Source of the DNA: Candidatus Calditenuaceae archaeon HR02
GTDB taxonomy: Archaea; Thermoproteota; Nitrososphaeria_A; Caldarchaeales; Calditenuaceae
Direction: 5' to 3'
NCBI GenBank assembly: GCA_002898395.1
Contig: BEHE01000007.1
Coordinates: 9,048-73,047, forward strand
Length of the DNA stretch: 64,000 nt
Shown here: positions 1 to 64,000 of the stretch, piece after piece
How the letters are laid out: each line of letters starts with the position of its first letter
Position numbering within the stretch: position 1 is the stretch's first letter
Translations under genes and position numbers: made by a program
Notes under the pieces: generated by a model
What the model saw: the letters and a program-made list of their open reading frames with translations, nothing else
Databases searched by the model: none
Told to the model about the DNA's origin: nothing

Positions 1-1
1 T

Positions 2-253
2 ATCGCAATACTTGACGAGACTGACTCAGGCCTCGACATAGATAGCGTAAAGATAGTGGCCGAATCTATTAAGAAGATAAATGGGGATAGGGGGACTGGC
101 TTCCTAGTCATAACCCACTATGCGAGGATACTAAACTATCTAAGGCCAGACGTAGTGCACGTCATGTACGATGGTAGGATAATAGCGTCTGGGGGCTTTG
201 AGTTGGCCGAGGAACTTGAGAGGAAGGGCTACGCGGCACTAAACACTACCTAA
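2..253 (+). CDS. sufC: FeS-cluster assembly ATPase SufC, C-terminal part (5' end lies outside the window)
   Basis: The reading frame is open from nt 2. The translation [25 protein letters not shown]...[11 protein letters not shown]...[26 protein letters not shown] matches the ABC Walker-B/D-loop region and the conserved SufC tail. Confidence 0.8.
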
Positions 254-897
254 TAGAAATTCACACTCTCTCTCAGATATCTAACAACCTCAGCGTCGGT
301 TACTTGTGCGAATTTTTCATAGAACTCGCCTACAGCGTAGAATTCCTCCTCCACATATGGGCAGACGACCTGGTCTACGAGGGGTCTGAGCTTGGATGCT
401 GCTGTGGTGGACGCCACCGGTGCTGAGGCTATCAGCCTTGAAGGATTCATCTTCTTGATAGACTTGACCGCAGCCACCATCGTCGTGCCCGTAGCCAAGC
501 CGTCGTCGATGACTGCCACAGTCTTCCCAGCCGGTTCTATGAACCCCCTGCCACCCCTATAACTCTCCGCCCGCCTCCGGAGGTCAGGAACATGCTCCGA
601 GGCCCGCTTCAACACTGCTTCTCTCGAGATCCCGTAAAAAGCCACCACCTCCTCCTCTATGGCCACGTCTCCGAACTCTGTGACAGCCGCTGCAGCAAGC
701 TCGGGGTTGAAGGGAGCCCCAATCTTCTTTACGACGATGACGTCGAGGGCGCAGCCGAGTCTTCGAGCCACAACGCCCGCAACCACGACTCCGCCCCGCG
801 CAATACCGTAAACCACTGAGTCGGGTCCCAGATACTCCCTCAACCCTTCAGCAAGCCTTAGGCCTGCGTCGAACCTATCACGGAAAATAACCCTCAA
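250..897 (-). CDS. Phosphoribosyltransferase-domain protein (type I PRTase fold)
   Basis: The PRPP-binding motif [14 protein letters not shown] is present and the length of 215 aa fits. Confidence 0.65.
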
Positions 898-966
898 ACC
901 CCCCGTCCTAAAATCGAGATAATGTAAGTGGCATTTACACGTTTGTCGCGGCGGATCTATCCAACC

Positions 967-979
967 GTGTCTCAGACAC
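967..979. promoter_or_regulatory. 13-bp perfect palindrome GTGTCTCAGACAC in the divergent intergenic region between the PRTase gene and the oxidase operon
   Basis: Perfect dyad symmetry read directly from the sequence. It lies about 75 bp upstream of the coxII-like start, next to AT-rich TATA-like sequence (ttaatataagc). Confidence 0.25.
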
Positions 980-1054
980 GCGTAGTCTAATATTCCTATT
1001 AATATAAGCTAAGATAAAGCTAATATAGGGGCAATTTTCTATGAAGGGCCTGAA

Positions 1055-1609
1055 ATGCTGGGCACAGGATTTGGTGCGATACTGCTCCTTCTCTACCTCA
1101 CCTCACCCTTCCTTATCATCTTCACACTACTCATGCTGCTGGCTTTCAGGAGAGGTAGAGGGGTAGTCAGCGTTGGGCTGGGAGAAAGGAAGGCTCGGGC
1201 TATAGAGGTGGCCTGGCTAATAGGTGTAGGCTTGGCTTGGACAGTCATAAACCTGGTCAGCATACCCTGGCTCCCGTGGCTCCAGCCACTGGCCGCTACA
1301 ACTGGCCAGTCACCTTCAGAGCCTGCACAGGTCGTCAATGTTGAGGCCTTCATGTGGGGGTATACGCTCGACACCTATGAGGTCAGGACAGGTGCTGTAA
1401 AGTTTGTCTCCACCTCCCGAGACACGATCCACTCACTCACGATCTACTCGCCGCGGGGCGAAGTCCTCGCTACAGTGATGCTGATGCCAGGCATGAAGGA
1501 GGAGCTGGTCCTAAACCTGTGGGAGCCTGGAGAGTACATCATCAGGTGCCTAGAGTTTTGTGGTGACGGCCACTCAGCAATGCTCTCAAAGCTCAGGGTG
1601 ATGGGGTGA
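1055..1609 (+). CDS. Heme-copper oxidase subunit II (CuA cupredoxin domain) with N-terminal transmembrane helices
   Basis: The C-terminal motif is a canonical CuA site: H...CLEFCGDGHSAM, i.e. C-x-E-x-C-G-x2-H-x2-M. The N-terminus is hydrophobic. Confidence 0.75.
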   Translation: MLGTGFGAILLLLYLTSPFLIIFTLLMLLAFRRGRGVVSVGLGERKARAIEVAWLIGVGLAWTVINLVSIPWLPWLQPLAATTGQSPSEPAQVVNVEAFMWGYTLDTYEVRTGAVKFVSTSRDTIHSLTIYSPRGEVLATVMLMPGMKEELVLNLWEPGEYIIRCLEFCGDGHSAMLSKLRVMG

Positions 1610-1610
1610 G

Positions 1611-3083
1611 ATGCTCTCGCAAATTAGGCTTGAGGATCTGACGTTCTATCCGAGGCTGATGGTTCTCTCCGCTATTGCCTGGTTCTTCGCGGGCGGAGTA
1701 GCCGGGCTCACAATGGTGGTCGCACACCTTACAGGCGCGCTCAGGGTCCCGGACTACAACATGCTCCTCACATTCCACGGACTGGTGATGCCTTTCGGCG
1801 GCTTATTCCAGCTCATGATGGGTCTCTCACTCCTGAGGGCGGGCTTCTGCTACGGCAAACCTGTGAAAGGGGTTCTAGTAAGAGCCGCATACATCACCCT
1901 CAACTTAGGCCTAATCCTACTGCTCGCAGGCATTTTTGCATTCCAAGTGAGAACGAGCTATACTCTAATGTTCCCACTACCGGCTGCGGGCGTCTTCAAG
2001 GGGCTCTGGCCGCTGGAAGGTCTAATAGTTTTTGTGTGGGGCATCATCTTAATACTAGCCGTTAACATCGCCCTATACCCAGCGGCGCTTGCGAGGCTGA
2101 TCTTCGGTGGAAAGACACAAGAAGCCCTCGTGCTGGAGAGATTCGTGGGGACTATCAACCCCTCCGGGATGGCAAGCATGCTCCCCTACATCTTCATCAT
2201 CCCCCCTCTCGGCTCCGCAATCACCATAGGTGCACTGACAATAGGTCTCGCGCTACTCGGCATAATACCTCTGAGCTCGGCGGGCTGGGTATTGCAGCCC
2301 TTAAACTTCAACTATCCCTTCTGGATCTGGGCCCACAACCTGATGGAGGCGATGGGCATAATGGCTTTGGGCACCGTCTACTGGCTCACCCCCCGCTATA
2401 CAGCCGTGTTGGGAAGTTCTGAGGGTGTGGAGCCGAGGCTTTACAGCGAGAAGCTTGGCATCTTAGCGATTATATTCTATTCCGCCGCAGCGGTAATGGC
2501 CTTCCCACACCACCTATTCACAATGCCTACATCCCAGCCGGTGGGGCTTAGCTACACGGGCCAGGTAGCCAGCTGGCTGACAGGGTTCGGGGCGGCCTTC
2601 TCCGTCTTCAACGTACTCGCAACCGCATACGCCTTCGGCCTGAGGCTCACGCCCGCCTCTCTAGCAGCCATGCTCGGGTTTGCGGTCTACATAGTCGACG
2701 GATTCCTCGCGATGCAGCTGGGGACAATCGGCTGGGCGTACAGGCTTCACGGAACCTACGCAGTAACCGCTCACCTCATGACGATACTCCTCGCTGTATC
2801 TCTAGTCTGGATAGGCGCACTCTATCACAGCTACAGACTCCTCTTCGGCACTGATGTAAACAGGAGGCTCGCATACATCCATATCGTGTTGACAGCTGTG
2901 GCGGCGCTAGGCCTGTTTTATTTCATGGCCTTTATGGGAGGTTCTGGAGTCCCTAGAAGGGCCTACCCGCTTCCAATAGCCAGCGATGCAGGAGTGTTGG
3001 GTCTTGTGGGCTTTGGAGCAATTCTAGCAGCGGCCCAGACCATCTTCCTATTCCAGCTCTTTAAATCCCTGAAGGCAACATAG
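1611..3083 (+). CDS. Heme-copper oxidase superfamily subunit I-like polytopic membrane protein (divergent, 490 aa)
   Basis: About 12 predicted transmembrane segments. His-containing motifs FHGLVMPFGG (TM2-like) and FPHHLFTMP (the CuB HH pair) are present. It directly follows the CuA subunit, with start and stop overlapping. A GHPEVY-type motif and the TM10 H-x-H pair are not obvious. Confidence 0.55.
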   Translation: MLSQIRLEDLTFYPRLMVLSAIAWFFAGGVAGLTMVVAHLTGALRVPDYNMLLTFHGLVMPFGGLFQLMMGLSLLRAGFCYGKPVKGVLVRAAYITLNLGLILLLAGIFAFQVRTSYTLMFPLPAAGVFKGLWPLEGLIVFVWGIILILAVNIALYPAALARLIFGGKTQEALVLERFVGTINPSGMASMLPYIFIIPPLGSAITIGALTIGLALLGIIPLSSAGWVLQPLNFNYPFWIWAHNLMEAMGIMALGTVYWLTPRYTAVLGSSEGVEPRLYSEKLGILAIIFYSAAAVMAFPHHLFTMPTSQPVGLSYTGQVASWLTGFGAAFSVFNVLATAYAFGLRLTPASLAAMLGFAVYIVDGFLAMQLGTIGWAYRLHGTYAVTAHLMTILLAVSLVWIGALYHSYRLLFGTDVNRRLAYIHIVLTAVAALGLFYFMAFMGGSGVPRRAYPLPIASDAGVLGLVGFGAILAAAQTIFLFQLFKSLKAT

Positions 3084-3132
3084 ACAGGCGCGACATGGTA
3101 TAGGGCAAACAGTCTGACCCACACTCAACCAC

Positions 3133-4350
3133 TCACTCGAGGCTGTGCATCATCCGGAGTGCCATTACTATGCCGCCCAGATATAGGGCAGAGATGGCAA
3201 TTGTTGCGAGTGGTGTGCCAGGCGACCCGGCTAGGAACCAGGAGACCCTTAGCACGTTGCCGGCGTTGAGAAGGGCTGCAGGGTATAGTGTGAGGCCGGC
3301 GTAAGGGATTCTCGCCGACATTAGTCCAGGCATCAGTATTGGCGCGTAGGCGAGGATCATGTTGCCTATAAACCCGATGGCTATAGAGTGTATGTATGCG
3401 TCCCTGAGAGTGTACCATAGCGGATGCGCCAGCAGCAGGCTGACCGAACTCGACGCAGATAAGAGACACCCTGCTAAAAGCCAGATTGACGCAACCCTGT
3501 ACAGCGCCGAGAAGTATAGATACCTGACCCTATCCCTTTCCCTCATCCGCGCGTACTGCTCGCCTGACTTGACCCGTCTGAGGGCGTCGACAGAAACCAC
3601 CCAGACAGCCGATGCCAGCAGATACCCTACGGATGCGGCCAGCTCCAGGGACTCGCTGTGAAGGAGTGCCGCTGCCGAGGCCGCTGCAGAGGATGCTGTG
3701 TGTAGTGGGGTGACCAGCCACCAAGCCCTCCTCCTCAGTTTAGTGTCCACCCGGAAGTGGACCGTCCTTATCCCAACACCCATTACCATTCCAGCTGGAG
3801 CACCTAAGAGGAGTATCAGTAGTAGGCCTGGTCTGCCGAAGGCATGAGCGCTCTCAAGCTCAGCGAAAATTGTTAGGGCTAAGGAGAGAGGCATAAGTGT
3901 CATCGACGCAGATATGAGTGGGTCGGCTGCGGCCAGAGGGCCGGAGGGCCTACCCAGCGCCCATACGGAATAGAAGGCTGCAGAGGATGTACCTGCTAGA
4001 GCAGCTAGATAGCTGAAGAGCCAGGCCACAGTACCTGGCTCCGCAAAAGTGAAAAACCATACACCTACGGTCATGACTATGAGGGAAAAGACCCTGAGGC
4101 CGAGATAACTCGAGGGTTCCACGTTTTTGAAGCGCTGGACAAGAACCATCGCCACAGAGACTATGAAAACGTAGACGAATCCAAAGATCATTAGTTTGGG
4201 GTGTACCAGTGCTGACGGAGTGAAGGGTAGGGCGCCTGAGAGTGAGAGAAGCCACACCGCACCTAGAACAGCCCCTAGAACGCCGCTAATTGTTGCAAAA
4301 GACACCCCAAGTATGAGTACTAGTCGGGCAGACCGGAGTCTCTGCTCCAA
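3133..4350 (-). CDS. Polytopic membrane protein, function unknown, convergent with the oxidase genes
   Basis: A 405-aa ORF that is strongly hydrophobic with more than 10 predicted transmembrane helices. I recognise no family motif. Confidence 0.4.
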   Translation of the reverse strand: MEQRLRSARLVLILGVSFATISGVLGAVLGAVWLLSLSGALPFTPSALVHPKLMIFGFVYVFIVSVAMVLVQRFKNVEPSSYLGLRVFSLIVMTVGVWFFTFAEPGTVAWLFSYLAALAGTSSAAFYSVWALGRPSGPLAAADPLISASMTLMPLSLALTIFAELESAHAFGRPGLLLILLLGAPAGMVMGVGIRTVHFRVDTKLRRRAWWLVTPLHTASSAAASAAALLHSESLELAASVGYLLASAVWVVSVDALRRVKSGEQYARMRERDRVRYLYFSALYRVASIWLLAGCLLSASSSVSLLLAHPLWYTLRDAYIHSIAIGFIGNMILAYAPILMPGLMSARIPYAGLTLYPAALLNAGNVLRVSWFLAGSPGTPLATIAISALYLGGIVMALRMMHSLE

Positions 4351-4512
4351 AGCCCTGAGAAGTTAGTTCTCGTCGTTAAAATAAACCTAGACCAACCCGC
4401 GTATGGTGTGATGCTTCGCCTCCTGAAATCTCGCCTAAGCATCTGTAAGCGCGGTAGAGTGGGCCAACTATTATTATAAACCTCTGCTCACTTTTCACTC
4501 TAAGGTGTCGTT

Positions 4513-5772
4513 ATGTGTGACATCCTCGTAGCAACGCCTAAGGCTACCAGGGAGAAGGTGATGCTATTCGCAAAAAACTCTGACAGAGACCCTAATGAGG
4601 CTCAGCTCCTAGAGCTAATCCCTAGGAAGAGGCATGAGGAGGGTGAGGTTAGGCTAACCTACGTCCAATACCCACAGGCGGGGGAGACGTATTCGATAAT
4701 TATATCGCGCCCCTGGTGGACGTGGGGTGCTGAAATGGGTGTAAATGAGCTCGGCCTAGCCATAGGGAATACAGCCATCTTTAGCAGAGAGAAGATCCCC
4801 GAGAAGGGAATACTCGGAATGGATATTGTGAGACTGGCCCTAGAGCGTTCTAGAAATTCTGAAGAGGCTTTAAAACTCATAACAGAAATCGTGGATAATC
4901 AGGGCGGGAGCGGGAGCTACGAGCACAGGCTAATCTACAGCAACTCGTTCATCATAGCGGACCCAAGGGAGGCGTGGGTGCTGGAGACGGCTGGCCGACA
5001 CTGGGCCGCCAAGAAAATTGAGGGAGTATATTCAATATCTAATGCGCTGACAATAGAGGATGACTGGGATGTTGCCTCCGAGAGTGTAGAGAGTCTTGCT
5101 AGGAAGGGTGGCTTCAGCTTCGCCAAACACTTCTCCGACAGATTCTACACATACTTCGCCCACGGGAGGGATAGAAGGGCCTTTACCTATAGGAGGCTTA
5201 GGGAGAAGGAAGGCGACATAACAATAGAATACATGATGTCTATTTTGAGGTCTCACTCTCTCGAGCCCTACTCGCCCCATAAAGGGTCGATGAGAGATGT
5301 CTGTATGCACTATGGCGGATTAACGAGGCCGAGTCAGACCGCCGCATCCCAGCTATCTGAGCTGGGAGAGGCAGGAATTCACTGGTTTACTGGAACATCA
5401 CTACCTTGCCTAAGCATATTCAAGCCCCTTAACTTTAACACAGAGCCACTTCCCATGGGAGAGAATCCAACAAACAAATACAATCCCAACAACTACTGGT
5501 GGAGGGTCGAGCGCTTCCACAGGAAGTTCCAAACCAACTACACTCACATGCACCAGTTCTCGATAGAGAGGGATGAGCAGCAAAGAATGGTGCTGGAGGC
5601 TGTCCAAGAATTTAGAGGAGGCGCCGACCTCTCCACGCCCCTCAGACTGGCCTTAGAGAAGGAGAGGGAGCTGATAGAGAGGTGGGATAAGATGATAACC
5701 CCCACCAGACAGCCCTTCCCATACAATATCTGGTGGCGAAAAGTGAACAAACGGGCCCATATTGTAATCTAG
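4513..5772 (+). CDS. Secernin-like peptidase C69 family (Ntn-hydrolase, Cys2 nucleophile)
   Basis: MCDILVA at the N-terminus. Extended similarity to secernin/C69: FAKNSDRDPNE, ISRPWWTWGAEMGVNELGLAIGN, GMDIVRLALER, GGSGSY, DPREAWVLETAGRHWAAKKIEGV, HWFTGTSLPCLSIFKP. Confidence 0.7.
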   Translation: MCDILVATPKATREKVMLFAKNSDRDPNEAQLLELIPRKRHEEGEVRLTYVQYPQAGETYSIIISRPWWTWGAEMGVNELGLAIGNTAIFSREKIPEKGILGMDIVRLALERSRNSEEALKLITEIVDNQGGSGSYEHRLIYSNSFIIADPREAWVLETAGRHWAAKKIEGVYSISNALTIEDDWDVASESVESLARKGGFSFAKHFSDRFYTYFAHGRDRRAFTYRRLREKEGDITIEYMMSILRSHSLEPYSPHKGSMRDVCMHYGGLTRPSQTAASQLSELGEAGIHWFTGTSLPCLSIFKPLNFNTEPLPMGENPTNKYNPNNYWWRVERFHRKFQTNYTHMHQFSIERDEQQRMVLEAVQEFRGGADLSTPLRLALEKERELIERWDKMITPTRQPFPYNIWWRKVNKRAHIVI

Positions 5773-5829
5773 CCTCCTAAATTCTTCTCTCTTAGGAGTT
5801 GAGACATGCCGGCCTAGTCGGTGTGTTTT

Positions 5830-7128
5830 TCAGCCGGGCTGTCCCCTGAGTTTCTCGGCCCTCTCCCTCATCAACCTCCTCAACTCGCTGATATCCCTAG
5901 GTATAACGAGTGCAAGCACCGTGAAGAAGACTCCACAAACAATCCATGTGGAAGAGGATATGTAGAGTATTCCAAACCCTAGGCCGTAAACGTCGGCCAG
6001 ATATCCGGCTATAAGTGGTGCTGTCGACGAGCCTGCGGACTCGAATATAGAGAGGAGAGAGTATGCCGAGCTCCTCGCCTCGGGCTGTGTTATGTCTGTG
6101 ACCGATGCGGCTACGTTTGGACCTGCCATCGGCAGAATGAATGAGGTTACCGTCCCCAAAATTATGAACCCATTGACATCTTCAACGGGCCATGTCAATG
6201 TGATGTAGATGGTTAGTGCGGACAGAAACACGACTACTGCACCCACTATCGCGCGCCCACTAGGTATCCTTGAGAAAAGAGCGTCGCCAATAGCACCTCC
6301 AGCGAAATTACCTAAGATCATTACAACCAACCATATGAACATGGCGAAGAGTGCCGTCACTTCATCAAACATTCTCTCCCTCAACATGTATGTGAAAACC
6401 CACGCTTGGAGTGTTGTCCAGGGAAAAACGCCGAAGAAGCCCTGTAGGCTGAGGAACATCATCGACGGCTTCTTCAGCGGGCCAAATATTTCTTTAAACC
6501 TTATTTTGTATAACTCCTCCTTTATTGTCAGGCCTGTTAGCTCAGGTTCTGAGCTTCCCCTCGGCACATCCTTTACAGCAAAGTATACGATTGCTGCAGT
6601 CAATATGCCTAGGCCCCCAGTTATCAGGAAGAGGAATCTCCAACCATACGCGTAGCCTATCAAGACTCCGAGGGTTGTCCCTACCAATGCTCCGGTTGCG
6701 CCCGTTGCTCCGATAAGCCCGAGAGGCTTACCCCTTTTCTTCGGGAGGAAGTAGTCGCTTATCAGACTCTCAATGCCGGATGGAGGTGTGTTGTCTATCC
6801 CTGTCAACGTCCTTGTTACAAAGAATTCTGCGAAGCTTCGTGGCAGTGTATTGAGCCATGTAGTGAATCCCCAGATGACGCCTGCGATGCTTATCAGGAG
6901 CCTCCTCGAATACCTGTCAAAGAGATACCCCCAGACAGGGTAGAGAGAAACGGATAGGACGGCGGTGGCCGTTATTAGCGCACCGCCATAAACATACGTG
7001 ATCTGGAACTCGTCCAAGATTTGAGGAAAGACAACCGAGATAACATAGATATCAGCGATGTGAAGAGATTGAAAGATGAACAGGATAATCGCCACAAACC
7101 AAGCATACTTTAAAGAATATTGGGGCAT
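5830..7128 (-). CDS. MFS transporter
   Basis: 432 aa with 12 hydrophobic segments, MFS-like loop motifs and a basic cytoplasmic tail. Confidence 0.65.
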   Translation of the reverse strand: MPQYSLKYAWFVAIILFIFQSLHIADIYVISVVFPQILDEFQITYVYGGALITATAVLSVSLYPVWGYLFDRYSRRLLISIAGVIWGFTTWLNTLPRSFAEFFVTRTLTGIDNTPPSGIESLISDYFLPKKRGKPLGLIGATGATGALVGTTLGVLIGYAYGWRFLFLITGGLGILTAAIVYFAVKDVPRGSSEPELTGLTIKEELYKIRFKEIFGPLKKPSMMFLSLQGFFGVFPWTTLQAWVFTYMLRERMFDEVTALFAMFIWLVVMILGNFAGGAIGDALFSRIPSGRAIVGAVVVFLSALTIYITLTWPVEDVNGFIILGTVTSFILPMAGPNVAASVTDITQPEARSSAYSLLSIFESAGSSTAPLIAGYLADVYGLGFGILYISSSTWIVCGVFFTVLALVIPRDISELRRLMRERAEKLRGQPG

Positions 7129-7598
7129 ACGCGGACATTAGTGAGCTTCTTATAGTCCTGTATAAGGCTTACCTCACATAATGCAAACAACATCAAGAGG
7201 AGATGGCGTCCCCGCGGCCCGAATTAAATAAAGAATGTCAAAAAAGTATTACCCGAGTAAGTTTTCTAAGTTTAGAAGCATATTTAGTATTGAGCTATTA
7301 GCTATAGTCAGCGACAATGGAGTTGCCAAACCAACGTTATCAAATGTAATAGCGGAGATTTACCTAGACAATCTTCAGGACGCTCAGACAAAGTCGGGAG
7401 AATAAGTACAATAGATTATAACATAACAGAACGGCCTTATCAAAAATCAGATAAATACTCATCACCAGCCATGCCTCGGCCTAGCGGCATAGATAAAAAG
7501 CAATCCACCTACCGTATGGATGGGTGCTCTAGCGAGTGAAACATAACGCAGGGGTCTTCAGCCGAAGCGGTGGAGAGAGCCCTTCACAGTACTTCTCC

Positions 7599-8459
7599 TT
7601 ATTGGCTGGTTGAAGCCCTACTCCTGATGGGTCGTTTGATGAACGCTGAGGCTACACTGATGGAGTCTAGCGTCTCCCGGATGTTGTGGGTTCTGACGAT
7701 GTCGGCTCCCTGGAGTACTGCTATGGTCTCTGCGGCCAACGATCCGGACAGCCTGTCAGCAGGATCTGTCTTTCCCGTTATCTTGCCTATGAAGCTCTTC
7801 CTCGAGCACCCTATCAGTACGGGGCGCCCGAGGGCCTTGACCTCCCCTAGCCTCCTCAGGACCTCGAGGTCGAACTCGTACCATTTCAGCGACTTGTGAC
7901 TCCGGTGGAACCCGATGCCAGGGTCGACGATAAGCATCTCCTCGGACATGCCGGCCTCAAGGGCCAGGGAGATGGAGCCCCTCAGCATCGACGTTATGCC
8001 CACGATGGGATCACCCGACTTGACGTTCCTGGCCATAATAATCAGGGAGGCTCCGCTGTCAACTATATCGCGGATCACACCCTTCAGATAAGCTAGCCCG
8101 TAGACATCATTGACCGCGTCGACTCCGAGTCTCAGCCCTTCGAGGACTGGCTTCGGCCTGAAGGAGTCGAGTGAGATTGGGAGGTCCGTCACTTCTCTTA
8201 CAGCCTTCAGGGCCATCCTGACTCTCTCGACCTCTAGGTCCTCATCTATCCAGGTCTCGAGGTAGGGGGCGGACGACATAGCGCCTATGTCAATGAGGTC
8301 GGCGCCTTCCTCCTCCATCTCAGCAGCGGCCCTTGATACTTCCTCAGGAGTTAATCTCACGGAGCCCTTGTAGAAGGACTCGGGGCTGACATTGATGACT
8401 CCCATAACCCTGACGGGGAGTCCTTCGCCGATCTCAAGCCCTCCTATCCTCGCCTTCAC
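7599..8459 (-). CDS. folP: Dihydropteroate synthase (pterin-binding domain)
   Basis: Similar across the pterin-binding TIM barrel: VMGVINVSPESFYKG...GADLIDIGA...DSF...LIIMA...DPGIGF...IGCSRKSFIG. Confidence 0.8.
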   Translation of the reverse strand: MKARIGGLEIGEGLPVRVMGVINVSPESFYKGSVRLTPEEVSRAAAEMEEEGADLIDIGAMSSAPYLETWIDEDLEVERVRMALKAVREVTDLPISLDSFRPKPVLEGLRLGVDAVNDVYGLAYLKGVIRDIVDSGASLIIMARNVKSGDPIVGITSMLRGSISLALEAGMSEEMLIVDPGIGFHRSHKSLKWYEFDLEVLRRLGEVKALGRPVLIGCSRKSFIGKITGKTDPADRLSGSLAAETIAVLQGADIVRTHNIRETLDSISVASAFIKRPIRSRASTSQ

Positions 8460-8646
8460 GTAGGATAAATTCTGTTAGACGCGTATTTCGGGCTTACCAT
8501 ACAGCTCAGAGGCACTATTAGACTCGGAGTTTGTCAAGGACTTGGGGACGATTATTAAAGCAAATCCCTACTCTACATAGAGCCTGTCAAGTCAGCATAA
8601 AGTAATGCAAGGCCTCGCCTTTACAAAATCCGTACGCACCCTTTTT

Positions 8647-8953
8647 GGGGGCGTGCGGCCCGTAGCCCTCCTTCTGTTTTAGGCGGGATTGGTCTTCTCG
8701 GCTCTCCGCGGGCCTCGCCGGCGCTTCTCATCGGCCCGGCGCGCCTTTCCCCGTCAGGGTCGCCCGTTTCATCCATTCTCCACCACTCGTCGCCGCCTCT
8801 GGTTGGCGGGTCAACCTCATCTGCGGTGGAGGGGTCTCGTTTCTGTGGCGTTGCCGTGGGTCTCCCCGCCCACCTCGCGGTGGCTGACTGCACCGGTTGG
8901 GGGGAGGAACTTCCTCGGGAGCTACCCCGTGGCCCGCCCGGCCGCTCGCCCCC
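8647..8953. ncRNA. GC-rich (about 70%) block of about 307 nt closed by a terminal stem; candidate structured RNA, identity and strand unknown
   Basis: The 5' end GGGGGCGTGCGGCC can pair with the 3' end GGCCGCTCGCCCCC. There are internal long stems such as CTCCACC...GGTGGAG. The only ORFs are low-complexity Arg/Pro-rich ones overlapping on both strands. The block sits in a 520-bp gap between folP and xdhC. Confidence 0.3.
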
Positions 8954-8979
8954 AATAAAGAAGATGGGCGGGGAAGGGT

Positions 8980-9906
8980 TTATTCCTTGTCTTTGAGGGC
9001 AGTGGTGGTGCTGTCGCAAGATACGTTACTTAGAGATATTGCTGTCTCGGTCTCCTGGCTTGTCTGGGTCAGGCCGGCCTCGGCCTTCCTGGCCACAGGT
9101 ACACCCCTAATTCTCGCCACCACCTCGGCCAATATTGAAAGAGCTATCTCCTCCGGCATCTTCGCGCCTATATCGATACCCGCGGGCGAGCTTATCCTTG
9201 CTATGAACTCTTCACGCACCCCCCTCTCCCTGAGAAGCTCCAGATTCCGCAGAGCCCTCTTCCTACTGGCCATCAGCCCCAAATAGAGTGGTGTCTTCCC
9301 CGAGATGGCCTCGAGGACCTTAACATCCCTCTCCCCCTTAGTCAAGACTACGACGCAGTCCCGGGGCCCTATCTCCAGTTTGGAGAGGTCGAAGTCTATA
9401 TCTGATATCAGCCTGTCAGGCTCCGCCTCCAACATAGGCATAGGGTCGATGACCCAGACCTCGAAGCCTAGGATCTTCCCAATCCTGACCAGGGCCTCCT
9501 CCACATCATCCTTCCCTCCCTGGCCTATGATGAATAGACGCCTCGCAGGCGTAATCGGGTCGACAAAGATCTCCATAGTACCTCCACAGAAGGTCTCGAC
9601 GAATATCTCATCCCTGCTACCCGAGGTGGCCATACCCCTCACAGCCTCCTCTGTGCTCTCGAGATGCACCTTAACCAGCCTAGGCTCCTCCTCCCTTATA
9701 CACTCTAATGCTATAGAGATGATAGGGCCCTCTGGACAGACTCCCCCCAGAGTCCCATAGACAATCTCCCCCTTATCATCAACCACCATTTTAAACCCTG
9801 GCTTCCCCAGGCTTGAGCCGGAAACCCGAACAACCGTAGCGACAGCATAAGGGCGCCGCTCAGCCTCAAGCCTAGAGAGAGCCTCACCCAGAGACCTATA
9901 TGGCAT
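8980..9906 (-). CDS. XdhC/CoxI-family accessory protein (molybdenum-cofactor insertion chaperone-like)
   Basis: An N-terminal XdhC_CoxI-like segment (YAVATVV...GSSLGKPGFKMVV) and a C-terminal Rossmann-like segment (RLFIIGQGG...VWVIDP). Confidence 0.6.
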   Translation of the reverse strand: MPYRSLGEALSRLEAERRPYAVATVVRVSGSSLGKPGFKMVVDDKGEIVYGTLGGVCPEGPIISIALECIREEEPRLVKVHLESTEEAVRGMATSGSRDEIFVETFCGGTMEIFVDPITPARRLFIIGQGGKDDVEEALVRIGKILGFEVWVIDPMPMLEAEPDRLISDIDFDLSKLEIGPRDCVVVLTKGERDVKVLEAISGKTPLYLGLMASRKRALRNLELLRERGVREEFIARISSPAGIDIGAKMPEEIALSILAEVVARIRGVPVARKAEAGLTQTSQETETAISLSNVSCDSTTTALKDKE

Positions 9907-10055
9907 CTCTAAATCTCTATTTTCTCAAAAAGGCCCCCGGTATATAAATTCCAGCCCACACAACATTTGTATGGATGCCGTGTCACACAGCCTTTTCACC
10001 AGTTAATATCGGTGGATAAAGGTTATTTATCAGTAGAAGTACTCGATTCCAGCAG

Positions 10056-11795
10056 ATGACGCAGGTAGTGCTAACATACGATCCATCACTGGGACACATG
10101 TTTCACAATTTTCCGCTCCTCAGCTTTCTACCTTGCGCGCCTGTCAGATACGTTCCACCGCCTATATACAAGTATCTGAGTAAGCCGGATGTCCCGGCAG
10201 ACGAGTATGGACGCGCCCTCCTAGCACCCTACGGGATCAGGAAGATTGAGGCATGTCTAAAGACGAAGTCGAAGCTACGGGCCGAAGTCGTCCATCACAA
10301 CCACCTTGATAGACACATCAGAGAGGATACTAAGATAATAGCCGTTAACACAATGGACCCGTTAGGGATTGGGCCTCTAACGATAATGTTCAACAACTGT
10401 GGACGTGAGAAGTCTTGGGTCGCATACGAGTTTGAGAACCTCATATACACGATAAATGTTCTACGTAGGAATAGGTGTCCCAAGGCCAAGCTCATAGTGG
10501 GTGGTGCGGGTGAATGGGAGTTTGAGATTAGGCCAGAAATGATAGATGCACTTGGGATAGACCACGTAGTTCAGGGAGAAATGGACGACATAATCCACAT
10601 CCTATTCGAGGGTTTGATTGAGAACGACATCGACAACTCTATATTCTTTCACGGTTTCAGAACAACCGTCTTCAACCAGTACGGGCGCGCTACAGTAACC
10701 TATGTGAAGGATCCTCGTGGGCGCTTCATAACGCGACACCCATTCTCCAAGTATAGGCTCCCCAAGATAGATGACATTCCAACCATTGTTGGCGGCACCA
10801 TCAGCGGCCAAGTAGAGATTATGAGAGGGTGCGGGCTTGACTGTGACTTCTGCGAGGTTACGACGCGCCCTCTCCGATATTATCCGCCAGAAAAGGTCCT
10901 AGAGGAGGTTAGGGTGAACCTGAGATATGGTGTTAGAAACGCGTGGTTCATTACAGATAATCAGTGGGCCTACATGTTAAGAGACCCTGACTACTGGCCG
11001 AATAGAGAGGCAATCGAAAAACTCTACAGAACCGTCATGTCGCAGAACGGTGTGACGCATGCAAACCCAATGCACGCGACACTCGCGCCCCCCGCCGCAG
11101 ACCCAGAGCTGCCCATGGTGATTTCTAAGATAGTGGGGGCGGGTCCGGGGAAGCATGTTGGTGTTCAGATAGGCTTGGAGACTGGAAGTGACAAGCTGAT
11201 CCTGCAACACATGTCGAGGAAGGCCCTACCATTCCGTGTTGGCGTGGATGCGACCTGGTCCGAGATAGTGGTTGAGGGGCAGAAGGCCCTAAACGCTGCC
11301 TACTGGCTTCCAGCCTACACTATAATACTGGGGCTCGGAGGTGAGACGGACGACGACATCTGGGACACTATTGGTCTGATCAACCACATGGCCTCCCTAG
11401 GGCTCCTCTTCACTGTCACTCCCATGGCGCTCGTAAGCCTTGGCTCTCTACGCGGAAACCAATCCCTCACCGACGTCTATGCTAGCCTAACTCCCGCGCA
11501 GGCAGCCCTAATCTATGTCTGCTGGAGGAATACGCGGAGGATGGCTGAGCTTCTCGCGTGGAGGCTTGGGAGCGATAATCCGGTACTAAAGCTTGTCACA
11601 GGGGGGATCCTCGCTTTCGGCGCTAACTTCTGGGTAAACTCTATTGAGCGCTACTTCAGAAAGGTTAACCCCGAGGCGGGAAGAGCCATCGAGAAGGCTA
11701 AAAACTACACTACAGTCTACTCGAAGGGCACCGACTTCAACAGGCTTAGAGAGCGGTTTAAGGAGATCAAGAGCAAGCCCACTATACCTAACTAG
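10056..11795 (+). CDS. Radical SAM protein with an N-terminal B12-binding-like domain
   Basis: CxxxCxxC motif in GCGLDCDFCEV. An N-terminal Rossmann-like B12-binding segment sits upstream. 579 aa. Confidence 0.7.
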   Translation: MTQVVLTYDPSLGHMFHNFPLLSFLPCAPVRYVPPPIYKYLSKPDVPADEYGRALLAPYGIRKIEACLKTKSKLRAEVVHHNHLDRHIREDTKIIAVNTMDPLGIGPLTIMFNNCGREKSWVAYEFENLIYTINVLRRNRCPKAKLIVGGAGEWEFEIRPEMIDALGIDHVVQGEMDDIIHILFEGLIENDIDNSIFFHGFRTTVFNQYGRATVTYVKDPRGRFITRHPFSKYRLPKIDDIPTIVGGTISGQVEIMRGCGLDCDFCEVTTRPLRYYPPEKVLEEVRVNLRYGVRNAWFITDNQWAYMLRDPDYWPNREAIEKLYRTVMSQNGVTHANPMHATLAPPAADPELPMVISKIVGAGPGKHVGVQIGLETGSDKLILQHMSRKALPFRVGVDATWSEIVVEGQKALNAAYWLPAYTIILGLGGETDDDIWDTIGLINHMASLGLLFTVTPMALVSLGSLRGNQSLTDVYASLTPAQAALIYVCWRNTRRMAELLAWRLGSDNPVLKLVTGGILAFGANFWVNSIERYFRKVNPEAGRAIEKAKNYTTVYSKGTDFNRLRERFKEIKSKPTIPN

Positions 11796-12217
11796 TCCCT
11801 TACATGCGTAGGTCTATGCTTATGCTCGAATACTGTGGTAATTATGCTCTCCCTCACTTGGCTTGGGAGAATAGCTGACGAAAGCCACATGCCAAACGCC
11901 CTCCTCTCATAAACGTTCGCAGGTCTCTTGAACACAATCAACCTCTTTATCGTCTGGTATACGCGATTGTTGCTGTGAACCCTCGGAATATAGTATAGTC
12001 TGAGTATCCGTCTGCTTCCAATTCGGCCCCGAGGCCTTGCAAACCTCCCCAACCTCATCTCAACAAAACTTAGTAGACCGTCATAAACGAGCCTGTTCAG
12101 CGTGGCCTGGGCGGTCGCCATCTTACACCTTGCCCTACGTGCGATAAGGGGCACAGGTAAAGGCCCATACCTCTTAAGAGTTGTAATAACCCTCGCAGTA
12201 GCCGGCCCCCTAATCAT
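11792..12217 (-). CDS. Small basic hypothetical protein
   Basis: 141-aa Arg-rich ORF whose stop overlaps the radical SAM gene. No family recognised. Confidence 0.3.
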   Translation of the reverse strand: MIRGPATARVITTLKRYGPLPVPLIARRARCKMATAQATLNRLVYDGLLSFVEMRLGRFARPRGRIGSRRILRLYYIPRVHSNNRVYQTIKRLIVFKRPANVYERRAFGMWLSSAILPSQVRESIITTVFEHKHRPTHVRD

Positions 12218-12424
12218 ACGCTTCTAAATATATTTCGATATACTTTGATTTAAATCTACTTAAGCTATATAAAAAAGATAATATGCCGGTACTCCTGCCT
12301 GGACGCCGGTCAGACAGCCCCCCTCCTTATAAGACTGCGCAAAATCTGATATTATTAGCAGGCCGGCATTATTAGGTCTCCTGGGTGAGACGTCACGGGC
12401 CCCCAATCCAGGCAGAGCACGGAA

Positions 12425-13078
12425 ATGCTTGCCACAGGTATACGTAGCCTGGATTCGATGCTCGGGGGGCTGGAGGCTAGGCGGCTCCACCTGATCGTCG
12501 GGGAGGAGAAGAGTGGGAAGACGACCCTCGCGCTACAGGTTGCATCAATAGCCTCTGGAACGGGGTTTGAAGTTCTCTGGCTAGACTGTAGTGGTAGACT
12601 GCACCCAGCCAGGCTTAGGTCCCTAGCAAATCACTGGAGTGCAGACCTGTATAGAATTAAGATTTCCATCCCTGAGACCTTCTCTGAGCAGTTGAGGCTA
12701 ATAATTTGGGCTTGCGACTACATCCAAGAACCGGGCATAATAGTTGTGGACGACTTCACATACCTACACAGGGTGGAGGCTTCAGGAGTCTCTCCTCGTG
12801 ATAAGTGGATTTATAAGATGCTCGCGTTCCAGTCCGCCCTCCTCAAAGAGGTGACGCGGTCCCGCAACGTGACCTCAATCATTGTCTCAGAAATTCATGA
12901 GAGGCCTGGCCTAGGCCAGCCTCAGCCAATAGCTAGCGCGATCATCTCTTATTATGCGGATACTGAGTTGTGGATACGGCCTATTACAGCCGGTAGACGG
13001 TTGTTATGGGTGAACATAAATGACAAATCGTTATCACTCCGTGTTAGATTATTCGAAGGCGGAATTGCAGAAGACTAG
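12425..13078 (+). CDS. radB: RadB (short RecA/RadA paralog)
   Basis: LATGIRSLDSMLGGL...GEEKSGKTTLALQ (Walker A) and VVDDFTYL (Walker B). 217 aa, which matches RadB length. Confidence 0.7.
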   Translation: MLATGIRSLDSMLGGLEARRLHLIVGEEKSGKTTLALQVASIASGTGFEVLWLDCSGRLHPARLRSLANHWSADLYRIKISIPETFSEQLRLIIWACDYIQEPGIIVVDDFTYLHRVEASGVSPRDKWIYKMLAFQSALLKEVTRSRNVTSIIVSEIHERPGLGQPQPIASAIISYYADTELWIRPITAGRRLLWVNINDKSLSLRVRLFEGGIAED

Positions 13079-13453
13079 CTATATTTTTGCCGTATATCCC
13101 GCGAAAAGTCCAAGTGCAGATAGGAGAATGAGAAGCGATGCTCCAAGTGTAGCGTAGCCAACTGCCCTATCAGTTAGACGCCCCGTCGAGGCAAAGTAAA
13201 ACAGGGTTAGACCGATTAAGCCCAAAGCGTAGTACAGTGAGACGACTATAAACTCGGCCACTGTCTGGATAGTTTGCGTTGGTGCAAAGATTTGGCGGCC
13301 ATAGAAAGTGGCTACATGGCTCACTGTTACGAAGACCACGCCACTCATGACGAGTATTACTGTGAACATCAAAATTGCAGCCAGCAAGCCGCGCCCCTTA
13401 ACTACCCAGTCGAGCGAGAGCACGGTGCCTAGAGTTCTCTTAACCCTCTCCAA
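13079..13453 (-). CDS. Small membrane protein (3-4 transmembrane helices), hypothetical
   Basis: Hydrophobic 124-aa ORF abutting the radB stop. Confidence 0.35.
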   Translation of the reverse strand: MERVKRTLGTVLSLDWVVKGRGLLAAILMFTVILVMSGVVFVTVSHVATFYGRQIFAPTQTIQTVAEFIVVSLYYALGLIGLTLFYFASTGRLTDRAVGYATLGASLLILLSALGLFAGYTAKI

Positions 13454-13774
13454 CCCCTATGAAGTGCAAGCACCTCAAATATAACATTACCGCTATCGGA
13501 ACCGCTATCGGAGTGGAGCCGCGCTAATAGTCTTGCAACCTTATAATAAGTTTGTTTTTGAGAAAACATTCCATAACTCTAAAACACATCCCAAGACCCT
13601 GTAAGATATGGGGCCGAAACTAGTTCTGCAGACTTGAGGGCCCTCTTCTACCCCGAGCACGGTCCGGGTGGACTGTAATCGTCGATAAAATTGTTAGCAG
13701 CGGTTAGGGTATTTGATCCTACGCAGGATGTGTGATTATCACTTTATATGCTGCTGCTCTAATGGTCTGAGGAG

Positions 13775-15919
13775 ATGGCCGGCTCGGTGAGGGCTTTCCT
13801 CGGTAGGGCGTCGGATGTTTTCTTAAGCTTGGACAGGAAGGTTGGTGGTAAGGAGTTTTACGCCCCTCTCGCCGTGCTATTGATAGCTGTGGCAGTGACT
13901 TTCATGTCGAGGTCGCTACCCGCTAGGTGGGGATTCATTTTGAGCGAGTTCGACCCCTGGTGGCACTTCAAGACCGCTTCCATGATCGTTGAGAGGGGGT
14001 GGGCAGGGTTCTTCGAGTTCTCCGGACTCGTAGATAATAAGAGCTGGTATCCGACCGGCCTCCAGGTTGGCAAGACCTTCTATCCCGGAGTCTCATTCAC
14101 CCTCGCATTCATCTATCTCGCCCTCTCCTCCATCGGAGTCAATGTAGACTTAATCGAACTCGCGTCAACCCTACCGGTATTATATGGCATCTTAGCGGTA
14201 GTAGTCACATTCTTGCTAGCTAGGTACGTTTTGGGGACAGGCCCAGCAATATCCTCGGCCCTGCTAATGTCCATAAGTTATGCACACATCTCTAGGACGC
14301 ACCTTGGGTGGCTTGATGACGAGGCGCTAGCTATCCCGCTCATGCATGCAGCCTTCCTGACATATCTCGCATCGATAAACGAGAAGAGGTCTATTAAGGG
14401 CTCCCTAGTCATGGGGCTGCTTACAGGGCTTCTCCTCGGCTACACCGGCGCTACATGGGGTGCACACAGGCTTCCAGTCATGATGGTCTTCCTGTTTACT
14501 GCGCTCCTAGTATTCATGGGCAGGTATAGGAGGCAGCTTCTAGCGAGCTTCATACCACTACTCGCCTCAACGTCAATAATACTGTTGAGTGTCCCGAAGC
14601 TAGGCTTCTCGTACCTGTTTGAGATCACTCTCCTTTCAGGATATTTGTCACTGGCGTATGTTGTGTTGGCTGAAGTGCTCTACCGATATATAGGGTCTCA
14701 GAGAGCGGTAATAGCACTAAGGGGGATTGCCATAGGGCTCATGTTGCTCGTAGCCGGCTTGGTTGTAGCCGAGGTTGCCAATCTTCCGGGGCTAAAATTC
14801 CTCTCAGTGGTTTTCCCCCAGCTAAGAGGCGAGCTGGTGATAATCGCCTCGGTAGCCGAGAACCAGGCCGCGACTTGGTCAACACTTTTCACAGACTTTG
14901 GACCAACGCTGATGTTGGTGCCTTTTGGAATCTACCTCCTCATCAAAAGGGCTGGAGACGGGGACATATTCTTCACACTCTACGCAGTCCTCTCACTGTA
15001 CTTTGCCTCCTCGCTTGTCCGGCTGGCCCTACCCACCTCCCCCATCGTCGCCATCTTGGCTGGCTTTGTCTTAACAGAGATGCTTGCGCTCGCGTCTAGA
15101 AATCTTATCCAACCCCGTGGACCTAGGGTGAGAAAGACTGGTGAGAGGAGGTTTTTGATTACTGTCCCACTGATTATTATGGCTCTGATATCAATCTACT
15201 ATCTCCCACAGGCGATGGGAAATACTTGGGCATTCTCGTCCCTCGACGCTGCCTATACTCCCAGCACGATAACCTCCGCATCACTTCCAACAGGCAGGAA
15301 CTTAGTATTGAATGACTGGGTGCGCGCGGTTGAGTGGATGAGGAACAACCTTCCAGACAACGCCGTTGTAGCAGCATGGTGGGACTATGGCAACTGGATA
15401 TCAATAGTGGCTAACAGGACCTCGCTAGTAGATAACACGACAATAGACAGTCTAAGAATAGCAAAAGTAGGGTATGCATTCCTATCACCAACCAACGTTA
15501 GTCTAAGGATCTTCAAAGAGATGGGCGCGACACACGTTCTCATCTTCGTCACACATAGACCACAGACGGGGGCTGGAGACTATCCCAGGCTCCTCTACTA
15601 TGGCGACGAGTCTAAATGGTTCTGGATGCTCCGCATAGCCAATCAGCATGCACGCCAGCTCGGGCTGGCTCCAATAGACGAGGTGGCGGTCCTCGGTCCC
15701 AATAGGGACCCGACGAACCCTACAGAAAAGTTCTGGACCGATACTACGCTCGGTAGACTGATACCGTTCAAGCCTAGGCAGACCACAGACGCATTCGGCA
15801 ACACTGTAACTGCATACTATTATGAGGAGCCTAGGGTCGAGGGTTATAGGCTAGTGTTCGCATCCTCGGCACCTTACTCTAGCTTGGCGTACGTATACAT
15901 CTATGAGATTACTGGTTAG
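13775..15919 (+). CDS. aglB: Archaeal oligosaccharyltransferase AglB (STT3 family)
   Basis: Multi-transmembrane N-terminal domain and the WWDYG motif (VVAAWWDYGNWIS) in the C-terminal domain. 714 aa. Confidence 0.85.
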   Translation: MAGSVRAFLGRASDVFLSLDRKVGGKEFYAPLAVLLIAVAVTFMSRSLPARWGFILSEFDPWWHFKTASMIVERGWAGFFEFSGLVDNKSWYPTGLQVGKTFYPGVSFTLAFIYLALSSIGVNVDLIELASTLPVLYGILAVVVTFLLARYVLGTGPAISSALLMSISYAHISRTHLGWLDDEALAIPLMHAAFLTYLASINEKRSIKGSLVMGLLTGLLLGYTGATWGAHRLPVMMVFLFTALLVFMGRYRRQLLASFIPLLASTSIILLSVPKLGFSYLFEITLLSGYLSLAYVVLAEVLYRYIGSQRAVIALRGIAIGLMLLVAGLVVAEVANLPGLKFLSVVFPQLRGELVIIASVAENQAATWSTLFTDFGPTLMLVPFGIYLLIKRAGDGDIFFTLYAVLSLYFASSLVRLALPTSPIVAILAGFVLTEMLALASRNLIQPRGPRVRKTGERRFLITVPLIIMALISIYYLPQAMGNTWAFSSLDAAYTPSTITSASLPTGRNLVLNDWVRAVEWMRNNLPDNAVVAAWWDYGNWISIVANRTSLVDNTTIDSLRIAKVGYAFLSPTNVSLRIFKEMGATHVLIFVTHRPQTGAGDYPRLLYYGDESKWFWMLRIANQHARQLGLAPIDEVAVLGPNRDPTNPTEKFWTDTTLGRLIPFKPRQTTDAFGNTVTAYYYEEPRVEGYRLVFASSAPYSSLAYVYIYEITG

Positions 15920-16674
15920 CCGATATAGGAGGGTGCGCTCCCCCTCCGCTCCATCTCTTCAAAGAACCTACTAGCCTCTCTCAGAAGTTGCTGCTGCTTC
16001 TCTATCTCCGCGTCTAGCTTGGACGTGTCAACGGGTATCCCGAGGTATCCTGACAGTATTGCCAAAACCTTCTTCGCCGAGGCTAGGTCTGGCGCGAGGC
16101 CCATAGTGTCTGATATTAAGAGATCCATGGGTATGCGGTTCAGGTGGAACCGTAGCATCAGCGAGGATGTGAGTCTATCGACAGGCAGTGTTTCGATGTT
16201 CGTTGCAGCTTTTGCTCCTAGGCGGACCAGCCGTCTTACCCTCTCCATATCCGTGGATGATGCGTAGACCTCGCCTGAGGCATTGACCCTACCGCTTGTA
16301 AGGACTACAAGGGCGCTGATCTTTGACGAGGGGAGATAGTTGAGCAAGATCTCCGATACCTCTTCACCCACCTCGGTTGTCTCTATGATGAAGTTCCTCG
16401 TCACGATAAGTAGTGCTTGCCTCTGGTTTGTGCGAGGCCTCGCGAGGTAGACCTCAATCTTAGGTGGCGCGGCAACGCCTTCATTGTTTATCAAAGTGAC
16501 TTGGGGGAAATGTGGTGAGAGGATCTCCGCGGCCTTAATCGCCTCTAAGCTCTCCTGTAGGATGCTAGAAACGATGAGTGCGACAACCCCAGGCCCACCA
16601 CCTGCATCTACGATGGTGTACTCTACGTCGTCTATCGGTACTTGAGTAAGCTTATTAAGCCTCGTCTCCCTCAA
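15916..16674 (-). CDS. Conserved hypothetical protein (possibly PAC2/proteasome-assembly-chaperone-like fold)
   Basis: 252-aa soluble ORF. The fold assignment is only an impression. Confidence 0.3.
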   Translation of the reverse strand: MRETRLNKLTQVPIDDVEYTIVDAGGGPGVVALIVSSILQESLEAIKAAEILSPHFPQVTLINNEGVAAPPKIEVYLARPRTNQRQALLIVTRNFIIETTEVGEEVSEILLNYLPSSKISALVVLTSGRVNASGEVYASSTDMERVRRLVRLGAKAATNIETLPVDRLTSSLMLRFHLNRIPMDLLISDTMGLAPDLASAKKVLAILSGYLGIPVDTSKLDAEIEKQQQLLREASRFFEEMERRGSAPSYIG

Positions 16675-16759
16675 GCCCTGCCTTTAATCCTGATATACGG
16701 TCTATTAAATACATCAACGAGTCCCATGTTTTGTATAGGCTGGTCTTTTTATATCATAT

Positions 16760-17662
16760 TTGTGTAGGTATATGCAGTTTAAATATATCGATAATAGGGA
16801 CCTAATACGATGGTACATGAGCGAAGAGCAGGAGTTACCGGTTCTGGTTTCCACCGAGTGGGTTGCGAAAAACCTCAACAGACCCGATGTCCGTGTAGTT
16901 GAGGTCGACTATGACCCGCAGACAGCCTATTTTCAAGGACATGTGCGGGGGGCCGTCCTTTGGGACTGGAAAAAGGACATCAACGATCCTATAGAGAGGA
17001 ACATCATCAGTAAGGAGGGGTTCGAGTCCCTCTGCTCGCGTAGCGGAATCTCAAATGACACCCACATAGTCCTTTACGGCGATTTCAACAACTGGTTTGC
17101 CGCCTTCGCATTCTGGGTTGCTAGACTTTACGGCCACCAGAAGTTGAGTATAATGGATGGTGGTAGGAAAAAGTGGATAGCTGAGGAGAGGGAGCTTGTG
17201 AAGGAGGCCCCTAGCCCAGCCCCGACCAGTTATAAGGTCACTAAGGTTCGATATGAGTATAGGATTCTTCTACCTGATGTCCGCGCAAGGCTCGGGAGCC
17301 CCACGGTAGCTTTAGTCGATGTGAGGTCGCCGGATGAGTATACTGGAAAAATCTTAGCTCCTCCCGAGTATCCTACAGAGCACGCGCAGAGGGGAGGCCA
17401 CATTCCTGGCGCAGTAAACATACCGTGGGCACGGGCACTTAACGAGGACGGCACCTTCAAACCCATCGAGGAGTTGAGAAGGCTCTACCAAGGCATGGGA
17501 GTGACGCCTGATAAAGAGGTGATAACCTACTGCAGGATTGGTGAGAGATCGTCCGTGACGTGGTTTGTTCTCAAGGAGTTGCTCAAGTATCCTAAAGTCA
17601 GGAACTATGATGGAAGCTGGAGCGAGTGGGGCAACGTAGTCGGCACACCAATAGAGAAATAA
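16760..17662 (+). CDS. Two-domain rhodanese (thiosulfate/3-mercaptopyruvate sulfurtransferase)
   Basis: Tandem rhodanese domains with the active-site loop YCRIGERSS. The true start is probably the internal MSEEQ near 16817. Confidence 0.8.
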
Positions 17663-17687
17663 GCCGAGAGGGTAGTTATCCTAGGCT

Positions 17688-18365
17688 GTGGTGGAAGAAA
17701 TCCAAGCCTGCGGCTTCTCGAGCAACCACCTATACTTTCTCGAAGAGATGCTGTGGCTGAGCCCGATTCGGGACAGAGTTTTTAGAGTCGGAATACTACC
17801 AATTACTCAGACTCTTTGGGGTAAGGTAACCTCAGTAAGTGTTAAGCAGCCTGGTGACGAGGTTGCGGCGAACAGGGCTATCTGCCTTATAGAATCCCGT
17901 AGATTCTTAGGCAATGTCAGGGCTCCTTTCGACCTGAGGATAGAGCGCCTCAACATGGAGGCTGTTGAGCGGCCTTGGATTTTGCAGAGGGGCTTCGGCG
18001 AGGCTGCCTGGCTCTGCGAAGTGGCCGCCTTAGAGGATAATTGCTTGACCAGGCTGAAGAGTTGGAGCGAGATAAGGGGGGAGGTAGAGAGGATGATCAG
18101 CGAGAAGGGGATAATCTGTTTCAGAGAAGTGCCAGACTATGTACACGCCGCGATCGGGATTGACTGTAGCCAGCTACTTATGGTGCTCTCAGACAAACTT
18201 GAAGGTCTTCCTGAGGGAAGCATCATCCACATAGTTGCCGACTATAATGAGGGGGCTGAGAAGGATTTGGAGAAGTGGAGCAGAATTACGGGGAACGAGG
18301 TGCTGGACTTTAGGGTAGAGAAGAGGCTTGCCCACGCGCTGATTCGCCGTAGGACCCAATTTTAG
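17688..18365 (+). CDS. Fusion of a GcvH-like domain (lipoyl-Lys position replaced by Arg) and a TusA-like domain (CPxP replaced by DCSQ)
   Basis: The N-terminal half aligns to the H-protein (VGILPITQTLWGKV...ICLIESRRF...APFDLRIERLN). The C-terminal half aligns to TusA (GIDCSQLLMVL...GSIIHIVADYNEGAEKDLEKWSRITGNEVL). Confidence 0.5.
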   Translation: MVEEIQACGFSSNHLYFLEEMLWLSPIRDRVFRVGILPITQTLWGKVTSVSVKQPGDEVAANRAICLIESRRFLGNVRAPFDLRIERLNMEAVERPWILQRGFGEAAWLCEVAALEDNCLTRLKSWSEIRGEVERMISEKGIICFREVPDYVHAAIGIDCSQLLMVLSDKLEGLPEGSIIHIVADYNEGAEKDLEKWSRITGNEVLDFRVEKRLAHALIRRRTQF

Positions 18366-18410
18366 CTCAAGAATTAAACTTTTATTCCACGAGTCTCTTC
18401 TCCGTGGTGA

Positions 18411-19568
18411 ATGGTGCTACTGAAGAGTAGCCTTGGATATATGAACAGTGTTATGCAAAACCTCGCGGAGATAGATCTAAACCAGGCCGCGGAGCTGTAC
18501 CGGGACCTTAAGTCAGCCGGAGTTATTGTCCCACATGGAGAGGGAAGAAGTAAAGGGGCTGTAAGCATAATCTGCAGCGAGCTAGCGAAGATGGATCGTG
18601 GAAAGGTTGTAGTCGACAGAAGCGATGTGGGTTTTCCTGATAGGAGTTTTGACCAAGCCGCGCCCAAGCTTAAGCAGAGATTCGGCAGAGTCAGCCTCCT
18701 GATACTTTCGGGTAGCGGAAGGTCGCTTATGCCCCTCGTCGATGCCCAGAAGCTAGCTCTTGCGATCTCAAGGTCTGAGAAGATGGGCGACTATACAATT
18801 GATGTTGTTACTAGTGATCCTGACTCTCCTCTGGGAAAGCTTGGACAGAAGTATGGGTCATGCACCCGTGTTAAGGGGCGTACGGTCTCTGAGGAGAATT
18901 CCTCGACCTCTGAATTTAAGCAGTATGGTATTCTCGAGGATGTCTTTATTCTTGGAGCCTCTGTTCTCCTCCAAGCTGTTGCCGAGTGTATCTACGAGGA
19001 CAGCGACCCTCTCAACATCTCAGAGAAGATAAACCAGTTAATGGTCGAGACCAACGAGGTTGTAGAGAATGTGATAAGGTCTGACTTTATACATTGGATT
19101 GTGGAGCTGCTTGAGAGGAGGAATACATGCTTCTTGGCGGGGCTCGGAAGTAGTCAGGAAGTGGCTAGGATGACTGGCGTGAGGCTTGGGCATGTGAAGA
19201 GGGCGATTGGCGACCATGTATATGTTGCAGGAGACACTAATGTCCCGCCCCCGAGGGCCGGGGATGTCCTTATCGCGATTTCGCACAGCGGTGAGACCGA
19301 GGTTGTCGCCTCTTGGTGTAGGACGTTTAAGAAGATGGGCGGGTATGTTGTCTCGGTAGTTGGTGCTAAGGATTCTACAATAGGCTCTCTATCAGACCAG
19401 ACACTCTACATACCTTCTAGATACTCGCCTGGCAGGCCTAACGACTTCTATCTCAAAGCGGCCTTCGCCACGAGCCCTCTCCCACTATACCTAGTCGACA
19501 GGCTACAGGAGAGGGGTCTTAAGCTTCCAGAATACATACTGCGCTGGTACCACTCGATAATGGCGTAA
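18411..19568 (+). CDS. Double SIS-domain sugar-phosphate isomerase/binding protein
   Basis: The second SIS motif is VLIAISHSGETEV; the first domain has LLILSGSGRS. 385 aa. Confidence 0.6.
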   Translation: MVLLKSSLGYMNSVMQNLAEIDLNQAAELYRDLKSAGVIVPHGEGRSKGAVSIICSELAKMDRGKVVVDRSDVGFPDRSFDQAAPKLKQRFGRVSLLILSGSGRSLMPLVDAQKLALAISRSEKMGDYTIDVVTSDPDSPLGKLGQKYGSCTRVKGRTVSEENSSTSEFKQYGILEDVFILGASVLLQAVAECIYEDSDPLNISEKINQLMVETNEVVENVIRSDFIHWIVELLERRNTCFLAGLGSSQEVARMTGVRLGHVKRAIGDHVYVAGDTNVPPPRAGDVLIAISHSGETEVVASWCRTFKKMGGYVVSVVGAKDSTIGSLSDQTLYIPSRYSPGRPNDFYLKAAFATSPLPLYLVDRLQERGLKLPEYILRWYHSIMA

Positions 19569-19637
19569 CGCGTTAGTCTCGCATAGTAGGGCTGTTGGTT
19601 TTCTGTGTAGCGGGAGGCCTAATAGAGTCGGAGGCTG

Positions 19638-20831
19638 CTATTCCTTGAGTTCCCGAACAACCACTCGCCAAACGCCCAAGACAAGGATCGCGGCCACCAA
19701 TGGCGGTATTGCTCCGAAGAGTATGAAAACGCCTGCCCAGCCAATCATTGTAACATAGAGAGAGGTTAGTGGAGCGCCAAGCGCGACCCCTAGGAGGCTC
19801 GCTGACTGGTTGAGGCCGGAGCCAAGCCCCCTTACCTCTTTCGGTAGCGTTACCACGAGGTAGCTGGACGAGAAGATTATGGTTCCGAGGGCGAGGCCGA
19901 AGACTATTGCGGAGAGGGTGCGTGTAAGAGTTAAGCCTGCCCCAAACTCTAGTGCTAGCGCCGTGGTCATAGAGGCCAGTAGTCCGATGATGAGTGGCAC
20001 TAGTGGTGTTCTTCTCCCGGCCAGCCTCGCTGATATAGGGAATATCGGGATTGAGACCGCAGTGGAGATGGCCATGAATAGTCCTATCTGGGCGGCTGCC
20101 CCCCTCTCGTCCAGCCCGAACCTGTCTATCAGTATTGTGGGGAGGGTGCCAACCACTCCTCCAATCAGCAGGTACATGCTCAGCATGCCAATCACAGACA
20201 CGGCGACACGTCTCGCAAGAGCCCCACTCACCCGCGCTCCACCCCGCGCACTATCCCCAGAGACTGGTGGTGCGGGCAGGCCCCTTAGAGTTGCTATTAA
20301 GCTGGCTGCAACTAGTGCCCCAACCACCGCGTAGACTGCTTGAAATCCTAGGGCCGAGACCAGGCCCGCCGAGGAGCCAGATCCTAGAACGATGGCCACG
20401 GCCACAAATATCCAGAAGAAGCTTAGGGGGCGTCCCACACCGCTGGAGAAGAGGTCGCCTATTAGGGCTAGGGCTGATGGGACTATGAAGGAGTCGAATA
20501 CCGCGTGGAGAAACCTCGCAGTAAGGAGGATGCTCGGGGTTGGTGAGATCGCGTAGAGAGTCATTGCGAGAAGGTCGCCGAACATTCCTATCACCATAGC
20601 CCTCCTCCGTCCGAGGATATCGGAGAAATAGCCCGCGAAGACTATCATGGGTATGGCGACGATGGAGTAGGAGCCTGCTATGAGTCCTGCCCAGAATGCG
20701 TCGGCATTAAGGGCCCTCGCGTGAGCAGCTATAATAGGCGAGATCATCGACGTATCTATTAATGCGACGAAACCTACTGCGCCGAGGACAGCGTAAAGGC
20801 TCTTAGAGTATCCACCAATAACTTGGACCAT
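19638..20831 (-). CDS. MFS transporter
   Basis: 397 aa with 12 transmembrane-like segments and a GRR-type loop motif. Confidence 0.65.
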   Translation of the reverse strand: MVQVIGGYSKSLYAVLGAVGFVALIDTSMISPIIAAHARALNADAFWAGLIAGSYSIVAIPMIVFAGYFSDILGRRRAMVIGMFGDLLAMTLYAISPTPSILLTARFLHAVFDSFIVPSALALIGDLFSSGVGRPLSFFWIFVAVAIVLGSGSSAGLVSALGFQAVYAVVGALVAASLIATLRGLPAPPVSGDSARGGARVSGALARRVAVSVIGMLSMYLLIGGVVGTLPTILIDRFGLDERGAAAQIGLFMAISTAVSIPIFPISARLAGRRTPLVPLIIGLLASMTTALALEFGAGLTLTRTLSAIVFGLALGTIIFSSSYLVVTLPKEVRGLGSGLNQSASLLGVALGAPLTSLYVTMIGWAGVFILFGAIPPLVAAILVLGVWRVVVRELKE

Positions 20832-21282
20832 TTACGTAGAACCACCAATCAATATGATATAAACGTGTCTAAACCACGCCAGCTTAAAAGCAGCATTATA
20901 GAAAGTGGTGGCGAGGTGTGTGGAGCGTTTTAGCGTAGGCCACGCCCGACCGTCTAAGCGGCTCGGGCGATTGGGAGTGGCGCGCTGAGGGCGTCCGGCC
21001 TAAGCCTCCGCCCGTACACGCCCACCCCATCAACCCCCTCTTCTAGGGGAGCCCTCGTCGGGGCCCAAGGCCCGTTGCCAGGCCCTATAGGCCCCGATTG
21101 GCCGCCTATTTTTGGGAGTGGCTTCGGGCTTAGATGCTTTCAGCCCTTATCCACAGGGGCGCGGCTGCCCGGCGCCGCCCTGTAGGACGACCGGTAAACC
21201 GTTGGCCCCGGCCCTCCGTTCCTCTCGTACTAGGAGGACCTTTCCCTCAGGCGGCCCGCACCCCCAGTAGGTAGAAACCGAT

Positions 21283-21325
<43 letters not shown>

Positions 21326-21959
21326 AGGCGAGCAGCCTCACCCTTGGCCCCTGCTGCGAGGCCAGGAGGGGAAGAGCCGACATCGAGGTACCAAGCCGCG
21401 GGGTCGATGGGGACTCTCGCCCGCGACGAGCCTGTTATCCCTGGGGTAACTTTTCTGTCACCACCGGCCCCCACTGGTAGGAGCCGATGGATCGCTAGGC
21501 CCGGGTTTCCCCTCAGGACCCCTTGCGTTCGAGGGTCCTGTCAGGCCGGCTTATGCCCTTGCACTCTACAGCGGGTTTCTGTCCCGCCTGAGCCGACCTT
21601 TGGGCTCCTCCGATATCTTTTCGGAGGAGTGCCGCCCCAGCCAAACTGCCCACCAGCCGTTGTCCCAGGGTCAGGCCCTGGTTAGCGGGGCAGTCCGGAG
21701 TAGCCGGTGTTACATTGGCGCCTCCCCAGGCCCCCGGAGAGACCTGGATCGACGGCTCCCGGCTACGCTATGTACTCCAGACCACTCCGCAGCAACTGGC
21801 TGCAGTAAAGCTCCACAGGGTCTTCTCTCCCCACTGGGGGTTCGTGGACTGTTCGCCCACGTTATGTGGGTTCACGGGGCTCCGGGCCGGGACAGTGGGG
21901 CCCTCGTTGATCCATTCATGCACGTCGGAACTCACCCGACAAGGCATTTGGCTACCTTA

Positions 21960-22700
21960 AGCATGCCCGACCGAATGGTCGGGGTTGGACCATATCATCA
22001 CCCATTAAGGGTGCGCGGCGTATGGTCTCTGAGGATCCCGCCCTCAACTAATATTTTCCGGAGTTTCTCCGCCTTTTCAGGGTGTCTGAAACCCACCTTC
22101 TCCGAGAACTTCTCCACATTGTCCCACCCCATCACGGTTAGCCTCCATTGATAGTGTCTTCCCCATGTGTGGGGTTTTTTACGGTTATAGGTAGATGATA
22201 TCTCGTTTAACTGCAGTATGTGGTGTGCCTCTACAAGCACTTTTTTCGCGACCATGTCGATGCTGACGTAGGGATAGCGAAACTTCTTCATGCCCTGAGT
22301 CTGAACATCTATCCCGCAGTATCCTTCACTGTCGAACAGCCCCTTCACGACGTCGATATCGTGTTTAAACAATTCCGGTATCTGCGCGCTGACGAGCTTC
22401 CGCCCCTTCGGGAACCCGATCCTCAACAAGAAGTCATGTACCTTCCTAACATTCGTGGAGACTATGTAGAGGCTTTTACTTGCGCGCCGTATGTTTGGCT
22501 TGACTCCGAAAAGCTCTTCAACCGTGGCGGCGATAAAGTTGGCGAACTCGAAGTTAGGGTCTCGGCAGAAGACCGTGTAATAGTTGCCGTAGACGCCTCC
22601 GTCTCCCAGCATCACTCCAATGAGGTAGGCTAGACTCATCTGCTGTCCGCTGACCTTCAGCCTTTATAGCTGTTTCACAGGGCGGTTTCCTGCGGGTCGG
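21960..22700 (-). mobile_element. rRNA intron 1 (archaeal BHB-type, domain IV, just 5' of the GGTAGC...AAGGTAGCC block) carrying a homing-endonuclease ORF
   Basis: rRNA sequence conservation breaks between about 22700 and 21960 and resumes with CTTAAGGTAGCC. The segment contains a full LAGLIDADG ORF. Boundaries are approximate. Confidence 0.6.
21998..22639 (-). CDS. LAGLIDADG homing endonuclease (double-motif, intron-encoded)
   Basis: Motif 1 LAYLIGVMLGDGG and motif 2 VVKGLFDSEGY. 213 aa, the size of I-DmoI/I-PorI-class enzymes. Confidence 0.85.
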   Translation of the reverse strand: MSLAYLIGVMLGDGGVYGNYYTVFCRDPNFEFANFIAATVEELFGVKPNIRRASKSLYIVSTNVRKVHDFLLRIGFPKGRKLVSAQIPELFKHDIDVVKGLFDSEGYCGIDVQTQGMKKFRYPYVSIDMVAKKVLVEAHHILQLNEISSTYNRKKPHTWGRHYQWRLTVMGWDNVEKFSEKVGFRHPEKAEKLRKILVEGGILRDHTPRTLNG

Positions 22701-23444
22701 ATTCACGGTGCTACGGGATTGTTACCCGCGCGGGGTACCCATAGCCTCCTCCTTCCCCGCATACAGCCGCGTTTAACGACCCCCTTGAACTTGAGGGTCA
22801 GAGTTACCCCCGGCGCTAACCGGCCCTTATCCCGGTTGGACCCGGGGTTCAGGTACCGGTGCTGGCCAGGATTGAGGAGCCGTTCAAAGCCTTTCGGCCT
22901 AGCGGCTCCCTATGTTTTTATTAAACAGTCAGGACCCCCTTGTCACTGCGACCTACCAACCCACCCTCACCGGGCAGGAAGGCAGGCACCCCTTCTCCCG
23001 AAGTTACGGGGCCAATTTGCCGAGTTCCCTAGCCCGGAGTAACCCCAGACGCCTTGGCCTTCTCAGCCAGGGGCACCTGTGTCGGATCTAGGTACGGTCT
23101 CTCGGGATCGTTCCGGGCTCCCTTTTCACTGGCCCCAGGGTCCAGCCGAAGCGGCCTTAAGGCCGCCCCATCCCTCCATTCACCTGGTTCTCGCCATTAC
23201 GGCTCTCCCCAGGCTTGGGAGGTTAGACAGGGCTACGGCCCTGCTCGGCCTTACCTGAGGCGTCGGGAGCCCGGCTTGCGTCGCCGCACCTACCCGAGAG
23301 GCACCGGAATCTTAACCGGTTTCCCCTTCGGCCTACCCGGTTAAGGTCGGCCTTAGGACCGGCTTACTCCCGGCTGACGACGCATTGCCGGGAAACCCGT
23401 GCCCTTCCGGCGGAGGGGATATGGGGAGAGGTCGCAGGACCGTG

Positions 23445-24005
23445 TTCTCCCAAAAAGCGAACAGGTCAAGAAGGAAGGTATTGTAAACTCTGATTGAAAG
23501 TGTCCCGAATTTTGAACGTGAACTCCGTAAGCCCCACCTAACTGAAGGCTTACGGAACTGTGATAATGGTATGTTTAACAAGTTAGACCAGTATTCCTCC
23601 AGTTCCTTCACCCTGTCCGTCCACTCGTCCTTGCGGAGCTTGATTTGTAGCCTAGGCCTTAGCTCGCTTCTCGCTACTCCGAGTGTTTCGAGGAAGTTTA
23701 CCATAGCGAGTAGCTTGTTAGGATCGCTGTTGACGAATTCGAACCTCGTCTTCACAGTTTTAGGTCTTTTAGTGCCTTCACCAGCATAAAGACCAAGAAC
23801 GTACCGAATAGCACCGCTGAGACGTAACGGCGAATCTTCATTGCGCCTACGCGGCCGTTCCCGTACTTGAACCGAAGAGTCACCTTATCGTCCTCTACGG
23901 TCTTCTTAAGTACTTTGGTGTGGTCTAACGTCTCCGGAATGAGCTCTGCTAGGTCTACGTAGCTCATCCTTTAAGTAGAGTTACGTGACAACAAGTAGTT
24001 AAAAG
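23445..24005 (-). mobile_element. rRNA intron 2 (domain III region), about 560 nt, with a decayed endonuclease ORF
   Basis: AT-richer insertion between exon sequences GAGAGGTGCAGGGCCGTC (5') and GGTCCTGCGACCTCTCCCC (3'), which are mutually complementary and form a helix around the junction. The flanking exon sequence aligns to conserved domain III blocks. Confidence 0.5.
23455..23967 (-). pseudogene. Degenerate, frame-split homing-endonuclease remnant inside intron 2
   Basis: Two adjacent minus-strand ORFs in different frames (23752-23967 and 23333-23755). The second has a segment, DPNKLLAMVNFLETLGVARSEL, that resembles the second LAGLIDADG helix region of I-DmoI (NKALLEIVSRWLNNLGV). No intact first motif is present. 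Confidence 0.35.
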
Positions 24006-25198
24006 TTTGACGGCCCTGCACCTCTCTTTCCCACCCCTCTTCGCTGTCTACTACCACCGGGATCTACATTAGCGGCCGGTCCACGGGACCTCACGGCCCC
24101 GCTTCTACCCAACCGCTACGCCCCCCTACCCCCACCCACGCAGCGCGTGAGTGAGCCCGGGTTTCGGCGGCCCGCTTAGACCCGTCAATTTTCGGGGCCC
24201 CCATCCTCGGCGGGTAAGCTGTTACGCACTTCTTAGCTGATGGCTGCTTCTAAGCCTACAGCCCCGCTGTCTCAGGATGGAGACGCCCTTTGGTTTGTCA
24301 CTTAGCGGGCACTTAGGGGCCTTAACCCGCGGTCTGGGTTGTTCCCCTCTCGGTCCCGGAGCTTACCCCCGGTACCCCACTCCTGGGATCTACGGTGCCC
24401 GCGGATTCGGAGTTCGAAAGGAGAGTGGAGCCTCATCGGCCCCTTGCTCCCCCATCGGTGCTCTACCCCGCGGGCAGCCTCCCCCAGGGCTGTCCTGCGA
24501 GACACTTCGGGGGGAACTAGCTATCACCGGGCTCGATTAGCTTTTAACCCCTAGCCCCAGGTCAGGGGACCGATTTGCACATCAAGACCCCTATTCGGGC
24601 CTCCACCAGGGTTTCCCCTGGCTTCGCCCTGCCCAGGGCTAGATCGCCCGGTTTCTAGCCTCACGGGCGTGACTACAGGCCCTTTCAGACCCCGCCCCTC
24701 GCCGGAGCACACTCCGGCTGCGGGCATGTCGGTTTCCCCACGCCTACGGGCTTTCAGCCCTTAGGCTCGCCACACCCGTGAACTCCCCGGCCCGTGATTC
24801 AAGACGGAGTGCACGACCCTGGGATTGTCCCCACTCGCCCCTCACCGGGGCTTCGCAGGGAATGCCCTTTCGGGCCGTGCTCGTCTGTTACCAGCCGGTT
24901 TCAGGCGCTTTTCACCCCCCTCTCGGGGTACTTTTCACCTTTGGCTCACGCTACTGGTCCACTATCGGTCTTGGGACGTATTTAGCCTTGGAGGCCAGTG
25001 GCCCCCAACTTCCCGCACCATATCCGAGGTGCGGTACTCGGGGACCGGAGCATCGCCCCTCCAGCCTTCGCCTACGGGGCTATCACCCTCTCTGGCCCCC
25101 CATTCCAGGGGAGTTCGGCTCAGCATTCAGGGCGGGCCTCCGGCCCCATAACCCCACACTCCCCCCGAGTTAACCTCGGGGGGTTCGGTTTGGGCTGC

Positions 25199-25232
<34 letters not shown>

Positions 25233-25589
25233 TTTGATTTCTTTTCCTCCCCCTACTTGGATGCTTCCGTTCGGGGGGTTCCCGATCCCGGACTGAAGGC
25301 CCGGGAACGAGGTGGCCGAAGCCACCCCAGGAGATCCCATTAGGAGATCCCCGGATCAACGCCCGCCTGCGGCTACCCGGGGCTTATCGCAGCTTGCCAC
25401 GTCCTTCTTCGGCGCCCAAGCCGAGGCATCCACCGGCTGGCGTACCCCCGCTTAGTGCCAAGGCGCGGCCTACTTCGCCACGCTCCACACACCTCTGCGG
25501 CGCGGTCATAGGAAAGTATTAGCCTCCTCCCGCATTCATGCCCCTCAGGACTTCATGGCTGAGGAGCAAACATCTCCGTGCGCAATAGA

Positions 25590-25618
25590 TTGTTGTGGGT
25601 TGTTGCTTATAAATTTAT
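25590..25618 (-). promoter_or_regulatory. Putative TATA box/BRE for the stand-alone 23S transcript
   Basis: The reverse complement reads CCGATATAAATTTATAAGCAACAAC about 100 nt upstream of the processing-stem sequence GGTGTGTGGAGCG. Confidence 0.4.
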
Positions 25619-25630
25619 ATCGGGTATGCG

Positions 25631-27037
25631 CTAGTCTGTGATTAATACTCTAAGCTCCTCTATATCCTCTTGGAAGCTCGATCTAAGCTTGTCAACTAGG
25701 TTGACACCGTTGATCCGGAGGCGCCCCTTAACTACAATGTCCACGTCTCCGTAAACCTCGTCGATATAGTCTACCTCCTCCCATGTAGAGAGCTTCAGAA
25801 CCATCTTTGCGGCATCCGCTTGGGGGCGAAGCTTGAGAAGAATGTAAGCCCGCTCCTCTCCGAAGAATCGTCTCACCAAGTCTTCTTTGACCTCTCGCCC
25901 TAAAGCTTCACTTAGATAGCGGGCTAGCTCTTTTGGAGAGCCCCTCCTCCCGGTCGCCACAACCCTTTTGACGATCTCCTCCACAATCCTCCTGGCATCT
26001 ACCTCATCTAAGTTGTGGCCGTTTAGTTTAGCTATCTCTAGGATCAGCTTGTGACTCATATATGGGGTCACAGCATATTTCAGGGCATCCACATCGTATT
26101 CGAGCTTCTTTTGAGGCATGTAGCCTTCAGGCCTCTTAATGACCATTGACTGGTGGACCCCCGCCCTGATAGTCTTGGCCTCATCCGAGAGGGGGTGGCG
26201 CCAAGGTATCTGCACGCTTGTGAGCCTAGAAAACTCGCGATAAATTCGTGCCAGCTCCTCCCGCCTCACCCCAAGGTCATAGCCATAAACATCTTGGAGC
26301 GGTGCTACAACCTCGTAAAGGTCCGCTATCCCATTTCTATCACCGATACCTAGGATTGTGACATGCGCCTCAGCAGCCCCAGCGAGTATGGACTCAATGG
26401 TGTTGGCCGATGCGAGGCCATAGTCGTTGTGAAAGTGTGCAGCGATGGGGAGGCGGCTCCTCTCAATACAATATTCTATGAACTCCCTAGCATCGCGTGG
26501 CGTCATGAGCCCTGCTGTATCAGGCACGCTGAGGAGTGTCGCGCCGGCAGACTTCAGCTCGCCGGTAAACGTGAGAAGATCGTCGAGGACGCCGAAGTTG
26601 CGCTCAATGTAGAGCCGCGACGCATCTTCGTAGGTTACCCGGACATACTTGAGCCCCAAAGGCTTGACAAGCTCAACCGCCTCCAGCATCCTAGCCTTAG
26701 CATCATCATAGTTCATACCACCAAGCTTGTAGTTTAAGTGTAGCTGGGAGACGGCCAAGTATAGGGCTACGCCGTATAAGTTATACCTGCTCATTGCCTC
26801 AATATCATTTCTGTATGCCCGGCCATGCATAACTACTTGGACGCCGTTATCGTCTAAGAAGTTAACTAATTTGGCGCCTTCCTCGTAGGATGTCCTGGGA
26901 GGATAGTCGACAGTCACCTCAACACGCTTTAGACCCGCCTCCACGAGCAGGCTGGCAACCCGGAGCTTCTTATGGATGGGCAACACCTTGTAGAGCTCAC
27001 CTTCCCTCAATGTGGAGTCGAGGAGGACGGATGGCAA
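25631..27037 (-). CDS. LeuA-family DRE-TIM synthase (2-isopropylmalate/homocitrate/citramalate synthase-like)
   Basis: LDSTLREGE at the N-terminus and the HFHNDYGLASANT metal-binding motif. 468 aa. Confidence 0.75.
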   Translation of the reverse strand: MPSVLLDSTLREGELYKVLPIHKKLRVASLLVEAGLKRVEVTVDYPPRTSYEEGAKLVNFLDDNGVQVVMHGRAYRNDIEAMSRYNLYGVALYLAVSQLHLNYKLGGMNYDDAKARMLEAVELVKPLGLKYVRVTYEDASRLYIERNFGVLDDLLTFTGELKSAGATLLSVPDTAGLMTPRDAREFIEYCIERSRLPIAAHFHNDYGLASANTIESILAGAAEAHVTILGIGDRNGIADLYEVVAPLQDVYGYDLGVRREELARIYREFSRLTSVQIPWRHPLSDEAKTIRAGVHQSMVIKRPEGYMPQKKLEYDVDALKYAVTPYMSHKLILEIAKLNGHNLDEVDARRIVEEIVKRVVATGRRGSPKELARYLSEALGREVKEDLVRRFFGEERAYILLKLRPQADAAKMVLKLSTWEEVDYIDEVYGDVDIVVKGRLRINGVNLVDKLRSSFQEDIEELRVLITD

Positions 27038-27227
27038 GGTTGAGTTTTATTAGTTAGACTAGAATTTAAAACTTATTCGACAATTGTATACCGACTATTT
27101 TCGTCTCAAATCCCTAAAAATTAGGGAAACTATGCTTATTCAGCCAAGGTCCTAGTTGGGGGAATGGCTGAGACACCGCCATAAATCTATATCTAACAGG
27201 GGGTAACTCCTCCTCTGGTGGGCAAAA

Positions 27228-27473
27228 ATGTCCCCCTCTAAATTACTGGGCTATCTCATGGTTACCCTTTCGCCGATAGGCTTTACCTTTTACACACTGT
27301 GGTTCTTTGGACTATTGCAGGGGCTGGACTCAGATTTAGTGCTTAGGGCCACGGTCTATCTCTTGGCTGTGTCCTTCTTCTTCGTGGTTGGGGTATTGGG
27401 ATACCTTGTCGTGACAGCACCTAGGCCTAGAGTTGCCACTAATGGTGATGGAGGTGGGTCTAGGCGTGCCTAA
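27228..27473 (+). CDS. Small membrane protein (2 transmembrane helices), hypothetical
   Basis: Hydrophobic 81-aa ORF overlapping the start of the MEMO1 gene. Confidence 0.3.
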   Translation: MSPSKLLGYLMVTLSPIGFTFYTLWFFGLLQGLDSDLVLRATVYLLAVSFFFVVGVLGYLVVTAPRPRVATNGDGGGSRRA

Positions 27474-28311
27474 GAGATACCCTGCCGTGGCTGGCTATTT
27501 CTATGAGTCAGACCCCGCGCGACTAAGGAGGCAGATCGAGCAGTGCTTCACTTCTGGGCACGGGCCAGGCTCCATACCGTCTAGGGGAGGAACGGGTCCG
27601 CCGACAGTCCTCATTTCCCCCCACGCAGGCTACATGTACTCGGGGCCAGTTGCAGCTCACGGATTCTCTCAAGCCTCTAAGGGACCTCCACCAAAGACTG
27701 TAGTAGTGATTGGTCCTAACCATCACGGCGAAGGCACGGAGGTCTCGATCTATCCTCCGGGGCAGTGGGTGACACCTCTAGGCGAAATTGATATTGACTC
27801 CGAGCTTGCAAATCGCATAATCGAGGCCAGCGACTTGATCTCCATGGACGAGTACAGTCATGTATATGAGCACTCAATAGAGGTTCAGCTACCCTTCATC
27901 CAATACGTGTTTGGGCGCGTGAGGTTTGTCCCTATCTGCATGCTTAACCAGTCTATTGAGGCAGCTCAACACGTGGGCGAGATTCTCGCGAAGGTCATAG
28001 ACAGGCTCGAGGACTACCTCGTCATAGCCAGCTCAGACTTCACGCACTACGAACCACACGAGGAGGCTGTCAGGAGGGATAGAGCCGTCATTGAGAAGAT
28101 ATTGAAGCTCGACATAGAGGGGTTCTATACCGAGATGAGAGACAAGAGGGCCACTCTATGCGGGTATGGTGCAATAGGTGCCCTGCTTTGCTATGCCAGA
28201 CTGAAAGGATACACCACCCCAATACTGCTCAAATACGCTACGAGCGGCGACACTAGTGGTGACAAGTCTTCTGTTGTGGGCTATGCCTCGATAGCCTTCC
28301 TTCGGGGGTAG
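27433..28311 (+). CDS. MEMO1-family protein (AmmeMemoRadiSam system protein B)
   Basis: AGYFY, SPHAGYMYSG and HxxEHSIEVQLPF motifs. 292 aa. Confidence 0.8.
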   Translation: MPLMVMEVGLGVPKRYPAVAGYFYESDPARLRRQIEQCFTSGHGPGSIPSRGGTGPPTVLISPHAGYMYSGPVAAHGFSQASKGPPPKTVVVIGPNHHGEGTEVSIYPPGQWVTPLGEIDIDSELANRIIEASDLISMDEYSHVYEHSIEVQLPFIQYVFGRVRFVPICMLNQSIEAAQHVGEILAKVIDRLEDYLVIASSDFTHYEPHEEAVRRDRAVIEKILKLDIEGFYTEMRDKRATLCGYGAIGALLCYARLKGYTTPILLKYATSGDTSGDKSSVVGYASIAFLRG

Positions 28312-28320
28312 CCGTTACGC

Positions 28321-29748
28321 TTACTGGTTATATTTCCTGTGTAGCTCATCGGAGTATTCCCAGTACTTGAGAATGATTGGACACCACTCCTTCTCAGGAC
28401 AGTACCCCAAGTGTTTACACTTCTCGCCCATCACGCCCTTCAACCATGGAGCCGCCTTCTCCACCTCCCTCCAGAGCTTATACGCAATGGCCCTTTCCTC
28501 CCATTGGGCCGCGCTACAAGTCCTAGTCGCTAGGAACCCCATGGGGCTGAGGATGTTGTAGAGGTTGTAGCTCCTGACGACCCTGATCCTCATCGCGTTG
28601 GGGAGTGTGTAGAGGGCAGCCACAACCTCGTTCTCCTGCATGAGAGTAGAGTAGAGCGTGTGTAGTTCCTCGCAAGCATTGGTGAATAGTTGTGAGAGCT
28701 TGGGGCTAGACTTAATGGATGGGGGTACGACGAGGCCCTTCTCCGGACTCCTTGACCACCTCTCAGCAGCCTCAACCAGTGACTCAACAACGGTTGGCAC
28801 AGTCCTATGTCTTATTGCCTGGTGGTAGGCGGCGAGTGAGAGCGACTCAACTGTCAACGCCCTAACAAGGGGGGAGGCCTGCTCAGCAGCAAGGCCGTCA
28901 TGCCCTATATCCTCAATACCTCTAGGGTAATCGAAGGATAGAAGTTCGGCCTCCTCAGATGGTCTATCCCCACAAAGACGTTGGATCAGCCCATCAGGCT
29001 CCCTCAATGGGTCCGTGGCCGAGTAGTATCCCCACCGCGCCTTAAAACTGAGCCTAGAGTCTAGTAGAAGTGGTATTCTGCCGCTAGCCATCTCGAGGAA
29101 CCTGTTGACAAAGGCCCTCAGCTCCTTGCTGACTATCCCAACCCCGTCCTCCACCTTCCGGATAAAGTAGATGTGCGACTCGAGTGAGAGGGATGCGTAA
29201 AGCGAGGTGGCTGCGGCGAGCGGTGATAGGTATCGCGCATCTTCTAGTGGGACGCCCTCCCCACAGAGCGTTTTATAGGCCTCGAAGCATCTATCCATCA
29301 CCTTTGAAAATCTCCCCTCGAATTTTCCGTTCCTCAGCTCAGCGGGTGTCAGGAGCCTCTCCCTAGTCAGCGGGGCCCTCCGCTGGCTTTCCTGGAGATA
29401 GCTTCCGAAAACTGGGGCCACGAGCAGCATTGACAATAGGCGGCTACAGTTGGAGACTTCCCAGAACATGACCGCCGAAGTTGTAAGAGACGCATGCCCC
29501 CTCCTCGTTGATTCCCTGTGAACTTTTGCCGCTATCTTTGAGAGGTCCTTCCCCTTCGAGAGGGCGTCTAAGACCCGGTCCCGGATACTGACCCCCTGAA
29601 ACGTGCCGAGGCCCTCAAGAGCGATGACAACATCTGGCCCCAGCTCCAGCTCACCCTCCCTATAGACAGGCCCGGTGGAGAACAGAATGAAGACCAGCTC
29701 ATCAGTATACACGCCTTCTCGCCAAGCCACTACTACCCTCGCCTCCAT
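28321..29748 (-). CDS. Tandem ThyX-like (flavin-dependent thymidylate synthase family) protein with a Cys-rich C-terminal tail
   Basis: The C-terminal half matches the ThyX core: IRHRTVPT..., and LPNAMRIRVV...NFL...AAQWEERAIA parallels ThyX LPLNLYTRFF...NFLNLRADSHAQWEIQ. The N-terminal half resembles a second, more degenerate ThyX repeat. The tail reads CKHLGYCPEKEWC. Confidence 0.45.
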   Translation of the reverse strand: MEARVVVAWREGVYTDELVFILFSTGPVYREGELELGPDVVIALEGLGTFQGVSIRDRVLDALSKGKDLSKIAAKVHRESTRRGHASLTTSAVMFWEVSNCSRLLSMLLVAPVFGSYLQESQRRAPLTRERLLTPAELRNGKFEGRFSKVMDRCFEAYKTLCGEGVPLEDARYLSPLAAATSLYASLSLESHIYFIRKVEDGVGIVSKELRAFVNRFLEMASGRIPLLLDSRLSFKARWGYYSATDPLREPDGLIQRLCGDRPSEEAELLSFDYPRGIEDIGHDGLAAEQASPLVRALTVESLSLAAYHQAIRHRTVPTVVESLVEAAERWSRSPEKGLVVPPSIKSSPKLSQLFTNACEELHTLYSTLMQENEVVAALYTLPNAMRIRVVRSYNLYNILSPMGFLATRTCSAAQWEERAIAYKLWREVEKAAPWLKGVMGEKCKHLGYCPEKEWCPIILKYWEYSDELHRKYNQ

Positions 29749-29824
29749 TAAATCATACCTTTTTACTCACATGCCATATAGACACGGTTAATATCTAGCG
29801 AGTTTTCGTGCATTTGTAGGGGGC

Positions 29825-39692: not shown

Positions 39693-39755
39693 TTCGGTGA
39701 AGTGTCGGCGTCTCGGTTCATATAAACCGGTCTATAACCTAGTTATGGGTTGACA

Positions 39756-40448
39756 TTACTGCTTCGGCACGAAGGGCCAGCTTTCCCTCCTGTATGAAGA
39801 GTCCCAGAATAGATACTCGTAAATCGTTGAGATTCTGAAGTGTAGTTCTGCGTCAATTAGCTCCTCCTTTCCCGCCCTTTCACCCGCCTTGCCGGCCAGC
39901 CTTATTATGCGGTCCACCGCCTGCTCGTAGTCTGGTGAGGAGTAGGTGTCTATCCACCGGCTGTATGTCTCGACCGGTGACCCCCTCTTCAACAATTCTC
40001 TACCCACCTCCATGTACACCCAGAAGCAGGGGAGTATCGCTGCTAAACCGGTGAGGAATGGCTTCTCATAGGCTGAGGCTATGAGAAAGTCTGTGTAGGC
40101 GCGGTTGGTGGGTGACATCTGGTACCCCTTGAGGATTGGCATGCTGATGCCCCACTGGGAGAGGAGGAAGTCGTGTAGTGAGGCCCGCTCAACTAAAAGT
40201 GCGTCGCGTGCGGTTGAGATTAGTGTGAGGGCTGCGTCGTCATCCGGCGCCTTAGCCCCTACAAGAGCCACGGCCTTGGCGAACCTACTGAGATAGAGTG
40301 CATCTTGGATGATGTATTCCTTGAAGACCTCTACGTCGAGGCTTCCATCTGTCAGCCCTGTTATGAACGGATGTGCCAGAATAGCCTGATAGACATCTCT
40401 GGCGGCGGACCATAGACGATCAGTGAAACAGCCCATTCTGCCTCTCAC
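39756..40448 (-). CDS. tenA: TenA/THI-4 family protein (thiaminase II / PqqC-like heme-oxygenase fold)
   Basis: HPFITGLTDGSL..F..YIIQDALYL pattern. 230 aa. Confidence 0.6.
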   Translation of the reverse strand: MRGRMGCFTDRLWSAARDVYQAILAHPFITGLTDGSLDVEVFKEYIIQDALYLSRFAKAVALVGAKAPDDDAALTLISTARDALLVERASLHDFLLSQWGISMPILKGYQMSPTNRAYTDFLIASAYEKPFLTGLAAILPCFWVYMEVGRELLKRGSPVETYSRWIDTYSSPDYEQAVDRIIRLAGKAGERAGKEELIDAELHFRISTIYEYLFWDSSYRRESWPFVPKQ

Positions 40449-41089
40449 CCACTATAGAGAGAATCCCAGAAACCGAGCTCATAGCTCTGAATCATCCTGG
40501 AGACAAGCCGGGCCCTCGCCTCCATTCCAGGCATGTATCTCTCCAGAATCCTTCCACCCTCCTCCTCAATCCAGCTGGGTGGATTAGCGAAAGCGTCTAG
40601 GAAATCGGTAGACCTGACACCGTAGTTCTCCCTGAGCGCCGATGCGAGCCTGCCACAAGCGCGGCCCCAGACCGGCAAATTAACCACCAGGGCGGCCACC
40701 TGCTCACATATCCCGCCATAAAGGGCGAGCCAAGCGAGGTAGTGGGTATAGGCCACTGCCCCCGGCAAGACCCTCAACTCGCTGAACTCCTTGAAAGGTG
40801 CTTTCAACTCCTCGCCAAGCTTGAGTAGTGTCTGGAATGCAGCGAGGTCTCCTTGCTTGAGACGTGATAGGTAATCAGCCTCATCGGGGTGCGAGGCCCT
40901 GCTAACCATTACGGCCAAACTCCTCAAGTCGTGATAAACAATGTAATACTGGTTCTCTACGAAAAGTCTTAGCTTTTCCTTGGGTAGGAGCCCCCTCTCT
41001 GCCTCGGTTAGAAAGGGGTGGTTCTCGATACGTCTGTTCAAGGCCTCGAGCTCTCTGCGCAGATTCTCGATGAGGTCGCGCCCTCTCAC
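40445..41089 (-). CDS. TenA/PqqC-like paralog
   Basis: NHPFLTEAERGLLPKEKLRLFVENQYYIV. It is tandem with the tenA gene and their stop and start overlap. Confidence 0.5.
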   Translation of the reverse strand: MRGRDLIENLRRELEALNRRIENHPFLTEAERGLLPKEKLRLFVENQYYIVYHDLRSLAVMVSRASHPDEADYLSRLKQGDLAAFQTLLKLGEELKAPFKEFSELRVLPGAVAYTHYLAWLALYGGICEQVAALVVNLPVWGRACGRLASALRENYGVRSTDFLDAFANPPSWIEEEGGRILERYMPGMEARARLVSRMIQSYELGFWDSLYSG

Positions 41090-41218
41090 GAAGCCAGATT
41101 AGCCTCTGACATATTTAACTTGGGTGATAAGCCGCTGATTGCTTGTACTCTGTTGGGGTCTGATAGCCTTATATAGCAGGGGCGGCGTTAAATCTTGTCC
41201 TAAAGTGGTTGGAAAGGT

Positions 41219-41656
41219 TTGGAAAGAGTAGACAAGATTGAAAGCCTAACACCAAACTCTCGGAACGTAAACATTGTCGCGAAAGTAGTCTCTAAGAGTG
41301 AGCCCCGCTCTGTAGGAAGCCAGTATGACCAGAGCCAACACCAGCTAGCAGAGTCGCTCATAGCCGACGAGACAGGAGCAATACAGCTAGTACTGTGGGA
41401 CGAGAACATAAACAAGGTAAACGAGGGCGACACCGTCAAGATCTCGAACGCCTTTGTAAAGGTTTTCAGAGGTAAGATGCAGCTGAACTTAGGTAGGTAT
41501 GGGAAGCTCGAGATAACCGATGAGGAGCTCAGTAACGTGAATGTTGAAAACAATCTATCTGAGAAGACTGTCTATCAGGGTGCGGCGAGGCCTGGAGGTG
41601 CCAGGAGGCGGGGCTGGTCTCCTAGGGGGCCTCGCACCAGGTTCGGTAGCGAGTAA
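41219..41656 (+). CDS. ssb: Single-stranded DNA-binding protein (single OB fold) with a Gly/Arg-rich C-terminal tail
   Basis: The OB-fold core resembles crenarchaeal SSB (NVNIVAKVV...ADETGAIQLVLWDE...VKISNAFVKVFRGKMQLNLGRYGKLE). The tail reads GAARPGGARRRGWSPRGPRTRFGSE. Confidence 0.6.
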   Translation: MERVDKIESLTPNSRNVNIVAKVVSKSEPRSVGSQYDQSQHQLAESLIADETGAIQLVLWDENINKVNEGDTVKISNAFVKVFRGKMQLNLGRYGKLEITDEELSNVNVENNLSEKTVYQGAARPGGARRRGWSPRGPRTRFGSE

Positions 41657-41662
41657 AAACTC

Positions 41663-42955
41663 CTACTCGAGAGGCTCAACTAGGAGAATCCTGTCCTCAA
41701 CACCAACAACTTTTATTGTTTGATTTTGTTTAACAGGCTTTAGAGCCTTTGCTCTCCTATATTCTCCAGCGACGACCACGTAGCCGATCTTGCCGGCCTC
41801 AATATCTTCGACAGACCGCCCAACCTTCGCTGTAGGAGTCAGCTCGAAGGATTTTCGCCTAACGGTACGGAGCGCCTTATAGAGTATGAAGGCGGTCACG
41901 CCACCTCCGAAGGCTGCTACCAGACCAATGGTCACTTGAAGCTCATTGAGCCACTCCTGTGACACGTAAATCACCCCTGGGGGAGCCCGTACTAGGAGGA
42001 TTAAACCTAGCGATAGTAAAATGACTCCGCCTATCATTGCAGCCATTATTCCGCCCGAATAGAACTCGTAGAGTATGAGTACTGATCCCAAGACTATGAG
42101 CGCTAGTCCGGCCCAGTTTAGGTTGAAGCCCTGCCCCACAAGCCCTAAAACTATCAACACACCCCCCAACAACTCCGCGCCGAACCCTGGTGAGGAGAGA
42201 CCCACTATGAGTATCAAGACTCCGAGAGTCAGTAATAGGCCGGAGACCAGCGGGTCGCTTAGGAACTGAAGCACCTGAATCCTAACGTCGGGGTCAACCC
42301 TCACCAATCTTGCTCCACGTGTGTTGAGGGCGACTTCGCCGTGGATAGTTTTGACTACAGCCCCATCAGCCTTCTCCAACAATTCGGAGGTGTCTCCTGC
42401 GACTATCTCTATTACACCGTAGCTTAAAGCCTCCTCTGGCCCCAGGTTATCGTTATGTGTGACAAACCGGGCAGCCTGTGTCTCGTTTCTGCCATGCAGC
42501 CTAGCCATGCTTCGCATCTTCTCGACGAGAAAGTTGATGAGCTTCGTGTCGTTGGAGGGAACCCCATTCACCACTGGCTGTGCTGACCCGATGGTTGTGT
42601 AGGGAGCCATGGCTGCGAGGCTTGATGCCATCAAGATGTATGTTCCTGCGGAGAGAGATTGCCCTCCCGGCGGATAGACGTATACTATAACCGGTATTGG
42701 TGATGCCATCATCGCGTCTATTATCTTGAACGTGGAGTCTCCTAGTCCGCCGAAGGTGTTTATCGTTATCAGAACGGCCCTGTAGCCTCTAGAGCTTTCT
42801 AAGGCTGCGGTAATGTACTCGGCTGTGGCTGGCGATATATTGCCTGAGATATTGAGCCACATTATCTCCCCCTGCCCCGAGGCTAAAGGGACCAATAATG
42901 CCACATAGAGCAGGAGGAGGGTGGATGAAGCCGCGAACCTATATGTCGGTCTCAA
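41663..42955 (-). CDS. nfeD: NfeD-family membrane-bound ClpP-class serine protease (stomatin operon partner protein)
   Basis: N-terminal signal or transmembrane segment. ClpP-like domain (LITINTFGGLGDST...SAGTYILMASS). C-terminal membrane segments plus an OB-fold domain. It lies directly upstream of the stomatin gene. Confidence 0.75.
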   Translation of the reverse strand: MRPTYRFAASSTLLLLYVALLVPLASGQGEIMWLNISGNISPATAEYITAALESSRGYRAVLITINTFGGLGDSTFKIIDAMMASPIPVIVYVYPPGGQSLSAGTYILMASSLAAMAPYTTIGSAQPVVNGVPSNDTKLINFLVEKMRSMARLHGRNETQAARFVTHNDNLGPEEALSYGVIEIVAGDTSELLEKADGAVVKTIHGEVALNTRGARLVRVDPDVRIQVLQFLSDPLVSGLLLTLGVLILIVGLSSPGFGAELLGGVLIVLGLVGQGFNLNWAGLALIVLGSVLILYEFYSGGIMAAMIGGVILLSLGLILLVRAPPGVIYVSQEWLNELQVTIGLVAAFGGGVTAFILYKALRTVRRKSFELTPTAKVGRSVEDIEAGKIGYVVVAGEYRRAKALKPVKQNQTIKVVGVEDRILLVEPLE

Positions 42956-42965
42956 GGGTTAAGCG

Positions 42966-43778
42966 CTACTTTTTCTGACTCTCCTGCGCGACTCCCCTCG
43001 CTACTCCCACTAGGCTTCCCAGCCCCCCTCCCCCCTCAGTGACTATTATCAGGTTCTTCTCCCTCGCAATCTCTGCCCAGGTCTGGAGCTCCCTCAATCT
43101 CATGGCATAGGGATTAGTTGCATAGGCTGCAGCTGCATCGGCCATTTTCTGAGCTGCAAGGAGCTCCCCCTCAGCTATTATAATCCTACTCCTCTTCTCC
43201 CTCTCCGCCTCGGCCTGCTTAGCCATAGCCCTCTGCATAGACTCTGGGATAACGACATCTCTGATCGAAACGTTGGTTACCTTAATCCCCCAGGGCTCCG
43301 TAGCCTCGTCCAGAATAACCTGTATCCTCCTGTTCAGCTCGTCCCTCCTCGCTAGGAGGTCGTCAAGCTCGACCTGGCCGATTACATCCCTTAAAGTTGT
43401 CTGCGCCAACAGGCTAGTTGCGATCTGGTAGTCCCTCACCCTCAGGACGGCTGCCAGCGGGTCCTCCACCCGCATATAAACTACAGCGTCGACCTCCACG
43501 GTCACGTTATCCCTAGTCACAATTCGTTGACGCGGTACGTCGAATGTGATTATCCTGAGGTCGATGATTCTCGGCTGATCGACTATGGGGACCAGGAGTA
43601 TTAGGCCTGGGCCCTTCGCCCCTATAACCCTTCCGAGACGGAAGATAACTGCCCTCTCATACTCTCTTACAACCCTGATCGCTGAAGCCAAGATTATAAT
43701 TAGTATCAGGACCAGTAGTATAAGGCCAATAATCGTTCCCACACCTACTTGGAGAGTAACCACCATCCCACCACTCAT
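42966..43778 (-). CDS. Stomatin/prohibitin (SPFH, band-7) protein
   Basis: N-terminal transmembrane helix and SPFH motifs (REYERAVIFRLGR...ITFDVPRQ...TRDNV). The classic stomatin-NfeD gene pair. Confidence 0.8.
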   Translation of the reverse strand: MSGGMVVTLQVGVGTIIGLILLVLILIIILASAIRVVREYERAVIFRLGRVIGAKGPGLILLVPIVDQPRIIDLRIITFDVPRQRIVTRDNVTVEVDAVVYMRVEDPLAAVLRVRDYQIATSLLAQTTLRDVIGQVELDDLLARRDELNRRIQVILDEATEPWGIKVTNVSIRDVVIPESMQRAMAKQAEAEREKRSRIIIAEGELLAAQKMADAAAAYATNPYAMRLRELQTWAEIAREKNLIIVTEGGGGLGSLVGVARGVAQESQKK

Positions 43779-43891
43779 TACGGGGCCGTGTTTTTAAATG
43801 TTTCATATCGATCCGAAACGGCTGCCGGCTAGGGTCCAGGTTTTAAAAGACTAAAATATCGAGATTCGTTAACAATCCCGTAGACCGAGAA

Positions 43892-46800
43892 ATGTACGCG
43901 CTACCGCCGCGCTACGACTTCAGGAGTGTTGAGGAGGAGATAGCCAAGTTCTGGTCTGAGAATGATGTCCCGAAGAAGCACATGAGCATGAATCGGGGCG
44001 CCCCCATCTTCTCCTTCCTCGAGGGGCCACCAACCGTCAACTCCTACATGCATATCGGGCATGCTAGGGGGCGGGTCTACAAGGACATAGTCTTGAGGTT
44101 CCAGACGATGAGGGGGCTTGATGTCTGGCGGAGGGCTGGGTGGGATTGTCAGGGCCTACCCACTGAGCTGGAGGTTGAGAAGAGGCTCGGCATCAGTAGC
44201 AAGAAGGAGATTGAGGCTATTGGGATGGAGAGGTTTGTGGAAGAGGCTAACGCTCTAGTCGACTACTATATCAATGAGTGGAGGAAGGCCTCTGAGCGTC
44301 TCGCCCTCTGGCTAGACTATGACACAGCCTATCAGACGCGGAACGAGAGATACATGGAGCATGTGTGGTATCTGCTGAAAAAGTGTTATGAGAGCGGAGA
44401 CTTGGTCGTCAGCTTCAAGGTAGTGCCCTTCTGCCCTAGGTGTGAGACTCCCCTCTCATCCCATGAGGTGGCTCAGGGATACGAAGAGGTTGAAGACTAC
44501 TCGATCTATGTGAAGTTCCCCGTCGAAGGCGATGTAAATAGATACCTTGTCATATGGACAACCACGCCGTGGACCCTGGTTGCGAACGAGGCTGTAGCCA
44601 TCAACCCCGAGGAAGAGTATGTCGAATTAGAGACGGATGGTTGGAGAATGATCGTTGCCCAGAAACTGCTGGAAAAGGTATGTTCCGATGCAGGGATAAC
44701 AAGCTATAGTGTTCTGAGCCGGTTCACAGGTGCGAGCTTAGTGGGTCTAAGGTATGTTCATCCCCTTGGCGGGGAAGTCCGCGCACACACAAGCCACGGG
44801 CCTCCAGCCCACACGGTATTGCCGGCAGATTTTGTCTCGATGGATGAGGGAACTGGCCTGGTTCATATAGCCCCCGGCCACGGGCCTGAGGACTTCGAGC
44901 TGGGTAAAAGTCACGGGTTACCAATATTCTGCCCCATCGGCACTAATGGGGTCTTCACGGAGGAGGGCGGGCGGTTCGCCGGTCTCGGATATAGGGAGGC
45001 GGCGGACCAGGTGATAAAAGTACTAGCAGGTAAGGGGCTGCTTCTCAAAGAGGGGCGTATACTTCACACCTACCCCCACTGTTGGAGGTGCGGTACCCCG
45101 CTCATTTATCTGACGAGCCGTCAATGGTTCCTGAAGATCGACAGAATCAAGAAGCTTATGATAGAGGAGAATGCGAAGGTCAAGTGGTACCCAGCTTGGG
45201 CGGGGCAGAACAGGTTTGGAGAATGGCTCGAAAACGCGGAAGACTGGTGCATCTCTAGGACAAGGATTTGGGGGACTCCGCTTAACATCTGGTCCTGTAG
45301 CAAATGCGGCAGCACGCGGGCTGTAGGCTCAAAGGCGGAGCTTGAGGCTGCTGAGAAGAAGCCAACCCCACTAAGGATGCATAGGCCTTGGGTGGACAGG
45401 GTTGTCTTCAGGTGCGAGAAGTGTGGGGGCGAGATGTATAGGGAGCCCTTCGTCCTAGATACGTGGCTTGACTCCGGTGTTGCACACTTCGCGGGTGTAG
45501 ACTGGCTAGGGGACCGGAGGCTATTCGAGAAGCTCTTCCCCTACGACTTCATCACAGAGGCGATAGACCAGACGAGGGGCTGGTTCTACACCCTTCTCTT
45601 CACCTCTGCCTTGATGTTCGGGAAAGCCCCCTACAAGATAGTGCTGAGCCAGAACTTCGTCCTAGACAGGTTTGGGAAAAAGATGTCTAAGAGCAGGGGT
45701 AATGTGCTCTGGGCGACAGACGCGATGGACAGCTGGGGTGTAGACAATGTCAGGCTCTATCTCGTCAGCAAGGCCCAGAGCTGGGAGACAATAAACTTCG
45801 ATCCGGATGAAGTCAAGCAGGTCAACCAGTCCCTCAACATTCTATGGAACGTGGTCTCATTTGCGAAGACATACTTTGACCTAGACAGGTATGACCCAGA
45901 GAAGGAACCTGTCTGGGCTATGCTTAACTACGCCGAGCCCGAGGACAGGTGGATCCTCTCGAGAGTAAACACACTGACAAAGTATGTGACATCCAGTATT
46001 GAGAGGTTTGAGATACACGAAGCGGCGAGAAGCCTCTTAAACTTCATAGTAGAGGATCTGAGCAGGACGTATGTCCGCGCTGTTAGGAGGAGGTTCTGGA
46101 CTGAGGAGAGGACTCCCTCAAAGATAGCAGCCTATGCAACACTACACTACGTGCTGAGAAAACTCCTGCCACTCCTCTCAATCTTTGCCCCATACATTTC
46201 GGAGTATCTCTACCAGCGGCTCAAGACAGAGAATGACCCGCTCAGCGTCTGCCTAAATAGGTGGCCACGGCCCGACGAAGCTCTCATAAACCCCGAGATT
46301 GAGGACCAGATGCAGGTGGCCGAAGACGTAATCGCCGCAACATTGAATGCCAGGAATAGGGCGAGGAGGAAGCTTCGCTGGCCCCTGAGGCGGATAATTA
46401 TAGCGCCCAACTCCCCGCGCGCCAAGGAATCAGTTCAGGTCTTGAGATCCTACATAGAGAGGATGACTAACAGCTTTTCTGTCGAGGTTCTTGACGTCGG
46501 TCAAAAGCCCGCCGAAATCATTAGAAGACTCGTTCCAGTAAACTCGCGTCTAGGCCCCAGGGCTGGGAAGAAGCTCCCACTCGTCTCGGAGGCGTTATCT
46601 AAGGCGCGTGTGGGCGAGCTTTTAGACCAAATCGCTAAGACCGGTCATTACACTCTGATGTTGAGTGATGGCTCGGTTTTCGATGTGGTAGAAGGTGATT
46701 TCCAGGTTGTTGAGGAGCTGCCAGCTCACTTGTTTGAGGGCGAAGGACGCTTCGCGATGGTCTACATAGACGTCTCGGAGGACGAGAGGTTAAAGTCGAT

Positions 46801-47080
46801 ATCTCTCGCCAATGAGGTGATAAGGAGGATCCAGGTCATGAGGAAGGAGCTTAACCTAGAGATTACCAGGGAGGTTCCGTGCGTAGTCTCGGTTGAGCCT
46901 CAGCCCCTCCAGGAGAGTCTTAAGCCCCTAGTCGAGTACATAGAGGAGGAAACAAGGACTAGGATAAGCTTTGGTGCTGGTAAAGAGATTCCTAGCGCGG
47001 CATATAGTCGGGATTGGGTGCTCGAGCAGGGAGTCCTAACTGTCGCCATATTATTGGAGGAAGAGGGCAAGACTGCCTAG
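43892..47080 (+). CDS. ileS: Isoleucyl-tRNA synthetase
   Basis: HIGH (MHIGHARG), GWDCQGLP (IleRS-type) and KMSKS (KMSKSRGN) motifs. 1062 aa. Confidence 0.85.
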   Translation: MYALPPRYDFRSVEEEIAKFWSENDVPKKHMSMNRGAPIFSFLEGPPTVNSYMHIGHARGRVYKDIVLRFQTMRGLDVWRRAGWDCQGLPTELEVEKRLGISSKKEIEAIGMERFVEEANALVDYYINEWRKASERLALWLDYDTAYQTRNERYMEHVWYLLKKCYESGDLVVSFKVVPFCPRCETPLSSHEVAQGYEEVEDYSIYVKFPVEGDVNRYLVIWTTTPWTLVANEAVAINPEEEYVELETDGWRMIVAQKLLEKVCSDAGITSYSVLSRFTGASLVGLRYVHPLGGEVRAHTSHGPPAHTVLPADFVSMDEGTGLVHIAPGHGPEDFELGKSHGLPIFCPIGTNGVFTEEGGRFAGLGYREAADQVIKVLAGKGLLLKEGRILHTYPHCWRCGTPLIYLTSRQWFLKIDRIKKLMIEENAKVKWYPAWAGQNRFGEWLENAEDWCISRTRIWGTPLNIWSCSKCGSTRAVGSKAELEAAEKKPTPLRMHRPWVDRVVFRCEKCGGEMYREPFVLDTWLDSGVAHFAGVDWLGDRRLFEKLFPYDFITEAIDQTRGWFYTLLFTSALMFGKAPYKIVLSQNFVLDRFGKKMSKSRGNVLWATDAMDSWGVDNVRLYLVSKAQSWETINFDPDEVKQVNQSLNILWNVVSFAKTYFDLDRYDPEKEPVWAMLNYAEPEDRWILSRVNTLTKYVTSSIERFEIHEAARSLLNFIVEDLSRTYVRAVRRRFWTEERTPSKIAAYATLHYVLRKLLPLLSIFAPYISEYLYQRLKTENDPLSVCLNRWPRPDEALINPEIEDQMQVAEDVIAATLNARNRARRKLRWPLRRIIIAPNSPRAKESVQVLRSYIERMTNSFSVEVLDVGQKPAEIIRRLVPVNSRLGPRAGKKLPLVSEALSKARVGELLDQIAKTGHYTLMLSDGSVFDVVEGDFQVVEELPAHLFEGEGRFAMVYIDVSEDERLKSISLANEVIRRIQVMRKELNLEITREVPCVVSVEPQPLQESLKPLVEYIEEETRTRISFGAGKEIPSAAYSRDWVLEQGVLTVAILLEEEGKTA

Positions 47081-47083
47081 TCG

Positions 47084-47962
47084 ATGAAGGATCTGAAACG
47101 GATTGCCAGCCTCGTTGGAAGCCTCTCAGAGATAGAGTTCAAGGTACTGGAAACGATCGAGAGGATAGCTGACCAGGGGCGGGTAGCCACGCCGGATGCT
47201 ATCGCCAGGTCCCTCAAACTCGGCACGGATTATGTTGCGAAGATGCTGGATGAGCTTAACAGGAGGAGGCTCGTCTGGTCTCCGCGTGGAAGGGGCCGCG
47301 AATACATGCTTAACTTCGCCAGCCTCGATATGCTCGCACTACACAGCGCATCCAGGCGTGGAATACTAACTCATATAGGCGTCAAGATTGGTGTTGGGAA
47401 GGAGGCAGACATCTATGTGGGGCGGACCGGAGAGGGGAACGTCGTGGGCGTCAAGTTCTACAGGATAGGTAGGACAAGCATCAAAAAGCATAGACGTTTT
47501 CGAGAGGTAGGACTTGAGGCTGCAAATTATCTTGCATCCTCGAAGATGTCTGCCCAGCGTGAGATACAGGCACTCCGCATCCTCTATCCCAAGGGGGTGC
47601 CAGTTCCGGCCCCTGTATATCGTAACAGACACATGGTCGTCACCTCTCTAATTGAGGGAGAGCTGCTGGCCCGCGTCGATAAACTATCTGAGCCCGAGGC
47701 CCTGTTATGGGAGATTATCAAGTCCGTCAAGATGGCTCTTGAGGCGGGTGTGATACACTGCGACCTGAGCCACTACAATATCCTCATCACACCCGAGGAG
47801 CGTCACGTGATAATTGACTGGCCCCAGTGGGTGAGGCCCTCACATCCAAACGCCGAGCTATACCTGAGACGGGATATCGAGAACATCGCCACGTTCTTCA
47901 GGAGAAAGTTCAGGCTGGCTGGGTCGGTTGAGGGGGTCATCGGGTGGGTCTCGAAGGACTAG
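47084..47962 (+). CDS. rio2: RIO-type serine/threonine kinase (Rio2-like, N-terminal winged helix)
   Basis: An N-terminal wHTH, then GVGKEADIY...VGVKFYR and a catalytic loop IHCDLSHYNIL. Confidence 0.75.
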   Translation: MKDLKRIASLVGSLSEIEFKVLETIERIADQGRVATPDAIARSLKLGTDYVAKMLDELNRRRLVWSPRGRGREYMLNFASLDMLALHSASRRGILTHIGVKIGVGKEADIYVGRTGEGNVVGVKFYRIGRTSIKKHRRFREVGLEAANYLASSKMSAQREIQALRILYPKGVPVPAPVYRNRHMVVTSLIEGELLARVDKLSEPEALLWEIIKSVKMALEAGVIHCDLSHYNILITPEERHVIIDWPQWVRPSHPNAELYLRRDIENIATFFRRKFRLAGSVEGVIGWVSKD

Positions 47963-48110
47963 GGTCTTAGGGCTGGACGGGCCGTTGAATACGCCATGAA
48001 ACGGGGAATGCCAGTGCTTAGGTACTACCACTCAATTACTATTGGATAAGCCGTGCGGCCTTTTTTGCGGCTTGCTTAATTAGAGGCCGGTAATACTGAG
48101 GGCAGGTGAC

Positions 48111-48896
48111 TTGGTGGTGGCAGCTCGTCCCAAGAAGAAGCATGGTGTCCTCGCCCTCATATTTCGGAGAAGATCCATCAGAGTCTTCAGAGACGCGAAG
48201 CCTAATAGGAGTATTCTTGAGCTCTTGGTGGAAGCGGGACAGAGGGCGCCCTGCGTCTATCAGTCATACACGATCATCAATATAGAGAGGTCTGAGCTGC
48301 GGGAAAAGATATACGAGTTGACGGAGGACAACATCATTAAGCAGGCCCCCATCCTTTTGCTCCTCTGCATAGACCTTAGGAGGACGCGAATGCTGTTCGA
48401 CCTGCTTGAGGCCGAGCACACCCTATCCAGGCCGCCAAACCCTATTGAGACTGTGGAGGCCATATTCGAGGCCGGCTTGTTCGCGGAGAATCTAATCTTG
48501 GCCGGCGAGGCCATCGGCTACTCCTCAGTCATTCTCGACTGGCCGCTTAAGCTCGGACTGGAGCTTCAAAAAATCCTCAACATTCCAAGTGGTGTGGCTC
48601 CTCTCTTTTTTGTCTGCATGGGTCCGCCTGGCGAGAACCCGCCGATAAGGCCAAGGATGCCTCTCGACTTGGTGCTGATGTCTGACACGTATCGCGAGCC
48701 TAGGAGGGAGCAGCTTCAGAAATATCTGGATGAGGCGTCAGAGAAGCTTGCATCTGAGGGTTATGTATTGAAGTATGTCGGTATTCGGTCTACATATAGG
48801 CAATACCTCGCTGAAAAGATTAGGAGGGATAGGGAGATGGAGGTGCTTGAGGCTGAGACATCTGAGTTTTTAAGGCGGAACGGCCTCACAATATAA
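48111..48896 (+). CDS. Nitroreductase-family protein
   Basis: RRSIRVF motif. 261 aa. Confidence 0.55.
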   Translation: MVVAARPKKKHGVLALIFRRRSIRVFRDAKPNRSILELLVEAGQRAPCVYQSYTIINIERSELREKIYELTEDNIIKQAPILLLLCIDLRRTRMLFDLLEAEHTLSRPPNPIETVEAIFEAGLFAENLILAGEAIGYSSVILDWPLKLGLELQKILNIPSGVAPLFFVCMGPPGENPPIRPRMPLDLVLMSDTYREPRREQLQKYLDEASEKLASEGYVLKYVGIRSTYRQYLAEKIRRDREMEVLEAETSEFLRRNGLTI

Positions 48897-48939
48897 GCCC
48901 TCAGCGAGAAGTAACAATTTATTACCGGTCTCAATATAT

Positions 48940-50007
48940 TTGCGAGACGTGGAGATCGAACAAGAGTTAAACAGCTACGCGAGGCTGGTCAATGAGGCCC
49001 TCGAGGAGCTCTTCCCCAGAACACCTGGGGAGAACTATTATCGGAGAGTGGCGGGTCTCTCTTCCGGAGAGATAGACATACACTCTCTCAACGAGGTTAT
49101 TGCAAGACCTGCATGGGACCTGTTGGATAGGGGTGGTAAGCGCTGGAGGCCCGCGCTCGGAATGCTAGTCTACGAGGCTCTGGGAGGCAGTGCAGGGGAT
49201 ATAGTACATCTACTCACAATCCCGGAGCTGATACATAATGGGACACTAATAGTGGATGACGTCGAGGATGGAAGTGAGGTCAGACGTGGAAAGCCCTGCA
49301 TCCATAGGATCTACGGTGAGGATGTCGCAATCAATGTAGGTAATACGCTATACTACCTTCCGGTCGCCGCCGTCTTCTCAAAAATCCGCATACCAGAAGC
49401 GGCTCAAGCCTCCCTCCTGAAAATCTATGTGGAGGAGATGCTCAGGCTAAGCCTAGGACAGGCCCTAGACATAGCATGGCATAGAGGAATTGGCAAAGAG
49501 GTTAACGAGTCCCAGTACCTCCTGATGTGTGACCTAAAGACCGGAAGCCTCGCCAGGCTCTCAGTAAGGATTGCATGTCTAATGGCGGGCGTGGATAGCG
49601 TGGTGGAGGAAAAGTTCAGCAGGTTCGCCTCCTCTATCGCGGTAGCATTCCAGATTCAGGATGACCTCCTAAACCTCATAGGAGACGAGTCGCTCTATGG
49701 CAAGGAGATAGGAGGAGACCTAAGGGAGGGTAAGAGGACTTTAATGGTTATACATGCGCTACGAATGCTTCCCCGGGACAAGAGTGAGAAGATTCGAGGA
49801 GTATTGGGTGTGAAGACAGCCGACAGGGCGGCGATAGATGAAGCCATAGAGCTGATAAAGTCTAGTGGGGCGATAGAGTATAGCAAGTCTGTCGCTAGGC
49901 GTCTCGTAGAGGATGGATGGAGTGCAATAGAGCCTGAGCTGAGACCGTGCCGTGCCAAAGAACTACTGCGCTCACTTGCCGAGTACCTAATTGTAAGGAG
50001 CAGATAA
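48940..50007 (+). CDS. idsA: Geranylgeranyl diphosphate synthase (trans-polyprenyl synthase)
   Basis: First Asp-rich motif LIVDDVEDGSEVRRG and second Asp-rich motif FQIQDDLLN. Confidence 0.8.
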   Translation: MRDVEIEQELNSYARLVNEALEELFPRTPGENYYRRVAGLSSGEIDIHSLNEVIARPAWDLLDRGGKRWRPALGMLVYEALGGSAGDIVHLLTIPELIHNGTLIVDDVEDGSEVRRGKPCIHRIYGEDVAINVGNTLYYLPVAAVFSKIRIPEAAQASLLKIYVEEMLRLSLGQALDIAWHRGIGKEVNESQYLLMCDLKTGSLARLSVRIACLMAGVDSVVEEKFSRFASSIAVAFQIQDDLLNLIGDESLYGKEIGGDLREGKRTLMVIHALRMLPRDKSEKIRGVLGVKTADRAAIDEAIELIKSSGAIEYSKSVARRLVEDGWSAIEPELRPCRAKELLRSLAEYLIVRSR

Positions 50008-50013
50008 GACCCT

Positions 50014-51339
50014 CTACTGGATCTTATCGCTAACGCCTGCTAGGGATAGGAACTCCTTACTCAGCCGGGTGAGGGAGTAGAGTTCAACTCCAGCCTCGCG
50101 GAGGAGCTTCTCAGCACCCTCATTCCTATCAAAGATCACAAAATATTTGTCTATCACTCCCCCCTCCTCCCGAACAGCCTTTACACACTCAAGCGCACTA
50201 TTACCGGTGGTGACGACGTCGTCAACGCCCACATAGAGTGTCCCGGGCTTGACTACCCCCTCTACCTTTCTCTCAAGCCCGTGAGCCTTTCTCTCCATCC
50301 TAACGTAGACAAGCCCCACGCCGAGTCTGTCTGCGACAATGCTCGCTAGAGGTATTCCAGCCGTGGCTGTCGTCGCAATCTCGAAGCCAGACCTGCCAAC
50401 ACGTCTAGATACCGCCCCGGTCATGAGCCTGGCTATGAGCGACCTTGAGACTGGGTCAGAGTATAGCGACCTACAGTCTATGTAGATTCGGCTCCACCCT
50501 CCACTCGAGAGTTGGACCGGCTTCTCATATATGTTCAAGACTCCCTTCGTCCTGATTATCGCCCTACTGGCGAGGATGAACTCCCTCTGTCGCGATAGGG
50601 TCTCTGCGATGTTTGCAGCCTCCGCTACCGGGTCCTCTGCAAGTATTATCGTCCTCCCCACATTGATCAGTAATCTCTCACCACCGGCCCTGATCATGGG
50701 CATCGGATCCCCTCCTTGGGCGCCAAATCCCGGTGAAAGGATTATTGCCTCCTCACCAACTCTCTGCCTGATCTCTGCTATCTCCCCTTCATCGAGGCTT
50801 GACGAGAGCCCAACCACGAACCCATCCACCCCCGCCTCAACCCCTTCCTCAATAAACCTCCAGTAGAGTGGCTCACCATCCACTCTGCGACGGAAGTATT
50901 TCTCGCCGTATCTGCCCGATGGATGGGCGAGTAGGAATACGCCTAGCCCATGCTCATGCGCCTCATCCACCACCTCTCCGACGTTGCCGAAGAGGGGGTT
51001 GAGGGTAAAGGCATCGTAGCCCAGCCTCGCAATGGTGTTTACGCCGGCCTTGGCTGATTCGCCGATGTCCCCGAGCTTACAGTCCAGAATAGTTAAAAGG
51101 CTCAGTTTCCTCGCCAGCCCGGTTATGGCCCTGTGCCCATCCTCTCCGAGGCCGCGCAAGTGATTCTCGTTCAGCTTAACGGCTGAGCAAAACCTGCCGA
51201 GCTGCTGGATCCTATCGAGACAGAATCTAAGCCTTAGGCTTGGGTCGTGGTAGACCCACGGCGGCGGGTCGAGTCCAAGACATAGAATGCTGCCAGAGAT
51301 CTCGACGACCCTGTCATACCTCTCCTTGAGCAAAGACAC
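50014..51339 (-). CDS. pyrF-pyrE: Bifunctional OMP decarboxylase (N-terminal) :: orotate phosphoribosyltransferase (C-terminal) fusion
   Basis: The N-terminal 230 aa carry ODCase motifs (LDCKLGDIG, LSPGFGAQGGDP, VGRTIILAEDPVAEA). The C-terminal 200 aa carry the OPRTase PRPP motif (LYVGVDDVVTTGNSALE). It is one continuous 441-codon ORF. Confidence 0.7.
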   Translation of the reverse strand: MSLLKERYDRVVEISGSILCLGLDPPPWVYHDPSLRLRFCLDRIQQLGRFCSAVKLNENHLRGLGEDGHRAITGLARKLSLLTILDCKLGDIGESAKAGVNTIARLGYDAFTLNPLFGNVGEVVDEAHEHGLGVFLLAHPSGRYGEKYFRRRVDGEPLYWRFIEEGVEAGVDGFVVGLSSSLDEGEIAEIRQRVGEEAIILSPGFGAQGGDPMPMIRAGGERLLINVGRTIILAEDPVAEAANIAETLSRQREFILASRAIIRTKGVLNIYEKPVQLSSGGWSRIYIDCRSLYSDPVSRSLIARLMTGAVSRRVGRSGFEIATTATAGIPLASIVADRLGVGLVYVRMERKAHGLERKVEGVVKPGTLYVGVDDVVTTGNSALECVKAVREEGGVIDKYFVIFDRNEGAEKLLREAGVELYSLTRLSKEFLSLAGVSDKIQ

Positions 51340-51450
51340 CTGCTAGCGCCTCGTATCCCCTCTTAAAAACGATTTCCATCCCATCGAAAGCACAATCGTC
51401 TTAAGAAGTGTACAGCCTCTCCAGGCACCGACCCCCTAAATTCTTATCAA

Positions 51451-52455
51451 TTGGCTAGCGCCACACTACTTGACTTGCCTCTGATAAGGATGGAGGGGGT
51501 TGCTCCGGTTTTCGTGGACCGCGGGTCTCGGATCCTCTTTGACGCAGCGGAGGGGCAGGGGTTGAGGTGTCTGAGCCACGCACACATGGACCATGCAGGC
51601 TCGCCTACAGAGCTCAATGTGATGACAGGCGAGACCCATAAAATCTTCGCCTCCCGTAAAAAATACTATAGGAGATTCATTGAATCCCCCCTCGGGGTCA
51701 AGATAAAACTACCACAAGGCACCCTCCTCACGGCCCTCAACTCGGGGCACATGCTCGGCTCAAGCATGTTTAAACTAGAGGCCGATGGTCTCTCCATACT
51801 CTATACTGGCGACATGAACATCTATGACAACATCCTACAGAGGGGTGCAGAACAGCACGAAGCCGACGTCCTTGTCATCGAGGCAACCTATGGCTCTCCC
51901 ATCTACAAGTTCCCTGACAGGGAGGGAATCTATTACGAGATGATCAAGTGGGTGAGAGAGACCCTCGCGCGGGGCGATATACCCGCCCTCAAGGTCTACT
52001 CCGCCGGCAAGGCTCAAGAGATTATCGCCCTCGTTAACAAGACGCTAAGTGTGCCCGTCCTAACCACGCCGGAGATCTACAAGGTCTCGATGGTTTATAG
52101 GAGCAAGTTCAGGTGGATGGACTTCTTGAGGGCCGGGACCCAGGAGGGCTATGAAGCCGCTAGGAACGGCGCTGTCTATGTCTCTGCGCGGAGGGACGTC
52201 TCCCAGCTCGCAAACAGGCGTGTCAGATGGGCGCTAGCCACAGGCTGGGTGCTGACCAGTAGACAAGAGGGTTTCGACGCCTACTTCCCACTCTCCGCCC
52301 ACTCAGATTTCCACGGCCTAGTCTCATACGCGAAAAATTCGGATTACAAGATAGTTCTGACGATCTATGGCTTCTCCTCAACCCTTGCTAGGCATCTGAG
52401 ACGTCTCGGCATCAACGCCTACTCGCTGGAGGAAAAATTGTGCATTAAGTTCTAA
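51451..52455 (+). CDS. Metallo-beta-lactamase-fold beta-CASP-like nuclease
   Basis: HAHMDH (the HxHxDH motif), EATYG (beta-CASP motif A-like), and a trailing AHSDFHGL. Confidence 0.6.
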   Translation: MASATLLDLPLIRMEGVAPVFVDRGSRILFDAAEGQGLRCLSHAHMDHAGSPTELNVMTGETHKIFASRKKYYRRFIESPLGVKIKLPQGTLLTALNSGHMLGSSMFKLEADGLSILYTGDMNIYDNILQRGAEQHEADVLVIEATYGSPIYKFPDREGIYYEMIKWVRETLARGDIPALKVYSAGKAQEIIALVNKTLSVPVLTTPEIYKVSMVYRSKFRWMDFLRAGTQEGYEAARNGAVYVSARRDVSQLANRRVRWALATGWVLTSRQEGFDAYFPLSAHSDFHGLVSYAKNSDYKIVLTIYGFSSTLARHLRRLGINAYSLEEKLCIKF

Positions 52456-52685
52456 GAATTTTCACTGGCTTGAGCAAGTTATGCAAAGCCCACAGCGAGG
52501 ACACCTTCTAGTCCCTGATGGAACCTCTAGGTGGCACCGGGGGCACTCCTCAACCTCCTCTACTACCTGCCTGCTCAGCATCCACCCCTCTAACGAGAGT
52601 CTCGCATTAGCGAATATAAACTTTAAATACCGTGGAATTTAAAAGAATTAACGTTAATAAATCAAAAAGTAAATGAAGTATAACC

Positions 52686-52937
52686 GTGGTCAACGTCAGA
52701 ATAGTTTACTGCGTGCCATGCGGACACCTGCCTAGGGCTATGGAGCTTGCAAACCACCTCCTACAGACGTTCGGCATGGAGTACAACAAACGCTTTTCAG
52801 TAACCCTCGACACATCTGACGGCGGAACCTTTGAGGTTTACATCGATGACGTGAAAGTGTATTCGAGGAAGGAGCAGGGAGGTAGATTCCCCACTGCGGA
52901 AGAGATCGTTAAAGAGGTCAGGAATAGGGCTAGGTAG
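52686..52937 (+). CDS. Rdx/SelW-like small redox protein (CxxC)
   Basis: 83 aa with a CVPCGH motif near the N-terminus, typical of the SelW/SelT/Rdx fold. Confidence 0.45.
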   Translation: MVNVRIVYCVPCGHLPRAMELANHLLQTFGMEYNKRFSVTLDTSDGGTFEVYIDDVKVYSRKEQGGRFPTAEEIVKEVRNRAR

Positions 52938-53454
52938 ACCGCTGTACTTCTCTCTCCAGAAACTCGATAGCCAGTTTAACGTGCTCATCAGGTTTAACCC
53001 CATCGATTATTTTGACTATCCTACCCTCAGGAGATATTATGAAGGTCTTCCGCTTCGCGGTCTTGAATAGGCTATTGTACGCGTCGAAGAGACGTGATAT
53101 CTCGCCGTTCTTGTCACTGAGCAGTGGGAATGTTAGGTTGTATTTCTGTGCGAATTTCTCGTGGCTCTTAATGTCGTCGGTGCTTATACCATAGACTTCA
53201 GCCCCACATCTTGTCAAAACACCCATGTTATCTCTAAAGCTACAGGCCTCTGATGTACACCCAGGCGTATTGTCTTTTGGGTAGAAGTAGAGTATTATAT
53301 AGCGGTTCTTTCCGAGCCTCGTGCCAAGCCTGAACTCTCCTCTTGTTGAGGGGAGAGAGAAGTCAGGGCAAATGTCACCCACTTCCATATCCAACAATAC
53401 CCTACTCGATGAGCGAGTGGTGGTGTCCCCCACAGCTGCAAGTCGACTGCTCAT
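52930..53454 (-). CDS. bcp: Peroxiredoxin, Bcp-type (thiol peroxidase)
   Basis: YFYPKDNTPGCTSEACSFRD peroxidatic-Cys motif. Confidence 0.8.
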   Translation of the reverse strand: MSSRLAAVGDTTTRSSSRVLLDMEVGDICPDFSLPSTRGEFRLGTRLGKNRYIILYFYPKDNTPGCTSEACSFRDNMGVLTRCGAEVYGISTDDIKSHEKFAQKYNLTFPLLSDKNGEISRLFDAYNSLFKTAKRKTFIISPEGRIVKIIDGVKPDEHVKLAIEFLEREVQRST

Positions 53455-53848
53455 TCGGGTTCTTCACGACGAACCCCTCCACACCCCCCGCCTCGACGTA
53501 GTCTATCTCGGAGCCGGTGATGAGTGATGCACTGTATTTATCTACGACAACTCTGATACCATTGTTCTGGATGACAATATCATCTTCCAACACCTCATTG
53601 TCTAGAACCATACCGTAGCGGTAGCCGCAGCACCCCTGCCCCATCACAAAAACCCTGAGCACTAGCCCCTCCCCCTCACCAGCTAGGTGCTCCCTGATTT
53701 TGAGGGCTGCCCTCTCAGTTAGGTTAATCCTGAACTCCTGCATCACGGCCATATCGAGGCCCCCTTCTAAATAATCCTTGTCCCAGTCCTCAATAATGAG
53801 TCCCAACACCGGTCCCGCATCTGTTTGGCCACCTAGCCCGCAAAACAA
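53402..53848 (-). CDS. iscA: HesB/IscA-family Fe-S cluster insertion protein
   Basis: FRINLTERAALKI...C-terminal NPNEQSTCSCGGHHHS is an IscA-type Cys cluster. The true start is probably an internal Met near 53752. Confidence 0.65.
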   Translation of the reverse strand: MFCGLGGQTDAGPVLGLIIEDWDKDYLEGGLDMAVMQEFRINLTERAALKIREHLAGEGEGLVLRVFVMGQGCCGYRYGMVLDNEVLEDDIVIQNNGIRVVVDKYSASLITGSEIDYVEAGGVEGFVVKNPNEQSTCSCGGHHHSLIE

Positions 53849-53996
53849 GCGTGGTGCTTACAGGCCTATAGTGCGGCTCGCAGCCGGGTAGGATAAGTTA
53901 ATAAAGGGATTCTAACGTTTTTTCTCCAAGTGAATTCGGTTATAGGGATGGTGGTGTATTCTGCCCCAGAAGTCTTCTAAATCTAAAAAGTCTGAG

Positions 53997-54251
53997 GTGA
54001 AAGAGGCTCCATCGGCTGTCTCGATACTTGAGCATGAGCTGGTCCCGAAGCACGAGATTATGAGCCCAGAAGAGGTCGAAGAGCTATTAGGCAGATATAG
54101 GATAACTCTGAACGAGCTTCCAAGGATACTTGCCAGCGACCCAGTGGTACGCGAGATAGGAGCCAAGCCCGGCGACGTCCTTAGAATACATAGAAGATCA
54201 CTCACCGCCGGACTCTCATACTACTATAGAGTGGTGGTGAGGGAGGAGTGA
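53997..54251 (+). CDS. rpoH: DNA-directed RNA polymerase subunit H (Rpb5 homolog)
   Basis: 84 aa directly upstream of rpoB with a stop/start overlap. The C-terminal RpoH fold motif is [11 protein letters not shown]. Confidence 0.8.
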
Positions 54252-57200
54252 AGGCCAAGCCTGCCTCTGAGCAGCCAATTCTAACGAGCGAAGACTTGAT
54301 GAAGGTCGCCGAGGCCTATATCGACGACGCCGGCCTAATCAACCATCACCTAATGTCGTACGATTACTTCGTCAAGGAGGGTCTCAAGAACCTAATAATG
54401 AGTATGAGCCCGGTCGAGATTAAGGCGAGAGGTAAGGCAGAGCTAAAGTTCGAGAGTGTCGAGATAGGATCTCCGAGGATCGTCGAGATTGATGGGATGG
54501 TCAGGGAGGATGTAACGCCAATGGAGTGTAGGCTAAGAAACCTAACCTACTCGGCCCCAATCTACGTCAAGATGAGCCTATATGTTGATGACAAGCCGGT
54601 AGTTGTTGCTGAGCGGGTCCTTATCGGCTCGATCCCCATCATGGTTAAGTCCTCTATCTGTCCGCTGAGCAGGATGACTCCTGAAGAGCTGGCGGCTATA
54701 GGTGAAGATCCGTTAGACCCGGGTGGCTACTTCATCATAAACGGTTCAGAGAGGGTTATAGTGGCGATAGAGGATCTCTCACCTAACAAGGTCCTCGTGA
54801 CTGTGAAGGATCAGAAGGAGAATCCCCAGTACTCGGCGATGCTTCTCTCATCCTCGCAGGGTAGGATGAGTAAGGTTGAGGTCACCTATAAGCCCGGAGG
54901 CCCCATAAAGGTCTTTTTCTCGAGGATCTACAAGGGTATTCCCTTAATAGTAATGTTGAGGGCTCTCGGGCTGACTAAGGATAGCGAGATAGTTAATCTA
55001 ATCTCGAATAATTCCGCGATACAAGAACTTCTCGAGCCATCCTTCAGGGAGGCTGAGGGTGTTGAGACGGCGGATGACGCCCTAGTGTACATAGGGAATA
55101 GGATAGCTTTTGGCTATGCCGAGGAGTATAGAAAACAGCGGGCTGAGCAGATGATAGACAACATATTCATGCTCCACGTAGGGACGACCCCCGACGCGAG
55201 ATACAAGAAAGGGATACTCCTGTGCGATATAGTCGGTAAGCTACTGGAGACAAGCGTGGGCCTCAGGAAGCCCTCGGACAAGGACCACTATGGGAACAAG
55301 AGGATAAAGCTTGAGAATCCTTTGCTCACAGAACTATATAGAATGGCGCTCACCAAGCTGATCCGAGACGTCAAGTATCAACTTGAGAAGAGCATGGCAT
55401 CACGCTACCCGATCACGATTTCACCATTCGTTAAGCCCAGCATAGTTAATGACGTTGTTGTCCACGCATTTGCGACTGGGAACTGGCCGGGTGGAAGGGT
55501 TGGCGTAACACAGCTGTTGAATAGAACCAATTATCTCGCCACCATCAGCCATTTGAGGAGGGTTCAGTCGCCTCTGAGTCGTAGCCAGGCACACTTCGAG
55601 GCAAGGGATCTGCATGGGACGCACTGGGGTAGGATATGCCCTGTTGAGACGCCTGAGGGTGCGAATTCCGGGCTTGTCAAAAACTTTGCTCTCGGCGCCG
55701 AAGTTACAGTCCCACTCTCGCAGCAGGACAGGATCGAGTTGAAGAGAAGGCTCGTCGACCTTGGCATGGTCGGCGTGTTTGTAGCTCTTGACGAGCGGAG
55801 GCGCGGACGGAAGAGGACATACGGCGCAAAGGTCTACCTCGACAACGAGCTGATAGGCTACCACCCAGACGGTCGGGCGCTTGTCCGCGAGCTTAGAGCC
55901 CTCCGCAGAAAGGGTGAGATAAGCCCCGCCGTCAATATCTGTCTAAACGAGTACCCACACATCCAAGAAGTCGAGATTTACACCGACGAAGGTAGGGTAA
56001 GGAGGCCGTTAATAGTGGTGGAGGATGGTGTGCCCAGCATCTCGAGGGCGATGATAGACTCGCTGTCTAATGGGACATTCAGGTTCAGGGACCTAGTCTC
56101 AATCGGTGCTGTAGAGTTCTTAGACGCGTCTGAGGAGGAGAACGTCTTGGTCGCCATCTCTCCGGAAAGCTTGACACCTAATCACAACTATCTAGATGTC
56201 TCGCCTCTCCTAGTAATGGGTGCAGTAGCCTCAATCATACCATACAGTAACCATAACCAGTCGCCGAGAAACGTCTACGAGGCCTCAATGGCTAAACAGG
56301 CACTAGGAGTTCCCCTAACGAGCCTAAACCTGAGGACAGACTCTAGGCTCCACCTACTGGTCTACCCCCAGAAGCCTCTAGTGTATACGCGCTTCATGAA
56401 GCGGCTCTCACTAACAGAGAGGCCAATCGGCCAAAACCTGGTCGTTGCTGTCTTGACGGGCTATGGATACAACATGGAGGACGCTGTTGTCCTTAACAAG
56501 TCATCTATTGAGCGCGGCGTGGGCTACAGCATCAGCTATAGGACCTATGAGGTGGAGGCTAAACAATACATTGGCGGAGAGAAGGATAGGCTTGGCATAC
56601 CTGAACCGAGTGTGAGGGGCTACAGGGGCGAGCAGTGCTACCGCGCCCTTGACTCCGATGGGCTTGCCTTCCCCGAGTCAGAGGTTGTGGGAGGGATGGC
56701 TATCGTCGGAATGGTCAGCCCACCCAGGTTTATGGAAGAATACATGAGAGCCCCTGCCAGGGAGATGGTCTGGAGAGACTCGTCTGAGGTCGTTAAGCCT
56801 ACAGAGGCCGGTGTGGTTGATACCATCTTTGTTACTAAGACGCTCGAAGAGACCACTCTGGTCAAAGCCAGGATCAGAACTGACTGCTTTGCAGAAATTG
56901 GGGACAAATTCGCGTCAAGGCATGGTCAGAAGGGTGTTGTAGGCATGCTCTTTCCGCAGGCCGACATGCCCTACACAGCCAGCGGCATCGTACCCGACCT
57001 GATAATTAATCCACACGCATTCCCATCGAGAATGACTGTCGGACAGCTGATTGAGAGCCTCGCTGGGAAACTCGCAGCGCTGAAGGGTGAGGAGGTCGAC
57101 GGCTCACCATTCATAGGCAAACCCCTCGAGGAGATAGAGGCTGAGCTAGAGGCTCTCGGATTTAAGGGGGCTGGAACTGAGGTAATGTACGACGGCCTTA

Positions 57201-57643
57201 CAGGCAGAAAGTATGAGGTTGAGATATTCGTAGGAGTGGTGTATTATCAGAGACTACACCATCTGGTCCGCGATAAGATACACGCTAGGTCTAGGGGCCA
57301 GGTCCAGATACTGACGAGGCAGCCTACTGAGGGTCGCTCCCGCGGTGGAGGACTGAAGTTTGGGGAGATGGAGAGAGACTGCCTAATAGCTTACGGGGCA
57401 AGCTACCTACTCCTCGACAGGCTGCTCGAGCAGAGCGACAAGTATTCCGCATACTTCTGCGAGAAGTGTGGTCTACCGGCATACTACGACCTTAAGCAGA
57501 ACCAGCTTATCTGCCCAGTGCACGGTAAGGACTTCTCAGGCGTCCAGGTCTCTATGTCGTACGCATTCTTCCTCCTCCTGAACGAGCTCTTAGCCATGTG
57601 TATCTATCCAAGGCTCATCTTCGAGGAGGTGGGTGGGAGCTGA
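54248..57643 (+). CDS. rpoB: DNA-directed RNA polymerase subunit B (unsplit B'/B'')
   Basis: 1131 aa with the conserved Rpb2 blocks, including [13 protein letters not shown], the PSRMT(V)GQ region and a C-terminal Zn ribbon (CEKCG...CPVHG). Confidence 0.9.
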
Positions 57644-60600
57644 GGGGAGTAATATCGGCGATTAAGTTCGGCATACTTCCGCCAAACCTAATCAGGAGTA
57701 TGAGTGTTGTAGAGGTACAGAGCCCAGACACCTATGACGAGGACGGGATGCCGATACCGACAGGCGTCATGGACCCAATGCTGGGTACTCTAGAGCCTGG
57801 ACAGAGGTGCAAGACCTGCGGAAACACCTACATCTCTTGCCCGGGGCATTTTGGGCACATAGAACTTGCAGTCCCCGTTATACACATAGGATTCGTCAAG
57901 ATTATTCATGAACTGCTGAGGTGTACGTGCAGGTCCTGCGGTAGACTACTGCTAAGCCAGAGCGACATCGAAGAGACTAGGGCTAGACTAAGGCAGCTGA
58001 AGCAGGAGGGGAGGATGTATAGACACCTCTTCTACAAGGTTAAGCAAAAGGCAATGGCCACCCAGACCTGCCCACACTGTGGTGAGAAACAGTTTAAGAT
58101 AGAGCTGGAGAAGCCTTCCACTTTTGTCGAATCAACTCCGCAGGGGGCGGTCAGGCTTACAGCAGGCTCCGTGAGGCAGAGGCTTGAGAGGATACCGGAC
58201 TCAGACCTTGAACTACTCGACATCGACCCCCAGTCGTCACGTCCGGAGTGGATGGTCCTAACAGTCCTCCCCGTTCCCCCTGTCTATGTAAGACCCTCAA
58301 TAACGCTTGAGAGCAATTACCGCTCTGAGGACGACCTAACCCACAAGCTTGTCGACATTCTGAGGGTAAATCAAAGGCTGAAGGAAAGCATAGCTGCGGC
58401 GGCACCCTCACCCGTCATAGCCGAGCTCTCAGACCTACTACAATATCACGTAACAACCTACATCAATAACGAGACGATAGGAGTCTCACCGGCCCAGCAT
58501 AGGTCGGGCAGAATACTGAAGACGCTCGCCCAGAGGCTTAAGGGTAAGGAGGGGCGCTTCAGGCTTAACCTTTCTGGGAAACGCGTCGACTTCTCCGCGC
58601 GCACGGTCATCTCACCCGACCCCCTCATAGACTTCGACGAGGTGGGTGTCCCACTCGAGATAGCTATGCAGCTCACCGTGCCGGAAGTCGTCACTCCATG
58701 GAATAAGGAGAAGCTGAAGGAGATGGTGAGGAACGGGCCTGACAAGTATCCAGGAGCAAAATACGTGATAAAGCCTGACAGGAAGATGATTCGTTTGAAG
58801 AATGTTCAGAACTTGGATGAGGTTGCTGAGAGCCTTGAGGAAGGGTGGATTGTGGAGAGACATCTAAGAGACGGCGACATTGTACTCTTCAATAGGCAGC
58901 CGAGCCTACACCGAGTCTCCATTATGGCTCACCGCGTCAGAGTACTCCCCTACAAGACCTTCAGGCTCAACTTGGCGGTATGCACACCCTATAACGCCGA
59001 CTTCGACGGCGACGAGATGAACCTCCATGTCCCGCAGAGTGAGGAAGCTCAGGCGGAGGCCAGACTCCTACTACAGGTCCAGCGCAATATAATCTCCGCC
59101 AGATATGGCGCACCGATTATAGGTGCGATCAGAGACTTCTTGACCTCGCTCTACCTGTTGACAAAGGACGGCACATATGTTGATAAGCAGACGCTAGGAT
59201 ACCTCCTCTCAGCCATAGGCTATAAGGGTGAGCTACCTCCACCTGAGAAGACAGATCCTCAGCCGCTATGGAGTGGTAAGCAGGTGTTCAGCCTACTCCT
59301 GCCACCCACCCTATCACACAGGGTTCAGTCCAACTTCAGCTCAGATACACAGGTAGTAATAGAGAGGGGGAAACTTGTCCAGGGATTTATTGATAAGGCT
59401 ATAGTGGGTGTAGAAAAGGCCAACAGCGTACTGCACAGAATATTCAGGGAATACGGCTACGAAGAGGCTGCAAGGTTCCTCAACGGAGTTATCAGGCTCG
59501 CAAACACATACTTAAACCTCCGCGGCTTCACATTCGGCATAGAGAGTCTAACGGTGCCCGAGGAAGTATACAGACAGGTCCAATCATACCTCCATAAGAT
59601 GGAGAAGGAGTTCCAGCAACTAAAATCCGACTATGAGAAGGGGAGACTAGAGGTTAAGCCCGGTGAGACTCCTGAGAAGGCTTTTGAGTCCGAGATACTC
59701 GAGCTACTCTCCAGGACTAGGGACGAGATTGGCGGCTTCGTTAGGAAGTTCGTCTCCACAGACAACCCACTAGTCGTCATGGCGAGGACCGGTGCGAGGG
59801 GAAGCTCCCTGAACATAGACCAGATGATTGCAATCGTGGGTCAACAGGCAGTTAGGAGGGAGAGGCCTAGCAGGGGATTTACCGATAGGGTCTTAACATT
59901 CTTCGACAGGGGCGACCTATCTCCTCGTGCCAGGGGCTTCGTCTACAACCCATTCATCAAGGGCTTTGACCCGATAGAGTTCTTCTTCCACCTGATGGGC
60001 GGCAGGGATGGGCTTGTCGACACTGCCGTCAGGACGCAGCAGAGCGGCTACATGCAGCGGAGGCTCATAAATGCTCTCGAATCACTCTACGTAGAGTTTG
60101 ACGGCTCGGTCAGGATGTCAGACACTAAGAAGATAGTTCAATTCCTTTACGGCGAGGATGGTGTTGACCCTGGCAAGAGCGACCACGGTAAGCCGTTTAT
60201 CCCAGCCAATATAATCTCGCAAGTCCTGATGGAGGAGCGGGACACAGGAAGCCCGGCTGCACCAGATGATGTCGAGGCTGTTGCCAAGAAGTATGAAGGG
60301 CTAATGCCCTTGTCAGCTATTCAGGAGTTATCGGACGCCTGTCTCAAACTCAAGGTCCCGAGGGGTGCTGTCGAGAGGGTTTTCGCGACTGCCTACCGTG
60401 TATATCTCCAGAGCATGGTTGAGGCGGGAGACCCTGTCGGCATTATCGCCGCCCAATCCCTAGGGGAGCCTGGAACCCAGCTCACTCTCAGGACCTTCCA
60501 CTTCGCTGGTGTTAGGGAGCAGAGCATTCTCGTAGGACTCCCCCGGCTTATCGAGATAATCGACGCCAGGAGAGCCCCCTCCACACCTATGATGTATATC

Positions 60601-61446
60601 TATCTTAAACCTCCTTACAATCAGGACTCTAAGCTCGCCAGGAAGATCGCCAGCAGGCTCCAATACATAAGTGTCGGAGACGTTGTAGATGAGATTAGGA
60701 TAGAGGCGCGAACCGGCAACATAATACTCATGCTCGACGAGGAAGCCTTGAGGGAGCTGTCCGTGACGAGGGAGGAGTTGAGCCAGGCCTTGAAGCCTTA
60801 CAGGCCCAAGTTCATCGAGTCTAAACGGGCTGTCTCCCTAACTGTTAAGGAGGTTGAACATGATTCTCTAGAGCTTTTGAAGACCAGGATACTTAACACG
60901 AGGCTGAGGGGTGTGAAGAGGATAACAAAGGCTGTGGTCAGGAAGAAGAGTGGTGAATACCTCATACAGACAGAGGGCTCAAACCTCAAGGAGGTCATGT
61001 CCTTGCCTGAAGTTGATTTCAGGAGGGTTAGGACGAATGACATTCACGAGGTGGCCTCTGTCCTCGGGGTTGAGGCTGCGAGGCAGCTCATAGTTGAGGA
61101 GGCTCAACAGCTCTTGAGGGAGCAGGGGCTCGACGTAGACGTCAGACACCTGCTATTACTGGCAGACGCCATGACCCTGGATGGAAGGGTTAGGCAGGTT
61201 GGGAGGCATGGTGTCGTGAGGCTGAAGTCGAGCGTCCTTGCGAGGGCTGCCTTCGAGATTAGCTTCCAGACACTGGTTGAGGCTGCGGCCTCTGGCGAGG
61301 TCGACCACCTGCAGGGAAACATTGAGAGGATATTAATAGGCAGGGAGGTTCCTGTCGGTACTGGCAGGGTGGACCTCCTAATGAGATATAGCGACCTCCT
61401 GCCGAACCAGAATAGCAGCTCCGGCTCAGATGCAGGTGAGAAGTAA
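57598..61446 (+). CDS. rpoA: DNA-directed RNA polymerase subunit A, with the A' and A'' portions fused in one ORF
   Basis: N-terminal Zn-binding clamp ([17 protein letters not shown]) and catalytic [10 protein letters not shown]. The bridge-helix region is [23 protein letters not shown]. The A''-type trigger loop [21 protein letters not shown] follows in the same frame with no stop. The listed GTG start overlaps rpoB by 46 nt; the true start is uncertain. Confidence 0.85.
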   Translation: [1282 protein letters not shown]

Positions 61447-61742
61447 TGGACGTGAGGAAGGAGCTTGGGGTTATCAGGCTTACCGGGAAATACCTCATCG
61501 GGTTTCGGCAGAGCTATATAAGCGTAGTGAGGAGGTCAGCCAAGGCTGTGGTCCTAGCCAGTAACTGCCCGGATGACATGAGGCAGAAGCTGGAGCTTGC
61601 AGCTAAGATCTCTGAAACGCCTATAATTTACTCGGACCTGACAGCCAGGGAGATAGGCCAGGCGCTAGGTAAACCGTTCAGCGCATCAACCGTTGCGATA
61701 ATCGACCCCGGCAACTCGTCACTATTGGGCGAGGCTAGTTGA
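61446..61742 (+). CDS. rpl30e: Ribosomal protein L30e
   Basis: 98 aa. The VVLASNCPDD and GKPF motifs match L30e. Its position after rpoA is canonical. Confidence 0.8.
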   Translation: MDVRKELGVIRLTGKYLIGFRQSYISVVRRSAKAVVLASNCPDDMRQKLELAAKISETPIIYSDLTAREIGQALGKPFSASTVAIIDPGNSSLLGEAS

Positions 61743-62173
61743 CGGACGAGGAGATCAAGCTAACAGAGCGTGAGATGAGGCTTGTATCGCTTTTCCAGAG
61801 CTACACTGGGGCGACAGTGCTGGACTGCCTAGCCGACGATGATCAGATTGTCTTCTTGGTTAGGGAGGGCGAGTTCGGCCGCGCCATCGGTAAGAAAGGA
61901 GTAAAAATACAGGAGTTGTCAAACCTATTGAAGAAGAGGCTGAAGGTCGTGGAATACTGTGGCGACGCCGCCTCCTTCCTATCAAACGCGGTGAAACCCG
62001 CAAAGGCACGGGAGGTCAAGATAGTTCCCGGCAAGGACGGGCAGCTTACAGCCATCATCAGGGTTGACCCAGAGGATAAGGCGATGGTGATTGGGAGGGG
62101 CGGCCGGAACGTGGGGATAGTGCGGCGAATGGCCAAGAGACACTTCAAGATCGAGCGCGTCGTGATAGAATAG
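61739..62173 (+). CDS. nusA: Archaeal NusA homolog (two KH domains)
   Basis: 144 aa with the KH GxxG motifs GKKGV and GRGGRN. Its position after rpl30e is canonical. Confidence 0.8.
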   Translation: MTDEEIKLTEREMRLVSLFQSYTGATVLDCLADDDQIVFLVREGEFGRAIGKKGVKIQELSNLLKKRLKVVEYCGDAASFLSNAVKPAKAREVKIVPGKDGQLTAIIRVDPEDKAMVIGRGGRNVGIVRRMAKRHFKIERVVIE

Positions 62174-62469
62174 CTCCGCCGCCACCTTACTCCCCACTCT
62201 TCCTCGGTTCTCGAACCCTCATTCGGCGGTCTCTAAGCCTTGGACCGAAATTATTGATTCTTTTCAGCAATCCGTAGGGAGGAGTTATTATGATCAGGCG
62301 CCTTTGAGACCTCCTCTAGACGGTGTGGATGAGCTTAAGCGTGAACGTGGGCTTATACTGCATCCTGGATGGAATATGAGAGGCTTATGTGGTATATGCA
62401 GACCTTTAATCACGGTCAGGTAAGAGTAGGTTGAGGCGATATGACTCAATGCTTTTATAGAGGAGTGCG

Positions 62470-63555
62470 GTGATAGCAACTATTTTTCGCCGAGGGGTCT
62501 TAAGCTATTTCTATACCGGGGTCTCCGTCTTAGTCGTGAGCCCTGTAGCAAAGAGGGGTGAGGCTCGCGAGGACGGTGAGGAGGTGGACATCTACAGCCT
62601 AGCAGATCTGAGGGGCGTGGGTGAGGCTACTAAAGAGAAGCTAGCCTCCATAGGCATATACAGCCTGCTGGACCTGGCAGCGGCCTCCCCCCGCGAGCTG
62701 GTTGAGGCTGGTATTGATGCGAAGAAGGCCGAGGAGCTCTGTCTCCAGGCCAGGCTCCTGCTGGTCAGCAGCGGGTTCCTAGACTCGGAGCTTATGACTG
62801 GGAAGGAGGTCTTGGAGAGGAGGAAGAGTCTTGAGAGGGTAACTACTGGTTGCCTGTCTCTTGACAACTTGCTGTTGGGCGGGGTGGAGACTCAGGCTGT
62901 GACTGAGCTGGTAGGCGAGTATGGGTGTGGGAAGACGCAGATATGCCACACCCTCTGCGTCACTGTCCAGCTCCCGAGGGAGAAGGGCGGCCTCTCCGCG
63001 GGGGCAATATACATCGACACCGAGTCGACTTTTAGGCCTGAGCGGATCTACGAGATAGCCAAGGCCCGGGGCCTAAACCCTGACAAGGTCTTGGAGAATG
63101 TCGTGGTGTCGGAGGTATATAACTCGAGCCACCTCCAGCTCGTTGTTAAAGAGCTTGGGAGGCACTTGGAGAAGTATAAGGCTAGGCTCGTTGTCGTAGA
63201 CTCGATCATCTCACACTTCAGGGCAGACTATGTGGGTAGAGAGAATCTCTCTGAGAGGCAGCAGAAGCTTAACGCGACGCTCCACCGGCTGCTCAGGCTG
63301 GCCGAGATAAGGAATGTGGCGGTAGTGGTTACTAACCAGGTCATCGGAGACCCCGGCGCCTTTTATGGGAACCCCACGAAGCCCAGCGGAGGGCACGTCC
63401 TAGCCCACAGCACGACGTATAGAGTGTTCCTGAGGAGGGGGCCGGATGACACGAGAGTAGCCAAGATAATGGACAGCCCCTACCACCCGTCTGACCTAGA
63501 GGCGCGATTTAGAATCTCGGCGAAGGGCATAGAGGACGCGGAGCCTAGGCGGTAG
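62470..63555 (+). CDS. radA: DNA repair and recombination protein RadA (Rad51/RecA homolog)
   Basis: HhH N-terminal domain, Walker A GEYGCGKTQ, Walker B LVVVDS. The sequence is collinear with archaeal RadA throughout. The likely true start is the in-frame GTG near 62584. Confidence 0.85.
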   Translation: MIATIFRRGVLSYFYTGVSVLVVSPVAKRGEAREDGEEVDIYSLADLRGVGEATKEKLASIGIYSLLDLAAASPRELVEAGIDAKKAEELCLQARLLLVSSGFLDSELMTGKEVLERRKSLERVTTGCLSLDNLLLGGVETQAVTELVGEYGCGKTQICHTLCVTVQLPREKGGLSAGAIYIDTESTFRPERIYEIAKARGLNPDKVLENVVVSEVYNSSHLQLVVKELGRHLEKYKARLVVVDSIISHFRADYVGRENLSERQQKLNATLHRLLRLAEIRNVAVVVTNQVIGDPGAFYGNPTKPSGGHVLAHSTTYRVFLRRGPDDTRVAKIMDSPYHPSDLEARFRISAKGIEDAEPRR

Positions 63556-63603
63556 TGAGTGGCTGGCGAGGTGGTCTCCCCTCGGATGCGCTGGTGAGTG
63601 TTG

Positions 63604-64000
63604 ATGAAGCGGGCTTCCGAGCTGATGCTTCTCCGCCGCCCAGTATCCACCGGTCTGGAGCGGCTTGACGCGCTGATAGGTGGGCTCTGGCCTGGAGCCC
63701 TGCACATCCTCTACGGTGACCAGGAGGTCACAGACCTCGTGCTCTACAGGCTGATGGTTGAGGCCTCGAAGCATGGGCGGGTGGCTTATCTGAACAACAC
63801 CGACTACTATGGCGAGAAGACCCTCGTCGACGCGACAACCCTCTCGACGGTCTCGAAGATGGCTGGTGTGGAGCCTCTCAAGGCCCTATCAGCAATACGT
63901 TGCGCCGCGGCCTTCAACGCTAGGAGGCAGGTCTTCGCGGCTGAGAAGCTCGTGGAGGACATCGTGGAGAGGGGGAGGGTGTCGCTAATAGTCGTGCACA
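63604..64000 (+). CDS. RecA-superfamily RadA paralog with a degenerate P-loop (3' end lies outside the window)
   Basis: LERLDALIGGLWPGALHILYGDQEVTDLVL has a RadA/RadB-like N-terminal layout but no GKT/S. A Walker-B-like LIVVH follows. The frame is open to the end of the window. Confidence 0.45.
   Translation, partial: MKRASELMLLRRPVSTGLERLDALIGGLWPGALHILYGDQEVTDLVLYRLMVEASKHGRVAYLNNTDYYGEKTLVDATTLSTVSKMAGVEPLKALSAIRCAAAFNARRQVFAAEKLVEDIVERGRVSLIVVH

Follow-up and report, generated by a model that had tools for sequence, protein, structure and literature searches.

A type A RNase P RNA gene in a GC-rich intergenic gap of Candidatus Calditenuaceae archaeon HR02

What is encoded by the most GC-rich block of a genome segment when no protein is annotated there? 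The stretch of archaeal DNA analysed here (64 kb, hereafter the window) contains a block at positions 8647-8953 with 70.4% GC, the highest value of any 307-nt stretch in the window (mean 53.3%, sd 4.4% across stretches of this length); the only other place where such a stretch reaches 68% is the 3' end of the 23S rRNA gene. An earlier note on this DNA had described the block as GC-rich and situated in a 520-nt gap between genes, and this description holds: the gap extends over 8460-8979 and is flanked by two minus-strand genes. The note regarded the block as a possible structured non-coding RNA of unknown identity, for which RNase P RNA and signal recognition particle (SRP) RNA were the two candidates.

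Three proteins encoded around the gap have sequences identical to those of GBC71039.1, GBC71040.1, and GBC71041.1, encoded on an 86,871-bp contig of Candidatus Calditenuaceae archaeon HR02, the organism to which the GTDB family now named Calditenuaceae (order Caldarchaeales, formerly Aigarchaeota) owes its name (PMC10547907). GBC71039 and GBC71040 are numbered consecutively over the gap, and the deposited record thus calls no protein in it. The same locus is present in the Logan assembly of run DRR101361.

When the entire window was compared with Rfam 15, two matches exceeded the gathering score, the 23S rRNA and RF00373, the family of archaeal RNase P RNA. The RF00373 match is located on the minus strand (8949..8651), has a score of 156.8 bits (E = 1.6e-44) at a gathering score of 84 bits, and spans model positions 1-288 of 288, that is, it is not truncated. 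In a survey performed with this model, genuine archaeal RNase P RNAs scored between 53.6 and 228.6 bits, and random genomes gave 14.3 bits at most (PMC3579882). We assign positions 8953..8647 of the minus strand, about 307 nt, to the RNase P RNA (RPR) gene of HR02, archaeal type A, with a probability of about 97%. The significance of this feature comes from the covariance-model match and from the covariation presented below, and not from the terminal stem or the folding energy. The match, obtained in the cmscan search that the earlier note had recommended, settles the identity that the note left unknown and decides in favour of one of its two candidates.

The other candidate, the archaeal SRP (7S) RNA, resembles the block in its size of about 300 nt, its high GC content, and its closing terminal stem. 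Nevertheless, no SRP family was matched at gathering score anywhere in the window, and a permissive scan of 8400-9100 on both strands (E<=1) returned RF00373 as the sole family and no SRP RNA. The helix-8 motif GGAAGCAGCC is missing on both strands, and the RNase P model accounts for the whole length of the block. For lack of both a covariance-model match and a motif of the GGAAGCAGCC type, SRP RNA was rejected, and we give it practically no weight. Separately, the idea of a tRNA-related block was rejected because ARAGORN detected no tRNA or tmRNA in the 64-kb window.

The elements of the RNase P RNA gene and its surroundings are collected in Table 1; where RNA numbering is used, position 1 corresponds to window position 8953.

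Table 1. Coordinates of the RNase P RNA gene of HR02, its helices and conserved regions, and the adjacent features of the window.
Feature	Position in the window	Strand	Remarks
RNase P RNA gene (rnpB/RPR), type A	8647..8953	-	RF00373 match 8949..8651 plus longer P1; about 307 nt
P1, 5' strand	8939..8953	-	14 bp with 8647-8662; one conserved unpaired A/A
P1, 3' strand	8647..8662	-	Rfam match and alignment of relatives
P2, 5' strand	8933..8938	-	6 bp; pairs with 8682-8687
CR-I GAGGAAGUUCC	8916-8906	-	Variant of consensus GAGGAAAGUCC; contains the P4 5' strand
P4, 5' strand AGUUCCUCC	8911-8903	-	AGU(U)CCUCC with bulged U; 8 bp with 8671-8664, long-range pseudoknot
P6 pseudoknot	8896-8890 with 8724-8718	-	CCGGUGC with GCGCCGG in the P17 loop; recovered independently by RNAalifold
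P8 hairpin	8883-8870	-	Specificity domain; double-sided changes in relatives
P9 hairpin	8869-8856	-	Specificity domain; double-sided changes in relatives
S-domain region CACAGAAACG	8847-8838	-	Conserved; one of two T-loop-type modules
P12 stem	8773..8834	-	GA-rich internal loops and distal stem; 6 pairs with double-sided changes
S-domain region GAUGAAACGG	8773-8764	-	Conserved T-loop-type module
P15-L15-P16-P17 arm	8700..8745	-	Helices from Rfam and alignment; P17 short
CR-V ACAGAAGG	8677-8670	-	P4 3' strand follows
P4, 3' strand GGAGGGCU	8671-8664	-	Within 8664..8677 together with CR-V
TATA-box-like AATAAA	8979..8984	-	-31..-26 from G8953; overlaps the xdhC TAA stop (8982-8980)
Oligo-T stretch AUUUUGU	8623..8629	-	18-24 nt beyond the P1 3' end; read from the sequence
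folP-like ORF	7599-8459	-	Pterin_bind/dihydropteroate-synthase-like
xdhC-like ORF	8980-9906	-	XdhC family

The helix set of the HR02 RNA is complete. Its catalytic domain comprises P1-P5 and P15-P17 together with the P4 and P6 pseudoknots, and the specificity domain comprises P7-P12 with the modules CACAGAAACG and GAUGAAACGG; in the former P3 is a hairpin of 5 bp and P5 has 4 bp, with a 3-nt linker (AAA) between P5 and P15, and in the latter P7, P10, and P11 are present in addition to P8 and P9. The 6-bp P2 has the length typical of non-type-T archaea (PMC3579882). Three of the Rfam pairs are non-canonical in the HR02 RNA, and the relatives show poor pairing in the inner half of P15 (58% of cells).

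The pairing of the 5' and 3' ends reported in the earlier note is real: GGGGGCGTGCGGCC (8647-8660) and GGCCGCTCGCCCCC (8940-8953) are complementary at 13 of 14 positions, and the single mismatch, A/A on the minus strand, is a position that is unpaired in the family consensus too. The resulting P1 is 4 bp longer on each side than in the Rfam model; this extension is kept in the relatives, and 97.6% of the P1 cells are paired among nine sequences. As a signal in itself the terminal stem is not beyond chance, since five loci in the window have 13/14 complementarity at a span of 200-400 nt and local shuffles preserving the composition give about two.

The sequence GCGCCGG occurs twice in the RNA, at RNA positions 212-218 (8736-8742, over P15, L15, and P16) and 230-236 (8718-8724, in the P17 loop), and it is the second copy alone that pairs canonically with CCGGUGC to form P6. 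The other copy could enter an alternative pairing with CCGGUGC, mutually exclusive with P6.

Folding energies give no guidance in this case. For neither strand does the minimum free energy fall significantly below the values of dinucleotide shuffles (z = -1.64 for the minus strand and -0.50 for the plus strand), and single-strand folding of either strand does not tell which one is the gene. Unremarkable folding energies are common among GC-rich RNAs with pseudoknots. The high GC content itself reflects the stabilisation of helices in a thermophile.

To obtain comparative data, we scanned one genome per species with the pattern GAGGAAGTTCC-N(45-75)-CACAGAAACG, which yielded 48 loci; since the pattern fixes GAGGAAGTTCC and CACAGAAACG, the invariance of those columns exists by construction. 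Eight of the 48 loci can be aligned to the window RNA from end to end and are 76-95% identical to it. They belong to metagenome-assembled genomes (MAGs) labelled as Nitrososphaerota, Thermoproteota, Caldarchaeales, Calditenuaceae, Wolframiiraptor, or "uncultured archaeon". The Rfam structure supplemented with P4 was projected on the MAFFT alignment of these nine sequences (the window and eight relatives). Standard pairs occupy 95.1% of the 716 cells; sliding the 3' partners by 1-3 columns lowers this share to 43-51%. Double-sided changes affect 14 pairs, whereas the slid controls contain 1-3 such pairs, and not one of the 500 shuffles reached any of the observed covariation measures. The double-sided changes are located in P7, P8, P9, P12, and P16. 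The covariation analysis suggested in the earlier note thus shows that the fold is supported by the eight relatives.

RNAalifold, run without any knowledge of the family, recovers P1, P7-P12, and the P6 pseudoknot. Used without pseudoknot handling, it mispairs P2, P3, and P4, and its nested consensus was employed for P6, P7-P12, and P1 only. P6 is kept among the relatives with a G-C/C-G swap and U-G/U-A/C-G variation, and P4 and P6 taken alone are paired in 98.5% of cells versus 42-60% in the slid controls.

The same alignment bears on the possibility that the block encodes a small Arg/Pro-rich protein, either from the 132-aa ORF on the minus strand (8621-9019) or from the 89-aa ORF on the plus strand (8689-8958). 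Local ORFs of 132, 89, 75, and 56 aa do overlap on both strands and are Arg/Pro/Gly-rich, although ORFs of 56-132 aa on both strands are what is expected at 70% GC. The 132-aa and 89-aa ORFs, the two that were tested, have no Pfam match; relatives with at least 90% identity carry indels of 1, 2, and 4 nt, which break every frame; and the substitutions are compensating pairs across helices. The absence of a protein call between GBC71039 and GBC71040 in the deposited record also speaks against coding. Protein coding was rejected on the frame-breaking indels and the lack of Pfam matches for the two ORFs, and we consider it vanishingly improbable; the earlier note had already called it unlikely.

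All conserved regions of the RNase P RNA follow each other in the correct order on the minus strand. The S-domain modules ACAGAAACG (8847-8838) and GAUGAAACGG (8773-8764) were found flanking P12, together with P10 and P11, and P10, P11, and P12 are paired in the nine-sequence alignment. The earlier note could not find the P4 strands of RNase P RNA. Both are present; they were missed because the minus strand carries the gene and the 5' strand of P4 reads GGAAGUUCC in place of GGAAAGUCC.

In the 5' strand of P4, GAAGUUCC stands where the family consensus has GAAAGUCC, and all three differences are compensated on the 3' strand. The first replaces A-U with G-C, and the third replaces C-G with U-A; the second turns G-C into U-G in the window and in one relative (L003) and into U-A in the other seven of the nine aligned sequences. 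In other words, beside the bulged U, a universally conserved feature, G-C and U-A/U-G take the place of the A-U and G-C pairs. P4 is paired at 100% among the nine sequences.

Since the search pattern fixes the 5' strand of P4, this helix was retested against the consensus and across lineages. The GAAGUUCC variant was found at 45 archaeal loci, and the matching ...CUA 3' strand is present in 44 of the 44 that could be scored by motif search. The remaining locus (L041) was unscored since it reads ACGGAAGG and not ACAGAAGG; in the alignment its P4 is paired at 100%. The variant is common to Caldarchaeales, Methanomassiliicoccales, and some Thermococci, and one P4 pair varies by lineage, being U-A in Caldarchaeales, G-C in Thermococci, and C-G in Methanomassiliicoccales.

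The compensated P4 variant, occurring across several archaeal lineages, is the sole mildly notable point of this RNA. One could suppose that it is not neutral, altering the binding of metal ions in the active site or catalysis, and that its scattered distribution could represent repeated convergence; we hold this to be very unlikely. The alignment of Caldarchaeales, a small and clean type A set with the compensated P4 variant, might be mildly useful to specialists in comparative analysis of RNase P.

Nine of the loci with RNase P RNA motifs of the Methanomassiliicoccales type (L004, L006, L007, L012, L013, L034, L043, L045, and L046) occur in "bacterial" MAG bins labelled as Bacteroides ovatus, Lachnospiraceae, Ruminococcus, Dialister, Firmicutes, Bifidobacteriaceae, and Bacteroidaceae. 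In these gut bins neither P4 strand differs from its counterpart in Methanomassiliicoccales MAGs, and most likely the bins contain archaeal contigs mis-binned into bacterial gut genomes.

The deviation of the P4 strand from the family consensus at three positions might also be read as decay, so that the block would be a non-functional copy, and another part of the genome, of which 64 kb is in view, would contain the working RNase P RNA gene. This reading faces a full-length match with every helix intact, and P4 differences that are compensated and common to the whole order and to other archaeal lineages. Moreover, the locus is syntenic in six related genomes, in which the order xdhC-RPR is kept, and archaeal genomes normally contain a single copy of the RNase P RNA gene (PMC3579882). 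A decayed copy is, in our opinion, extremely unlikely, and we treat the block as the RNase P RNA gene of HR02.

By the criteria of PMC3579882, the HR02 RNA is an ordinary type A molecule, as indicated by the 6-bp P2, the 4-bp P5, the 3-nt P5/P15 linker, and the presence of P8, P16, P17, and P6. With the type A RNAs represented by RF00373 and by the RPRs of Methanothermobacter thermautotrophicus and Pyrococcus it shares all helices (P1-P5, P7-P12, and P15-P17), both pseudoknots (P4 and P6), the lengths of P2, P5, and the linker, the ordered regions CR-I to CR-V, the bulged U of P4, and GA-rich, possibly K-turn-like loops in P12 and P16/P17. It differs from the type A model by the compensated GAAGUUCC for GAAAGUCC and by the three non-canonical pairs.

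The comparison with other types leads to the same assignment. The type M RNAs of Methanococcales and Archaeoglobus belong to the same enzyme and are alike in the P4 core and the S-domain modules; however, type M has no L15, P16, P17, or P6 and usually no P8 (PMC3579882), all of which are present in HR02. The type T RNAs of Thermoproteaceae share with the HR02 RNA a host from Thermoproteota in the broad sense and a similar catalytic domain. In type T, a K-turn adjoins the P6 pseudoknot at P16/P17 (PMC13462272), and the corresponding site beside P6 in the HR02 RNA has a K-turn-like motif. Most of the S-domain is missing from type T RNAs, their P2 measures 3 bp and their linker 2 nt, and they escape RF00373 (PMC3579882), whereas the HR02 RNA has a complete S-domain, a 6-bp P2, and an RF00373 score of 156.8 bits. 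Archaeal SRP RNA (RF01857), which is similar in size, GC-richness, and the terminal stem, differs in that neither its model nor its helix-8 motif is matched.

The K-turn-like site deserves a closer look. At P16/P17, the strands GGGCC-GAU-GA-G (8737-8727) and C-GA-GGCCC (8719-8710), as read from the sequence, fit the K-turn pattern with a C-stem, a 3-nt bulge, and tandem G.A pairs; the motif adjoins the P6 strand and is conserved in the relatives. The L7Ae sites of archaeal RNase P RNAs have the same K-turn arrangement beside P6 (PMC13462272), which suggests that L7Ae may bind here. In P12, the GA dinucleotides are present and conserved and have no unambiguous fit to the canonical K-turn pattern; a canonical double K-turn might possibly be formed by them.

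As a universal housekeeping ribozyme, RNase P RNA trims tRNA precursors at their 5' ends, and nothing in the HR02 sequence suggests a departure from the scheme typical of the family. As known from the family, the RNA would form a ribonucleoprotein with Pop5, Rpp30, Rpp21, Rpp29, and L7Ae and act as its catalytic subunit. In archaeal RNase P, Pop5-Rpp30 is placed on the C-domain, Rpp21-Rpp29 on the S-domain, and L7Ae on the K-turns (PMC13462272), and the HR02 RNA would presumably recruit its partners in the same manner. The S-domain is predicted to recognise the stacked T-arm and acceptor stem of pre-tRNA, with the T-loop modules docking the elbow formed by the T- and D-loops, and L15, beside the P6 pseudoknot, would contact the 3' end. 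The P4 region would position the metal ions, upon which the bond at the 5' end of the mature tRNA would be hydrolysed and the 5' leader removed.

The expression of the gene may be considered in the same terms. With respect to G8953, AATAAA is found at -31..-26, the place usually taken by an archaeal TATA box. An A/T-rich box occurs at a similar distance in all eight relatives, including two that have no xdhC upstream, and about 25-30 nt upstream in the six that keep the xdhC-RPR order; in these syntenic relatives, the conservation of AATAAA cannot be fully separated from that of the C-terminal xdhC codons. These data are consistent with a promoter function of AATAAA, which would drive transcription most likely starting at G8953, the first base of P1, or in its immediate vicinity. 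Beyond the 3' end, AUUUUGU might be an archaeal termination signal; its position is unconserved among the relatives, and we infer this function only weakly.

The location of folP downstream of RPR was found in the window and in none of the relatives. The segment ACCCUGACGGGGAA (8747-8760, the 3' strands of P7 and P5) shows 13/14 complementarity to a site close to the 5' end of the folP-like mRNA (8407-8420). This complementarity is at chance level, judging by its frequency in the window and in shuffles, and the absence of folP next to RPR in the relatives bears on it as well.

We found nothing specific in the literature on RNase P RNA in Aigarchaeota or Caldiarchaeum. The HR02 gene encodes a known housekeeping RNA, which a standard Rfam scan catches immediately, and it matters little beyond annotation. 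The practical gain is a corrected annotation for this one Calditenuaceae genome, in which the minus strand of the 520-nt "intergenic gap" carries an essential RNA gene.

The rRNA and tRNA gene content of the window provides some additional observations. No 16S or 5S rRNA was detected in the 64 kb by Rfam at gathering score, and no tRNA genes by Rfam or ARAGORN. This places the 16S gene at a distance of at least 38 kb from the 5' end of the 23S gene, and the rRNA genes appear to be unlinked in the HR02 genome. The 23S rRNA gene itself (20952-25457, minus strand) has 4,506 nt compared to the 2,987-nt model, and the excess of about 1.5 kb is represented by two low-GC blocks at about 21900-22700 and about 23350-24000. 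The first contains a same-strand ORF of 213 aa (21998-22639) with a LAGLIDADG_3 domain (E = 3e-11), and the second contains an ORF of 140 aa (23333-23755) with no Pfam match. The two blocks are probably archaeal rRNA introns, at least one of which encodes a homing endonuclease.

Follow-up and report, generated by a model that had tools for sequence, protein, structure and literature searches.

A rhodanese gene and a fused LbpA-like::TusA-like protein as a candidate lipoate-independent sulfur-transfer unit of Thermoproteati/TACK archaea

Introduction

What does an H-protein-like domain do when its lipoylation lysine is gone, and when it is joined in one polypeptide to a TusA-like domain and encoded beside a rhodanese? 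This question is raised by two adjacent genes in the 64-kb stretch of archaeal DNA that was analysed here (the window). Sulfur oxidation of the sHdr type requires LbpA, and the evidence that LbpA contacts TusA comes from pull-downs. To our knowledge, the role of the two conserved cysteines of LbpA has gone unexplained since 2018. Finding the two kinds of domain, LbpA-type and TusA-type, joined in one natural protein is separate “Rosetta-stone” evidence that they act together, and a fused family in which the lysine is dispensable and three cysteines are fixed is a natural experiment that separates cysteine chemistry from lipoamide chemistry. In the literature covered, which was incomplete, we found neither a GcvH/LbpA::TusA fusion nor a lysine-less LbpA; this does not show that neither has been described.

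The rhodanese gene and the start of the unit

The product of the first gene matches Pfam Rhodanese in two stretches (E 7.5e-36), which are the tandem domains that an earlier, sequence-only reading of this DNA had proposed, and it matches the T. thermophilus rhodanese 1UAR over its full length (E 2.5e-94). 3AAX (E 9e-92) and 3HWI are also matched full-length, as are thiosulfate sulfurtransferases of M. tuberculosis. The C-terminal domain has the active-site loop CRIGERS (nt 17531-17551), which fits the six-residue pattern CRxGx[R/T], with the catalytic Cys239 (17531-17533); the loop of the N-terminal domain, LYGDFNNW (nt 17072-17095), has no cysteine. The N-terminal domain is predicted to be inactive and the C-terminal domain to be catalytic, and the protein as a whole is predicted to have the activity of a conventional two-domain thiosulfate sulfurtransferase.

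The gene had been started at a TTG at 16760, which is probably an over-extension. The start was placed at the ATG at 16817 because the orthologues in related loci are 280-283 aa long and because the TATA-like TTTAAATATAT lies at the fitting distance before that ATG (Table 1). TTTAAATATAT is probably the archaeal promoter of a two-gene unit, and the Shine-Dalgarno-like GAGAGGGT in the short spacer between the two genes suggests that the rhodanese and the fusion are co-transcribed.

Table 1. Features of the locus, in positions of the window
Feature	Positions	Strand	Basis
TATA-like element TTTAAATATAT	16778..16788	+	Sequence read; ~30 nt 5' of rhodanese ATG 16817
Two-domain rhodanese / thiosulfate sulfurtransferase gene, 281 aa	16817..17662	+	Pfam Rhodanese; 1UAR, 3AAX matches
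Shine-Dalgarno-like GAGAGGGT	17666..17673	+	In 25-nt spacer, rhodanese stop to fusion start
LbpA-like::TusA-like fusion gene, 225 aa	17688..18365	+	ORF; AF2 model
LbpA-type H-protein domain and C-terminal helix, aa 1-146	17688..18125	+	Pfam GCV_H, Foldseek, hhalign
TusA-type domain, aa 147-225	18126..18362	+	Pfam TusA, hhalign, Foldseek, profile vs PDB
AT-rich GAATTAAACTTTTATT	18371..18386	+	Between fusion stop and next gene
SIS-domain (PHI-like) protein gene, 385 aa	18411..19568	+	SIS/HxlB matches

Architecture of the fusion protein

The second gene starts at GTG 17688, or alternatively at the next GTG, 17691, which gives 224 aa. The product has 100% identity to a protein of Candidatus Calditenuaceae archaeon HR02. 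It had been read as an H-protein-like half fused to a TusA-like half, with structure prediction of both halves as the suggested check, and the AF2 model (pLDDT 92.2, pTM 0.84) bears this out: both folds are seen, joined by a connecting helix. For the N-terminal half, Foldseek placed the model on the GcvH structures 1onl and 3a8i at TM 0.86-0.87 (1onl_A, E 8.5e-10), and Pfam GCV_H matched aa 15-129 (E 4.7e-11, 43.1 bits against a cut-off of 22.2), so that Foldseek and Pfam agree on the H-protein, or hybrid barrel-sandwich, fold. For the TusA half, a single-sequence search of PDB sequences gave no match and profile methods were needed. Pfam TusA matched aa 157-220 (E 8.4e-6) at 26.0 bits, slightly under the cut-off of 28.6; a family profile aligned with E. 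coli TusA in hhalign (probability 97.4%, E 9e-12) and found TusA/YhhP (1dcj/3lvj) among PDB sequences at E 7e-11; and Foldseek matched the model to 3lvj_C (TM 0.80, E 6.8e-5) and 3lvk_B (TM 0.84). Foldseek, hhalign and the profile search all indicate the two-layer alpha/beta fold of TusA. The idea of two merged genes was rejected, given that the reading frame is unbroken in hundreds of loci and that the model has the connecting helix.

The first half had been called GcvH-like, which stands for the fold; more specifically, it is LbpA-like. In hhalign the N-terminal half scored 195 against validated LbpA2 (E 1.3e-32) and 119 against E. coli GcvH, and the same family profile gave 122-132 bits to LbpA-type single-domain proteins and 92 bits to the best GcvH in the PDB. 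LbpA is defined by a conserved lysine and by two cysteines, located towards the two ends of the protein, that GcvH does not have (PMC6067878). Because both of these signature cysteines are present, as Cys8 (17709-17711) and Cys144 (18117-18119), the N-terminal half is by sequence LbpA-type and not plain GcvH-type. The best single-domain relatives share a C...K...C pattern whose cysteines align with Cys8 and Cys144. One such relative (P0180, locus L022) is encoded in a cluster that reads lbpA-dsrE-lbpA-radical SAM-LplA-FAD-radical SAM, a bona fide LbpA locus in contrast to the loci of the fusion.

The fusion and LbpA share the H-protein fold and two cysteines, one close to the N-terminus (GC..P..LxY) and one directly following the C-terminal helix, whereas LbpA keeps a strict lipoyl-lysine (95/95 of the LbpAs of Cao et al. 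2018; PMC6067878) where the fusion has Arg72, and LbpA has shdr or lipoate-assembly genes alongside where the fusion has a TusA-type domain attached and lacks such neighbours. With GcvH the fusion shares the overall fold and the geometry of the hairpin, but it lacks the lipoyl-lysine and has an extra N-terminal strand pair bearing Cys8 as well as a C-terminal cysteine.

The two altered motifs that the sequence-only reading had picked out were both recovered by alignment. The hairpin ESRRF of the fusion aligns on ESVKA, which puts Arg72 (17901-17903, AGA) at the position of the lipoyl-lysine and leaves no lysine there; in the AF2 model Arg72 is the hairpin tip between strands 64-70 and 74-78. 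The AGA codon is a single transition from AAA. In the TusA half, hhalign aligned Cys160 (18165-18167) on TusA Cys19, Ser161 on Pro20 and Leu163 on Pro22, so that the cysteine is kept and the fusion reads C-S-Q-L where TusA has C-P-x-P. Arg72 and Cys160 are invariant among the 15 closest homologues of the fusion and are therefore not sequencing errors. The CPxP motif shapes the cysteine loop of TusA; with that motif lost, persulfide chemistry at Cys160 cannot be taken for granted.

E. coli TusA/YhhP (3LVJ, 1DCJ) has the same alpha/beta fold with its Cys19 at the N-terminus of helix 1, matching Cys160 at the N-terminus of helix 160-172 in the AF2 model. A DDP-like motif of TusA is retained in the wider fusion family, and rhodanese is a known sulfur donor of TusA. 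TusA differs in being a free 8-9 kDa carrier with CPxP, while the fusion is a larger protein with CSQL and a sub-threshold Pfam score. In the model, a nine-residue strand separates Cys144 from Cys160, with Cys144 at its far end.

Distribution and conservation

The fusion had been taken for an unusual variant, but it is a member of a widespread archaeal family that has had no prior study, and within this family a residue other than lysine is the normal state. The family ranges over Thermoproteati/TACK archaea (Aigarchaeota, Bathyarchaeia, Thermoprotei and Nitrosocosmicus), is found at no fewer than 429 metagenome loci (at least that many were counted), and is common among uncultured archaea of hot springs, peat and soil. 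Database names for its members are “GcvH”, “TusA family” or “hypothetical”, and names such as “GcvH” create a risk that metabolic reconstructions count the fusion as a component of glycine cleavage. On one contig the two halves of the fusion were called as separate proteins, P0316 and P0318.

Conservation was counted in 56 non-redundant members and, separately, in 80 metagenome loci. All three cysteines are close to fixed: Cys8 is kept in 53/56 members and 79/79 metagenome loci, Cys144 in 55/56 and 80/80, and the TusA cysteine (Cys160) in 56/56 and 80/80. P0026, which lacks Cys8, also lacks Cys144. The column of the lipoyl-lysine is variable, with R in 40 members, K in 13 and other residues in 3 (R 48, K 29, other 3 in the metagenome loci), so arginine is commoner than lysine at about 60-70%, and K and R fusions are intermixed on a crude tree. 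In single-domain relatives the two cysteines tend to occur together (both in 34 cases, neither in 15 and one in 18), and those with both keep the lysine in 33/34. Since the column is mostly R in the fusions and K in the two-cysteine single-domain relatives, what the fused family conserves is not lipoylation. At the CPxP position the family mostly has CS or CA; CPGP or CPET occur only in a few deep branches.

Genomic neighbourhood

The same rhodanese orthologue adjoins the fusion in most lineages, in two different orientations. The two genes are co-directional with a gap of 7-70 nt in Caldarchaeales and at one Bathyarchaeia locus, and convergent with a gap of 4-300 nt at 53/80 metagenome loci, or in 25/29 clusters at 70% identity. 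Wherever an adjacent rhodanese is present, it is always this orthologue, with its YCRIGER loop. Some fusion lineages have no adjacent rhodanese. Elsewhere, the fusion is encoded near a DsrE-like protein, TusA and an IscS-like cysteine desulfurase (L023), or near a DsrE2-like protein, TusA, an SQR-like flavoprotein and ArsR (L019). Two clusters are in ammonia-oxidiser-like contexts. The adjacent rhodanese orthologue and the DsrE-like, TusA, desulfurase and SQR-like neighbours give strong genomic support to the sequence-only reading of the locus as a sulfur-relay module.

Proposed mechanism

The observed architecture, residues, family-wide conservation and gene linkage lead us to favour, as somewhat better than an even bet, the reading that the two genes form a cysteine-based, lipoate-independent sulfur-transfer unit, in which the fusion may be the acceptor or carrier of sulfane sulfur for the rhodanese. 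From these data we infer the transfer steps, the donor and the sequence in which the cysteines act. Counting against this reading are the lineages without an adjacent rhodanese, the two clusters in ammonia-oxidiser-like contexts and the different partners that the fusion has in the Calditenuis clade (see below). Rhodanese would draw sulfane sulfur from a donor, be it thiosulfate or another compound, forming a persulfide on Cys239 and releasing sulfite, and the sulfur would then move from Cys239 to Cys160 of the TusA-like domain. The next site would be the two cysteines of the LbpA-like domain, Cys8 and Cys144, which would either receive the sulfur from Cys160 or resolve it; this pair may be the family's substitute for the dithiol of the lipoamide arm. 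Finally, the sulfur could be released as sulfide or handed on to a further acceptor; DsrE-like proteins and TusA are encoded adjacently in other lineages, and no such acceptor was identified in the 64-kb window.

Several of these steps have precedents. Sulfur transfer from rhodanese to TusA is known, and in Aquifex TusA co-purifies with LbpA (PMC11094781). Dihydrolipoate is accepted by rhodanese as a sulfur acceptor, according to Silver & Kelly 1976 as cited in PMC6067878. Relays of this kind include Rhd_2599-TusA-DsrEFH-DsrC of A. vinosum, Rhd442-TusA-DsrE3C of H. denitrificans and DsrE3A-TusA of M. cuprina (PMC11094781, PMC4175335). The locus resembles the Rhodanese-TusA-DsrE relays in having a rhodanese beside a TusA-type carrier, and relatives of the fusion are also found near DsrE-like proteins and free TusA. 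It differs in that those relays use a single-domain rhodanese, whereas here the enzyme is of the two-domain 1UAR/CysA type, the carrier is part of one polypeptide with an LbpA-like domain, and there is no linked Dsr or sHdr module for oxidation.

A stronger form of this idea is more tentative, and we hold it to be possible but doubtful: that the LbpA-type domain acts without lipoate, its two cysteines forming an autonomous sulfur-handling site that is hard-wired to a TusA-type carrier and fed by a dedicated rhodanese. If true, there would be a lipoate-independent unit for processing thiosulfate or sulfane sulfur across Thermoproteati/TACK archaea, ammonia oxidisers included, and the flip between lysine and arginine would reflect that the cofactor was lost repeatedly, or ceased to matter, after the fusion to TusA.

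Alternative explanations

The three near-invariant cysteines might instead bind a metal or an Fe-S cluster, possibly together with His181, which is invariant among close homologues; this would make the protein a regulator, a carrier of clusters or a sensor of redox state. Such a role is in line with the gene context in the Calditenuis clade, where the partners of the fusion are not rhodanese but an ABC-2 transporter and a hemerythrin: the fusion gene lies upstream of the ABC transporter and divergent from the hemerythrin-domain gene. Across the family, however, L, R, M or A also occur at the position of His181, each of the cysteines has a counterpart in a sulfur carrier (TusA Cys19 and the two cysteines of LbpA), and the dominant neighbour is a sulfurtransferase and not a metal-handling gene. 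We consider a metal site unlikely.

A marginally less probable explanation, which we also rate as unlikely, is that the fusion replaces separate LbpA and TusA proteins in a dissimilatory sHdr-LbpA pathway encoded elsewhere in the genome, and feeds sHdr. Its N-terminal half is closest to the LbpA associated with sHdr, and sHdr is known to have TusA, rhodanese and LbpA as partners (PMC11094781; PMC6067878); the sequence-only reading had likewise linked the locus to sHdr-type sulfur oxidation, and had proposed a search for sHdr, DsrE and LbpA genes. The 64-kb window has no sHdr/Hdr-like, DsrE, LbpA, lipoate-ligase or LipS genes, and no shdr, Hdr-like or dedicated lipoate-assembly genes lie beside the fusion at those loci of the family for which we inspected the neighbouring genes, so the proposed link finds no support in either set. 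Against it also are the arginine of the fusion, at a position where all 95 LbpAs of Cao et al. keep the lysine (PMC6067878), and the occurrence of members in Nitrosocosmicus-like genomes.

An inert adaptor or decoy is more improbable again. Here a non-lipoylatable look-alike of LbpA would dock rhodanese, or the partners of LbpA and TusA, with cysteines that carry no sulfur. Two canonical motifs have been lost, the lipoyl-lysine and CPxP, and the fusion diverges more quickly than the genes beside it (in L001 71% vs 90% for the rhodanese, in L021 42% vs 74%), as would be expected of an accessory protein or an adaptor. Three cysteines stay nearly unchanged even in members that share no more than 22-25% identity with the window protein, which is hard to square with an inert scaffold.

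That the fusion is a genuine glycine-cleavage H protein, as its source annotation in GenBank (“Glycine cleavage system H protein”), its Pfam GCV_H match and its fold would have it, has next to no chance of being right: the identity is refuted by the missing lipoyl-lysine, the NCBIfam GcvH models score 45.3 against a cut-off of 117 and 28.1 against 115.85, the protein has LbpA-type cysteines and a fused TusA domain, and no gcvT, gcvP or other glycine-cleavage genes are in the 64-kb window.

Downstream boundary

The proposed sulfur-transfer unit of rhodanese and fusion likely has its 3' limit at the AT-rich GAATTAAACTTTTATT, which may be a terminator or else the promoter of the gene that follows. 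Beyond it, the SIS gene is adjacent and syntenic in Calditenuaceae, and in L021 it is still linked across an inserted ABC pair. It was considered as a third member of the unit and downgraded, as its family (724 matches, with identities of 54% or more across phyla) occurs much more widely and is more strongly conserved than the fusion and the AT-rich, promoter-like stretch lies between the two genes. A link to N-glycosylation through the upstream AglB/STT3 was rejected, as that synteny is limited to close relatives. The SIS gene is probably outside the sulfur-transfer module.

The rhodanese and its fusion partner

The interval that the sequence-only reading proposed as a sulfur-relay module consists of two ORFs, both on the plus strand. 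The first encodes a tandem rhodanese, as that reading had it: Pfam Rhodanese matches two stretches (E 7.5e-36), and the full length matches Thermus thermophilus rhodanese 1UAR (E 2.5e-94) and also mycobacterial thiosulfate sulfurtransferases. The catalytic loop, CRIGERS, bears Cys239, and the equivalent loop of the N-domain, LYGDFNNW, has no cysteine. The start at 16760, that of the longest ORF, is probably wrong: the orthologues are 280-283 aa long, and the ATG at 16817 has a TATA-like TTTAAATATAT about 30 nt upstream. The fusion gene follows after a 25-nt spacer holding a Shine-Dalgarno-like GAGAGGGT, from which we infer that the two genes are probably co-transcribed.

The second protein, which has a 100% identical entry from Candidatus Calditenuaceae archaeon HR02 (Caldarchaeales, 'Aigarchaeota'), was read as an H-protein fold joined to a TusA fold, and Pfam, AlphaFold2 and Foldseek all agree. 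GCV_H, a generic domain and the sole Pfam model above threshold, matches aa 15-129 (43.1 bits), and TusA matches aa 157-220 at 26.0 bits, slightly under its threshold of 28.6. The AlphaFold2 model, built on an alignment of 15 homologues, is confident (pLDDT 92.2, pTM 0.84), and this pTM suggests that the two domains are packed in a defined way. Foldseek aligned the N-half with GcvH structures (TM 0.86-0.87) and the C-half with E. coli TusA (TM 0.80-0.84); neither Foldseek nor a profile search against the PDB found a solved chain spanning both halves.

In pairwise and profile alignments, ESRRF lies over the ESVKA of GcvH, which places Arg72 at the position of the lipoyl-lysine. Arg72 is the tip of the 64-70/74-78 hairpin in the AlphaFold2 model, and its codon, AGA, is one transition short of a lysine codon. 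Cys160 aligns with Cys19 of E. coli TusA (profile-profile probability 97.4%), and the CPxP position reads C-S-Q-L. The sequence-only reading, which described a missing lysine, a retained TusA cysteine and a lost CPxP motif, was therefore right on every residue-level detail.

That reading called the N-half GcvH-like. The fold holds, and the half is LbpA-like rather than specifically GcvH-like. The sHdr-associated LbpA is defined by a lipoyl-lysine and two strictly conserved cysteines, one near each terminus, which GcvH lacks (Cao et al. 2018, PMC6067878). The fusion has both: Cys8, whose GCxF(P/S)xxxLY motif lies on an additional strand at the N-terminus, and Cys144, immediately past the C-terminal helix of the H-protein half. 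When 1.84 billion representatives were searched exhaustively with a profile, the best single-domain relatives were about 145 aa long with the C...K...C pattern of LbpA. Among these, P0180 belongs to a GCV_H-DsrE-GCV_H-radical SAM-LplA-FAD oxidoreductase-radical SAM cluster, which is the published lbpA/lipoate-assembly arrangement. With hhalign, the family profile scored 195 against P0180 (E 1.3e-32 over 137 columns, the N-terminal Cys motif among them) and 119 against E. coli GcvH (E 6.5e-20, 114 columns). A profile from a diverse alignment of the family gave 122-132 bits for LbpA-type single-domain proteins and 92 bits for the best GcvH in the PDB.

Family extent and conservation

A word-indexed search found only 16 relatives of the fusion, the exhaustive profile search about 35 full-length cluster representatives (215-245 aa), and a metagenome scan at least 429 loci. 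Named carriers are Calditenuaceae, Caldarchaeum, Pelearchaeum, Bathyarchaeia, Thermoprotei/Thermoproteota and Candidatus Nitrosocosmicus. The supposed unusual variant thus belongs to a widespread family in which Arg is commoner than Lys. The family is mis-annotated, with database labels of 'hypothetical', 'GcvH' or 'TusA family'; automatic COG naming in IMG gives 'GcvH lipoate-binding protein/TusA-related sulfurtransferase'. It is not a new principle. No published description of a GcvH/LbpA::TusA fusion, or of an LbpA without its lysine, was found in the literature searched. On one 5562-bp JGI contig, two separate proteins (P0316, 112 aa; P0318, 94 aa; in the cluster of family member P0023) correspond to the LbpA-like and the TusA-like half; this is a natural split form or else the product of a frameshift or assembly error.

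Conservation was counted in 56 non-redundant members and 80 metagenome loci. Cys160 is invariant (56/56 and 80/80), Cys144 nearly so (55/56 and 80/80), and Cys8 is present in 53/56 members and 79/79 loci. The lysine column holds R in 40, K in 13 and another residue in 3 of the members (48, 29 and 3 of the loci), with K and R members intermixed on a crude neighbour-joining tree. In single-domain relatives with both cysteines the column is Lys in 33 of 34. Judged by these alignments, it is specifically the fused family that has relaxed the constraint on the lysine; a basic residue is preferred there, and on these counts lipoylation cannot be the conserved function. Cys160 is followed by S, A, P, E, N or D, and a few deep branches alone retain CPGP or CPET. 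The single member listed without Cys8, P0026, lacks Cys144 too, and single-domain relatives have both cysteines (34), neither (15) or one (18), counts that ignore shared ancestry. This co-occurrence suggests that Cys8 and Cys144 work as a pair.

Gene context across relatives

The gene order common to close relatives (57-100% identity) is STT3/AglB, PAC2 (minus strand), rhodanese, fusion, SIS, MFS (minus strand), which reflects shared ancestry only; the divergent members are the informative ones for linkage. A rhodanese precedes the fusion in L007 (fusion 46% identical to the window protein), in L021 (42%; followed by ABC ATPase, ABC-2 permease and SIS) and in the bathyarchaeial L023 (about 27%), where thioredoxin lies upstream and a DsrE-like gene, TusA (CPEP) and an IscS-like cysteine desulfurase follow. 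In L018 (28%, a figure for this locus alone) and 53 of 80 metagenome loci, a convergent rhodanese lies 4-300 nt beyond the fusion; after clustering at 70% identity, 25 of 29 clusters have it. In every case the partner is a single orthologue, with a YCRIGER loop and 62-79% identity to the window enzyme where measured. Kept in two orientations beside fusions only about 25% identical, the pair is strong evidence of functional partnership.

In L019 (24%) the fusion is divergent from DsrE2-like, TusA (CPGP), SQR-like flavoprotein and ArsR genes. The Calditenuis clade (L003, L006, L015-L017; 41-45%) has no rhodanese within 8 kb of the fusion. There, an ABC ATPase and ABC-2-type permease lie directly 3', and L003 and L016 have a divergent hemerythrin-domain gene 5'. 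Two metagenome clusters (20 loci) have no adjacent rhodanese, and their neighbours (genes for plastocyanin-like proteins, pirin and Zn-ADH) form a setting that is typical for ammonia-oxidising archaea. Among the metagenome loci, a rhodanese adjoins 13 of 26 informative Lys members and 40 of 45 Arg members (including two about 3.5 kb off), a difference that phylogeny confounds, since the rhodanese is missing from two Lys-rich clusters.

The SIS protein downstream is annotated '3-hexulose-6-phosphate isomerase', and Pfam matches nothing in its N-half (aa 1-190). It belongs to a highly conserved, uncharacterised archaeal family (at least 54% identity across Aigarchaeota, Thaumarchaeota and Bathyarchaeia; 724 matches), far more widespread than the fusion, and behaves like a housekeeping gene. 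Between its gene and the fusion lies an AT-rich stretch that resembles a promoter or terminator. The SIS gene persists alongside the fusion in L021, and is treated here as a neighbour, not a component of the sulfur unit. In the close relative L009 (85% identity), an insertion of about 3 kb (8676-11662 of that locus) separates the fusion and SIS genes; its ORFs of 233 aa (minus) and 139 aa (plus) have no Pfam match.

A putative sulfur route

According to Silver & Kelly (1976), as cited in PMC6067878, rhodaneses take sulfur from thiosulfate as a cysteine persulfide and donate it to thiols, dihydrolipoate among them. In Allochromatium and Hyphomicrobium, TusA is loaded by rhodaneses, and LbpA co-purifies with TusA in Aquifex (PMC11094781). 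From these transfers and the observed architecture, residues and linkage we infer every step of a four-step route. A persulfide would form on Cys239 and be handed to Cys160; the Cys8/Cys144 pair would then receive or resolve the sulfur in place of a lipoamide dithiol, and the sulfur would finally be released as sulfide or go to a further carrier, which in other lineages would be DsrE or TusA. The fusion most likely acts like a sulfur carrier based on cysteines, and the family makes the unexplained role of the LbpA cysteines directly testable.

Against this route stand the lost CPxP, the lineages without an adjacent rhodanese, and the faster divergence of the fusion than of the rhodanese (71% vs 90% in L001, 42% vs 74% in L021). 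Rival readings are a metal or redox-sensor site and an inert adaptor. Another is a hidden sHdr connection, the setting first suggested; however, a Pfam survey of every ORF down to 90 aa, with the exception of a few very short ones, found no Hdr-like, DsrE, LbpA/GcvH, lipoate-ligase, lipoyl-synthase or glycine-cleavage gene in the 64-kb window besides the fusion, and no Hdr-like, LbpA/GcvH, lipoate-assembly or glycine-cleavage gene adjoins it in loci whose neighbours were examined. A true GcvH is refuted by the missing lipoyl-lysine and by NCBIfam scores, none of which reaches a curated cut-off. By its sequence the fusion should not be filed under GcvH, LbpA or TusA: the lysine that defines the first two is absent, as is CPxP, and the TusA score is below threshold.

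Other features of the window

Features of the window, with positions and strands
Feature	Position	Strand	Remarks
COX2-like (weak match) and COX1 heme-copper oxidase subunits, then opposite-strand weak NnrS-like membrane protein	1055-4350		
Mechanical ORF	8621-9019	-	probably spurious
Archaeal RNase P RNA	8651-8949	-	Rfam RF00373, 156.8 bits
Rhodanese, 281 aa	16817-17662	+	
LbpA-like::TusA-like fusion, 225 aa	17688-18365	+	
SIS-domain protein, 385 aa	18411-19568	+	C-half PHI/HxlB-like
Archaeal 23S rRNA	20952-25457	-	spans 4506 nt vs 2987-nt model
LAGLIDADG_3 homing-endonuclease-like ORF, 213 aa	21998-22639	-	inside 23S insertion
475-aa protein	28321-29748	-	two Thy1 (ThyX) stretches
441-aa ORF	50014-51339	-	OMP-decarboxylase aa 19-243, phosphoribosyltransferase aa 321-411

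By its length the 23S gene carries about 1.5 kb of insertions, and the related locus L004 has a LAGLIDADG ORF in the corresponding region. No 16S or 5S rRNA was detected in the whole 64 kb, so the rRNA genes appear unlinked. The mechanical ORF is doubted because it overlaps the RNase P RNA. The 441-aa ORF looks like a pyrF-pyrE-type fusion. ThyX is usually about half of 475 aa long, and the two stretches suggest an internal duplication. The COX1 and COX2-like genes are consistent with an aerobic lifestyle.

Follow-up and report, generated by a model that had tools for sequence, protein, structure and literature searches.

Structure and covariation point to a mobile group I intron with a LAGLIDADG endonuclease gene in the 23S rRNA gene of a Calditenuaceae archaeon

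The reference for the mechanism of group I introns is the intron in the LSU rRNA gene of Tetrahymena thermophila (L1925), a eukaryotic nuclear intron of subtype IC1 without an ORF. The 23S position treated here presumably also hosts intron 5 of the chloroplast LSU rRNA gene of Chlamydomonas eugametos, a group I intron which encodes I-CeuI. This LAGLIDADG homing endonuclease is a homodimer of single-motif subunits, and its target spans the region of helix 69 and AAGGUAGC. To our knowledge, self-splicing has not been demonstrated for any archaeal group I intron, and no such demonstration was found in the literature searched. Group I introns of archaea were first reported by Nawrocki, Jones & Eddy 2018 (PMC6125680), who described 39 of them in archaeal rRNA genes, 21 with LAGLIDADG ORFs and some sharing their gene with bulge-helix-bulge introns. 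Their IB4 introns at LSU/1923 occur in Aigarchaeota, Thaumarchaeota, Micrarchaeota, Pacearchaeota and Aenigmarchaeota and include IB4.9 of Ca. Caldiarchaeum subterraneum (BA000048.1; Aigarchaeota, 1133 nt), IB4.11 and IB4.13; their table contains no Hadarchaeales host at LSU/1923, the Hadesarchaea-derived entries being IA3 introns at LSU/2500 (PMC6125680). The Rfam group I model RF00028 gave no significant match to the archaeal group I introns (PMC6125680).

The window analysed, a stretch of 64 kb (positions 1–64000), derives from a thermophilic archaeon of the Caldarchaeales (formerly Aigarchaeota), family Calditenuaceae. The exons flanking the intron studied here are ca. 98–99% identical to those of three loci, one of them from Ca. 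Calditenuaceae SKYB103, and the host is therefore a member of this family. An RNA scan of the window revealed a 23S rRNA gene and an RNase P RNA gene, and neither 16S nor 5S rRNA. The 23S rRNA gene appears to be unlinked from 16S in this lineage; in related loci, protein genes are found immediately upstream of 23S. The gene measures 4506 nt with two introns, designated A and B, and 3065 nt without them (exons of 1430, 626 and 1009 nt), its extra length relative to the 2987 positions of the rRNA model being accounted for by two low-GC blocks. The features of the locus are compiled in Table 1.

Table 1. Features of the 23S rRNA locus and of the ribozyme parts of intron A
Feature	Position	Strand	Remarks
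Archaeal RNase P RNA	8651–8949	minus	
Archaeal 23S (LSU) rRNA gene	20952–25457	minus	RF02540, 2574 bits, model positions 1–2987
Intron B, canonical bulge-helix-bulge intron, 608 nt	23420–24027	minus	in a hairpin loop at ca. E. coli position 1287
Intron A, group I intron, 832 nt	21962–22793	minus	from covariance-model alignment and the U/G splice-site rule
P1 5′ strand, last six exon bases GACCCU and first intron base C	22793–22799	minus	pairs with GGGGGUC
Internal guide sequence GGGGGUC, P1 3′ strand	22778–22784	minus	
P3 5′ strand CGCGGC	22766–22771	minus	pairs with 22014–22019; 3 of 6 pairs compensatory, 100% paired
P4, P5 and P5 extension	22692–22760	minus	correspond to the classical P and Q elements
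P4, GCGGG with CCCGC	22756–22760 with 22692–22696	minus	invariant
P5, GGA with UCC	22750–22752 with 22699–22701	minus	enclosed by P4; both tested pairs covary
Conserved GGUAACAA in the P5 extension	22719–22726	minus	
P6 5′ strand CCGCCC	22680–22685	minus	pairs with GGGCGG (22038–22043); 4 of 6 pairs compensatory
LAGLIDADG homing-endonuclease ORF, 213 aa, in the P6 loop	21998–22639	minus (rRNA strand)	
P6 3′ strand, J6/7 and R element	22021–22043	minus	aligns to the RF00028 consensus UCAaAGACUAAAC
P7 5′ strand GACCAUA	22021–22027	minus	preceded by G and a bulged A; 100% paired, one compensatory A-U to G-C change
P3 3′ strand GCCGCG	22014–22019	minus	forms a pseudoknot with P7
P8 hairpin CACCC-UUAAU-GGGUG	21999–22013	minus	3 of 5 pairs compensatory; aligned as P8 by RF00028
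P7 3′ strand UAUGGUC	21988–21994	minus	within the S element GAUGAUAUGGUCC
P9 hairpin CCCGACC-AUUC-GGUCGGG	21966–21983	minus	6 of 7 pairs compensatory; followed by CAUG, whose final base is omega-G
Helices counted for covariation, P1 to P5			P1 GACCCU·C/GGGGGUC; P3 CGCGGC/GCCGCG; P4 GCGGG/CCCGC; P5 GGA/UCC
Helices counted for covariation, P6 to P9			P6 CCGCCC/GGGCGG; P7 GACCAUA/UAUGGUC; P8 CACCC/GGGUG; P9 CCCGACC/GGUCGGG

The alignment to RF02540 agrees with an earlier note on this DNA in that 23S conservation is interrupted in domain IV directly 5′ (in rRNA sense) of UUAAGGUAGCC; intron A adjoins this block right after helix 69. In the covariance-model alignment 837 nt lie between GACCCUC and GUAGCC, flanked by ...GGGGGUAACUCUGACCCUC and GUAGCCAAAUGCC..., where the model has five positions (the 3′ part being re-aligned). 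With five of these nucleotides belonging to the exon, the insertion amounts to 832 nt (22793..21962) instead of the ca. 740 nt estimated in the note. The conservation of the rRNA leaves the junction ambiguous by 1 nt, as it may be read as GACCCUC/AAG...AUGC/UUAAGG or GACCCU/CAAG...CAUG/CUUAAGG. The ambiguity was settled by the group I rule that U precedes the 5′ splice site and G ends the intron. The 5′ splice site is thus placed at U22794/C22793, the last intron base, omega-G, at 21962 and the start of exon 2 at C21961, corresponding to an insertion between U1923 and C1924 of E. coli (K-12 rrlH numbering). Of the limits given before (21960–22700), the 3′ one stands within 2 nt of omega-G, whereas the 5′ one falls 93 nt short of the splice site; these 93 nt comprise GC-rich ribozyme sequence with the P1 guide sequence, P3, P4 and P5. 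Moreover, the designation as intron 1 has to be corrected, since in the order of transcription intron A is the second and 3′-most of the two introns in the gene.

The non-ORF parts of intron A can be arranged into the helices P1 and P3–P9 with a P3/P7 pseudoknot. No P2 helix is present between P1 and P3, and P10, which involves the 3′ exon, shows weak pairing that differs among the 16 introns inspected by eye. In P7 a further G-C pair is possible beyond the bulged A (G-[A]-GACCAUA with UAUGGUC-C), the bases concerned being invariant in 16 of 16 introns. The guanosine site is usually located at such a G-C pair beside a bulged A in P7. In P4, the sequences UGCGGGGAAG and CCCGCAGG match what we take to be the consensus of the P and Q elements. 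Searches against Rfam produced no match at the gathering threshold within 21850..22800, and an E-value scan of the 5′ half of intron A alone was likewise without a match. In a 261-nt search, RF00028 (Rfam Intron_gpI) matched the 3′ half and scored 17.5 bits with an E-value of 0.022, below its gathering threshold of 50, which is a detection criterion and not a biological definition of a group I intron. RF00028 nevertheless recovers, at high posterior probabilities, the expected succession of R element, P3′, P8, S element and P9, aligning UCAGAGACCAUAC to UCAaAGACUAAAc and GAUGAUAUGGUC to gAAGAUAUAGUC for the R and S elements, respectively. The 5′ part of this match falls on ORF sequence, the true 5′ core being located ca. 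600 nt upstream.

The proposed structure was examined by comparing 16 distinct introns at the identical site, whose loci were fetched via similarity of their ORFs from metagenome-assembled genomes (MAGs) of Caldarchaeales and Hadarchaeales (labelled as Nitrososphaerota, Caldarchaeales, Calditenuaceae, Calditenuis or as Hadesarchaea/Hadarchaeales). After removal of the ORFs the resulting “mini-introns” were aligned, and pairs were counted for a structure fixed in advance, which consists of P1 and P3–P9 with the P3/P7 pseudoknot and comprises 45 pairs (P5 represented by its first two pairs only). Pairing was found in 97.1% of 714 cells, compared to 40–47% when the 3′ partners were slid by 1–3 columns, and 20 of the 45 pairs show compensatory changes on both sides. 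Neither the observed pairing nor the count of both-sided changes nor the covariation score was reached by any of 500 shuffles; 21 of the 500 did attain the number of extra pair types. The non-ORF blocks of the intron are long and nearly invariant across the 16 homologues. The U·G pair at the splice site is invariant (16/16), as are the U ending the 5′ exon and the G ending the intron, and exon 2 begins with CUUAAGG. Exon base −6 covaries with the guide, forming a G/C pair in Caldarchaeales (9 introns; exon G-A-C-C-C-U, guide ...GUC) and an A/U pair in Hadarchaeales (7 introns; exon A-A-C-C-C-U, guide ...GUU), and each guide therefore matches the exon of its own host. As judged from these sequences, the ribozyme core is apparently functional.

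The P6 loop carries the complete ORF of 213 amino acids with both LAGLIDADG motifs that had been reported before, recovered here at 22639..21998. The motifs are LAYLIGVMLGDGG at residues 3–15 and GLFDSEGY at residues 100–107, and Pfam LAGLIDADG_3 (PF14528) matches in two stretches with an E-value of 3e-11 and 43.9 bits (cut-off 22.5). A sequence search of the PDB with the protein yielded no LAGLIDADG endonuclease match to any solved chain. Its 22 homologues are 45–100% identical and all ca. 200–250 residues long; among them G100-L-F-D103-x-E105-G-Y is invariant and M-L-G-D13-G-G nearly so, and consequently the acidic residue that ends each motif is present, D13 being nearly invariant and E105 invariant. 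The AlphaFold (AF2) model based on the homologue alignment has a mean pLDDT of 90.2 and is composed of two α-β-β-α-β-β-α halves, each headed by a motif helix (residues 3–13 and 95–105); residues 202–213 form its only disordered part. Foldseek identified I-Tsp061I (2dch) as the best match in the PDB (TM 0.70/0.73, rmsd 2.9 Å over 198 columns), followed by the intein endonuclease domains of PI-PfuI, TliVMA and PI-SceI, I-OnuI-type enzymes and I-DmoI; the probability was 1.00 for I-Tsp061I, PI-PfuI and I-DmoI, and the bI3 maturase is also among the matches. The full-length double motif, the pLDDT of 90 and the presence of D13 and E105 bear out the earlier impression of an undecayed ORF, and the assignment as an intact double-motif LAGLIDADG endonuclease is well supported.

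The final 46 nt of the ORF overlap P6′, J6/7, P7, P3′ and P8, and its stop codon, UGA, straddles the boundary between P8 and J8/7. The invariant R-element stretch GGAUCCUCAGAGACCAUACGCC is read by the homologues in three different frames (GGILRDHTPR, GGSSETIRR and GDPQR.Y), and its conservation is therefore imposed by the RNA. This RNA-imposed conservation in the overlap also accounts for the disordered tail of residues 202–213. In the uncultured archaeon MAG L001, whose host is 99% identical, the ORF at 6001–6642 (protein P0003) reads MLGNGG in place of MLGDGG, with Asn at the first catalytic acidic position, and the endonuclease may, as judged from this substitution, be catalytically impaired. 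In L007 of the Hadarchaeales (ORF 6001–6702, intron 5831–6692) the ORF continues through P7, P8 and P9 and past the 3′ splice site as far as the UAG of exon 2 (GGUAGC), where it terminates, such that the endonuclease would be without a stop codon if translated from the excised intron.

Comparison with close relatives revealed markedly different degrees of conservation of intron and exons. Exon identities are ca. 99% for Nitrososphaerota archaeon BF2_201808_bins_8 (L010) and for L001, and ca. 98% for Ca. Calditenuaceae SKYB103 (L012), whereas the respective intron A identities are 90%, 86% and 71%; the endonuclease of L012 shares 69% of its amino acids with that of intron A. By these identities, intron A is evolving, or being exchanged, far faster than the rRNA exons, and the comparison with L012 suggests that the intron was replaced or horizontally exchanged and not inherited in a strictly vertical manner. 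The homologues of intron A were all retrieved by way of its ORF. An empty-site probe of 55 nt, the spliced junction specific to the clade, had no match in metagenome contigs, and a 41-nt uninterrupted site is present in 89 metagenome contigs of more distant archaea with 23S sequences ca. 80% identical. The 20-nt core of the R element had no match in viral contigs. More distant LAGLIDADG loci (L024–L027, 23–26% identity, from Woesearchaeota, Nanoarchaeota and Methanosarcinales) were kept outside the analysed set. At ca. 6830–6930 of L004, a run of N is followed by a duplicated start of exon 2, CTTAAGGTAGCC..., which probably reflects faulty scaffolding at the intron/rRNA repeat.

Intron B is separated from intron A by 626 nt of exon in the same 23S gene and served as positive control for a bulge-helix-bulge test of both introns. 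The motif was defined as two 3-nt bulges with a 4-bp helix between them at the exon-intron junctions and cuts inside the bulges, and the complete helix-bulge-helix-bulge-helix arrangement was sketched by hand and its pairs were scored by script for both junction registers. In intron B, GAGGGG-UGGG-AAA-GAGAGGU pairs with ACCUCUC-CCCA-UAU-CCCCUC, and the predicted cuts restore the 7-nt loop expected by the rRNA model. The LAGLIDADG-like ORF of intron B appears to be frameshifted; the frame started by ATG stops after 71 codons, and a second frame (...LGLYAGEGT...) gives a weak LAGLIDADG_3 match (E-value 0.03). A listed ORF of 140 amino acids (23333–23755) extends from intron B into the exon. Intron B is missing in the closest relatives, L010, L001 and L013–L015, with exon identities of 98–99%, and a ca. 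70% identical copy is found in L003–L006 (loci of Caldarchaeales MAGs); such a presence/absence polymorphism among near relatives is typical of a mobile intron.

On the basis of the structural and comparative data, we consider intron A very probably to be a group I intron, presumably mobile, with its insertion point between the equivalents of U1923 and C1924 of E. coli 23S rRNA and with an endonuclease gene in its P6 loop. The reading implied by the earlier note was that of a classical archaeal intron, which is cut out at a bulge-helix-bulge motif by the tRNA/rRNA splicing endonuclease, the exons being joined by a ligase. In its favour, the introns in rRNA genes of thermophilic archaea are usually of this type and frequently have LAGLIDADG ORFs, one of them sits in the same gene (24027..23420), and the nearest solved fold, I-Tsp061I, is encoded by such an intron. 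However, with the junction fixed within 1 nt, intron A offers only 2 of 4 central pairs in both registers, flanked by 5/7 and 1/7 or by 1/7 and 4/7 pairs, compared to 4/4, 6/7 and 7/7 in intron B, and the motif was rejected for intron A. Minimum free energy folding of mini-constructs of the intron A junction gave the P1 and P9 hairpins and no junction helix, and the sequences conserved across the 16 homologues are those of a covarying group I core and not of a junction helix. We thus regard removal of intron A by the splicing endonuclease as very unlikely. Even more remote is a lineage-specific expansion segment kept in the mature 23S rRNA, the case named before as refuting an intron, to which we assign a practically negligible probability: nothing speaks for it beyond the bare presence of extra sequence inside an rRNA gene, and the insertion follows directly on helix 69 in a region of universal conservation, encodes a protein, contains the whole of a group I core, and is 71–90% identical among relatives whose exons are 98–99% identical. 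We exclude it because the sequence consists of a mobile-element ribozyme and an ORF placed directly behind helix 69.

A further explanation concerns not the type of intron A but its present state, as it may be descended from group I introns but have a ribozyme that has become unable to splice unaided and needs the encoded LAGLIDADG protein as maturase or a host factor, or it may be inefficiently removed. Some LAGLIDADG proteins are maturases, as illustrated by the bI3 maturase among the fold matches, P2 is missing and P10 is weak, and the overlap of the ORF with the core from P6′ to P8 couples the sequences of protein and RNA. On the other hand, compensatory changes preserve all core helices in both archaeal orders, and the sequence retains the U·G pair, omega-G and, in P7, the predicted bulged A beside the G-C pair, a pattern that a functional ribozyme would show. 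The tail of the protein, for which the overlap codes, is, moreover, disordered and variable in frame, and the constraint therefore acts on the RNA. We consider a dependent or inefficient ribozyme unlikely and take intron A to have the architecture of a self-splicing group I intron.

In analogy to the group I reference mechanism, the following scenario may be envisaged for this intron. In the precursor rRNA the exon end GACCCU would pair with the guide GGGGGUC to form P1, in which a U·G wobble marks the splice site, and the core would fold into the P3–P8 and P4–P6 parts with the P3/P7 pseudoknot. Free guanosine bound in P7 is expected to attack after U22794. The place of the guanosine would then be taken by terminal G21962, and attack of the released exon end just behind this base would join the exons and restore ...GACCCU-CUUAAGGUAGCC.... 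At the DNA level, by analogy with other rDNA homing systems, the endonuclease is expected to cleave 23S rDNA that lacks the intron in the region of the insertion site, the intron being copied in by repair; GGGGGTAACTCTGACCCTCTTAAGGTAGCCAAATGCC is a candidate substrate for the predicted cleavage.

Relative to the known systems, intron A shares with the Tetrahymena L1925 intron, which is inserted into this rRNA region at a distance of two bases, the U·G pair in P1, the P3/P7 pseudoknot, a predicted bulged A beside the G-C pair in P7 and the terminal G, and differs from it in the missing P2 and the P5 extension. In contrast to the single-motif homodimer I-CeuI, the protein of intron A is a predicted double-motif monomer of the LAGLIDADG_3 family, and its fold is nearest to archaeal intron and intein enzymes. 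The monomeric double-motif fold of ca. 200 amino acids is also that of I-Tsp061I and I-DmoI, to which the sequence identity is only 16–17%; the introns of these two enzymes are removed by the splicing endonuclease, whereas the enzyme of intron A is encoded in a group I P6 loop. With the archaeal IB4 introns at LSU/1923, intron A (832 nt) has the gene, the site U1923/C1924 and the kind of host in common. It fits their published description in every tested respect and belongs to this already-known archaeal group I family, of which the present copy is a new member; from site and host we further infer subtype IB4 and orthology with the LSU/1923 introns.

The 23S gene described here holds a textbook splicing-endonuclease intron together with an intron of another type. 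An ORF-bearing insertion in an archaeal rRNA gene is therefore not automatically of the splicing-endonuclease type, and only structure distinguishes the two kinds present in this gene. The family of 16 sequences provides strong covariation support for a group I core of thermophiles with host-matched guides, and it is common to two distant thermophilic orders, Caldarchaeales and Hadarchaeales. The combination of a group I ribozyme with an endonuclease fold closest to enzymes of bulge-helix-bulge introns and inteins raises the tentative and rather doubtful idea of traffic between the two archaeal intron types. If endonuclease genes indeed move between intron types, or introns are processed in both ways, the family would be a test case for the proposed origin of archaeal bulge-helix-bulge introns from group I introns, and would also represent a natural heat-stable group I ribozyme. 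As a compact GC-rich intron from a hot-spring lineage, intron A is a reasonable candidate for a self-splicing test and as a source of a thermostable rDNA-specific meganuclease.

What the first reader, a model, noticed from the sequence alone, without database searches (positions are those of the whole stretch)
23445..24005. Second 23S intron in the domain III region, carrying only decayed endonuclease ORF fragments
An AT-richer block of about 560 nt interrupts conserved domain III sequence. The exon flanks GAGAGGTGCAGGGCC and GGTCCTGCGACCTCTC are mutually complementary and would form the helix that presents a BHB splice motif. Inside, two minus-strand ORFs in different frames carry only faint similarity to the second LAGLIDADG region of I-DmoI, consistent with a decayed endonuclease. 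Two introns in one 23S, one with a live endonuclease and one degenerating, would give a snapshot of the homing-endonuclease life cycle.
Basis: partly seen in the sequence, partly recalled or inferred. Interest (0 to 1): 0.55.

Follow-up and report, generated by a model that had tools for sequence, protein, structure and literature searches.

The report
Archaeal 23S intron with frameshifted endonuclease
This is an ordinary kind of archaeal ribosomal-RNA intron, sitting in helix 47 of the 23S rRNA, whose selfish homing-endonuclease gene is almost intact and is broken by only one missing base.

Summary
The insertion is real. The 23S rRNA lies on the minus strand (20952-25457), and a 608-nt, AT-richer block (window 23420-24027) sits in the 7-nt loop of helix 47, the first helix of domain III, between E. 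coli positions 1287 and 1288. Its ends fold into a textbook bulge-helix-bulge splice motif. Excision restores the consensus loop exactly. Six other distinct sequences, from Caldarchaeales ("Aigarchaeota") genomes and from unassigned metagenome contigs, keep the motif at the same site with compensatory base changes.

They form the outer helix of the motif.

The two ORFs are not faint remnants. They are one 183-codon gene split by a single 1-nt deletion at 23804/23803. Intact homologues are 45-70% identical and evolve at dN/dS of about 0.1-0.18.

Two oddities stand out. No family member has a stop codon inside the intron. A TATA-like box always lies 31-41 nt upstream of the ATG.

Verdict: a new member of a known kind, of moderate to low interest.

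The parts
20952..25457 (-). 23S rRNA gene, 4506 nt against a 2987-position model. It hosts two large insertions.
   Evidence: Rfam RF02540, 2574 bits, full length.
23420..24027 (-). Bulge-helix-bulge intron, 608 nt, in the loop of helix 47 (between E. coli 1287 and 1288, so 'L1287').
   Evidence: The covariance-model alignment shows a 609-nt insert against 1 model position. Homologous introns of 604-738 nt sit at the identical site. E. coli numbering is. No Rfam family, group I and II included, matches at E<=1.
24034..24039 (-). Exon helix H47, 5' strand GAGGGG. It pairs with 23413-23418.
   Evidence: Pairing is 100% in 7 sequences, with 2 compensatory pairs.
23413..23418 (-). Exon helix H47, 3' strand CCCCUC.
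24030..24033 (-). Central 4-bp helix of the motif, 5' strand UGGG (5' exon). It pairs with 23422-23425.
   Evidence: UGGG/CCCA in the window covaries with UGAG/CUCA in relatives.
23422..23425 (-). Central 4-bp helix of the motif, 3' strand CCCA (the 3' end of the intron).
24027..24029 (-). 3-nt bulge AAA holding the 5' splice site. Cleavage is predicted between 24028 and 24027.
   Evidence: The cleavage position is inferred from the canonical rule (after the second bulge nucleotide) and from restoration of the 7-nt consensus loop UGGGAAU.
23419..23421 (-). 3-nt bulge UAU holding the 3' splice site. Cleavage is predicted between 23420 and 23419.
24010..24026 (-). Intron helix h', 5' strand GAGAGGUGCAGGGCCGU.
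   Evidence: The first 7 pairs are 100% paired in 7 sequences, and 4 of them show compensatory changes.
23426..23443 (-). Intron helix h', 3' strand ACGGUCCUGC(G)ACCUCUC.
23999..24004 (-). TATA-like box TTTTAA, 37 nt upstream of the ATG. It is a candidate intron-internal archaeal promoter.
   Evidence: It is the only such hexamer in the intron. In all 10 distinct homologous introns there is one box at -31 to -41 from the ATG, and shuffling gives P of about 0.012-0.019 per lineage. Promoter function is inferred.
23803..23967 (-). ORF part 1, from the ATG at 23967 to ...AVLFG: the N-terminal beta-rich region. As assembled, this frame runs on to a stop at 23752-23754 (the 71-aa ORF).
   Evidence: The 71-aa product is GBC71051.1 of Ca. 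Calditenuaceae archaeon HR02.
23803..23804 (-). Frameshift site. One base is missing from the Gly codon: homologues read GGN-TAC, the window reads GG-TAC.
   Evidence: Protein alignment and DNA comparison.
23420..23803 (-). ORF part 2, from YVLGLYAGEG... to ...RPLPI, the LAGLIDADG-like domain. The frame stays open across the 3' splice site, and the stop is in the exon at 23333-23335.
23774..23803 (-). LAGLIDADG-like motif YVLGLYAGEG. The putative catalytic Glu codon is 23777-23779.
   Evidence: The acidic residue is E or D in all 20 aligned family members. Pfam LAGLIDADG_3 aligns here.

Best explanation
Window 23420-24027 (minus strand) is an archaeal bulge-helix-bulge intron in the loop of helix 47 of the 23S rRNA of Ca. 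Calditenuaceae archaeon HR02.

In the pre-rRNA, the exon stem GAGGGG/CCCCUC comes first. Next are a 3-nt bulge (UAU), a 4-bp helix (UGGG/CCCA), a 3-nt bulge (AAA) and a long intron helix. Together these form the substrate of the archaeal tRNA/rRNA splicing endonuclease. The enzyme would cut in both bulges, and the exons would then be ligated. This restores the normal 7-nt H47 loop UGGGAAU and releases the intron, probably as a circle. Those steps are inferred from the known pathway.

The intron carries a 183-codon gene for a divergent protein with a single LAGLIDADG motif. The protein has an N-terminal beta-rich region of about 50 residues, then a LAGLIDADG-like domain. By analogy with I-Vdi141I and I-CreI it would act as a homodimeric homing endonuclease. 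It would cut the intron-less H47 DNA, which is pseudo-palindromic around the insertion point, and so spread the intron.

In this assembly the gene is inactivated by one 1-nt deletion just upstream of the catalytic motif. It is therefore at the very first step of decay, unless the deletion is an assembly error.
For: Shown:
- The covariance-model alignment localises a 609-nt insert in the H47 loop.
- The minimum-free-energy fold gives a canonical 3-4-3 bulge-helix-bulge.
- Excision restores the consensus loop length.
- Seven distinct sequences, from the window, two named Caldarchaeales MAGs and four unassigned metagenome contigs, carry the motif at the identical site. The three core helices are 100% paired, 7 of their pairs show compensatory double changes, and 0 of 500 shuffles reach the observed values. 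Slid controls give 50-70% paired against 96% observed.
- No group I/II or other Rfam family matches at E<=1.
- Intact homologous ORFs exist (P0001-P0005). The window differs by one missing base.
- dN/dS is 0.10-0.18, and differences concentrate at third codon positions.
- The motif GLYAGEG has an invariant acidic residue.
- Pfam LAGLIDADG_3 hits 11 of 20 family members, best E=6.9e-5, and one member is above the gathering score.
- Homologous introns range from intact to multiply frameshifted.

From the literature: a heterotetrameric splicing endonuclease and rRNA introns are reported in another Aigarchaeote, C. subterraneum (PMC3082918). A homodimeric single-motif archaeal rRNA-intron endonuclease has precedent in I-Vdi141I (PMC2602781).
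Against: - The window protein scores below Pfam's LAGLIDADG_3 cut-off (15.8 against 22.5 bits).
- Foldseek against the PDB finds nothing significant.
- Sequence profiles find no solved relative.
- hhalign against the neighbouring intron's bona fide LAGLIDADG_3 protein is not significant.
- The predicted topology has a helix between the first two strands instead of a simple hairpin.
- Splicing, circularisation and DNA cleavage have not been observed.
- The ORF has no stop codon inside the intron, which is unusual for archaeal intron endonuclease genes.
- The frameshift cannot be verified without the reads.
Confidence: 0.85

Rival explanations
1. The endonuclease gene is actually intact. The 1-nt deletion at 23804/23803 would then be an error of the metagenome assembly or a minority variant, so both introns carry live endonucleases.
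For: The window is a MAG (HRbin02). Apart from this one base, the ORF retains every residue that is invariant among its six closest homologues (P0001-P0006), and its family evolves at dN/dS 0.10-0.18. Six distinct homologous introns have intact ORFs.
Against: The deleted base is not in a long homopolymer (GG[N]TAC), so a typical indel error is not expected. Independent single frameshifts at other positions occur in L020 and L021, and multiple ones in L002 and L023. Real decay in this family is therefore common.
Confidence: 0.3
2. The block is a permanent rRNA expansion segment or unspliced insertion that stays in the mature 23S rRNA.
For: Helix tips on the ribosome surface tolerate insertions. 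No RNA data are available here.
Against: There is a perfect, covarying bulge-helix-bulge motif. Excision exactly restores the consensus 7-nt loop. The block holds a protein-coding gene under purifying selection. Its GC is 0.48 against about 0.65 for the hyperthermophile rRNA. The archaeal consensus model lacks it.
Confidence: 0.02
3. The element is cut out at the bulges but the exons are not religated, giving a fragmented 23S rRNA. This would resemble bacterial intervening sequences.
For: It cannot be excluded from sequence alone. H47 would hold the two fragments together.
Against: In archaea, bulge-helix-bulge cleavage products are normally joined by the RtcB-type ligase (established knowledge). 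All characterised archaeal rRNA introns are spliced.
Confidence: 0.04
4. The encoded protein is not a DNA endonuclease. It would be a LAGLIDADG-derived nucleic-acid-binding protein (WhiA-like or maturase-like), or an unrelated fold with another role.
Against: The acidic residue at the catalytic position of the motif is conserved as E or D in all members. The gene is confined to one exact rRNA site in several lineages, with repeated independent degeneration. That pattern is the signature of a homing element, not of a host-beneficial protein. Bulge-helix-bulge introns need no maturase.
Confidence: 0.1

Closest known systems
Archaeal 23S rRNA introns with LAGLIDADG homing endonucleases, such as Vdi141.L1927 / I-Vdi141I of Vulcanisaeta distributa (PMC2602781) and the Desulfurococcus mobilis intron / I-DmoI
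   Same: The intron is of the bulge-helix-bulge (splicing-endonuclease) type in a conserved part of the 23S rRNA. It is about 600 nt and almost filled by one ORF. Like I-Vdi141I, the protein has a single LAGLIDADG-type motif, which implies a homodimer on a pseudo-palindromic rDNA target. The host is a (hyper)thermophilic TACK archaeon.
   Different: The insertion site is the H47 loop in domain III (E. coli 1287/1288), not the domain IV/V sites such as L1927. I found no report of this site in the searchable literature. The protein is not detectably related by sequence to solved enzymes. It has an N-terminal beta-rich region of about 50 residues ahead of the motif. The ORF lacks an in-intron stop codon.
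The other intron of this same gene (window about 21960-22792, L1927-region site) with its 213-aa ORF
   Same: It has the same host gene, the same strand and the same general design. It too has a TATA-like box about 30 nt upstream of the ATG.
   Different: Its ORF has two LAGLIDADG_3 stretches (a monomeric type, E=3e-11). It is intact and it ends 36 nt before the intron's 3' end. The two proteins are not detectably homologous.
Pfam PF14528 LAGLIDADG_3 proteins of archaea and CPR bacteria with a variable N-terminal non-domain region (described in PMC11270868)
   Same: The architecture is an N-terminal extra region followed by one LAGLIDADG_3-like domain. The family has relatives in CPR bacteria.
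   Different: Most members of the present family score below the Pfam cut-off. The bacterial relatives found here lie next to tRNA genes rather than in rRNA insertions.

Membership tests
Archaeal bulge-helix-bulge (splicing-endonuclease-dependent) intron | Two 3-nt bulges on opposite strands, separated by a 4-bp helix and flanked by helices at the exon-intron junctions. | tested here: met
   Exon helix of 6 bp, UAU bulge, 4-bp UGGG/CCCA helix, AAA bulge, then a 17-bp intron helix. The same architecture appears in all homologous loci.
Archaeal bulge-helix-bulge (splicing-endonuclease-dependent) intron | The structure is maintained by compensatory changes in related sequences. | tested here: met
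   The three core helices are 100% paired in 7 distinct sequences, with 7 of their pairs changed on both sides. The covariation score is 0.352 against 0.171 for shuffles (0/500), and slid controls reach at most 70% paired.
Archaeal bulge-helix-bulge (splicing-endonuclease-dependent) intron | Removal at the predicted sites restores the conserved mature RNA. | tested here: met
   The spliced product GAGGGG-UGGGAAU-CCCCUC matches the model's 6-bp stem and 7-nt loop. The insert is 609 nt against 1 model position.
Archaeal bulge-helix-bulge (splicing-endonuclease-dependent) intron | Cleavage by EndA and exon ligation or intron circularisation in vivo. | not testable with these tools
   This needs RNA-seq or enzyme assays. 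A heterotetrameric EndA is reported for the related C. subterraneum (PMC3082918).
LAGLIDADG homing endonuclease | A LAGLIDADG-type helix motif ending in a conserved acidic residue followed by Gly. | tested here: met
   The motif is YVLGLYAGEG at 23774-23803. The position is E or D in 20 of 20 aligned members, and the following G is invariant.
LAGLIDADG homing endonuclease | Significant match to a LAGLIDADG profile (Pfam LAGLIDADG_1/2/3 above the gathering score). | tested here: not met
   The window protein scores 15.8 bits (E=0.017) against a cut-off of 22.5. Of 20 relatives, 11 hit weakly, and only P0009 passes with 23.5 bits.
LAGLIDADG homing endonuclease | Alpha-beta-beta-alpha-beta-beta-alpha core fold with a DNA-binding beta saddle. 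| tested here: inconclusive
LAGLIDADG homing endonuclease | Site-specific cleavage of the intron-less allele, with 4-nt 3' overhangs. | not testable with these tools
   The only support is inference. The intron-less site GGGGTGGGAA|TCCCCTCCGC is symmetric at 7 of 10 positions around the insertion point (read directly from the sequence).
LAGLIDADG homing endonuclease | Residence in a spliced element at one fixed conserved target, with sporadic distribution and recurrent ORF decay. | tested here: met
   The site is identical in all 13 loci. ORFs are intact in six distinct introns, singly frameshifted in three and multiply frameshifted in two. Only 2 of 185,579 species representatives matched in the genome scan.
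Group I / group II self-splicing intron | Match to a ribozyme covariance model. | tested here: not met
   No Rfam family matches at E<=1 in 23400-24050, and none at gathering score in the window.

The most novel reading that the evidence does not exclude
The intron family has a distinctive, conserved expression design. An internal archaeal promoter (the TATA-like box 31-41 nt upstream of the ATG) would start an mRNA downstream of the 5' strand of the splice motif. That transcript cannot form the bulge-helix-bulge and cannot be spliced. It would be translated across the intron-exon boundary and would terminate only in 23S exon sequence. This would explain why no member has a stop codon inside the intron. 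Together with an uncharacterised single-domain LAGLIDADG-like family that carries an N-terminal beta domain and targets helix 47, this would be a new variant of archaeal mobile intron, and a new meganuclease specificity.
Probability: 0.3. Interest if true: 0.5.

Novelty: new member of a known kind. Interest (0 to 1): 0.35.

Why it matters
The result adds a domain III site (helix 47, L1287) to the mostly domain IV/V sites known for archaeal 23S introns. I did not find this site reported in the searchable literature.

It also defines a small, coherent family of mobile introns, seen in Caldarchaeales genomes and in unassigned metagenome contigs, whose endonuclease is missed by Pfam and NCBIfam.

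For annotation, it explains several 'hypothetical proteins' that gene callers predict inside 23S rRNA genes, with tails that are just translated rRNA exon.

The series of intact, singly frameshifted and multiply frameshifted copies at one site is a clean natural example of the homing-endonuclease gain, decay and loss cycle.

The missing in-intron stop codon and the conserved TATA-like box raise a testable question: how are archaeal intron endonucleases expressed?

Tried and rejected
- Group I/II intron: rejected. No Rfam hit at E<=1.
- Expansion segment: rejected, because of the splice motif, its covariation, and the coding gene.
- Programmed -1 frameshift at the break: considered and rejected. 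UUC-GGU-ACG is not a slippery heptamer, and every homologue has a plain in-frame codon there.
- Sequence searches of the PDB with the protein and with two profiles: nothing.
- Foldseek against the PDB: no significant hit.
- hhalign against the neighbouring intron's protein: not significant.
- NCBIfam: nothing.
- The afdb50 fold library was unavailable.
- Exact look-up of the 71-aa ORF on contigs found nothing. The cluster look-up did identify it as GBC71051.1.
- Circularisation supplying a meaningful stop codon: the frame does stop 9-27 codons after a hypothetical circular junction. In several copies (for example L001 and L010) that stop overlaps the A/T-rich TATA-like box, so it looks like a by-product rather than a selected feature.
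- PMC3064391 (Tocchini-Valentini 2011) is not held in the library.
- I did not resolve the exact splice motif of the first intron. A simple cofold did not show it.

Full report
**Context.** The Rfam archaeal LSU model matches window 20952-25457 on the minus strand. The match is full length and 4506 nt long, against 2987 model positions. The 71-aa ORF inside the finding is identical to GBC71051.1 of 'Candidatus Calditenuaceae archaeon HR02'. The window therefore comes from a metagenome-assembled genome of the Caldarchaeales ('Aigarchaeota'). Two large insertions account for most of the extra rRNA length. One is about 830 nt at window 21960-22792, in the classical L1927 region of domain IV, and carries an intact 213-aa ORF that matches LAGLIDADG_3 at E=3e-11. 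The other is the insertion examined here.

**The observation.** A local covariance-model alignment places 609 nt where the model has a single position. The insert spans window 23419-24027, inside the loop of the hairpin GugggG-UGAGAAu-CcccaC. I numbered this hairpin on E. coli K-12 rrlB. It is helix 47 (1276-1294), the first helix of domain III, and the insertion falls between positions 1287 and 1288. GC is 0.48 in the insert against about 0.62-0.67 in the flanking rRNA.

**The splice motif.** Folding the two ends together gives four elements, read outward from the exon:
- exon helix GAGGGG/CCCCUC
- a 3-nt bulge UAU on the 3' strand
- a 4-bp helix UGGG/CCCA
- a 3-nt bulge AAA on the 5' strand, followed by a 17-bp helix GAGAGGUGCAGGGCCGU / ACGGUCCUGC(G)ACCUCUC

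This is the canonical helix-bulge-helix-bulge-helix substrate of the archaeal splicing endonuclease. Cutting after the second nucleotide of each bulge removes 608 nt (24027 to 23420). What remains is GAGGGG-UGGGAAU-CCCCUC, exactly the consensus 6-bp stem and 7-nt loop. The rule for the cut position comes from established knowledge of this enzyme.

**Is the motif more than chance?** Homology searches recovered the same element at the identical rRNA position in several sources:
- Ca. Calditenuis fumarioli (L001, L006-L008)
- Ca. Wolframiiraptor gerlachensis (L002)
- a number of metagenome contigs (L009-L013, L016-L024)

I tested seven distinct sequences. The exon helix, the central helix and the first 7 bp of the outer helix are paired in 100% of cells. 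Seven of these pairs carry changes on both sides, for example UGGG/CCCA to UGAG/CUCA, and GAGAGGU/ACCUCUC to GAGGGGG/CCCCCUC to GAAAGUC/GACUUUC. None of 500 column shuffles reaches the observed values. Sliding the partners by 1-3 columns drops pairing from 96% to 50-70%. No Rfam family, group I and II introns included, matches the insert even at E<=1. I regard the intron assignment as settled at the level sequence analysis can reach. Actual cleavage, ligation and circularisation are inferred.

**The ORFs.** Translating the minus strand shows that the frame of the listed 140-aa ORF is open well upstream of its GTG. There it reads ...AIRYVLGLYAGEGTKRPKTVKTRFEFVNSD..., which contains a LAGLIDADG-type motif. 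The 71-aa ORF starts at the ATG at 23967 in another frame. Intact homologues (P0001-P0005, E 1e-74 to 2e-39) read ...IRRY(I/V)PA(T/I)LFGY(V/A)(L/I)GLYAGEGTKRP... as a single polypeptide. At the DNA level they have TTY-GGN-TAY-GTN where the window has TTC-GG-TAC-GTT. One base, the third position of the Gly codon, is missing between 23804 and 23803. Restoring it gives a 183-codon ORF running from 23967 to the last nucleotide of the intron.

This ORF is 62-70% identical to five intact homologues and 45% identical to the most distant one. Among homologues dN/dS is 0.10-0.18, and differences concentrate at third positions, for example 41/30/107 at codon positions 1/2/3 for the window against L001. 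So 'only decayed fragments with faint similarity' is not accurate. It is a gene under long-term purifying selection with a single, very recent lesion. Because this is a MAG, the lesion might also be an assembly error. Elsewhere in the family I see six distinct intact copies, two other singly frameshifted copies (L020, L021) and two multiply frameshifted ones (L002, L023).

**What the protein is.** The evidence for a LAGLIDADG assignment is mixed.
- Pfam gives only a sub-threshold LAGLIDADG_3 match for the window protein (15.8 bits, cut-off 22.5).
- Of 20 family members, 11 hit the same Pfam model over the same region, and one exceeds the cut-off.
- A profile search of 1.8 billion representatives finds 405 relatives at E<=0.001.
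- Across 20 aligned members the G of the motif's final (E/D)-G is invariant. The acidic residue before it is always E or D.
- An AlphaFold model of P0002 is confident (pLDDT 89). It shows a beta-rich N-terminal region of about 50 residues, then helix 51-62 (the motif) and an alpha/beta domain.
- Foldseek finds nothing significant.
- Sequence and profile searches of the PDB and NCBIfam are empty.

I conclude that this is a divergent, single-domain LAGLIDADG-type protein. By analogy with the single-motif archaeal intron enzyme I-Vdi141I (PMC2602781), it would work as a homodimer. The intron-less target fits that idea. Because it encodes a hairpin, GGGGTGGGAA|TCCCCTCCGC is symmetric at 7 of 10 positions around the insertion point. 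This last point is read from the sequence, and its meaning is an inference. Endonuclease activity is untested.

**Two unexpected features.** First, no family member has a stop codon inside the intron. In every intact copy the ORF is exactly 183 codons from the ATG to the last intron nucleotide. It then continues in frame into the exon, stopping after 4 codons in lineages whose exon reads CCGUAG, or after 28 codons. More distant relatives (P0007, P0009, P0013) also end in translated 23S exon sequence. Non-intronic relatives end about 10 residues after the conserved FW motif, so the exon-encoded tail is not part of the domain.

Second, each intron contains exactly one TATA-like hexamer (TTTTAA, TTTAAA, TTTATA, TTATAG or TTATAA). 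It always lies 31-41 nt upstream of the ATG. This holds even in L009, whose leader is 129 nt rather than about 60 nt. Shuffling gives P of about 0.012-0.019 per lineage. One reading is an internal archaeal promoter. Its transcript would lack the 5' strand of the splice motif, could not be spliced, and would terminate translation in the exon. This is a hypothesis only. Translation of the excised intron remains possible. A circular form would stop 9-27 codons past the junction, in several copies within the same A/T box.

**Comparison with what is known.** Archaeal rRNA introns of the bulge-helix-bulge type that carry LAGLIDADG homing endonucleases are well known in Thermoproteales and Desulfurococcales. 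16S examples are reported in the Aigarchaeote C. subterraneum (PMC4496867; PMC3082918). The present element is the same kind of thing. It differs in four respects:
- The site is the H47 loop in domain III. I found no report of it in the searchable literature. That literature is incomplete.
- The endonuclease lineage is missed by the curated family libraries.
- The protein has an extra N-terminal region.
- The ORF runs through the 3' splice site.

**Verdict.** The intron is real and correctly placed in domain III. This is a new member of a known kind. Interest is moderate to low, with a modest chance that the expression design or the enzyme family proves distinctive.

Noticed in passing
window 23333-23420 and the equivalent exon stretch in L001, L009, L010, L011, L013, L019: None of the homologous intron ORFs has a stop codon inside the intron. 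Each intact copy is exactly 183 codons from the ATG to the last intron nucleotide and ends in 23S exon sequence, 4 or 28 codons further on. Gene callers therefore predict proteins with tails of translated rRNA, such as ...SPPPEGHGFPGNASSAGSKPVLRPTLTG.
   Followed up: partly
window 23999-24004 (minus strand); also about 29 nt upstream of the ATG at 22639 in the first intron: There is a single TATA-like hexamer per intron, always 31-41 nt upstream of the endonuclease ATG in 10 distinct homologous introns. The other intron of this gene has TATAAA at about -29. This may be an intron-internal archaeal promoter.
   Followed up: partly
window about 21960-22792 (minus strand); L001 versus L007: The other 23S intron (L1927 region, 213-aa ORF with two LAGLIDADG_3 stretches) is absent from the Ca. 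Calditenuis fumarioli MAG JANVYR01 (L001). It is present in GCA_038741315 (L007), although the shared 23S sequence of the two is 99.9-100% identical. This is a presence/absence polymorphism that suggests recent mobility.
   Followed up: partly
L007, LSU coordinates 3526-3752 (locus about 6989-7215): Directly after its L1927 intron, L007 carries a 127-nt exact duplicate of the downstream exon plus about 100 nt of other sequence. This may be a co-assembly artefact of intron-plus and intron-minus alleles, or a real duplication.
   Followed up: no
L003 3550-3903, L004 3385-3723, L005 4001-4357: Distant relatives of the intron protein (28-34% identity) occur in Saccharibacteria, Ryanbacteria and Acidimicrobiales. 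There they are free-standing genes flanked by tRNA genes, not rRNA insertions. Other bacterial relatives carry N-terminal helix-turn-helix domains (P0036, P0041, P0047).
   Followed up: no
L011 1210-1779: On an ENA contig, a second ORF matching LAGLIDADG_3 lies only about 500 nt downstream of the H47 intron ORF. It may be a further, different 23S intron in that organism.
   Followed up: no
window 8651-8949 (minus strand): An archaeal RNase P RNA gene (RF00373, 156.8 bits) lies about 12 kb from the rRNA gene.
   Followed up: no

Follow-up and report, generated by a model that had tools for sequence, protein, structure and literature searches.

Recurrent fusion of pyrE and pyrF, the genes for orotate phosphoribosyltransferase (OPRTase or OPRT) and OMP decarboxylase (ODCase or OMPDC), is a classic textbook phenomenon. 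Both enzymes are obligate homodimers, and their active sites borrow residues from the partner subunit. In the UMP synthase of metazoa, plants and fungi the two steps are carried out by a protein with the domain order OPRT-OMPDC, and human UMPS alternates between dimers and larger inactive assemblies, forming condensates (PMC9978035). The reversed order, OMPDC-OPRT (PyrF-PyrE, or F-E), is given for oomycetes, diatoms and some cyanobacteria in a passage of PMC2705460 that cites Makiuchi et al.; the same passage reports the OMPDC-OPRT fusions and the OPRT-OMPDC fusions of plants and metazoa as independent events. Kinetoplastid UMP synthase is described in PMC5803862, which cites French et al. 2011, as a tetramer with ligand-controlled oligomerisation, the Leishmania fusion being a dimer of dimers assembled from the OPRT and OMPDC dimers. 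F-E proteins are also found in bacteria (cyanobacteria, Chloroflexota), where a curated NCBIfam equivalog, NF004034, exists for the bifunctional enzyme (PRK05500).

Here we describe an F-E gene in a 64,000-nt (64-kb) stretch of DNA, the window, which also encodes an archaeal LSU rRNA and RNase P. The source is Candidatus Calditenuaceae archaeon HR02, an aigarchaeon of the Nitrososphaerota, order Caldarchaeales. The HR02 protein combines the same enzymes in the same N-to-C order as Leishmania donovani UMP synthase (PDB 3qw4) and is of similar size (441 versus 453 aa), but the two share only 26-27% identity. With the bacterial ODCase/OPRTase it has in common the order, the predicted chemistry and a prokaryotic host. 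We found no description of an archaeal or aigarchaeal PyrF-PyrE fusion in the searchable literature, which does not prove that none has been published.

The pyrF::pyrE gene of HR02

The gene and its putative promoter lie at the following window positions.

50014..51339, minus strand: complete pyrF::pyrE ORF from the ORF list, 441 codons plus the stop codon (50014-50016), GTG start at 51337-51339
51359..51369, minus strand: candidate archaeal TATA-like element, TTTTTAAGAGG, separated from the start codon by about 20 nt

The initial annotation had described a single continuous ORF of 441 codons. Both the ORF finder and direct reading of the sequence agree with it: the frame runs uninterrupted for 441 aa with zero internal stops, and the product is 100% identical to a protein that NCBI names as coming from HR02 (P0001). 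The GTG start is supported by a relative, L001, which has an ATG exactly at that position. Upstream of the gene, TTTTAAGAGG is invariant in four genomes (the window and L001-L003), a conservation that suggests a TATA-like promoter. With so short a distance to the start codon, the transcript would be a leaderless mRNA or one with a very short leader. A scan for bacterial-type promoters and terminators at pyrF::pyrE was uninformative, the host being an archaeon.

The two domains divide the ORF as follows.

50590..51339, minus strand: OMP decarboxylase (PyrF) domain, TIM barrel, residues 1-250 (Pfam, NCBIfam, Foldseek)
50017..50589, minus strand: orotate phosphoribosyltransferase (PyrE) domain, type I PRT fold, residues 251-441 (NCBIfam, PDB)

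Pfam PF00215 (OMPdecase) matches residues 19-243 with 62.9 bits and PF00156 (Pribosyltran) matches residues 321-411 with 28.4 bits, both passing their gathering cut-offs of 27 and 26.3, respectively. The E half is also matched by sequence to Aeropyrum pernix OPRTase (PDB 2yzk, E 4.5e-22). The NCBIfam models place the same enzymes on the two halves. TIGR02127 (pyrF_sub2) covers residues 12-242 at 78.9 bits, below its cut-off of 110.6, and the pyrE models cover residues 258-428, TIGR00336 at 101.6 bits (cut-off 106.8) and NF001729 at 109 bits (cut-off 245). The NCBIfam equivalog cut-offs are thus reached by neither half. Taken together, the Pfam, NCBIfam and PDB matches to both enzymes bear out the proposal that PyrF and PyrE are truly fused here, the decarboxylase forming the N-terminal part.

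Predicted structure and the domain junction

An AlphaFold2 model was built on alignment A1, which comprises 23 fused homologues with 42-100% identity to the HR02 protein. The model has a pLDDT of 91.3 and a pTM of 0.90, and definition is poor only in the mobile loop of the OPRTase (351-353), where low pLDDT is expected because the loop is mobile. Each domain resembles known structures in Foldseek comparisons. The ODCase domain aligns to Leishmania 3qw3 with a TMt of 0.84 and an rmsd of 2.6 Å and to the Methanothermobacter thermautotrophicus ODCase with a TMt of about 0.82. The OPRTase domain has an OPRTase as its nearest solved structure, aligning to A. pernix 2yzk with a TMt of 0.88, an rmsd of 2.2 Å and 37% identity.

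When each half was searched separately, the envelopes were 1-250 and 251-441, placing the F/E boundary at residues 250/251, near nt 50590. The junction had earlier been located at nt 50640-50700, which is off by about 50-100 nt; that interval still belongs to the decarboxylase domain. Around the boundary the model shows one element.

50551..50631, minus strand: junction helix, residues 237-263, one continuous predicted alpha-helix (AlphaFold2)

This predicted helix consists of the last decarboxylase helix and the first phosphoribosyltransferase helix, without a separate linker. The alignment is free of gaps at the junction throughout the archaeal fused clade, and the gap-free junction with similar flanking residues is common to the aigarchaeal clade and two further F-E fusions on archaeal contigs, P0152 and P0153. 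Relative to HR02, Leishmania and several bacterial F-E proteins carry 10-17 extra residues at the junction (about 10 in the Leishmania enzyme). Junction length is not diagnostic, however, because a wider census of other F-E proteins gave junctions from 8 residues shorter to 71 residues longer than that of HR02, with several differences near 0. After this census the gap-free junction, once taken as proof of a separate fusion, was retained only as supporting evidence.

Origin of the archaeal fusion

The F-E architecture as such is common and is abundant in metagenomes. HMMER, run exhaustively against 1.84 billion cluster representatives, gave 7214 matches, and F-E fusions account for 61 of the 150 best; one fused cluster is named Anaerolineaceae/Chloroflexota. 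The initial annotation had regarded this order as otherwise known from kinetoplastids, a view that is incomplete in light of these matches, the existence of NF004034 and the oomycete, diatom and cyanobacterial cases in the cited passage of PMC2705460. Then, does the HR02 fusion descend from the one already described, or did it arise separately?

The nearest relatives of both halves are stand-alone archaeal proteins, from Caldarchaeum, A. pernix (2yzk), Desulfurococcaceae and DPANN, which have the same active-site residues on separate polypeptides. The F half is 41-44% identical to the stand-alone 261-aa pyrF product of Ca. Caldarchaeum, at about 200 bits, and 40% identical to that of Micrarchaeia. 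The E half is 37-49% identical to stand-alone archaeal pyrE products (Desulfurococcaceae, A. pernix, Aenigmatarchaeota and locus L006). The corresponding halves of non-archaeal F-E proteins do not exceed 88 bits (F) and 83 bits (E).

Domain-wise trees were built by neighbour-joining with 200 bootstraps on 175-249 columns, from sequences sampled by similarity to the query. In the F tree, the fused proteins of about 440 aa and three stand-alone Caldarchaeum pyrF sequences form one clade in 183 of 200 replicates (92%). The E tree pairs the fused clade with a sister group made up of six stand-alone archaeal pyrE sequences of 276-286 aa together with P0152 and P0153, in 187 of 200 (94%). Bacterial and eukaryotic F-E proteins are placed elsewhere in both trees, and the backbone between the major groups lacks resolution in both, with bootstraps below 20%. 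Each half thus groups with archaeal stand-alone genes and not with the kinetoplastid lineage.

The family profiles separate the proteins in the same way. NF004034 aligns end to end, in one stretch, with each of ten non-archaeal F-E proteins, at 240-474 bits, and these ten score 180-267 bits on TIGR02127, passing the cut-off that the HR02 protein misses. The HR02 protein obtains 84.2 bits on NF004034 (cut-off 656), its match being broken into two stretches of which the best is confined to the E half. The predicted geometry differs as well. With both domains aligned, the full-length model fits Leishmania 3qw4 at a TM of 0.49-0.51 and an rmsd of 11-13 Å (Foldseek), a comparison of a predicted monomer with a crystal tetramer. 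Because this full-length fit is poor while the single domains fit at 2.2-2.6 Å, the predicted interdomain packing is unlike that of Leishmania.

On account of the nearest relatives of the halves, the trees, the family profiles and the predicted geometry, the best-supported reading is that the archaeal fusion originated independently of the bacterial and eukaryotic F-E lineage, and we consider this likely. The suggestion of an independent fusion event, made from the sequence at the outset, is thereby supported. The competing possibility is that HR02 shares its fusion event with the OMPDC-OPRT proteins of bacteria, cyanobacteria and kinetoplastids, the fused gene having been transferred horizontally into Aigarchaeota before diverging strongly. 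Several observations would fit such a transfer: the domain order is identical, Leishmania UMP synthase is the best PDB sequence match and aligns in one stretch (16-425, E 1.6e-35), the highest score of the F half is to TIGR02127 ('subfamily 2'), which represents the type found in bacterial fusions, and some bacterial-type F-E proteins have a similar junction length. Against them stand the roughly 200 bits of the F half to an archaeal stand-alone protein, as against no more than 88 for the matching half of any bacterial F-E protein, an E half 44-49% identical to archaeal stand-alone genes, the bootstrap support for both archaeal groupings, the low scores on the two profiles and the different predicted domain orientation. 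We judge descent by transfer from the known fusion to be unlikely.

Catalytic residues and predicted activities

The functional motifs of the two domains map to these positions.

51061..51087, minus strand: ODCase catalytic motif LDCKLGDIG, residues 85-93 (PDB register and alignment A1)
50704..50733, minus strand: ODCase phosphate-gripper loop PGFGAQGGDP, residues 203-212 (alignment A1)
50257..50304, minus strand: OPRTase flexible catalytic loop VRMERKAHGLERKVEG, residues 346-361 (alignment A1 and model)
50188..50232, minus strand: PRPP-binding motif VGVDDVVTTGNSALE, residues 370-384 (inside the Pfam PF00156 match; alignment A1)

Three of these, the catalytic motif, the gripper loop and the PRPP-binding motif, had been named in the initial annotation, and all are present. 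Based on the register of the PDB match to the M. thermautotrophicus ODCase (query 68-248 to chain 52-222), D86, K88 and D91 are the counterparts of D70, K72 and D75 in that enzyme. The HR02 protein has the D-x-K-x-x-D motif, a Lys and an Asp upstream of it, and the Gln and Arg that bind phosphate; D24, K55, D86, K88, D91, S141, Q208 and R229 are invariant in A1. The same is true of G204, G206, G209 and G210, which lie with Q208 in the gripper loop; R229 comes after the loop, within NVGRT (residues 226-230). In the OPRTase half, the acidic motif VDD-x-x-TTG and a flexible loop carrying a Lys are both present. Here the invariant residues are R347, K351, G354, D373, D374, T377, G379, D404 and R405, together with V372 of the PRPP motif and E360 and G361 of the catalytic loop. 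Among these OPRTase residues are the lysine of the mobile loop and the acidic motif that binds PRPP. The roles of such residues are well established in both enzyme families.

From this conservation we infer that the HR02 protein has both OPRTase and ODCase activity. A reading in which either domain is degenerate was rejected, the catalytic sets of both enzymes being invariant. A related alternative is that one half has lost catalysis and acts as a regulator or scaffold, leaving a single activity, with PyrR and GfcR as precedents for the PRT fold. The databases do name the protein as one enzyme only, neither half attains an NCBIfam equivalog cut-off, and the GfcR and PurR models of NCBIfam give weak matches. 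Yet all catalytic and substrate-binding residues of both enzymes remain invariant at 42-100% identity, the shortfall on TIGR00336 is a near miss, and both folds are modelled at high confidence. In addition, the 64-kb window holds one F and one E domain and no further copy of either. A protein with a single activity is therefore very improbable.

Spread of the fusion

Approximately 25 protein clusters, drawn from NCBI, JGI, ENA and Logan, have both domains in one protein of about 440 aa. The fused relatives (P0002-P0024 and P0151) range from 88% down to 42% identity to the HR02 protein. The fusion also occurs in five species-representative genomes (L001-L005), so that relatives do carry an F-E protein. 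These genomes come from a scan of genome contigs with the HR02 protein, which returned seven loci and recovers close relatives only. L001-L003 each give a single gap-free tblastn alignment of 439-441 residues at 88-90% identity, and from IleRS to RpoB their gene order is collinear with that of the window. In L004 and L005, at 49-51% identity, the divergently transcribed beta-CASP neighbour is retained. Carriers with names include Ca. Calditenuaceae, Ca. Terraquivivens tikiterensis and Ca. T. yellowstonensis, Terraquivivens being a genus of the family Wolframiiraptoraceae. Judged from these alignments, the fusion is kept through substantial divergence.

A stop or frameshift at the junction had been proposed as the point to check, and none is seen in the independent assemblies. 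Although the HR02 genome is metagenome-assembled, the notion that a sequencing or assembly error joined two neighbouring genes by erasing a stop or frameshift is effectively refuted on comparative grounds, because the four data sources supply roughly 25 clusters with the identical architecture, five other species genomes show it too and are gap-free at the junction, and the residues spanning the junction are conserved.

History within Archaea

The initial annotation had noted that pyrE and pyrF are normally separate genes in archaea. This is so at the other archaeal loci examined (L006, L007, L008, L013, L015 and L016), in arrangements that include the following.

L006: pyrE then pyrF, adjacent
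L016: pyrF and pyrE, divergent
L013: pyrF, followed after one unknown gene by a PRTase gene
L015: pyrF next to pyrBI and pyrC, with a PRTase gene further along

Ca. Caldarchaeum differs from HR02 in that its pyrE is fused to pyrI: a 395-aa PyrI::PyrE fusion is encoded upstream of the 261-aa pyrF, with a 4-nt overlap. This protein was considered as a source of the HR02 E half and discarded, as the two share 28% identity over 76 residues only. In the F tree the stand-alone Caldarchaeum pyrF is nested in the fused clade with weak internal support. Accordingly, a fission may have followed the fusion, or fusion may have happened more than once. It is plausible from the tree that the fusion is older than the split of these families and that the E half was then lost or replaced in Caldarchaeum; the Caldarchaeum pyrF may instead be sister to the fused clade. 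P0152 and P0153, of 544 and 549 aa, have a C-terminal extension of about 95 aa that DPANN-type stand-alone PyrE has too, and they may represent the same fusion as the aigarchaeal one or a parallel event.

Discussion

The HR02 protein is a real archaeal variant of a bifunctional enzyme of known kind, with a probable independent origin. In the scheme that we propose, the fusion would have formed inside Archaea from archaeal-type pyrF and pyrE, separately from the fusion of bacteria, kinetoplastids and stramenopiles, and would have been inherited vertically in aigarchaeal lineages, namely Calditenuaceae and the genus Terraquivivens of Wolframiiraptoraceae. The C-terminal OPRTase domain would convert orotate and PRPP to OMP, which the N-terminal ODCase domain would convert to UMP. 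The two domains appear to be welded by the continuous predicted helix in place of a flexible linker. Since both parent enzymes are obligate homodimers, the fusion is expected to use both interfaces, giving a dimer or a dimer of dimers.

Fusion would fix a 1:1 stoichiometry and bring the two activities into proximity, and its benefit could lie in co-expression, stability or local hand-over of OMP. Channelling of OMP by the fusion, which the initial annotation had suggested, is a conjecture that the sequence neither requires nor supports.

A stronger claim can be formulated: that HR02 represents a third class of UMP synthase, specific to Archaea, independently evolved, welded by a rigid helix and unlike the kinetoplastid enzyme in geometry, in a group where PyrE fusions are rewired lineage by lineage. 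We regard this as tentative and on present evidence somewhat doubtful. If it is true, a distinct oligomer would follow, which might hand OMP over directly or be more thermostable, and PyrF::PyrE in Calditenuaceae and Terraquivivens alongside PyrI::PyrE in Caldarchaeum would amount to such lineage-by-lineage rewiring. Current understanding is not overturned by the fusion, and a specialist would find it tidy rather than surprising.

The practical gain is in annotation. All source-named database copies are labelled as one enzyme ('orotate phosphoribosyltransferase' in some records, 'orotidine 5'-phosphate decarboxylase' in others), so that automated reconstructions could wrongly call pyrimidine synthesis incomplete in uncultured hot-spring archaea. 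For evolution, an archaeal case is added to the recurrent fusion of pyrE and pyrF and, together with the PyrI::PyrE of Caldarchaeum, it offers a small natural experiment on alternative fusions of one enzyme inside one order. A thermophilic UMP synthase that is predicted to be linkerless and helix-welded would also be handy for the question of channelling versus stability or stoichiometry.

PyrE in other contexts

In three loci of Ca. Caldarchaeum, the OPRTase is fused to PyrI, the aspartate carbamoyltransferase regulatory chain.

L008 852-2039 (+), PyrI::PyrE fusion, 395 aa
L009 3817-5004, PyrI::PyrE fusion
L010 1667-2854, PyrI::PyrE fusion

In the 395-aa protein, PyrI occupies residues 6-143 and the OPRTase residues 183-364, the latter scoring 107.7 bits against TIGR00336, which is above the cut-off. 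A stand-alone pyrF lies downstream, with a 4-nt overlap between the two genes. To our knowledge, a PyrI::PyrE fusion has not been described. Its OPRTase is of a different type from that of the pyrF::pyrE gene in the window.

In a further set of archaeal proteins, including the stand-alone PyrE of L006, the OPRTase domain is followed by a conserved C-terminal extension, roughly 95 aa long, that matches no Pfam family.

L006 3707-4552 (+), stand-alone PyrE with the C-terminal extension

The carriers (the L006 protein, P0031, P0170, P0152 and P0153) comprise stand-alone PyrE of DPANN type and the archaeal fusions of 544 and 549 aa in PyrF-PyrE order (P0152 and P0153). In contrast with these, the aigarchaeal PyrF::PyrE fusion lacks the extension.

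Neighboring genes

51451-52455 (+), 334-aa protein, beta-CASP metallo-beta-lactamase nuclease by PDB sequence match
52686-52937 (+), Rdx-family (SelW-like) small redox protein
52930-53454 (-), peroxiredoxin (AhpC/TSA)
54248-57643, RpoB, one ORF
57598-61446 (+), RNA polymerase largest subunit, 1282 aa, one ORF

The 334-aa protein had no Pfam match at E ≤ 1e-4; its PDB matches are beta-CASP nucleases of the CPSF73, Integrator-11 and FttA type (E 4e-13). Its gene is transcribed divergently from pyrF::pyrE, and the pair is kept in the more distant fusion carriers L004 and L005, down to 44% identity. The Rdx-family and peroxiredoxin genes are convergent with an 8-nt overlap, a pair retained in the collinear genomes L001-L003. 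Since Rpb1 domains 1-5 all fall in the single ORF, the largest RNA polymerase subunit appears to be unsplit rather than encoded by separate A' and A'' genes.

RNA genes

ARAGORN found no tRNA gene in the window (1-64000); the absence may be real, or the program may have failed to recognize archaeal tRNA genes that contain introns.

20952-25457 (-), archaeal LSU rRNA match
21998-22639 (-), 213-aa ORF inside the LSU rRNA match

At 4506 nt, the LSU rRNA match exceeds the 2987-nt model by about 1.5 kb of inserted sequence. Together with the LAGLIDADG-like motifs of the internal ORF (LIGVMLGDGG ... FDSEGY), this insertion suggests that the LSU rRNA gene carries at least one rRNA intron with a homing endonuclease.

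Follow-up and report, generated by a model that had tools for sequence, protein, structure and literature searches.

The largest subunit of RNA polymerase was encoded in the window (the whole stretch of DNA that was analysed, 64,000 nucleotides in length) by a single gene. This gene was very probably an ordinary, functional, unsplit rpoA of an aigarchaeote (Caldarchaeales, Nitrososphaeria), which lay in a standard operon, shared the state of its whole clade and likely started at position 57640. An earlier note, made from the letters of the sequence, had described a fusion of the A' and A'' parts, and one uninterrupted open reading frame with all five Rpb1 domains was indeed found. The gene and its main elements were located as follows.

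57598..61446, + strand: rpoA (unsplit Rpo1/RpoA) as listed, 1282 codons from GTG 57598
57640..61446, + strand: rpoA, probable coding sequence, 1268 codons
58993..59022, + strand: catalytic motif (NADFDGD site), aa 466-475, found by string search inside Pfam Rpb1 domain 2
59998..60066, + strand: bridge helix, aa 801-823, found by string search and conserved in the alignment
60451..60513, + strand: trigger loop, aa 952-972, found by string search and conserved in the alignment

The listed frame ran from GTG 57598 to the TAA at 61444-61446 with 0 internal stops; by arithmetic from the base composition (about 53% G+C), a run of 1282 codons free of stops was estimated to have a probability of ~1e-24. 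The GenBank entry GBC71084.1, from Candidatus Calditenuaceae archaeon HR02, was identical to the product, and the window very probably derives from this organism. Pfam Rpb1 domains 1-5 (PF04997, PF00623, PF04983, PF05000, PF04998) occurred in order within the one ORF at aa 19-1212, far above the cut-offs. The score with the NCBIfam A' equivalog NF006336 was 1239.9 bits (cut-off 819) and that with TIGR02390 was 1225 (cut-off 1042.55); the A'' equivalog TIGR02389 matched the same product with 425 bits (cut-off 420.65). The bridge helix and the trigger loop were in one frame, as the note had stated. Moreover, the NADFDGD site, both of these elements and the N-terminal zinc-binding cysteine motifs were all present by string search and conserved in the alignment. 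As far as the sequence indicates, the catalytic and mobile elements of RpoA were intact. The product would be one polypeptide of ~1268 aa, in which A'/Rpo1N and A''/Rpo1C are joined collinearly without an extra linker.

The order of genes in the window was rpoH-rpoB-rpoA-rpl30e-nusA. The neighbours of rpoA and the elements around its start are given below.

53997..54251, + strand: rpoH, which encodes the Rpo5/Rpb5 C-terminal domain and opens the RNA polymerase operon; Pfam RNA_pol_Rpb5_C, E 1.8e-30
54248..57643, + strand: rpoB, unsplit, 1131 aa; Pfam Rpb2 domains 1-7 in order; TGA stop at 57641-57643
57625..57631, + strand: SD-like GGAGGTG within the 3' end of rpoB, 8-9 nt ahead of codon 57640; read from the sequence
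57640..57642, + strand: CTG, probable true start of rpoA, overlapping the rpoB stop in CTGA; homologous to the start position in relatives
61446..61742, + strand: rpl30e; Pfam Ribosomal_L7Ae; its ATG shares 1 nt with the rpoA TAA (TAATG)
61739..62173, + strand: archaeal nusA; Pfam KH_2 and KH_5; its TTG overlaps the rpl30e stop (TTGA)

The stop of rpoH overlapped the start of rpoB in GTGA. The order rpoB-rpoA-rpl30e-nusA was the same in relatives L081-L090, in which the flanks ended short of rpoH. Insertions in the 23S rRNA were also considered, and cmscan on sub-ranges gave overlapping model coordinates without clean boundaries.

The listed GTG 57598 overlapped the rpoB stop by 46 nt. The earlier note had pointed to this overlap and to an unclear start; the overlap was present as listed and the start was indeed unclear, but the overlap is most likely not real and a product of mechanical ORF calling. 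At the position homologous to 57640, TTG was found in L001, L081 and L090 and ATG in L082-L085, and the proteins of these relatives began MRG(I/V)ISAIKFG. Furthermore, GAGGAGGTG was conserved in all the relatives whose DNA was examined at the rpoA start site (9/9), and GGAGGTG may act as a ribosome-binding site. Translation of rpoA most likely starts at 57640 rather than at the listed GTG 57598. Initiation there would place the start codon after GGAGGTG and in a 4-nt overlap with the rpoB stop, an arrangement which fits termination-reinitiation, and the overlap and the SD motif would couple the translation of the two genes in this way. In archaea, termination-reinitiation has been documented where a 4-nt overlap follows an SD motif (Huber et al. 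2019, PMC6728339). The ATGA-type gene pairs of that study share the 4-nt NTGA overlap and the SD motif in the upstream gene with the rpoB/rpoA junction, and the neighbouring junctions GTGA, TAATG and TTGA of the window resembled them. The start in the rpoB/rpoA overlap is CTG, which a word search did not find mentioned in PMC6728339, and coupling at this junction is a prediction.

A start at GTG 57598 itself is rather unlikely; it would lengthen the N-terminus by 14 residues and make the 46-nt overlap with rpoB genuine. The extension was not conserved, and an in-frame TGA lay inside it in L001, L087, L088 and L089, although the frame of the window was open from 57598. GTG is a canonical start and was used by the deposited GenBank entry, but the sequence upstream of it, cttcctcctcctgaacgagctcttagccat, had no purine-rich motif. 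Moreover, 0/5 checked loci with a canonical start (L001, L081, L082, L084, L090) started upstream, and the N-terminus of all homologues lay at most a few residues from ...G(I/V)(I/V)SAIKFG. In L087, L088 and L089, CTG occupied the position equivalent to 57640, an in-frame TGA was located 18 nt upstream, and no ATG, GTG or TTG occurred between the two. The upstream in-frame TGA of the sister assemblies was CGA in the window alone, and this difference is what makes GTG 57598 formally usable. In these three sister genomes, rpoA had been cut short by the annotators because the conserved start position holds CTG. The deposited annotation of the window gene (1282 aa, "subunit beta'") probably misplaces the start and names the product in the bacterial style.

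CTG generally initiates translation weakly, which counts against a start at 57640. It was present at the start position in the window and part of its Calditenuaceae subgroup, in contrast to TTG or ATG in relatives. The chances are about even that rpoA has no canonical start in this subgroup (the window/HR02 and three independent assemblies) and that a CUG within a CUGA overlap is used, presumably by SD-assisted termination-reinitiation, with obligatory coupling to the translation of RpoB. Under the CUG reading, the TTG at the same position in sister strains indicates that CTG would be a recent change tolerated by the cell. If true, a CUG start that can be reproduced on an essential gene with coupled translation would make a minor but useful case for the annotation of archaeal start codons; the apparent CUG start was the only point of the gene that was mildly new. 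Metagenome pattern scans for the rpoA start region gave no match. A -1 frameshift at the rpoB stop, leading to an RpoB-RpoA fusion, was also considered; rpoA is in the -1 frame, but no slippery heptamer was visible by eye in GGTGGGAGCTGAGG, and this candidate was rejected.

The point equivalent to the canonical split was examined by alignment to archaeal Rpo1N and Rpo1C, which located it at aa ~879-883, between the bridge helix and the trigger loop, where the note had expected it, and the assembled sequence had no interruption there.

60229..60249, + strand: equivalent of the canonical A'/A'' split, aa ~878-884; frame continuous, no stop

Residues 5-876 of 880 of Sulfolobus Rpo1N corresponded to RpoA aa 18-877, and residues 14-391 of 395 of Sulfolobus Rpo1C to aa 893-1263. 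In the three alignable split loci (Hadarchaeota, Hodarchaeota and Methanosarcinales-labelled), the ends of A' and the beginnings of A'' fell into the same columns, ~878-884. For the split loci of Thermoprotei and Woesearchaeota, the terminal peptides were compared without alignment and agreed with a split point at aa ~880; the end of Rpo1N and the beginning of Rpo1C in PDB structures mapped to the same place. Neither a linker nor a stop nor a frameshift was seen in the sequence or the alignment at nt ~60229-60249. The stop and new start between bridge helix and trigger loop that characterize the split A'/A'' type were absent. ATG 60229 (Met878) was the sole canonical start codon in frame around the split point. 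It was rejected as a vestigial A'' start: the residue varied among close fused relatives (E, M, S or another), and no SD motif lay upstream.

The substitution pattern was consistent with one coding sequence. The differences between rpoA and L001 at codon positions 1/2/3 were 102/60/567 for the whole gene and 9/8/34 at aa 850-905, and the alignment had 1 gap column in 1268. The dominance of third-position substitutions across the junction indicates that the frame is translated. The frame across the junction was also open in at least nine independent assemblies with 81-97% aa identity, and the four assemblies compared codon by codon had 1 to 10 gap columns relative to rpoA. In 9/11 split loci, A' and A'' shared a frame with one stop codon between them, so that one base error could mimic a fusion. 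Nevertheless, an assembly or sequencing artefact, in which a real stop or frameshift at the A'/A'' boundary had been lost, is extremely improbable and appears effectively refuted by conservation: the same open frame occurred in those assemblies and in 69 species-level loci, the substitutions across the junction were those of coding sequence, and no A''-type start with an SD motif was found at the junction, Met878 not being conserved. Independent assemblies of the same strain were sought by exact look-ups of the window RpoA and RpoB in the contig index, which gave no match. An exact look-up of rpl30e led to the 1.65-kb contig L086, which was 99.15% identical and began at 60310, just past the junction.

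The split A'/A'' type is that of the Crenarchaeota, the Euryarchaeota and most DPANN and Asgard archaea. Each of the 120 best database homologues of RpoA (120/120) consisted of a single protein of 1247-1288 aa in which all five domains were present. One ORF crossed the junction in 69/80 related genome loci, including every Nitrososphaeria, Aigarchaeota, Bathyarchaeia and Geothermarchaeota locus among the 80. The other 11/80 loci were split, and all of them were outside the Nitrososphaeria/Aigarchaeota/Bathyarchaeia/Geothermarchaeota clade; no split rpoA was found in the nearest relatives (Calditenuaceae, other Caldarchaeales) among the loci examined. The window RpoA was a member of a subgroup of Calditenuaceae with 81-97% identity. 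A rough neighbour-joining tree of RpoA, computed without bootstrap or maximum likelihood, placed the window and L001 as sister to Aigarchaeota, inside an all-fused clade.

Fused RpoA in Ca. Caldiarchaeum subterraneum, Thaumarchaeota, Korarchaeota and Bathyarchaeota has been published (PMC3082918, PMC4084955, PMC5484517), and an RpoA "fusion" row stands in Table 1 of PMC3082918. The fused form has been in the literature since 2008-2011, and papers of 2010-2017 list it. The unsplit rpoA of the window is already known and is a normal, published hallmark of the Aigarchaeota/Thaumarchaeota/Bathyarchaeota clade. The suggestion that an unsplit A subunit is exceptional among archaea was wrong for this clade, in which all the close and moderately distant relatives examined were unsplit; close relatives were routinely fused by the counts of homologues and loci and by the published papers. 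The expectation that the trait is lineage-informative was borne out: the unsplit gene assigns the window to the Aigarchaeota/Thaumarchaeota/Bathyarchaeota clade. An unsplit rpoA is a classic marker in the debates on the root of Archaea and the archaeal ancestry of eukaryotes. Here it only confirmed the origin of the window in that clade and added nothing new to the root/ancestry debate.

It is almost inconceivable that the fusion is a recent, secondary event of this lineage alone, unknown to science so far and with a special likeness to eukaryotes: secondary fusions of rpoA do occur elsewhere, in Pacearchaeota (PMC5484517), but the gene was fused in all sampled Aigarchaeota, Thaumarchaeota, Bathyarchaeota and Geothermarchaeota, which formed one clan in the RpoA tree, the fused state is long in print, and the tail of RpoA had no heptad-repeat C-terminal domain.

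The unsplit RpoA of the window was a single ORF (~1260-1280 aa) of the same kind as that of Ca. Caldiarchaeum subterraneum, Thaumarchaeota (Nitrosopumilus, Cenarchaeum, Nitrososphaera), Korarchaeota and Bathyarchaeota. The order of domains and the position after an unsplit rpoB were the same, and there was no structural difference. RpoA of Aigarchaeota had 62-70% identity to that of the window; the figure was about 53% in Bathyarchaeia and about 48% in Nitrosopumilales and Nitrososphaerales. A paper on the cultivation of Calditenuaceae (PMC12979851) had no mention of HR02, rpoA, RNA polymerase or intron in a word search.

The split Rpo1N/Rpo1C of Sulfolobus/Saccharolobus and Thermococcus (PDB 2WAQ, 2PMZ, 4QIW, 8CRO) was collinear with the window RpoA, which scored about 1000 bits against Rpo1N, scored about 335 bits against Rpo1C and had the catalytic motif, the bridge helix and the trigger loop in common with them. 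Rpo1N and Rpo1C come from separate genes and form separate polypeptides, with the cut at the equivalent of window aa ~880, whereas the chain of the window was continuous, with no inserted linker. Eukaryotic Rpb1/RPC1, to which the window RpoA scored about 850 bits, is also a single polypeptide across the split point. Unlike Rpb1, however, the window RpoA had neither a heptad-repeat domain nor eukaryote-specific insertions. Its length of 1268-1282 aa was equal to archaeal A' plus A'', as compared with 1390-1984 aa for the Rpb1/RPC1 chains in matched structures, and it was nearer to archaeal A'/A'' than to Rpb1.

The largest RNA polymerase subunit (RpoA) of the window was encoded within an operon, the features of which are listed below. 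The three protein elements were located by string search in the rpoA translation.

Features of rpoA and its operon in the window
53997-54251, forward strand: rpoH, upstream of rpoB (ORF list and Pfam)
54248-57643, forward strand: unsplit rpoB, 1131 codons, directly before rpoA
57598 (GTG) to 61446 (TAA, 61444-61446), forward strand: rpoA ORF, 1282 codons (mechanical ORF list)
aa 466-475 of RpoA, forward strand: catalytic motif
59998-60066, forward strand: bridge helix, aa 801-823
60451-60513, forward strand: trigger loop, aa 952-972
61446-61742, forward strand: rpl30e, directly after rpoA
61739-62173, forward strand: nusA, after rpl30e

The whole rpoA ORF was translated, and no internal stop was found. 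The chance of a stop-free run of this length at 53% G+C was estimated by us as about 1e-24; hence, the open frame was no accident. Rpb1 domains 1-5 were arranged in order along the single ORF (Pfam), and the A' and A'' equivalog models both matched its one product above their curated cut-offs (NCBIfam). The earlier note had described one uninterrupted A' + A'' gene with the bridge helix and trigger loop in a shared frame; both strings were found in that frame, and this structural interpretation of rpoA as a fused gene was correct.

The canonical A'/A'' split point was located by using the A' C-termini and A'' N-termini of five split genome loci. Three of them (Hadarchaeota, Hodarchaeota, and Methanosarcinales-labelled) were alignable with the window and placed the cut at aa ~879-883 (nt ~60229-60249), and the Thermoprotei and Woesearchaeota terminal peptides, which were judged by reading outside the alignment, agreed with the same cut. 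According to the solved structures, aa 18-877 aligned with Sulfolobus Rpo1N (880 residues) from residue 5 to 876, and aa 893-1263 with Rpo1C (395 residues) from residue 14 to 391. The split and fused forms were collinear at the cut in the alignment, and the fused form had no extra linker. Met878 was rejected as a relic A'' start because the residue varied among close fused relatives. Relative to L001, a close relative with 91% identity, the differences at codon positions 1/2/3 were 102/60/567 over the whole gene and 9/8/34 over aa 850-905, and only a single gap column occurred in 1268. Given this third-position dominance and the near absence of gaps, the frame is under purifying selection straight across the junction.

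The implied rarity or novelty of the fused gene was not correct. The best 120 protein-search matches were all single proteins of 1247-1288 aa with all five domains, and the named ones belonged to Nitrososphaerota, Aigarchaeota, Caldarchaeales, Thaumarchaeota, or Bathyarchaeia. A one-genome-per-species collection returned 80 loci, in which the junction was judged by stop-to-stop ORF analysis. One ORF crossed the junction in 69, among them all loci with the label Nitrososphaeria, Aigarchaeota, Bathyarchaeia, Nitrosocaldus, Nitrososphaera, Nitrosopumilus, Cenarchaeum, or Geothermarchaeota. The other 11 were split and carried the labels Hadarchaeota, Hodarchaeota, Methanosarcinales, Woesearchaeota, and Thermoprotei. 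In a rough neighbour-joining RpoA tree, the window grouped with L001, the pair was sister to Aigarchaeota (67% identity to the window for Geocrenenecus and 65% for SKYB129) within a single clan of exclusively fused sequences, and the split ones lay outside. RpoA was reported as a fusion in Ca. Caldiarchaeum subterraneum, Thaumarchaeota, and Korarchaeota and as split in Crenarchaeota and Euryarchaeota (Nunoura et al., PMC3082918). A single rpoA in Thaumarchaeota was also described by Zhalnina et al. (PMC4084955), and A-type and A'A''-type polymerases were compared, with fused Thaumarchaea and Bathyarchaea included, by Da Cunha et al. (PMC5484517). Furthermore, GBC71084.1 (1282 aa), which was in the 90%-identity cluster of the best match, was identical in sequence to the window ORF product and was deposited as 'DNA-directed RNA polymerase subunit beta'' [Candidatus Calditenuaceae archaeon HR02]'; the window thus very probably belongs to that public metagenome-assembled genome, and the fused product is already in GenBank. 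A second assembly, ERZ1669417, was 99.15% identical to the window over 60310-61962. The unsplit gene is a character already known throughout the clade, and in this lineage it is nothing unusual.

In nine of the 11 split loci (L054, L056, L059, L062, L063, L066, L075, L077, and L080), A' and A'' were in the same frame with a single stop between them; hence, a single codon can be all that separates a split gene from a fused one. L075 and L077, labelled 'Methanosarcinales', clustered with Woesearchaeota in the RpoA tree, and archaeal rpoA contigs had been binned as Methylomirabilota bacterium (L013) and as candidate division WOR-3 bacterium (protein P0126). All four are probably mis-binned or mislabelled contigs.

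Only one point was mildly new: this essential gene reproducibly had CTG at the start position that is conserved and overlaps the rpoB stop. All close homologues began with MRG(I/V)ISAIKFG or at most a few residues away from it. In the DNA, the corresponding start codon was TTG in L001, L081, and L090, where it overlapped the rpoB stop (TTGA), and ATG in L082-L085, one or two bases past that stop. A conserved GAGGAGGTG preceded the start in all seven loci. No canonical start was present upstream of it in the five loci checked (L001, L081, L082, L084, and L090), and L001 had an in-frame TGA 18 nt upstream. The window had CTG at this site (57640-57642), forming CTGA with the rpoB stop, and GGAGGTG at 57625-57631; the remaining operon junctions were GTGA, TAATG, and TTGA. 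CTG is not a one-off error, since it was repeated in three further independent assemblies, L087 (ERZ6864471), L088 (GCA_038741355.1), and L089 (GCA_042137655.1), with 95.5-96.2% protein identity to the window. In each of these three, an in-frame TGA lay 18 nt upstream, and the stretch from there to the conserved N-terminus contained no ATG, GTG, or TTG; the annotators accordingly shortened the gene to 1246-1261 aa. The only difference of the window from them was CGA in place of the TGA, which left the frame open back to GTG 57598 and produced the 46-nt overlap with rpoB.

The doubt of the earlier note over the initiation codon was justified. Initiation at 57640, a site placed by homology, is the best reading and would yield a 1268-aa product, with CUG as the putative start codon. 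Alternatively, a near-cognate ATA or ATT a few codons downstream may be used. GTG 57598 may serve in the window genome only, but no purine-rich motif precedes it in the window sequence as read directly. With initiation at 57640, a coupling of the rpoA start with termination of rpoB would be probable, by analogy with archaea in which it was documented where an SD motif precedes a 4-nt overlap (PMC6728339).

Immediately after nusA lay radA (62470-63555, forward strand), an order repeated in the closest relatives L081-L083, L087, and L090. In many archaea, rps12, rps7, and elongation factor genes follow nusA. The listed radA start, GTG 62470, gave 361 aa and probably lies some 22 codons upstream of the true one, since RadA of the relatives had 339-342 aa.

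Elsewhere in the window, a complete 23S rRNA gene (20952-25457, reverse strand) measured 4506 nt against the 2987-nt Rfam model, indicating some 1.5 kb of inserted sequence, probably archaeal rRNA introns. An ORF inside the gene (21998-22639, reverse strand) was homologous to LAGLIDADG homing endonucleases (Pfam E 3e-11), and a second (23333-23755, reverse strand) had no Pfam match. No SSU rRNA gene occurred anywhere in the 64 kb, and an HMGL-like ORF (25631-27037, reverse strand) lay directly upstream of the 23S gene; hence, the 16S and 23S genes appear unlinked. ARAGORN found no tRNA genes in the whole 64 kb; such genes could be absent, or the search could have overlooked archaeal tRNAs that are split or contain introns. 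Archaeal RNase P RNA was found at 8651-8949 (reverse strand; Rfam RF00373, 156.8 bits). A 441-aa ORF (50014-51339, reverse strand) with an N-terminal OMP decarboxylase and a C-terminal phosphoribosyltransferase domain resembles a pyrF-pyrE fusion. At 52686-52937 (forward strand), an 83-aa Rdx-family (SelW/SelT-like) protein was encoded that contains a CVPC motif, adjoined on the opposite strand by a putative peroxiredoxin-like ORF (52930-53454), assigned from its sequence only.
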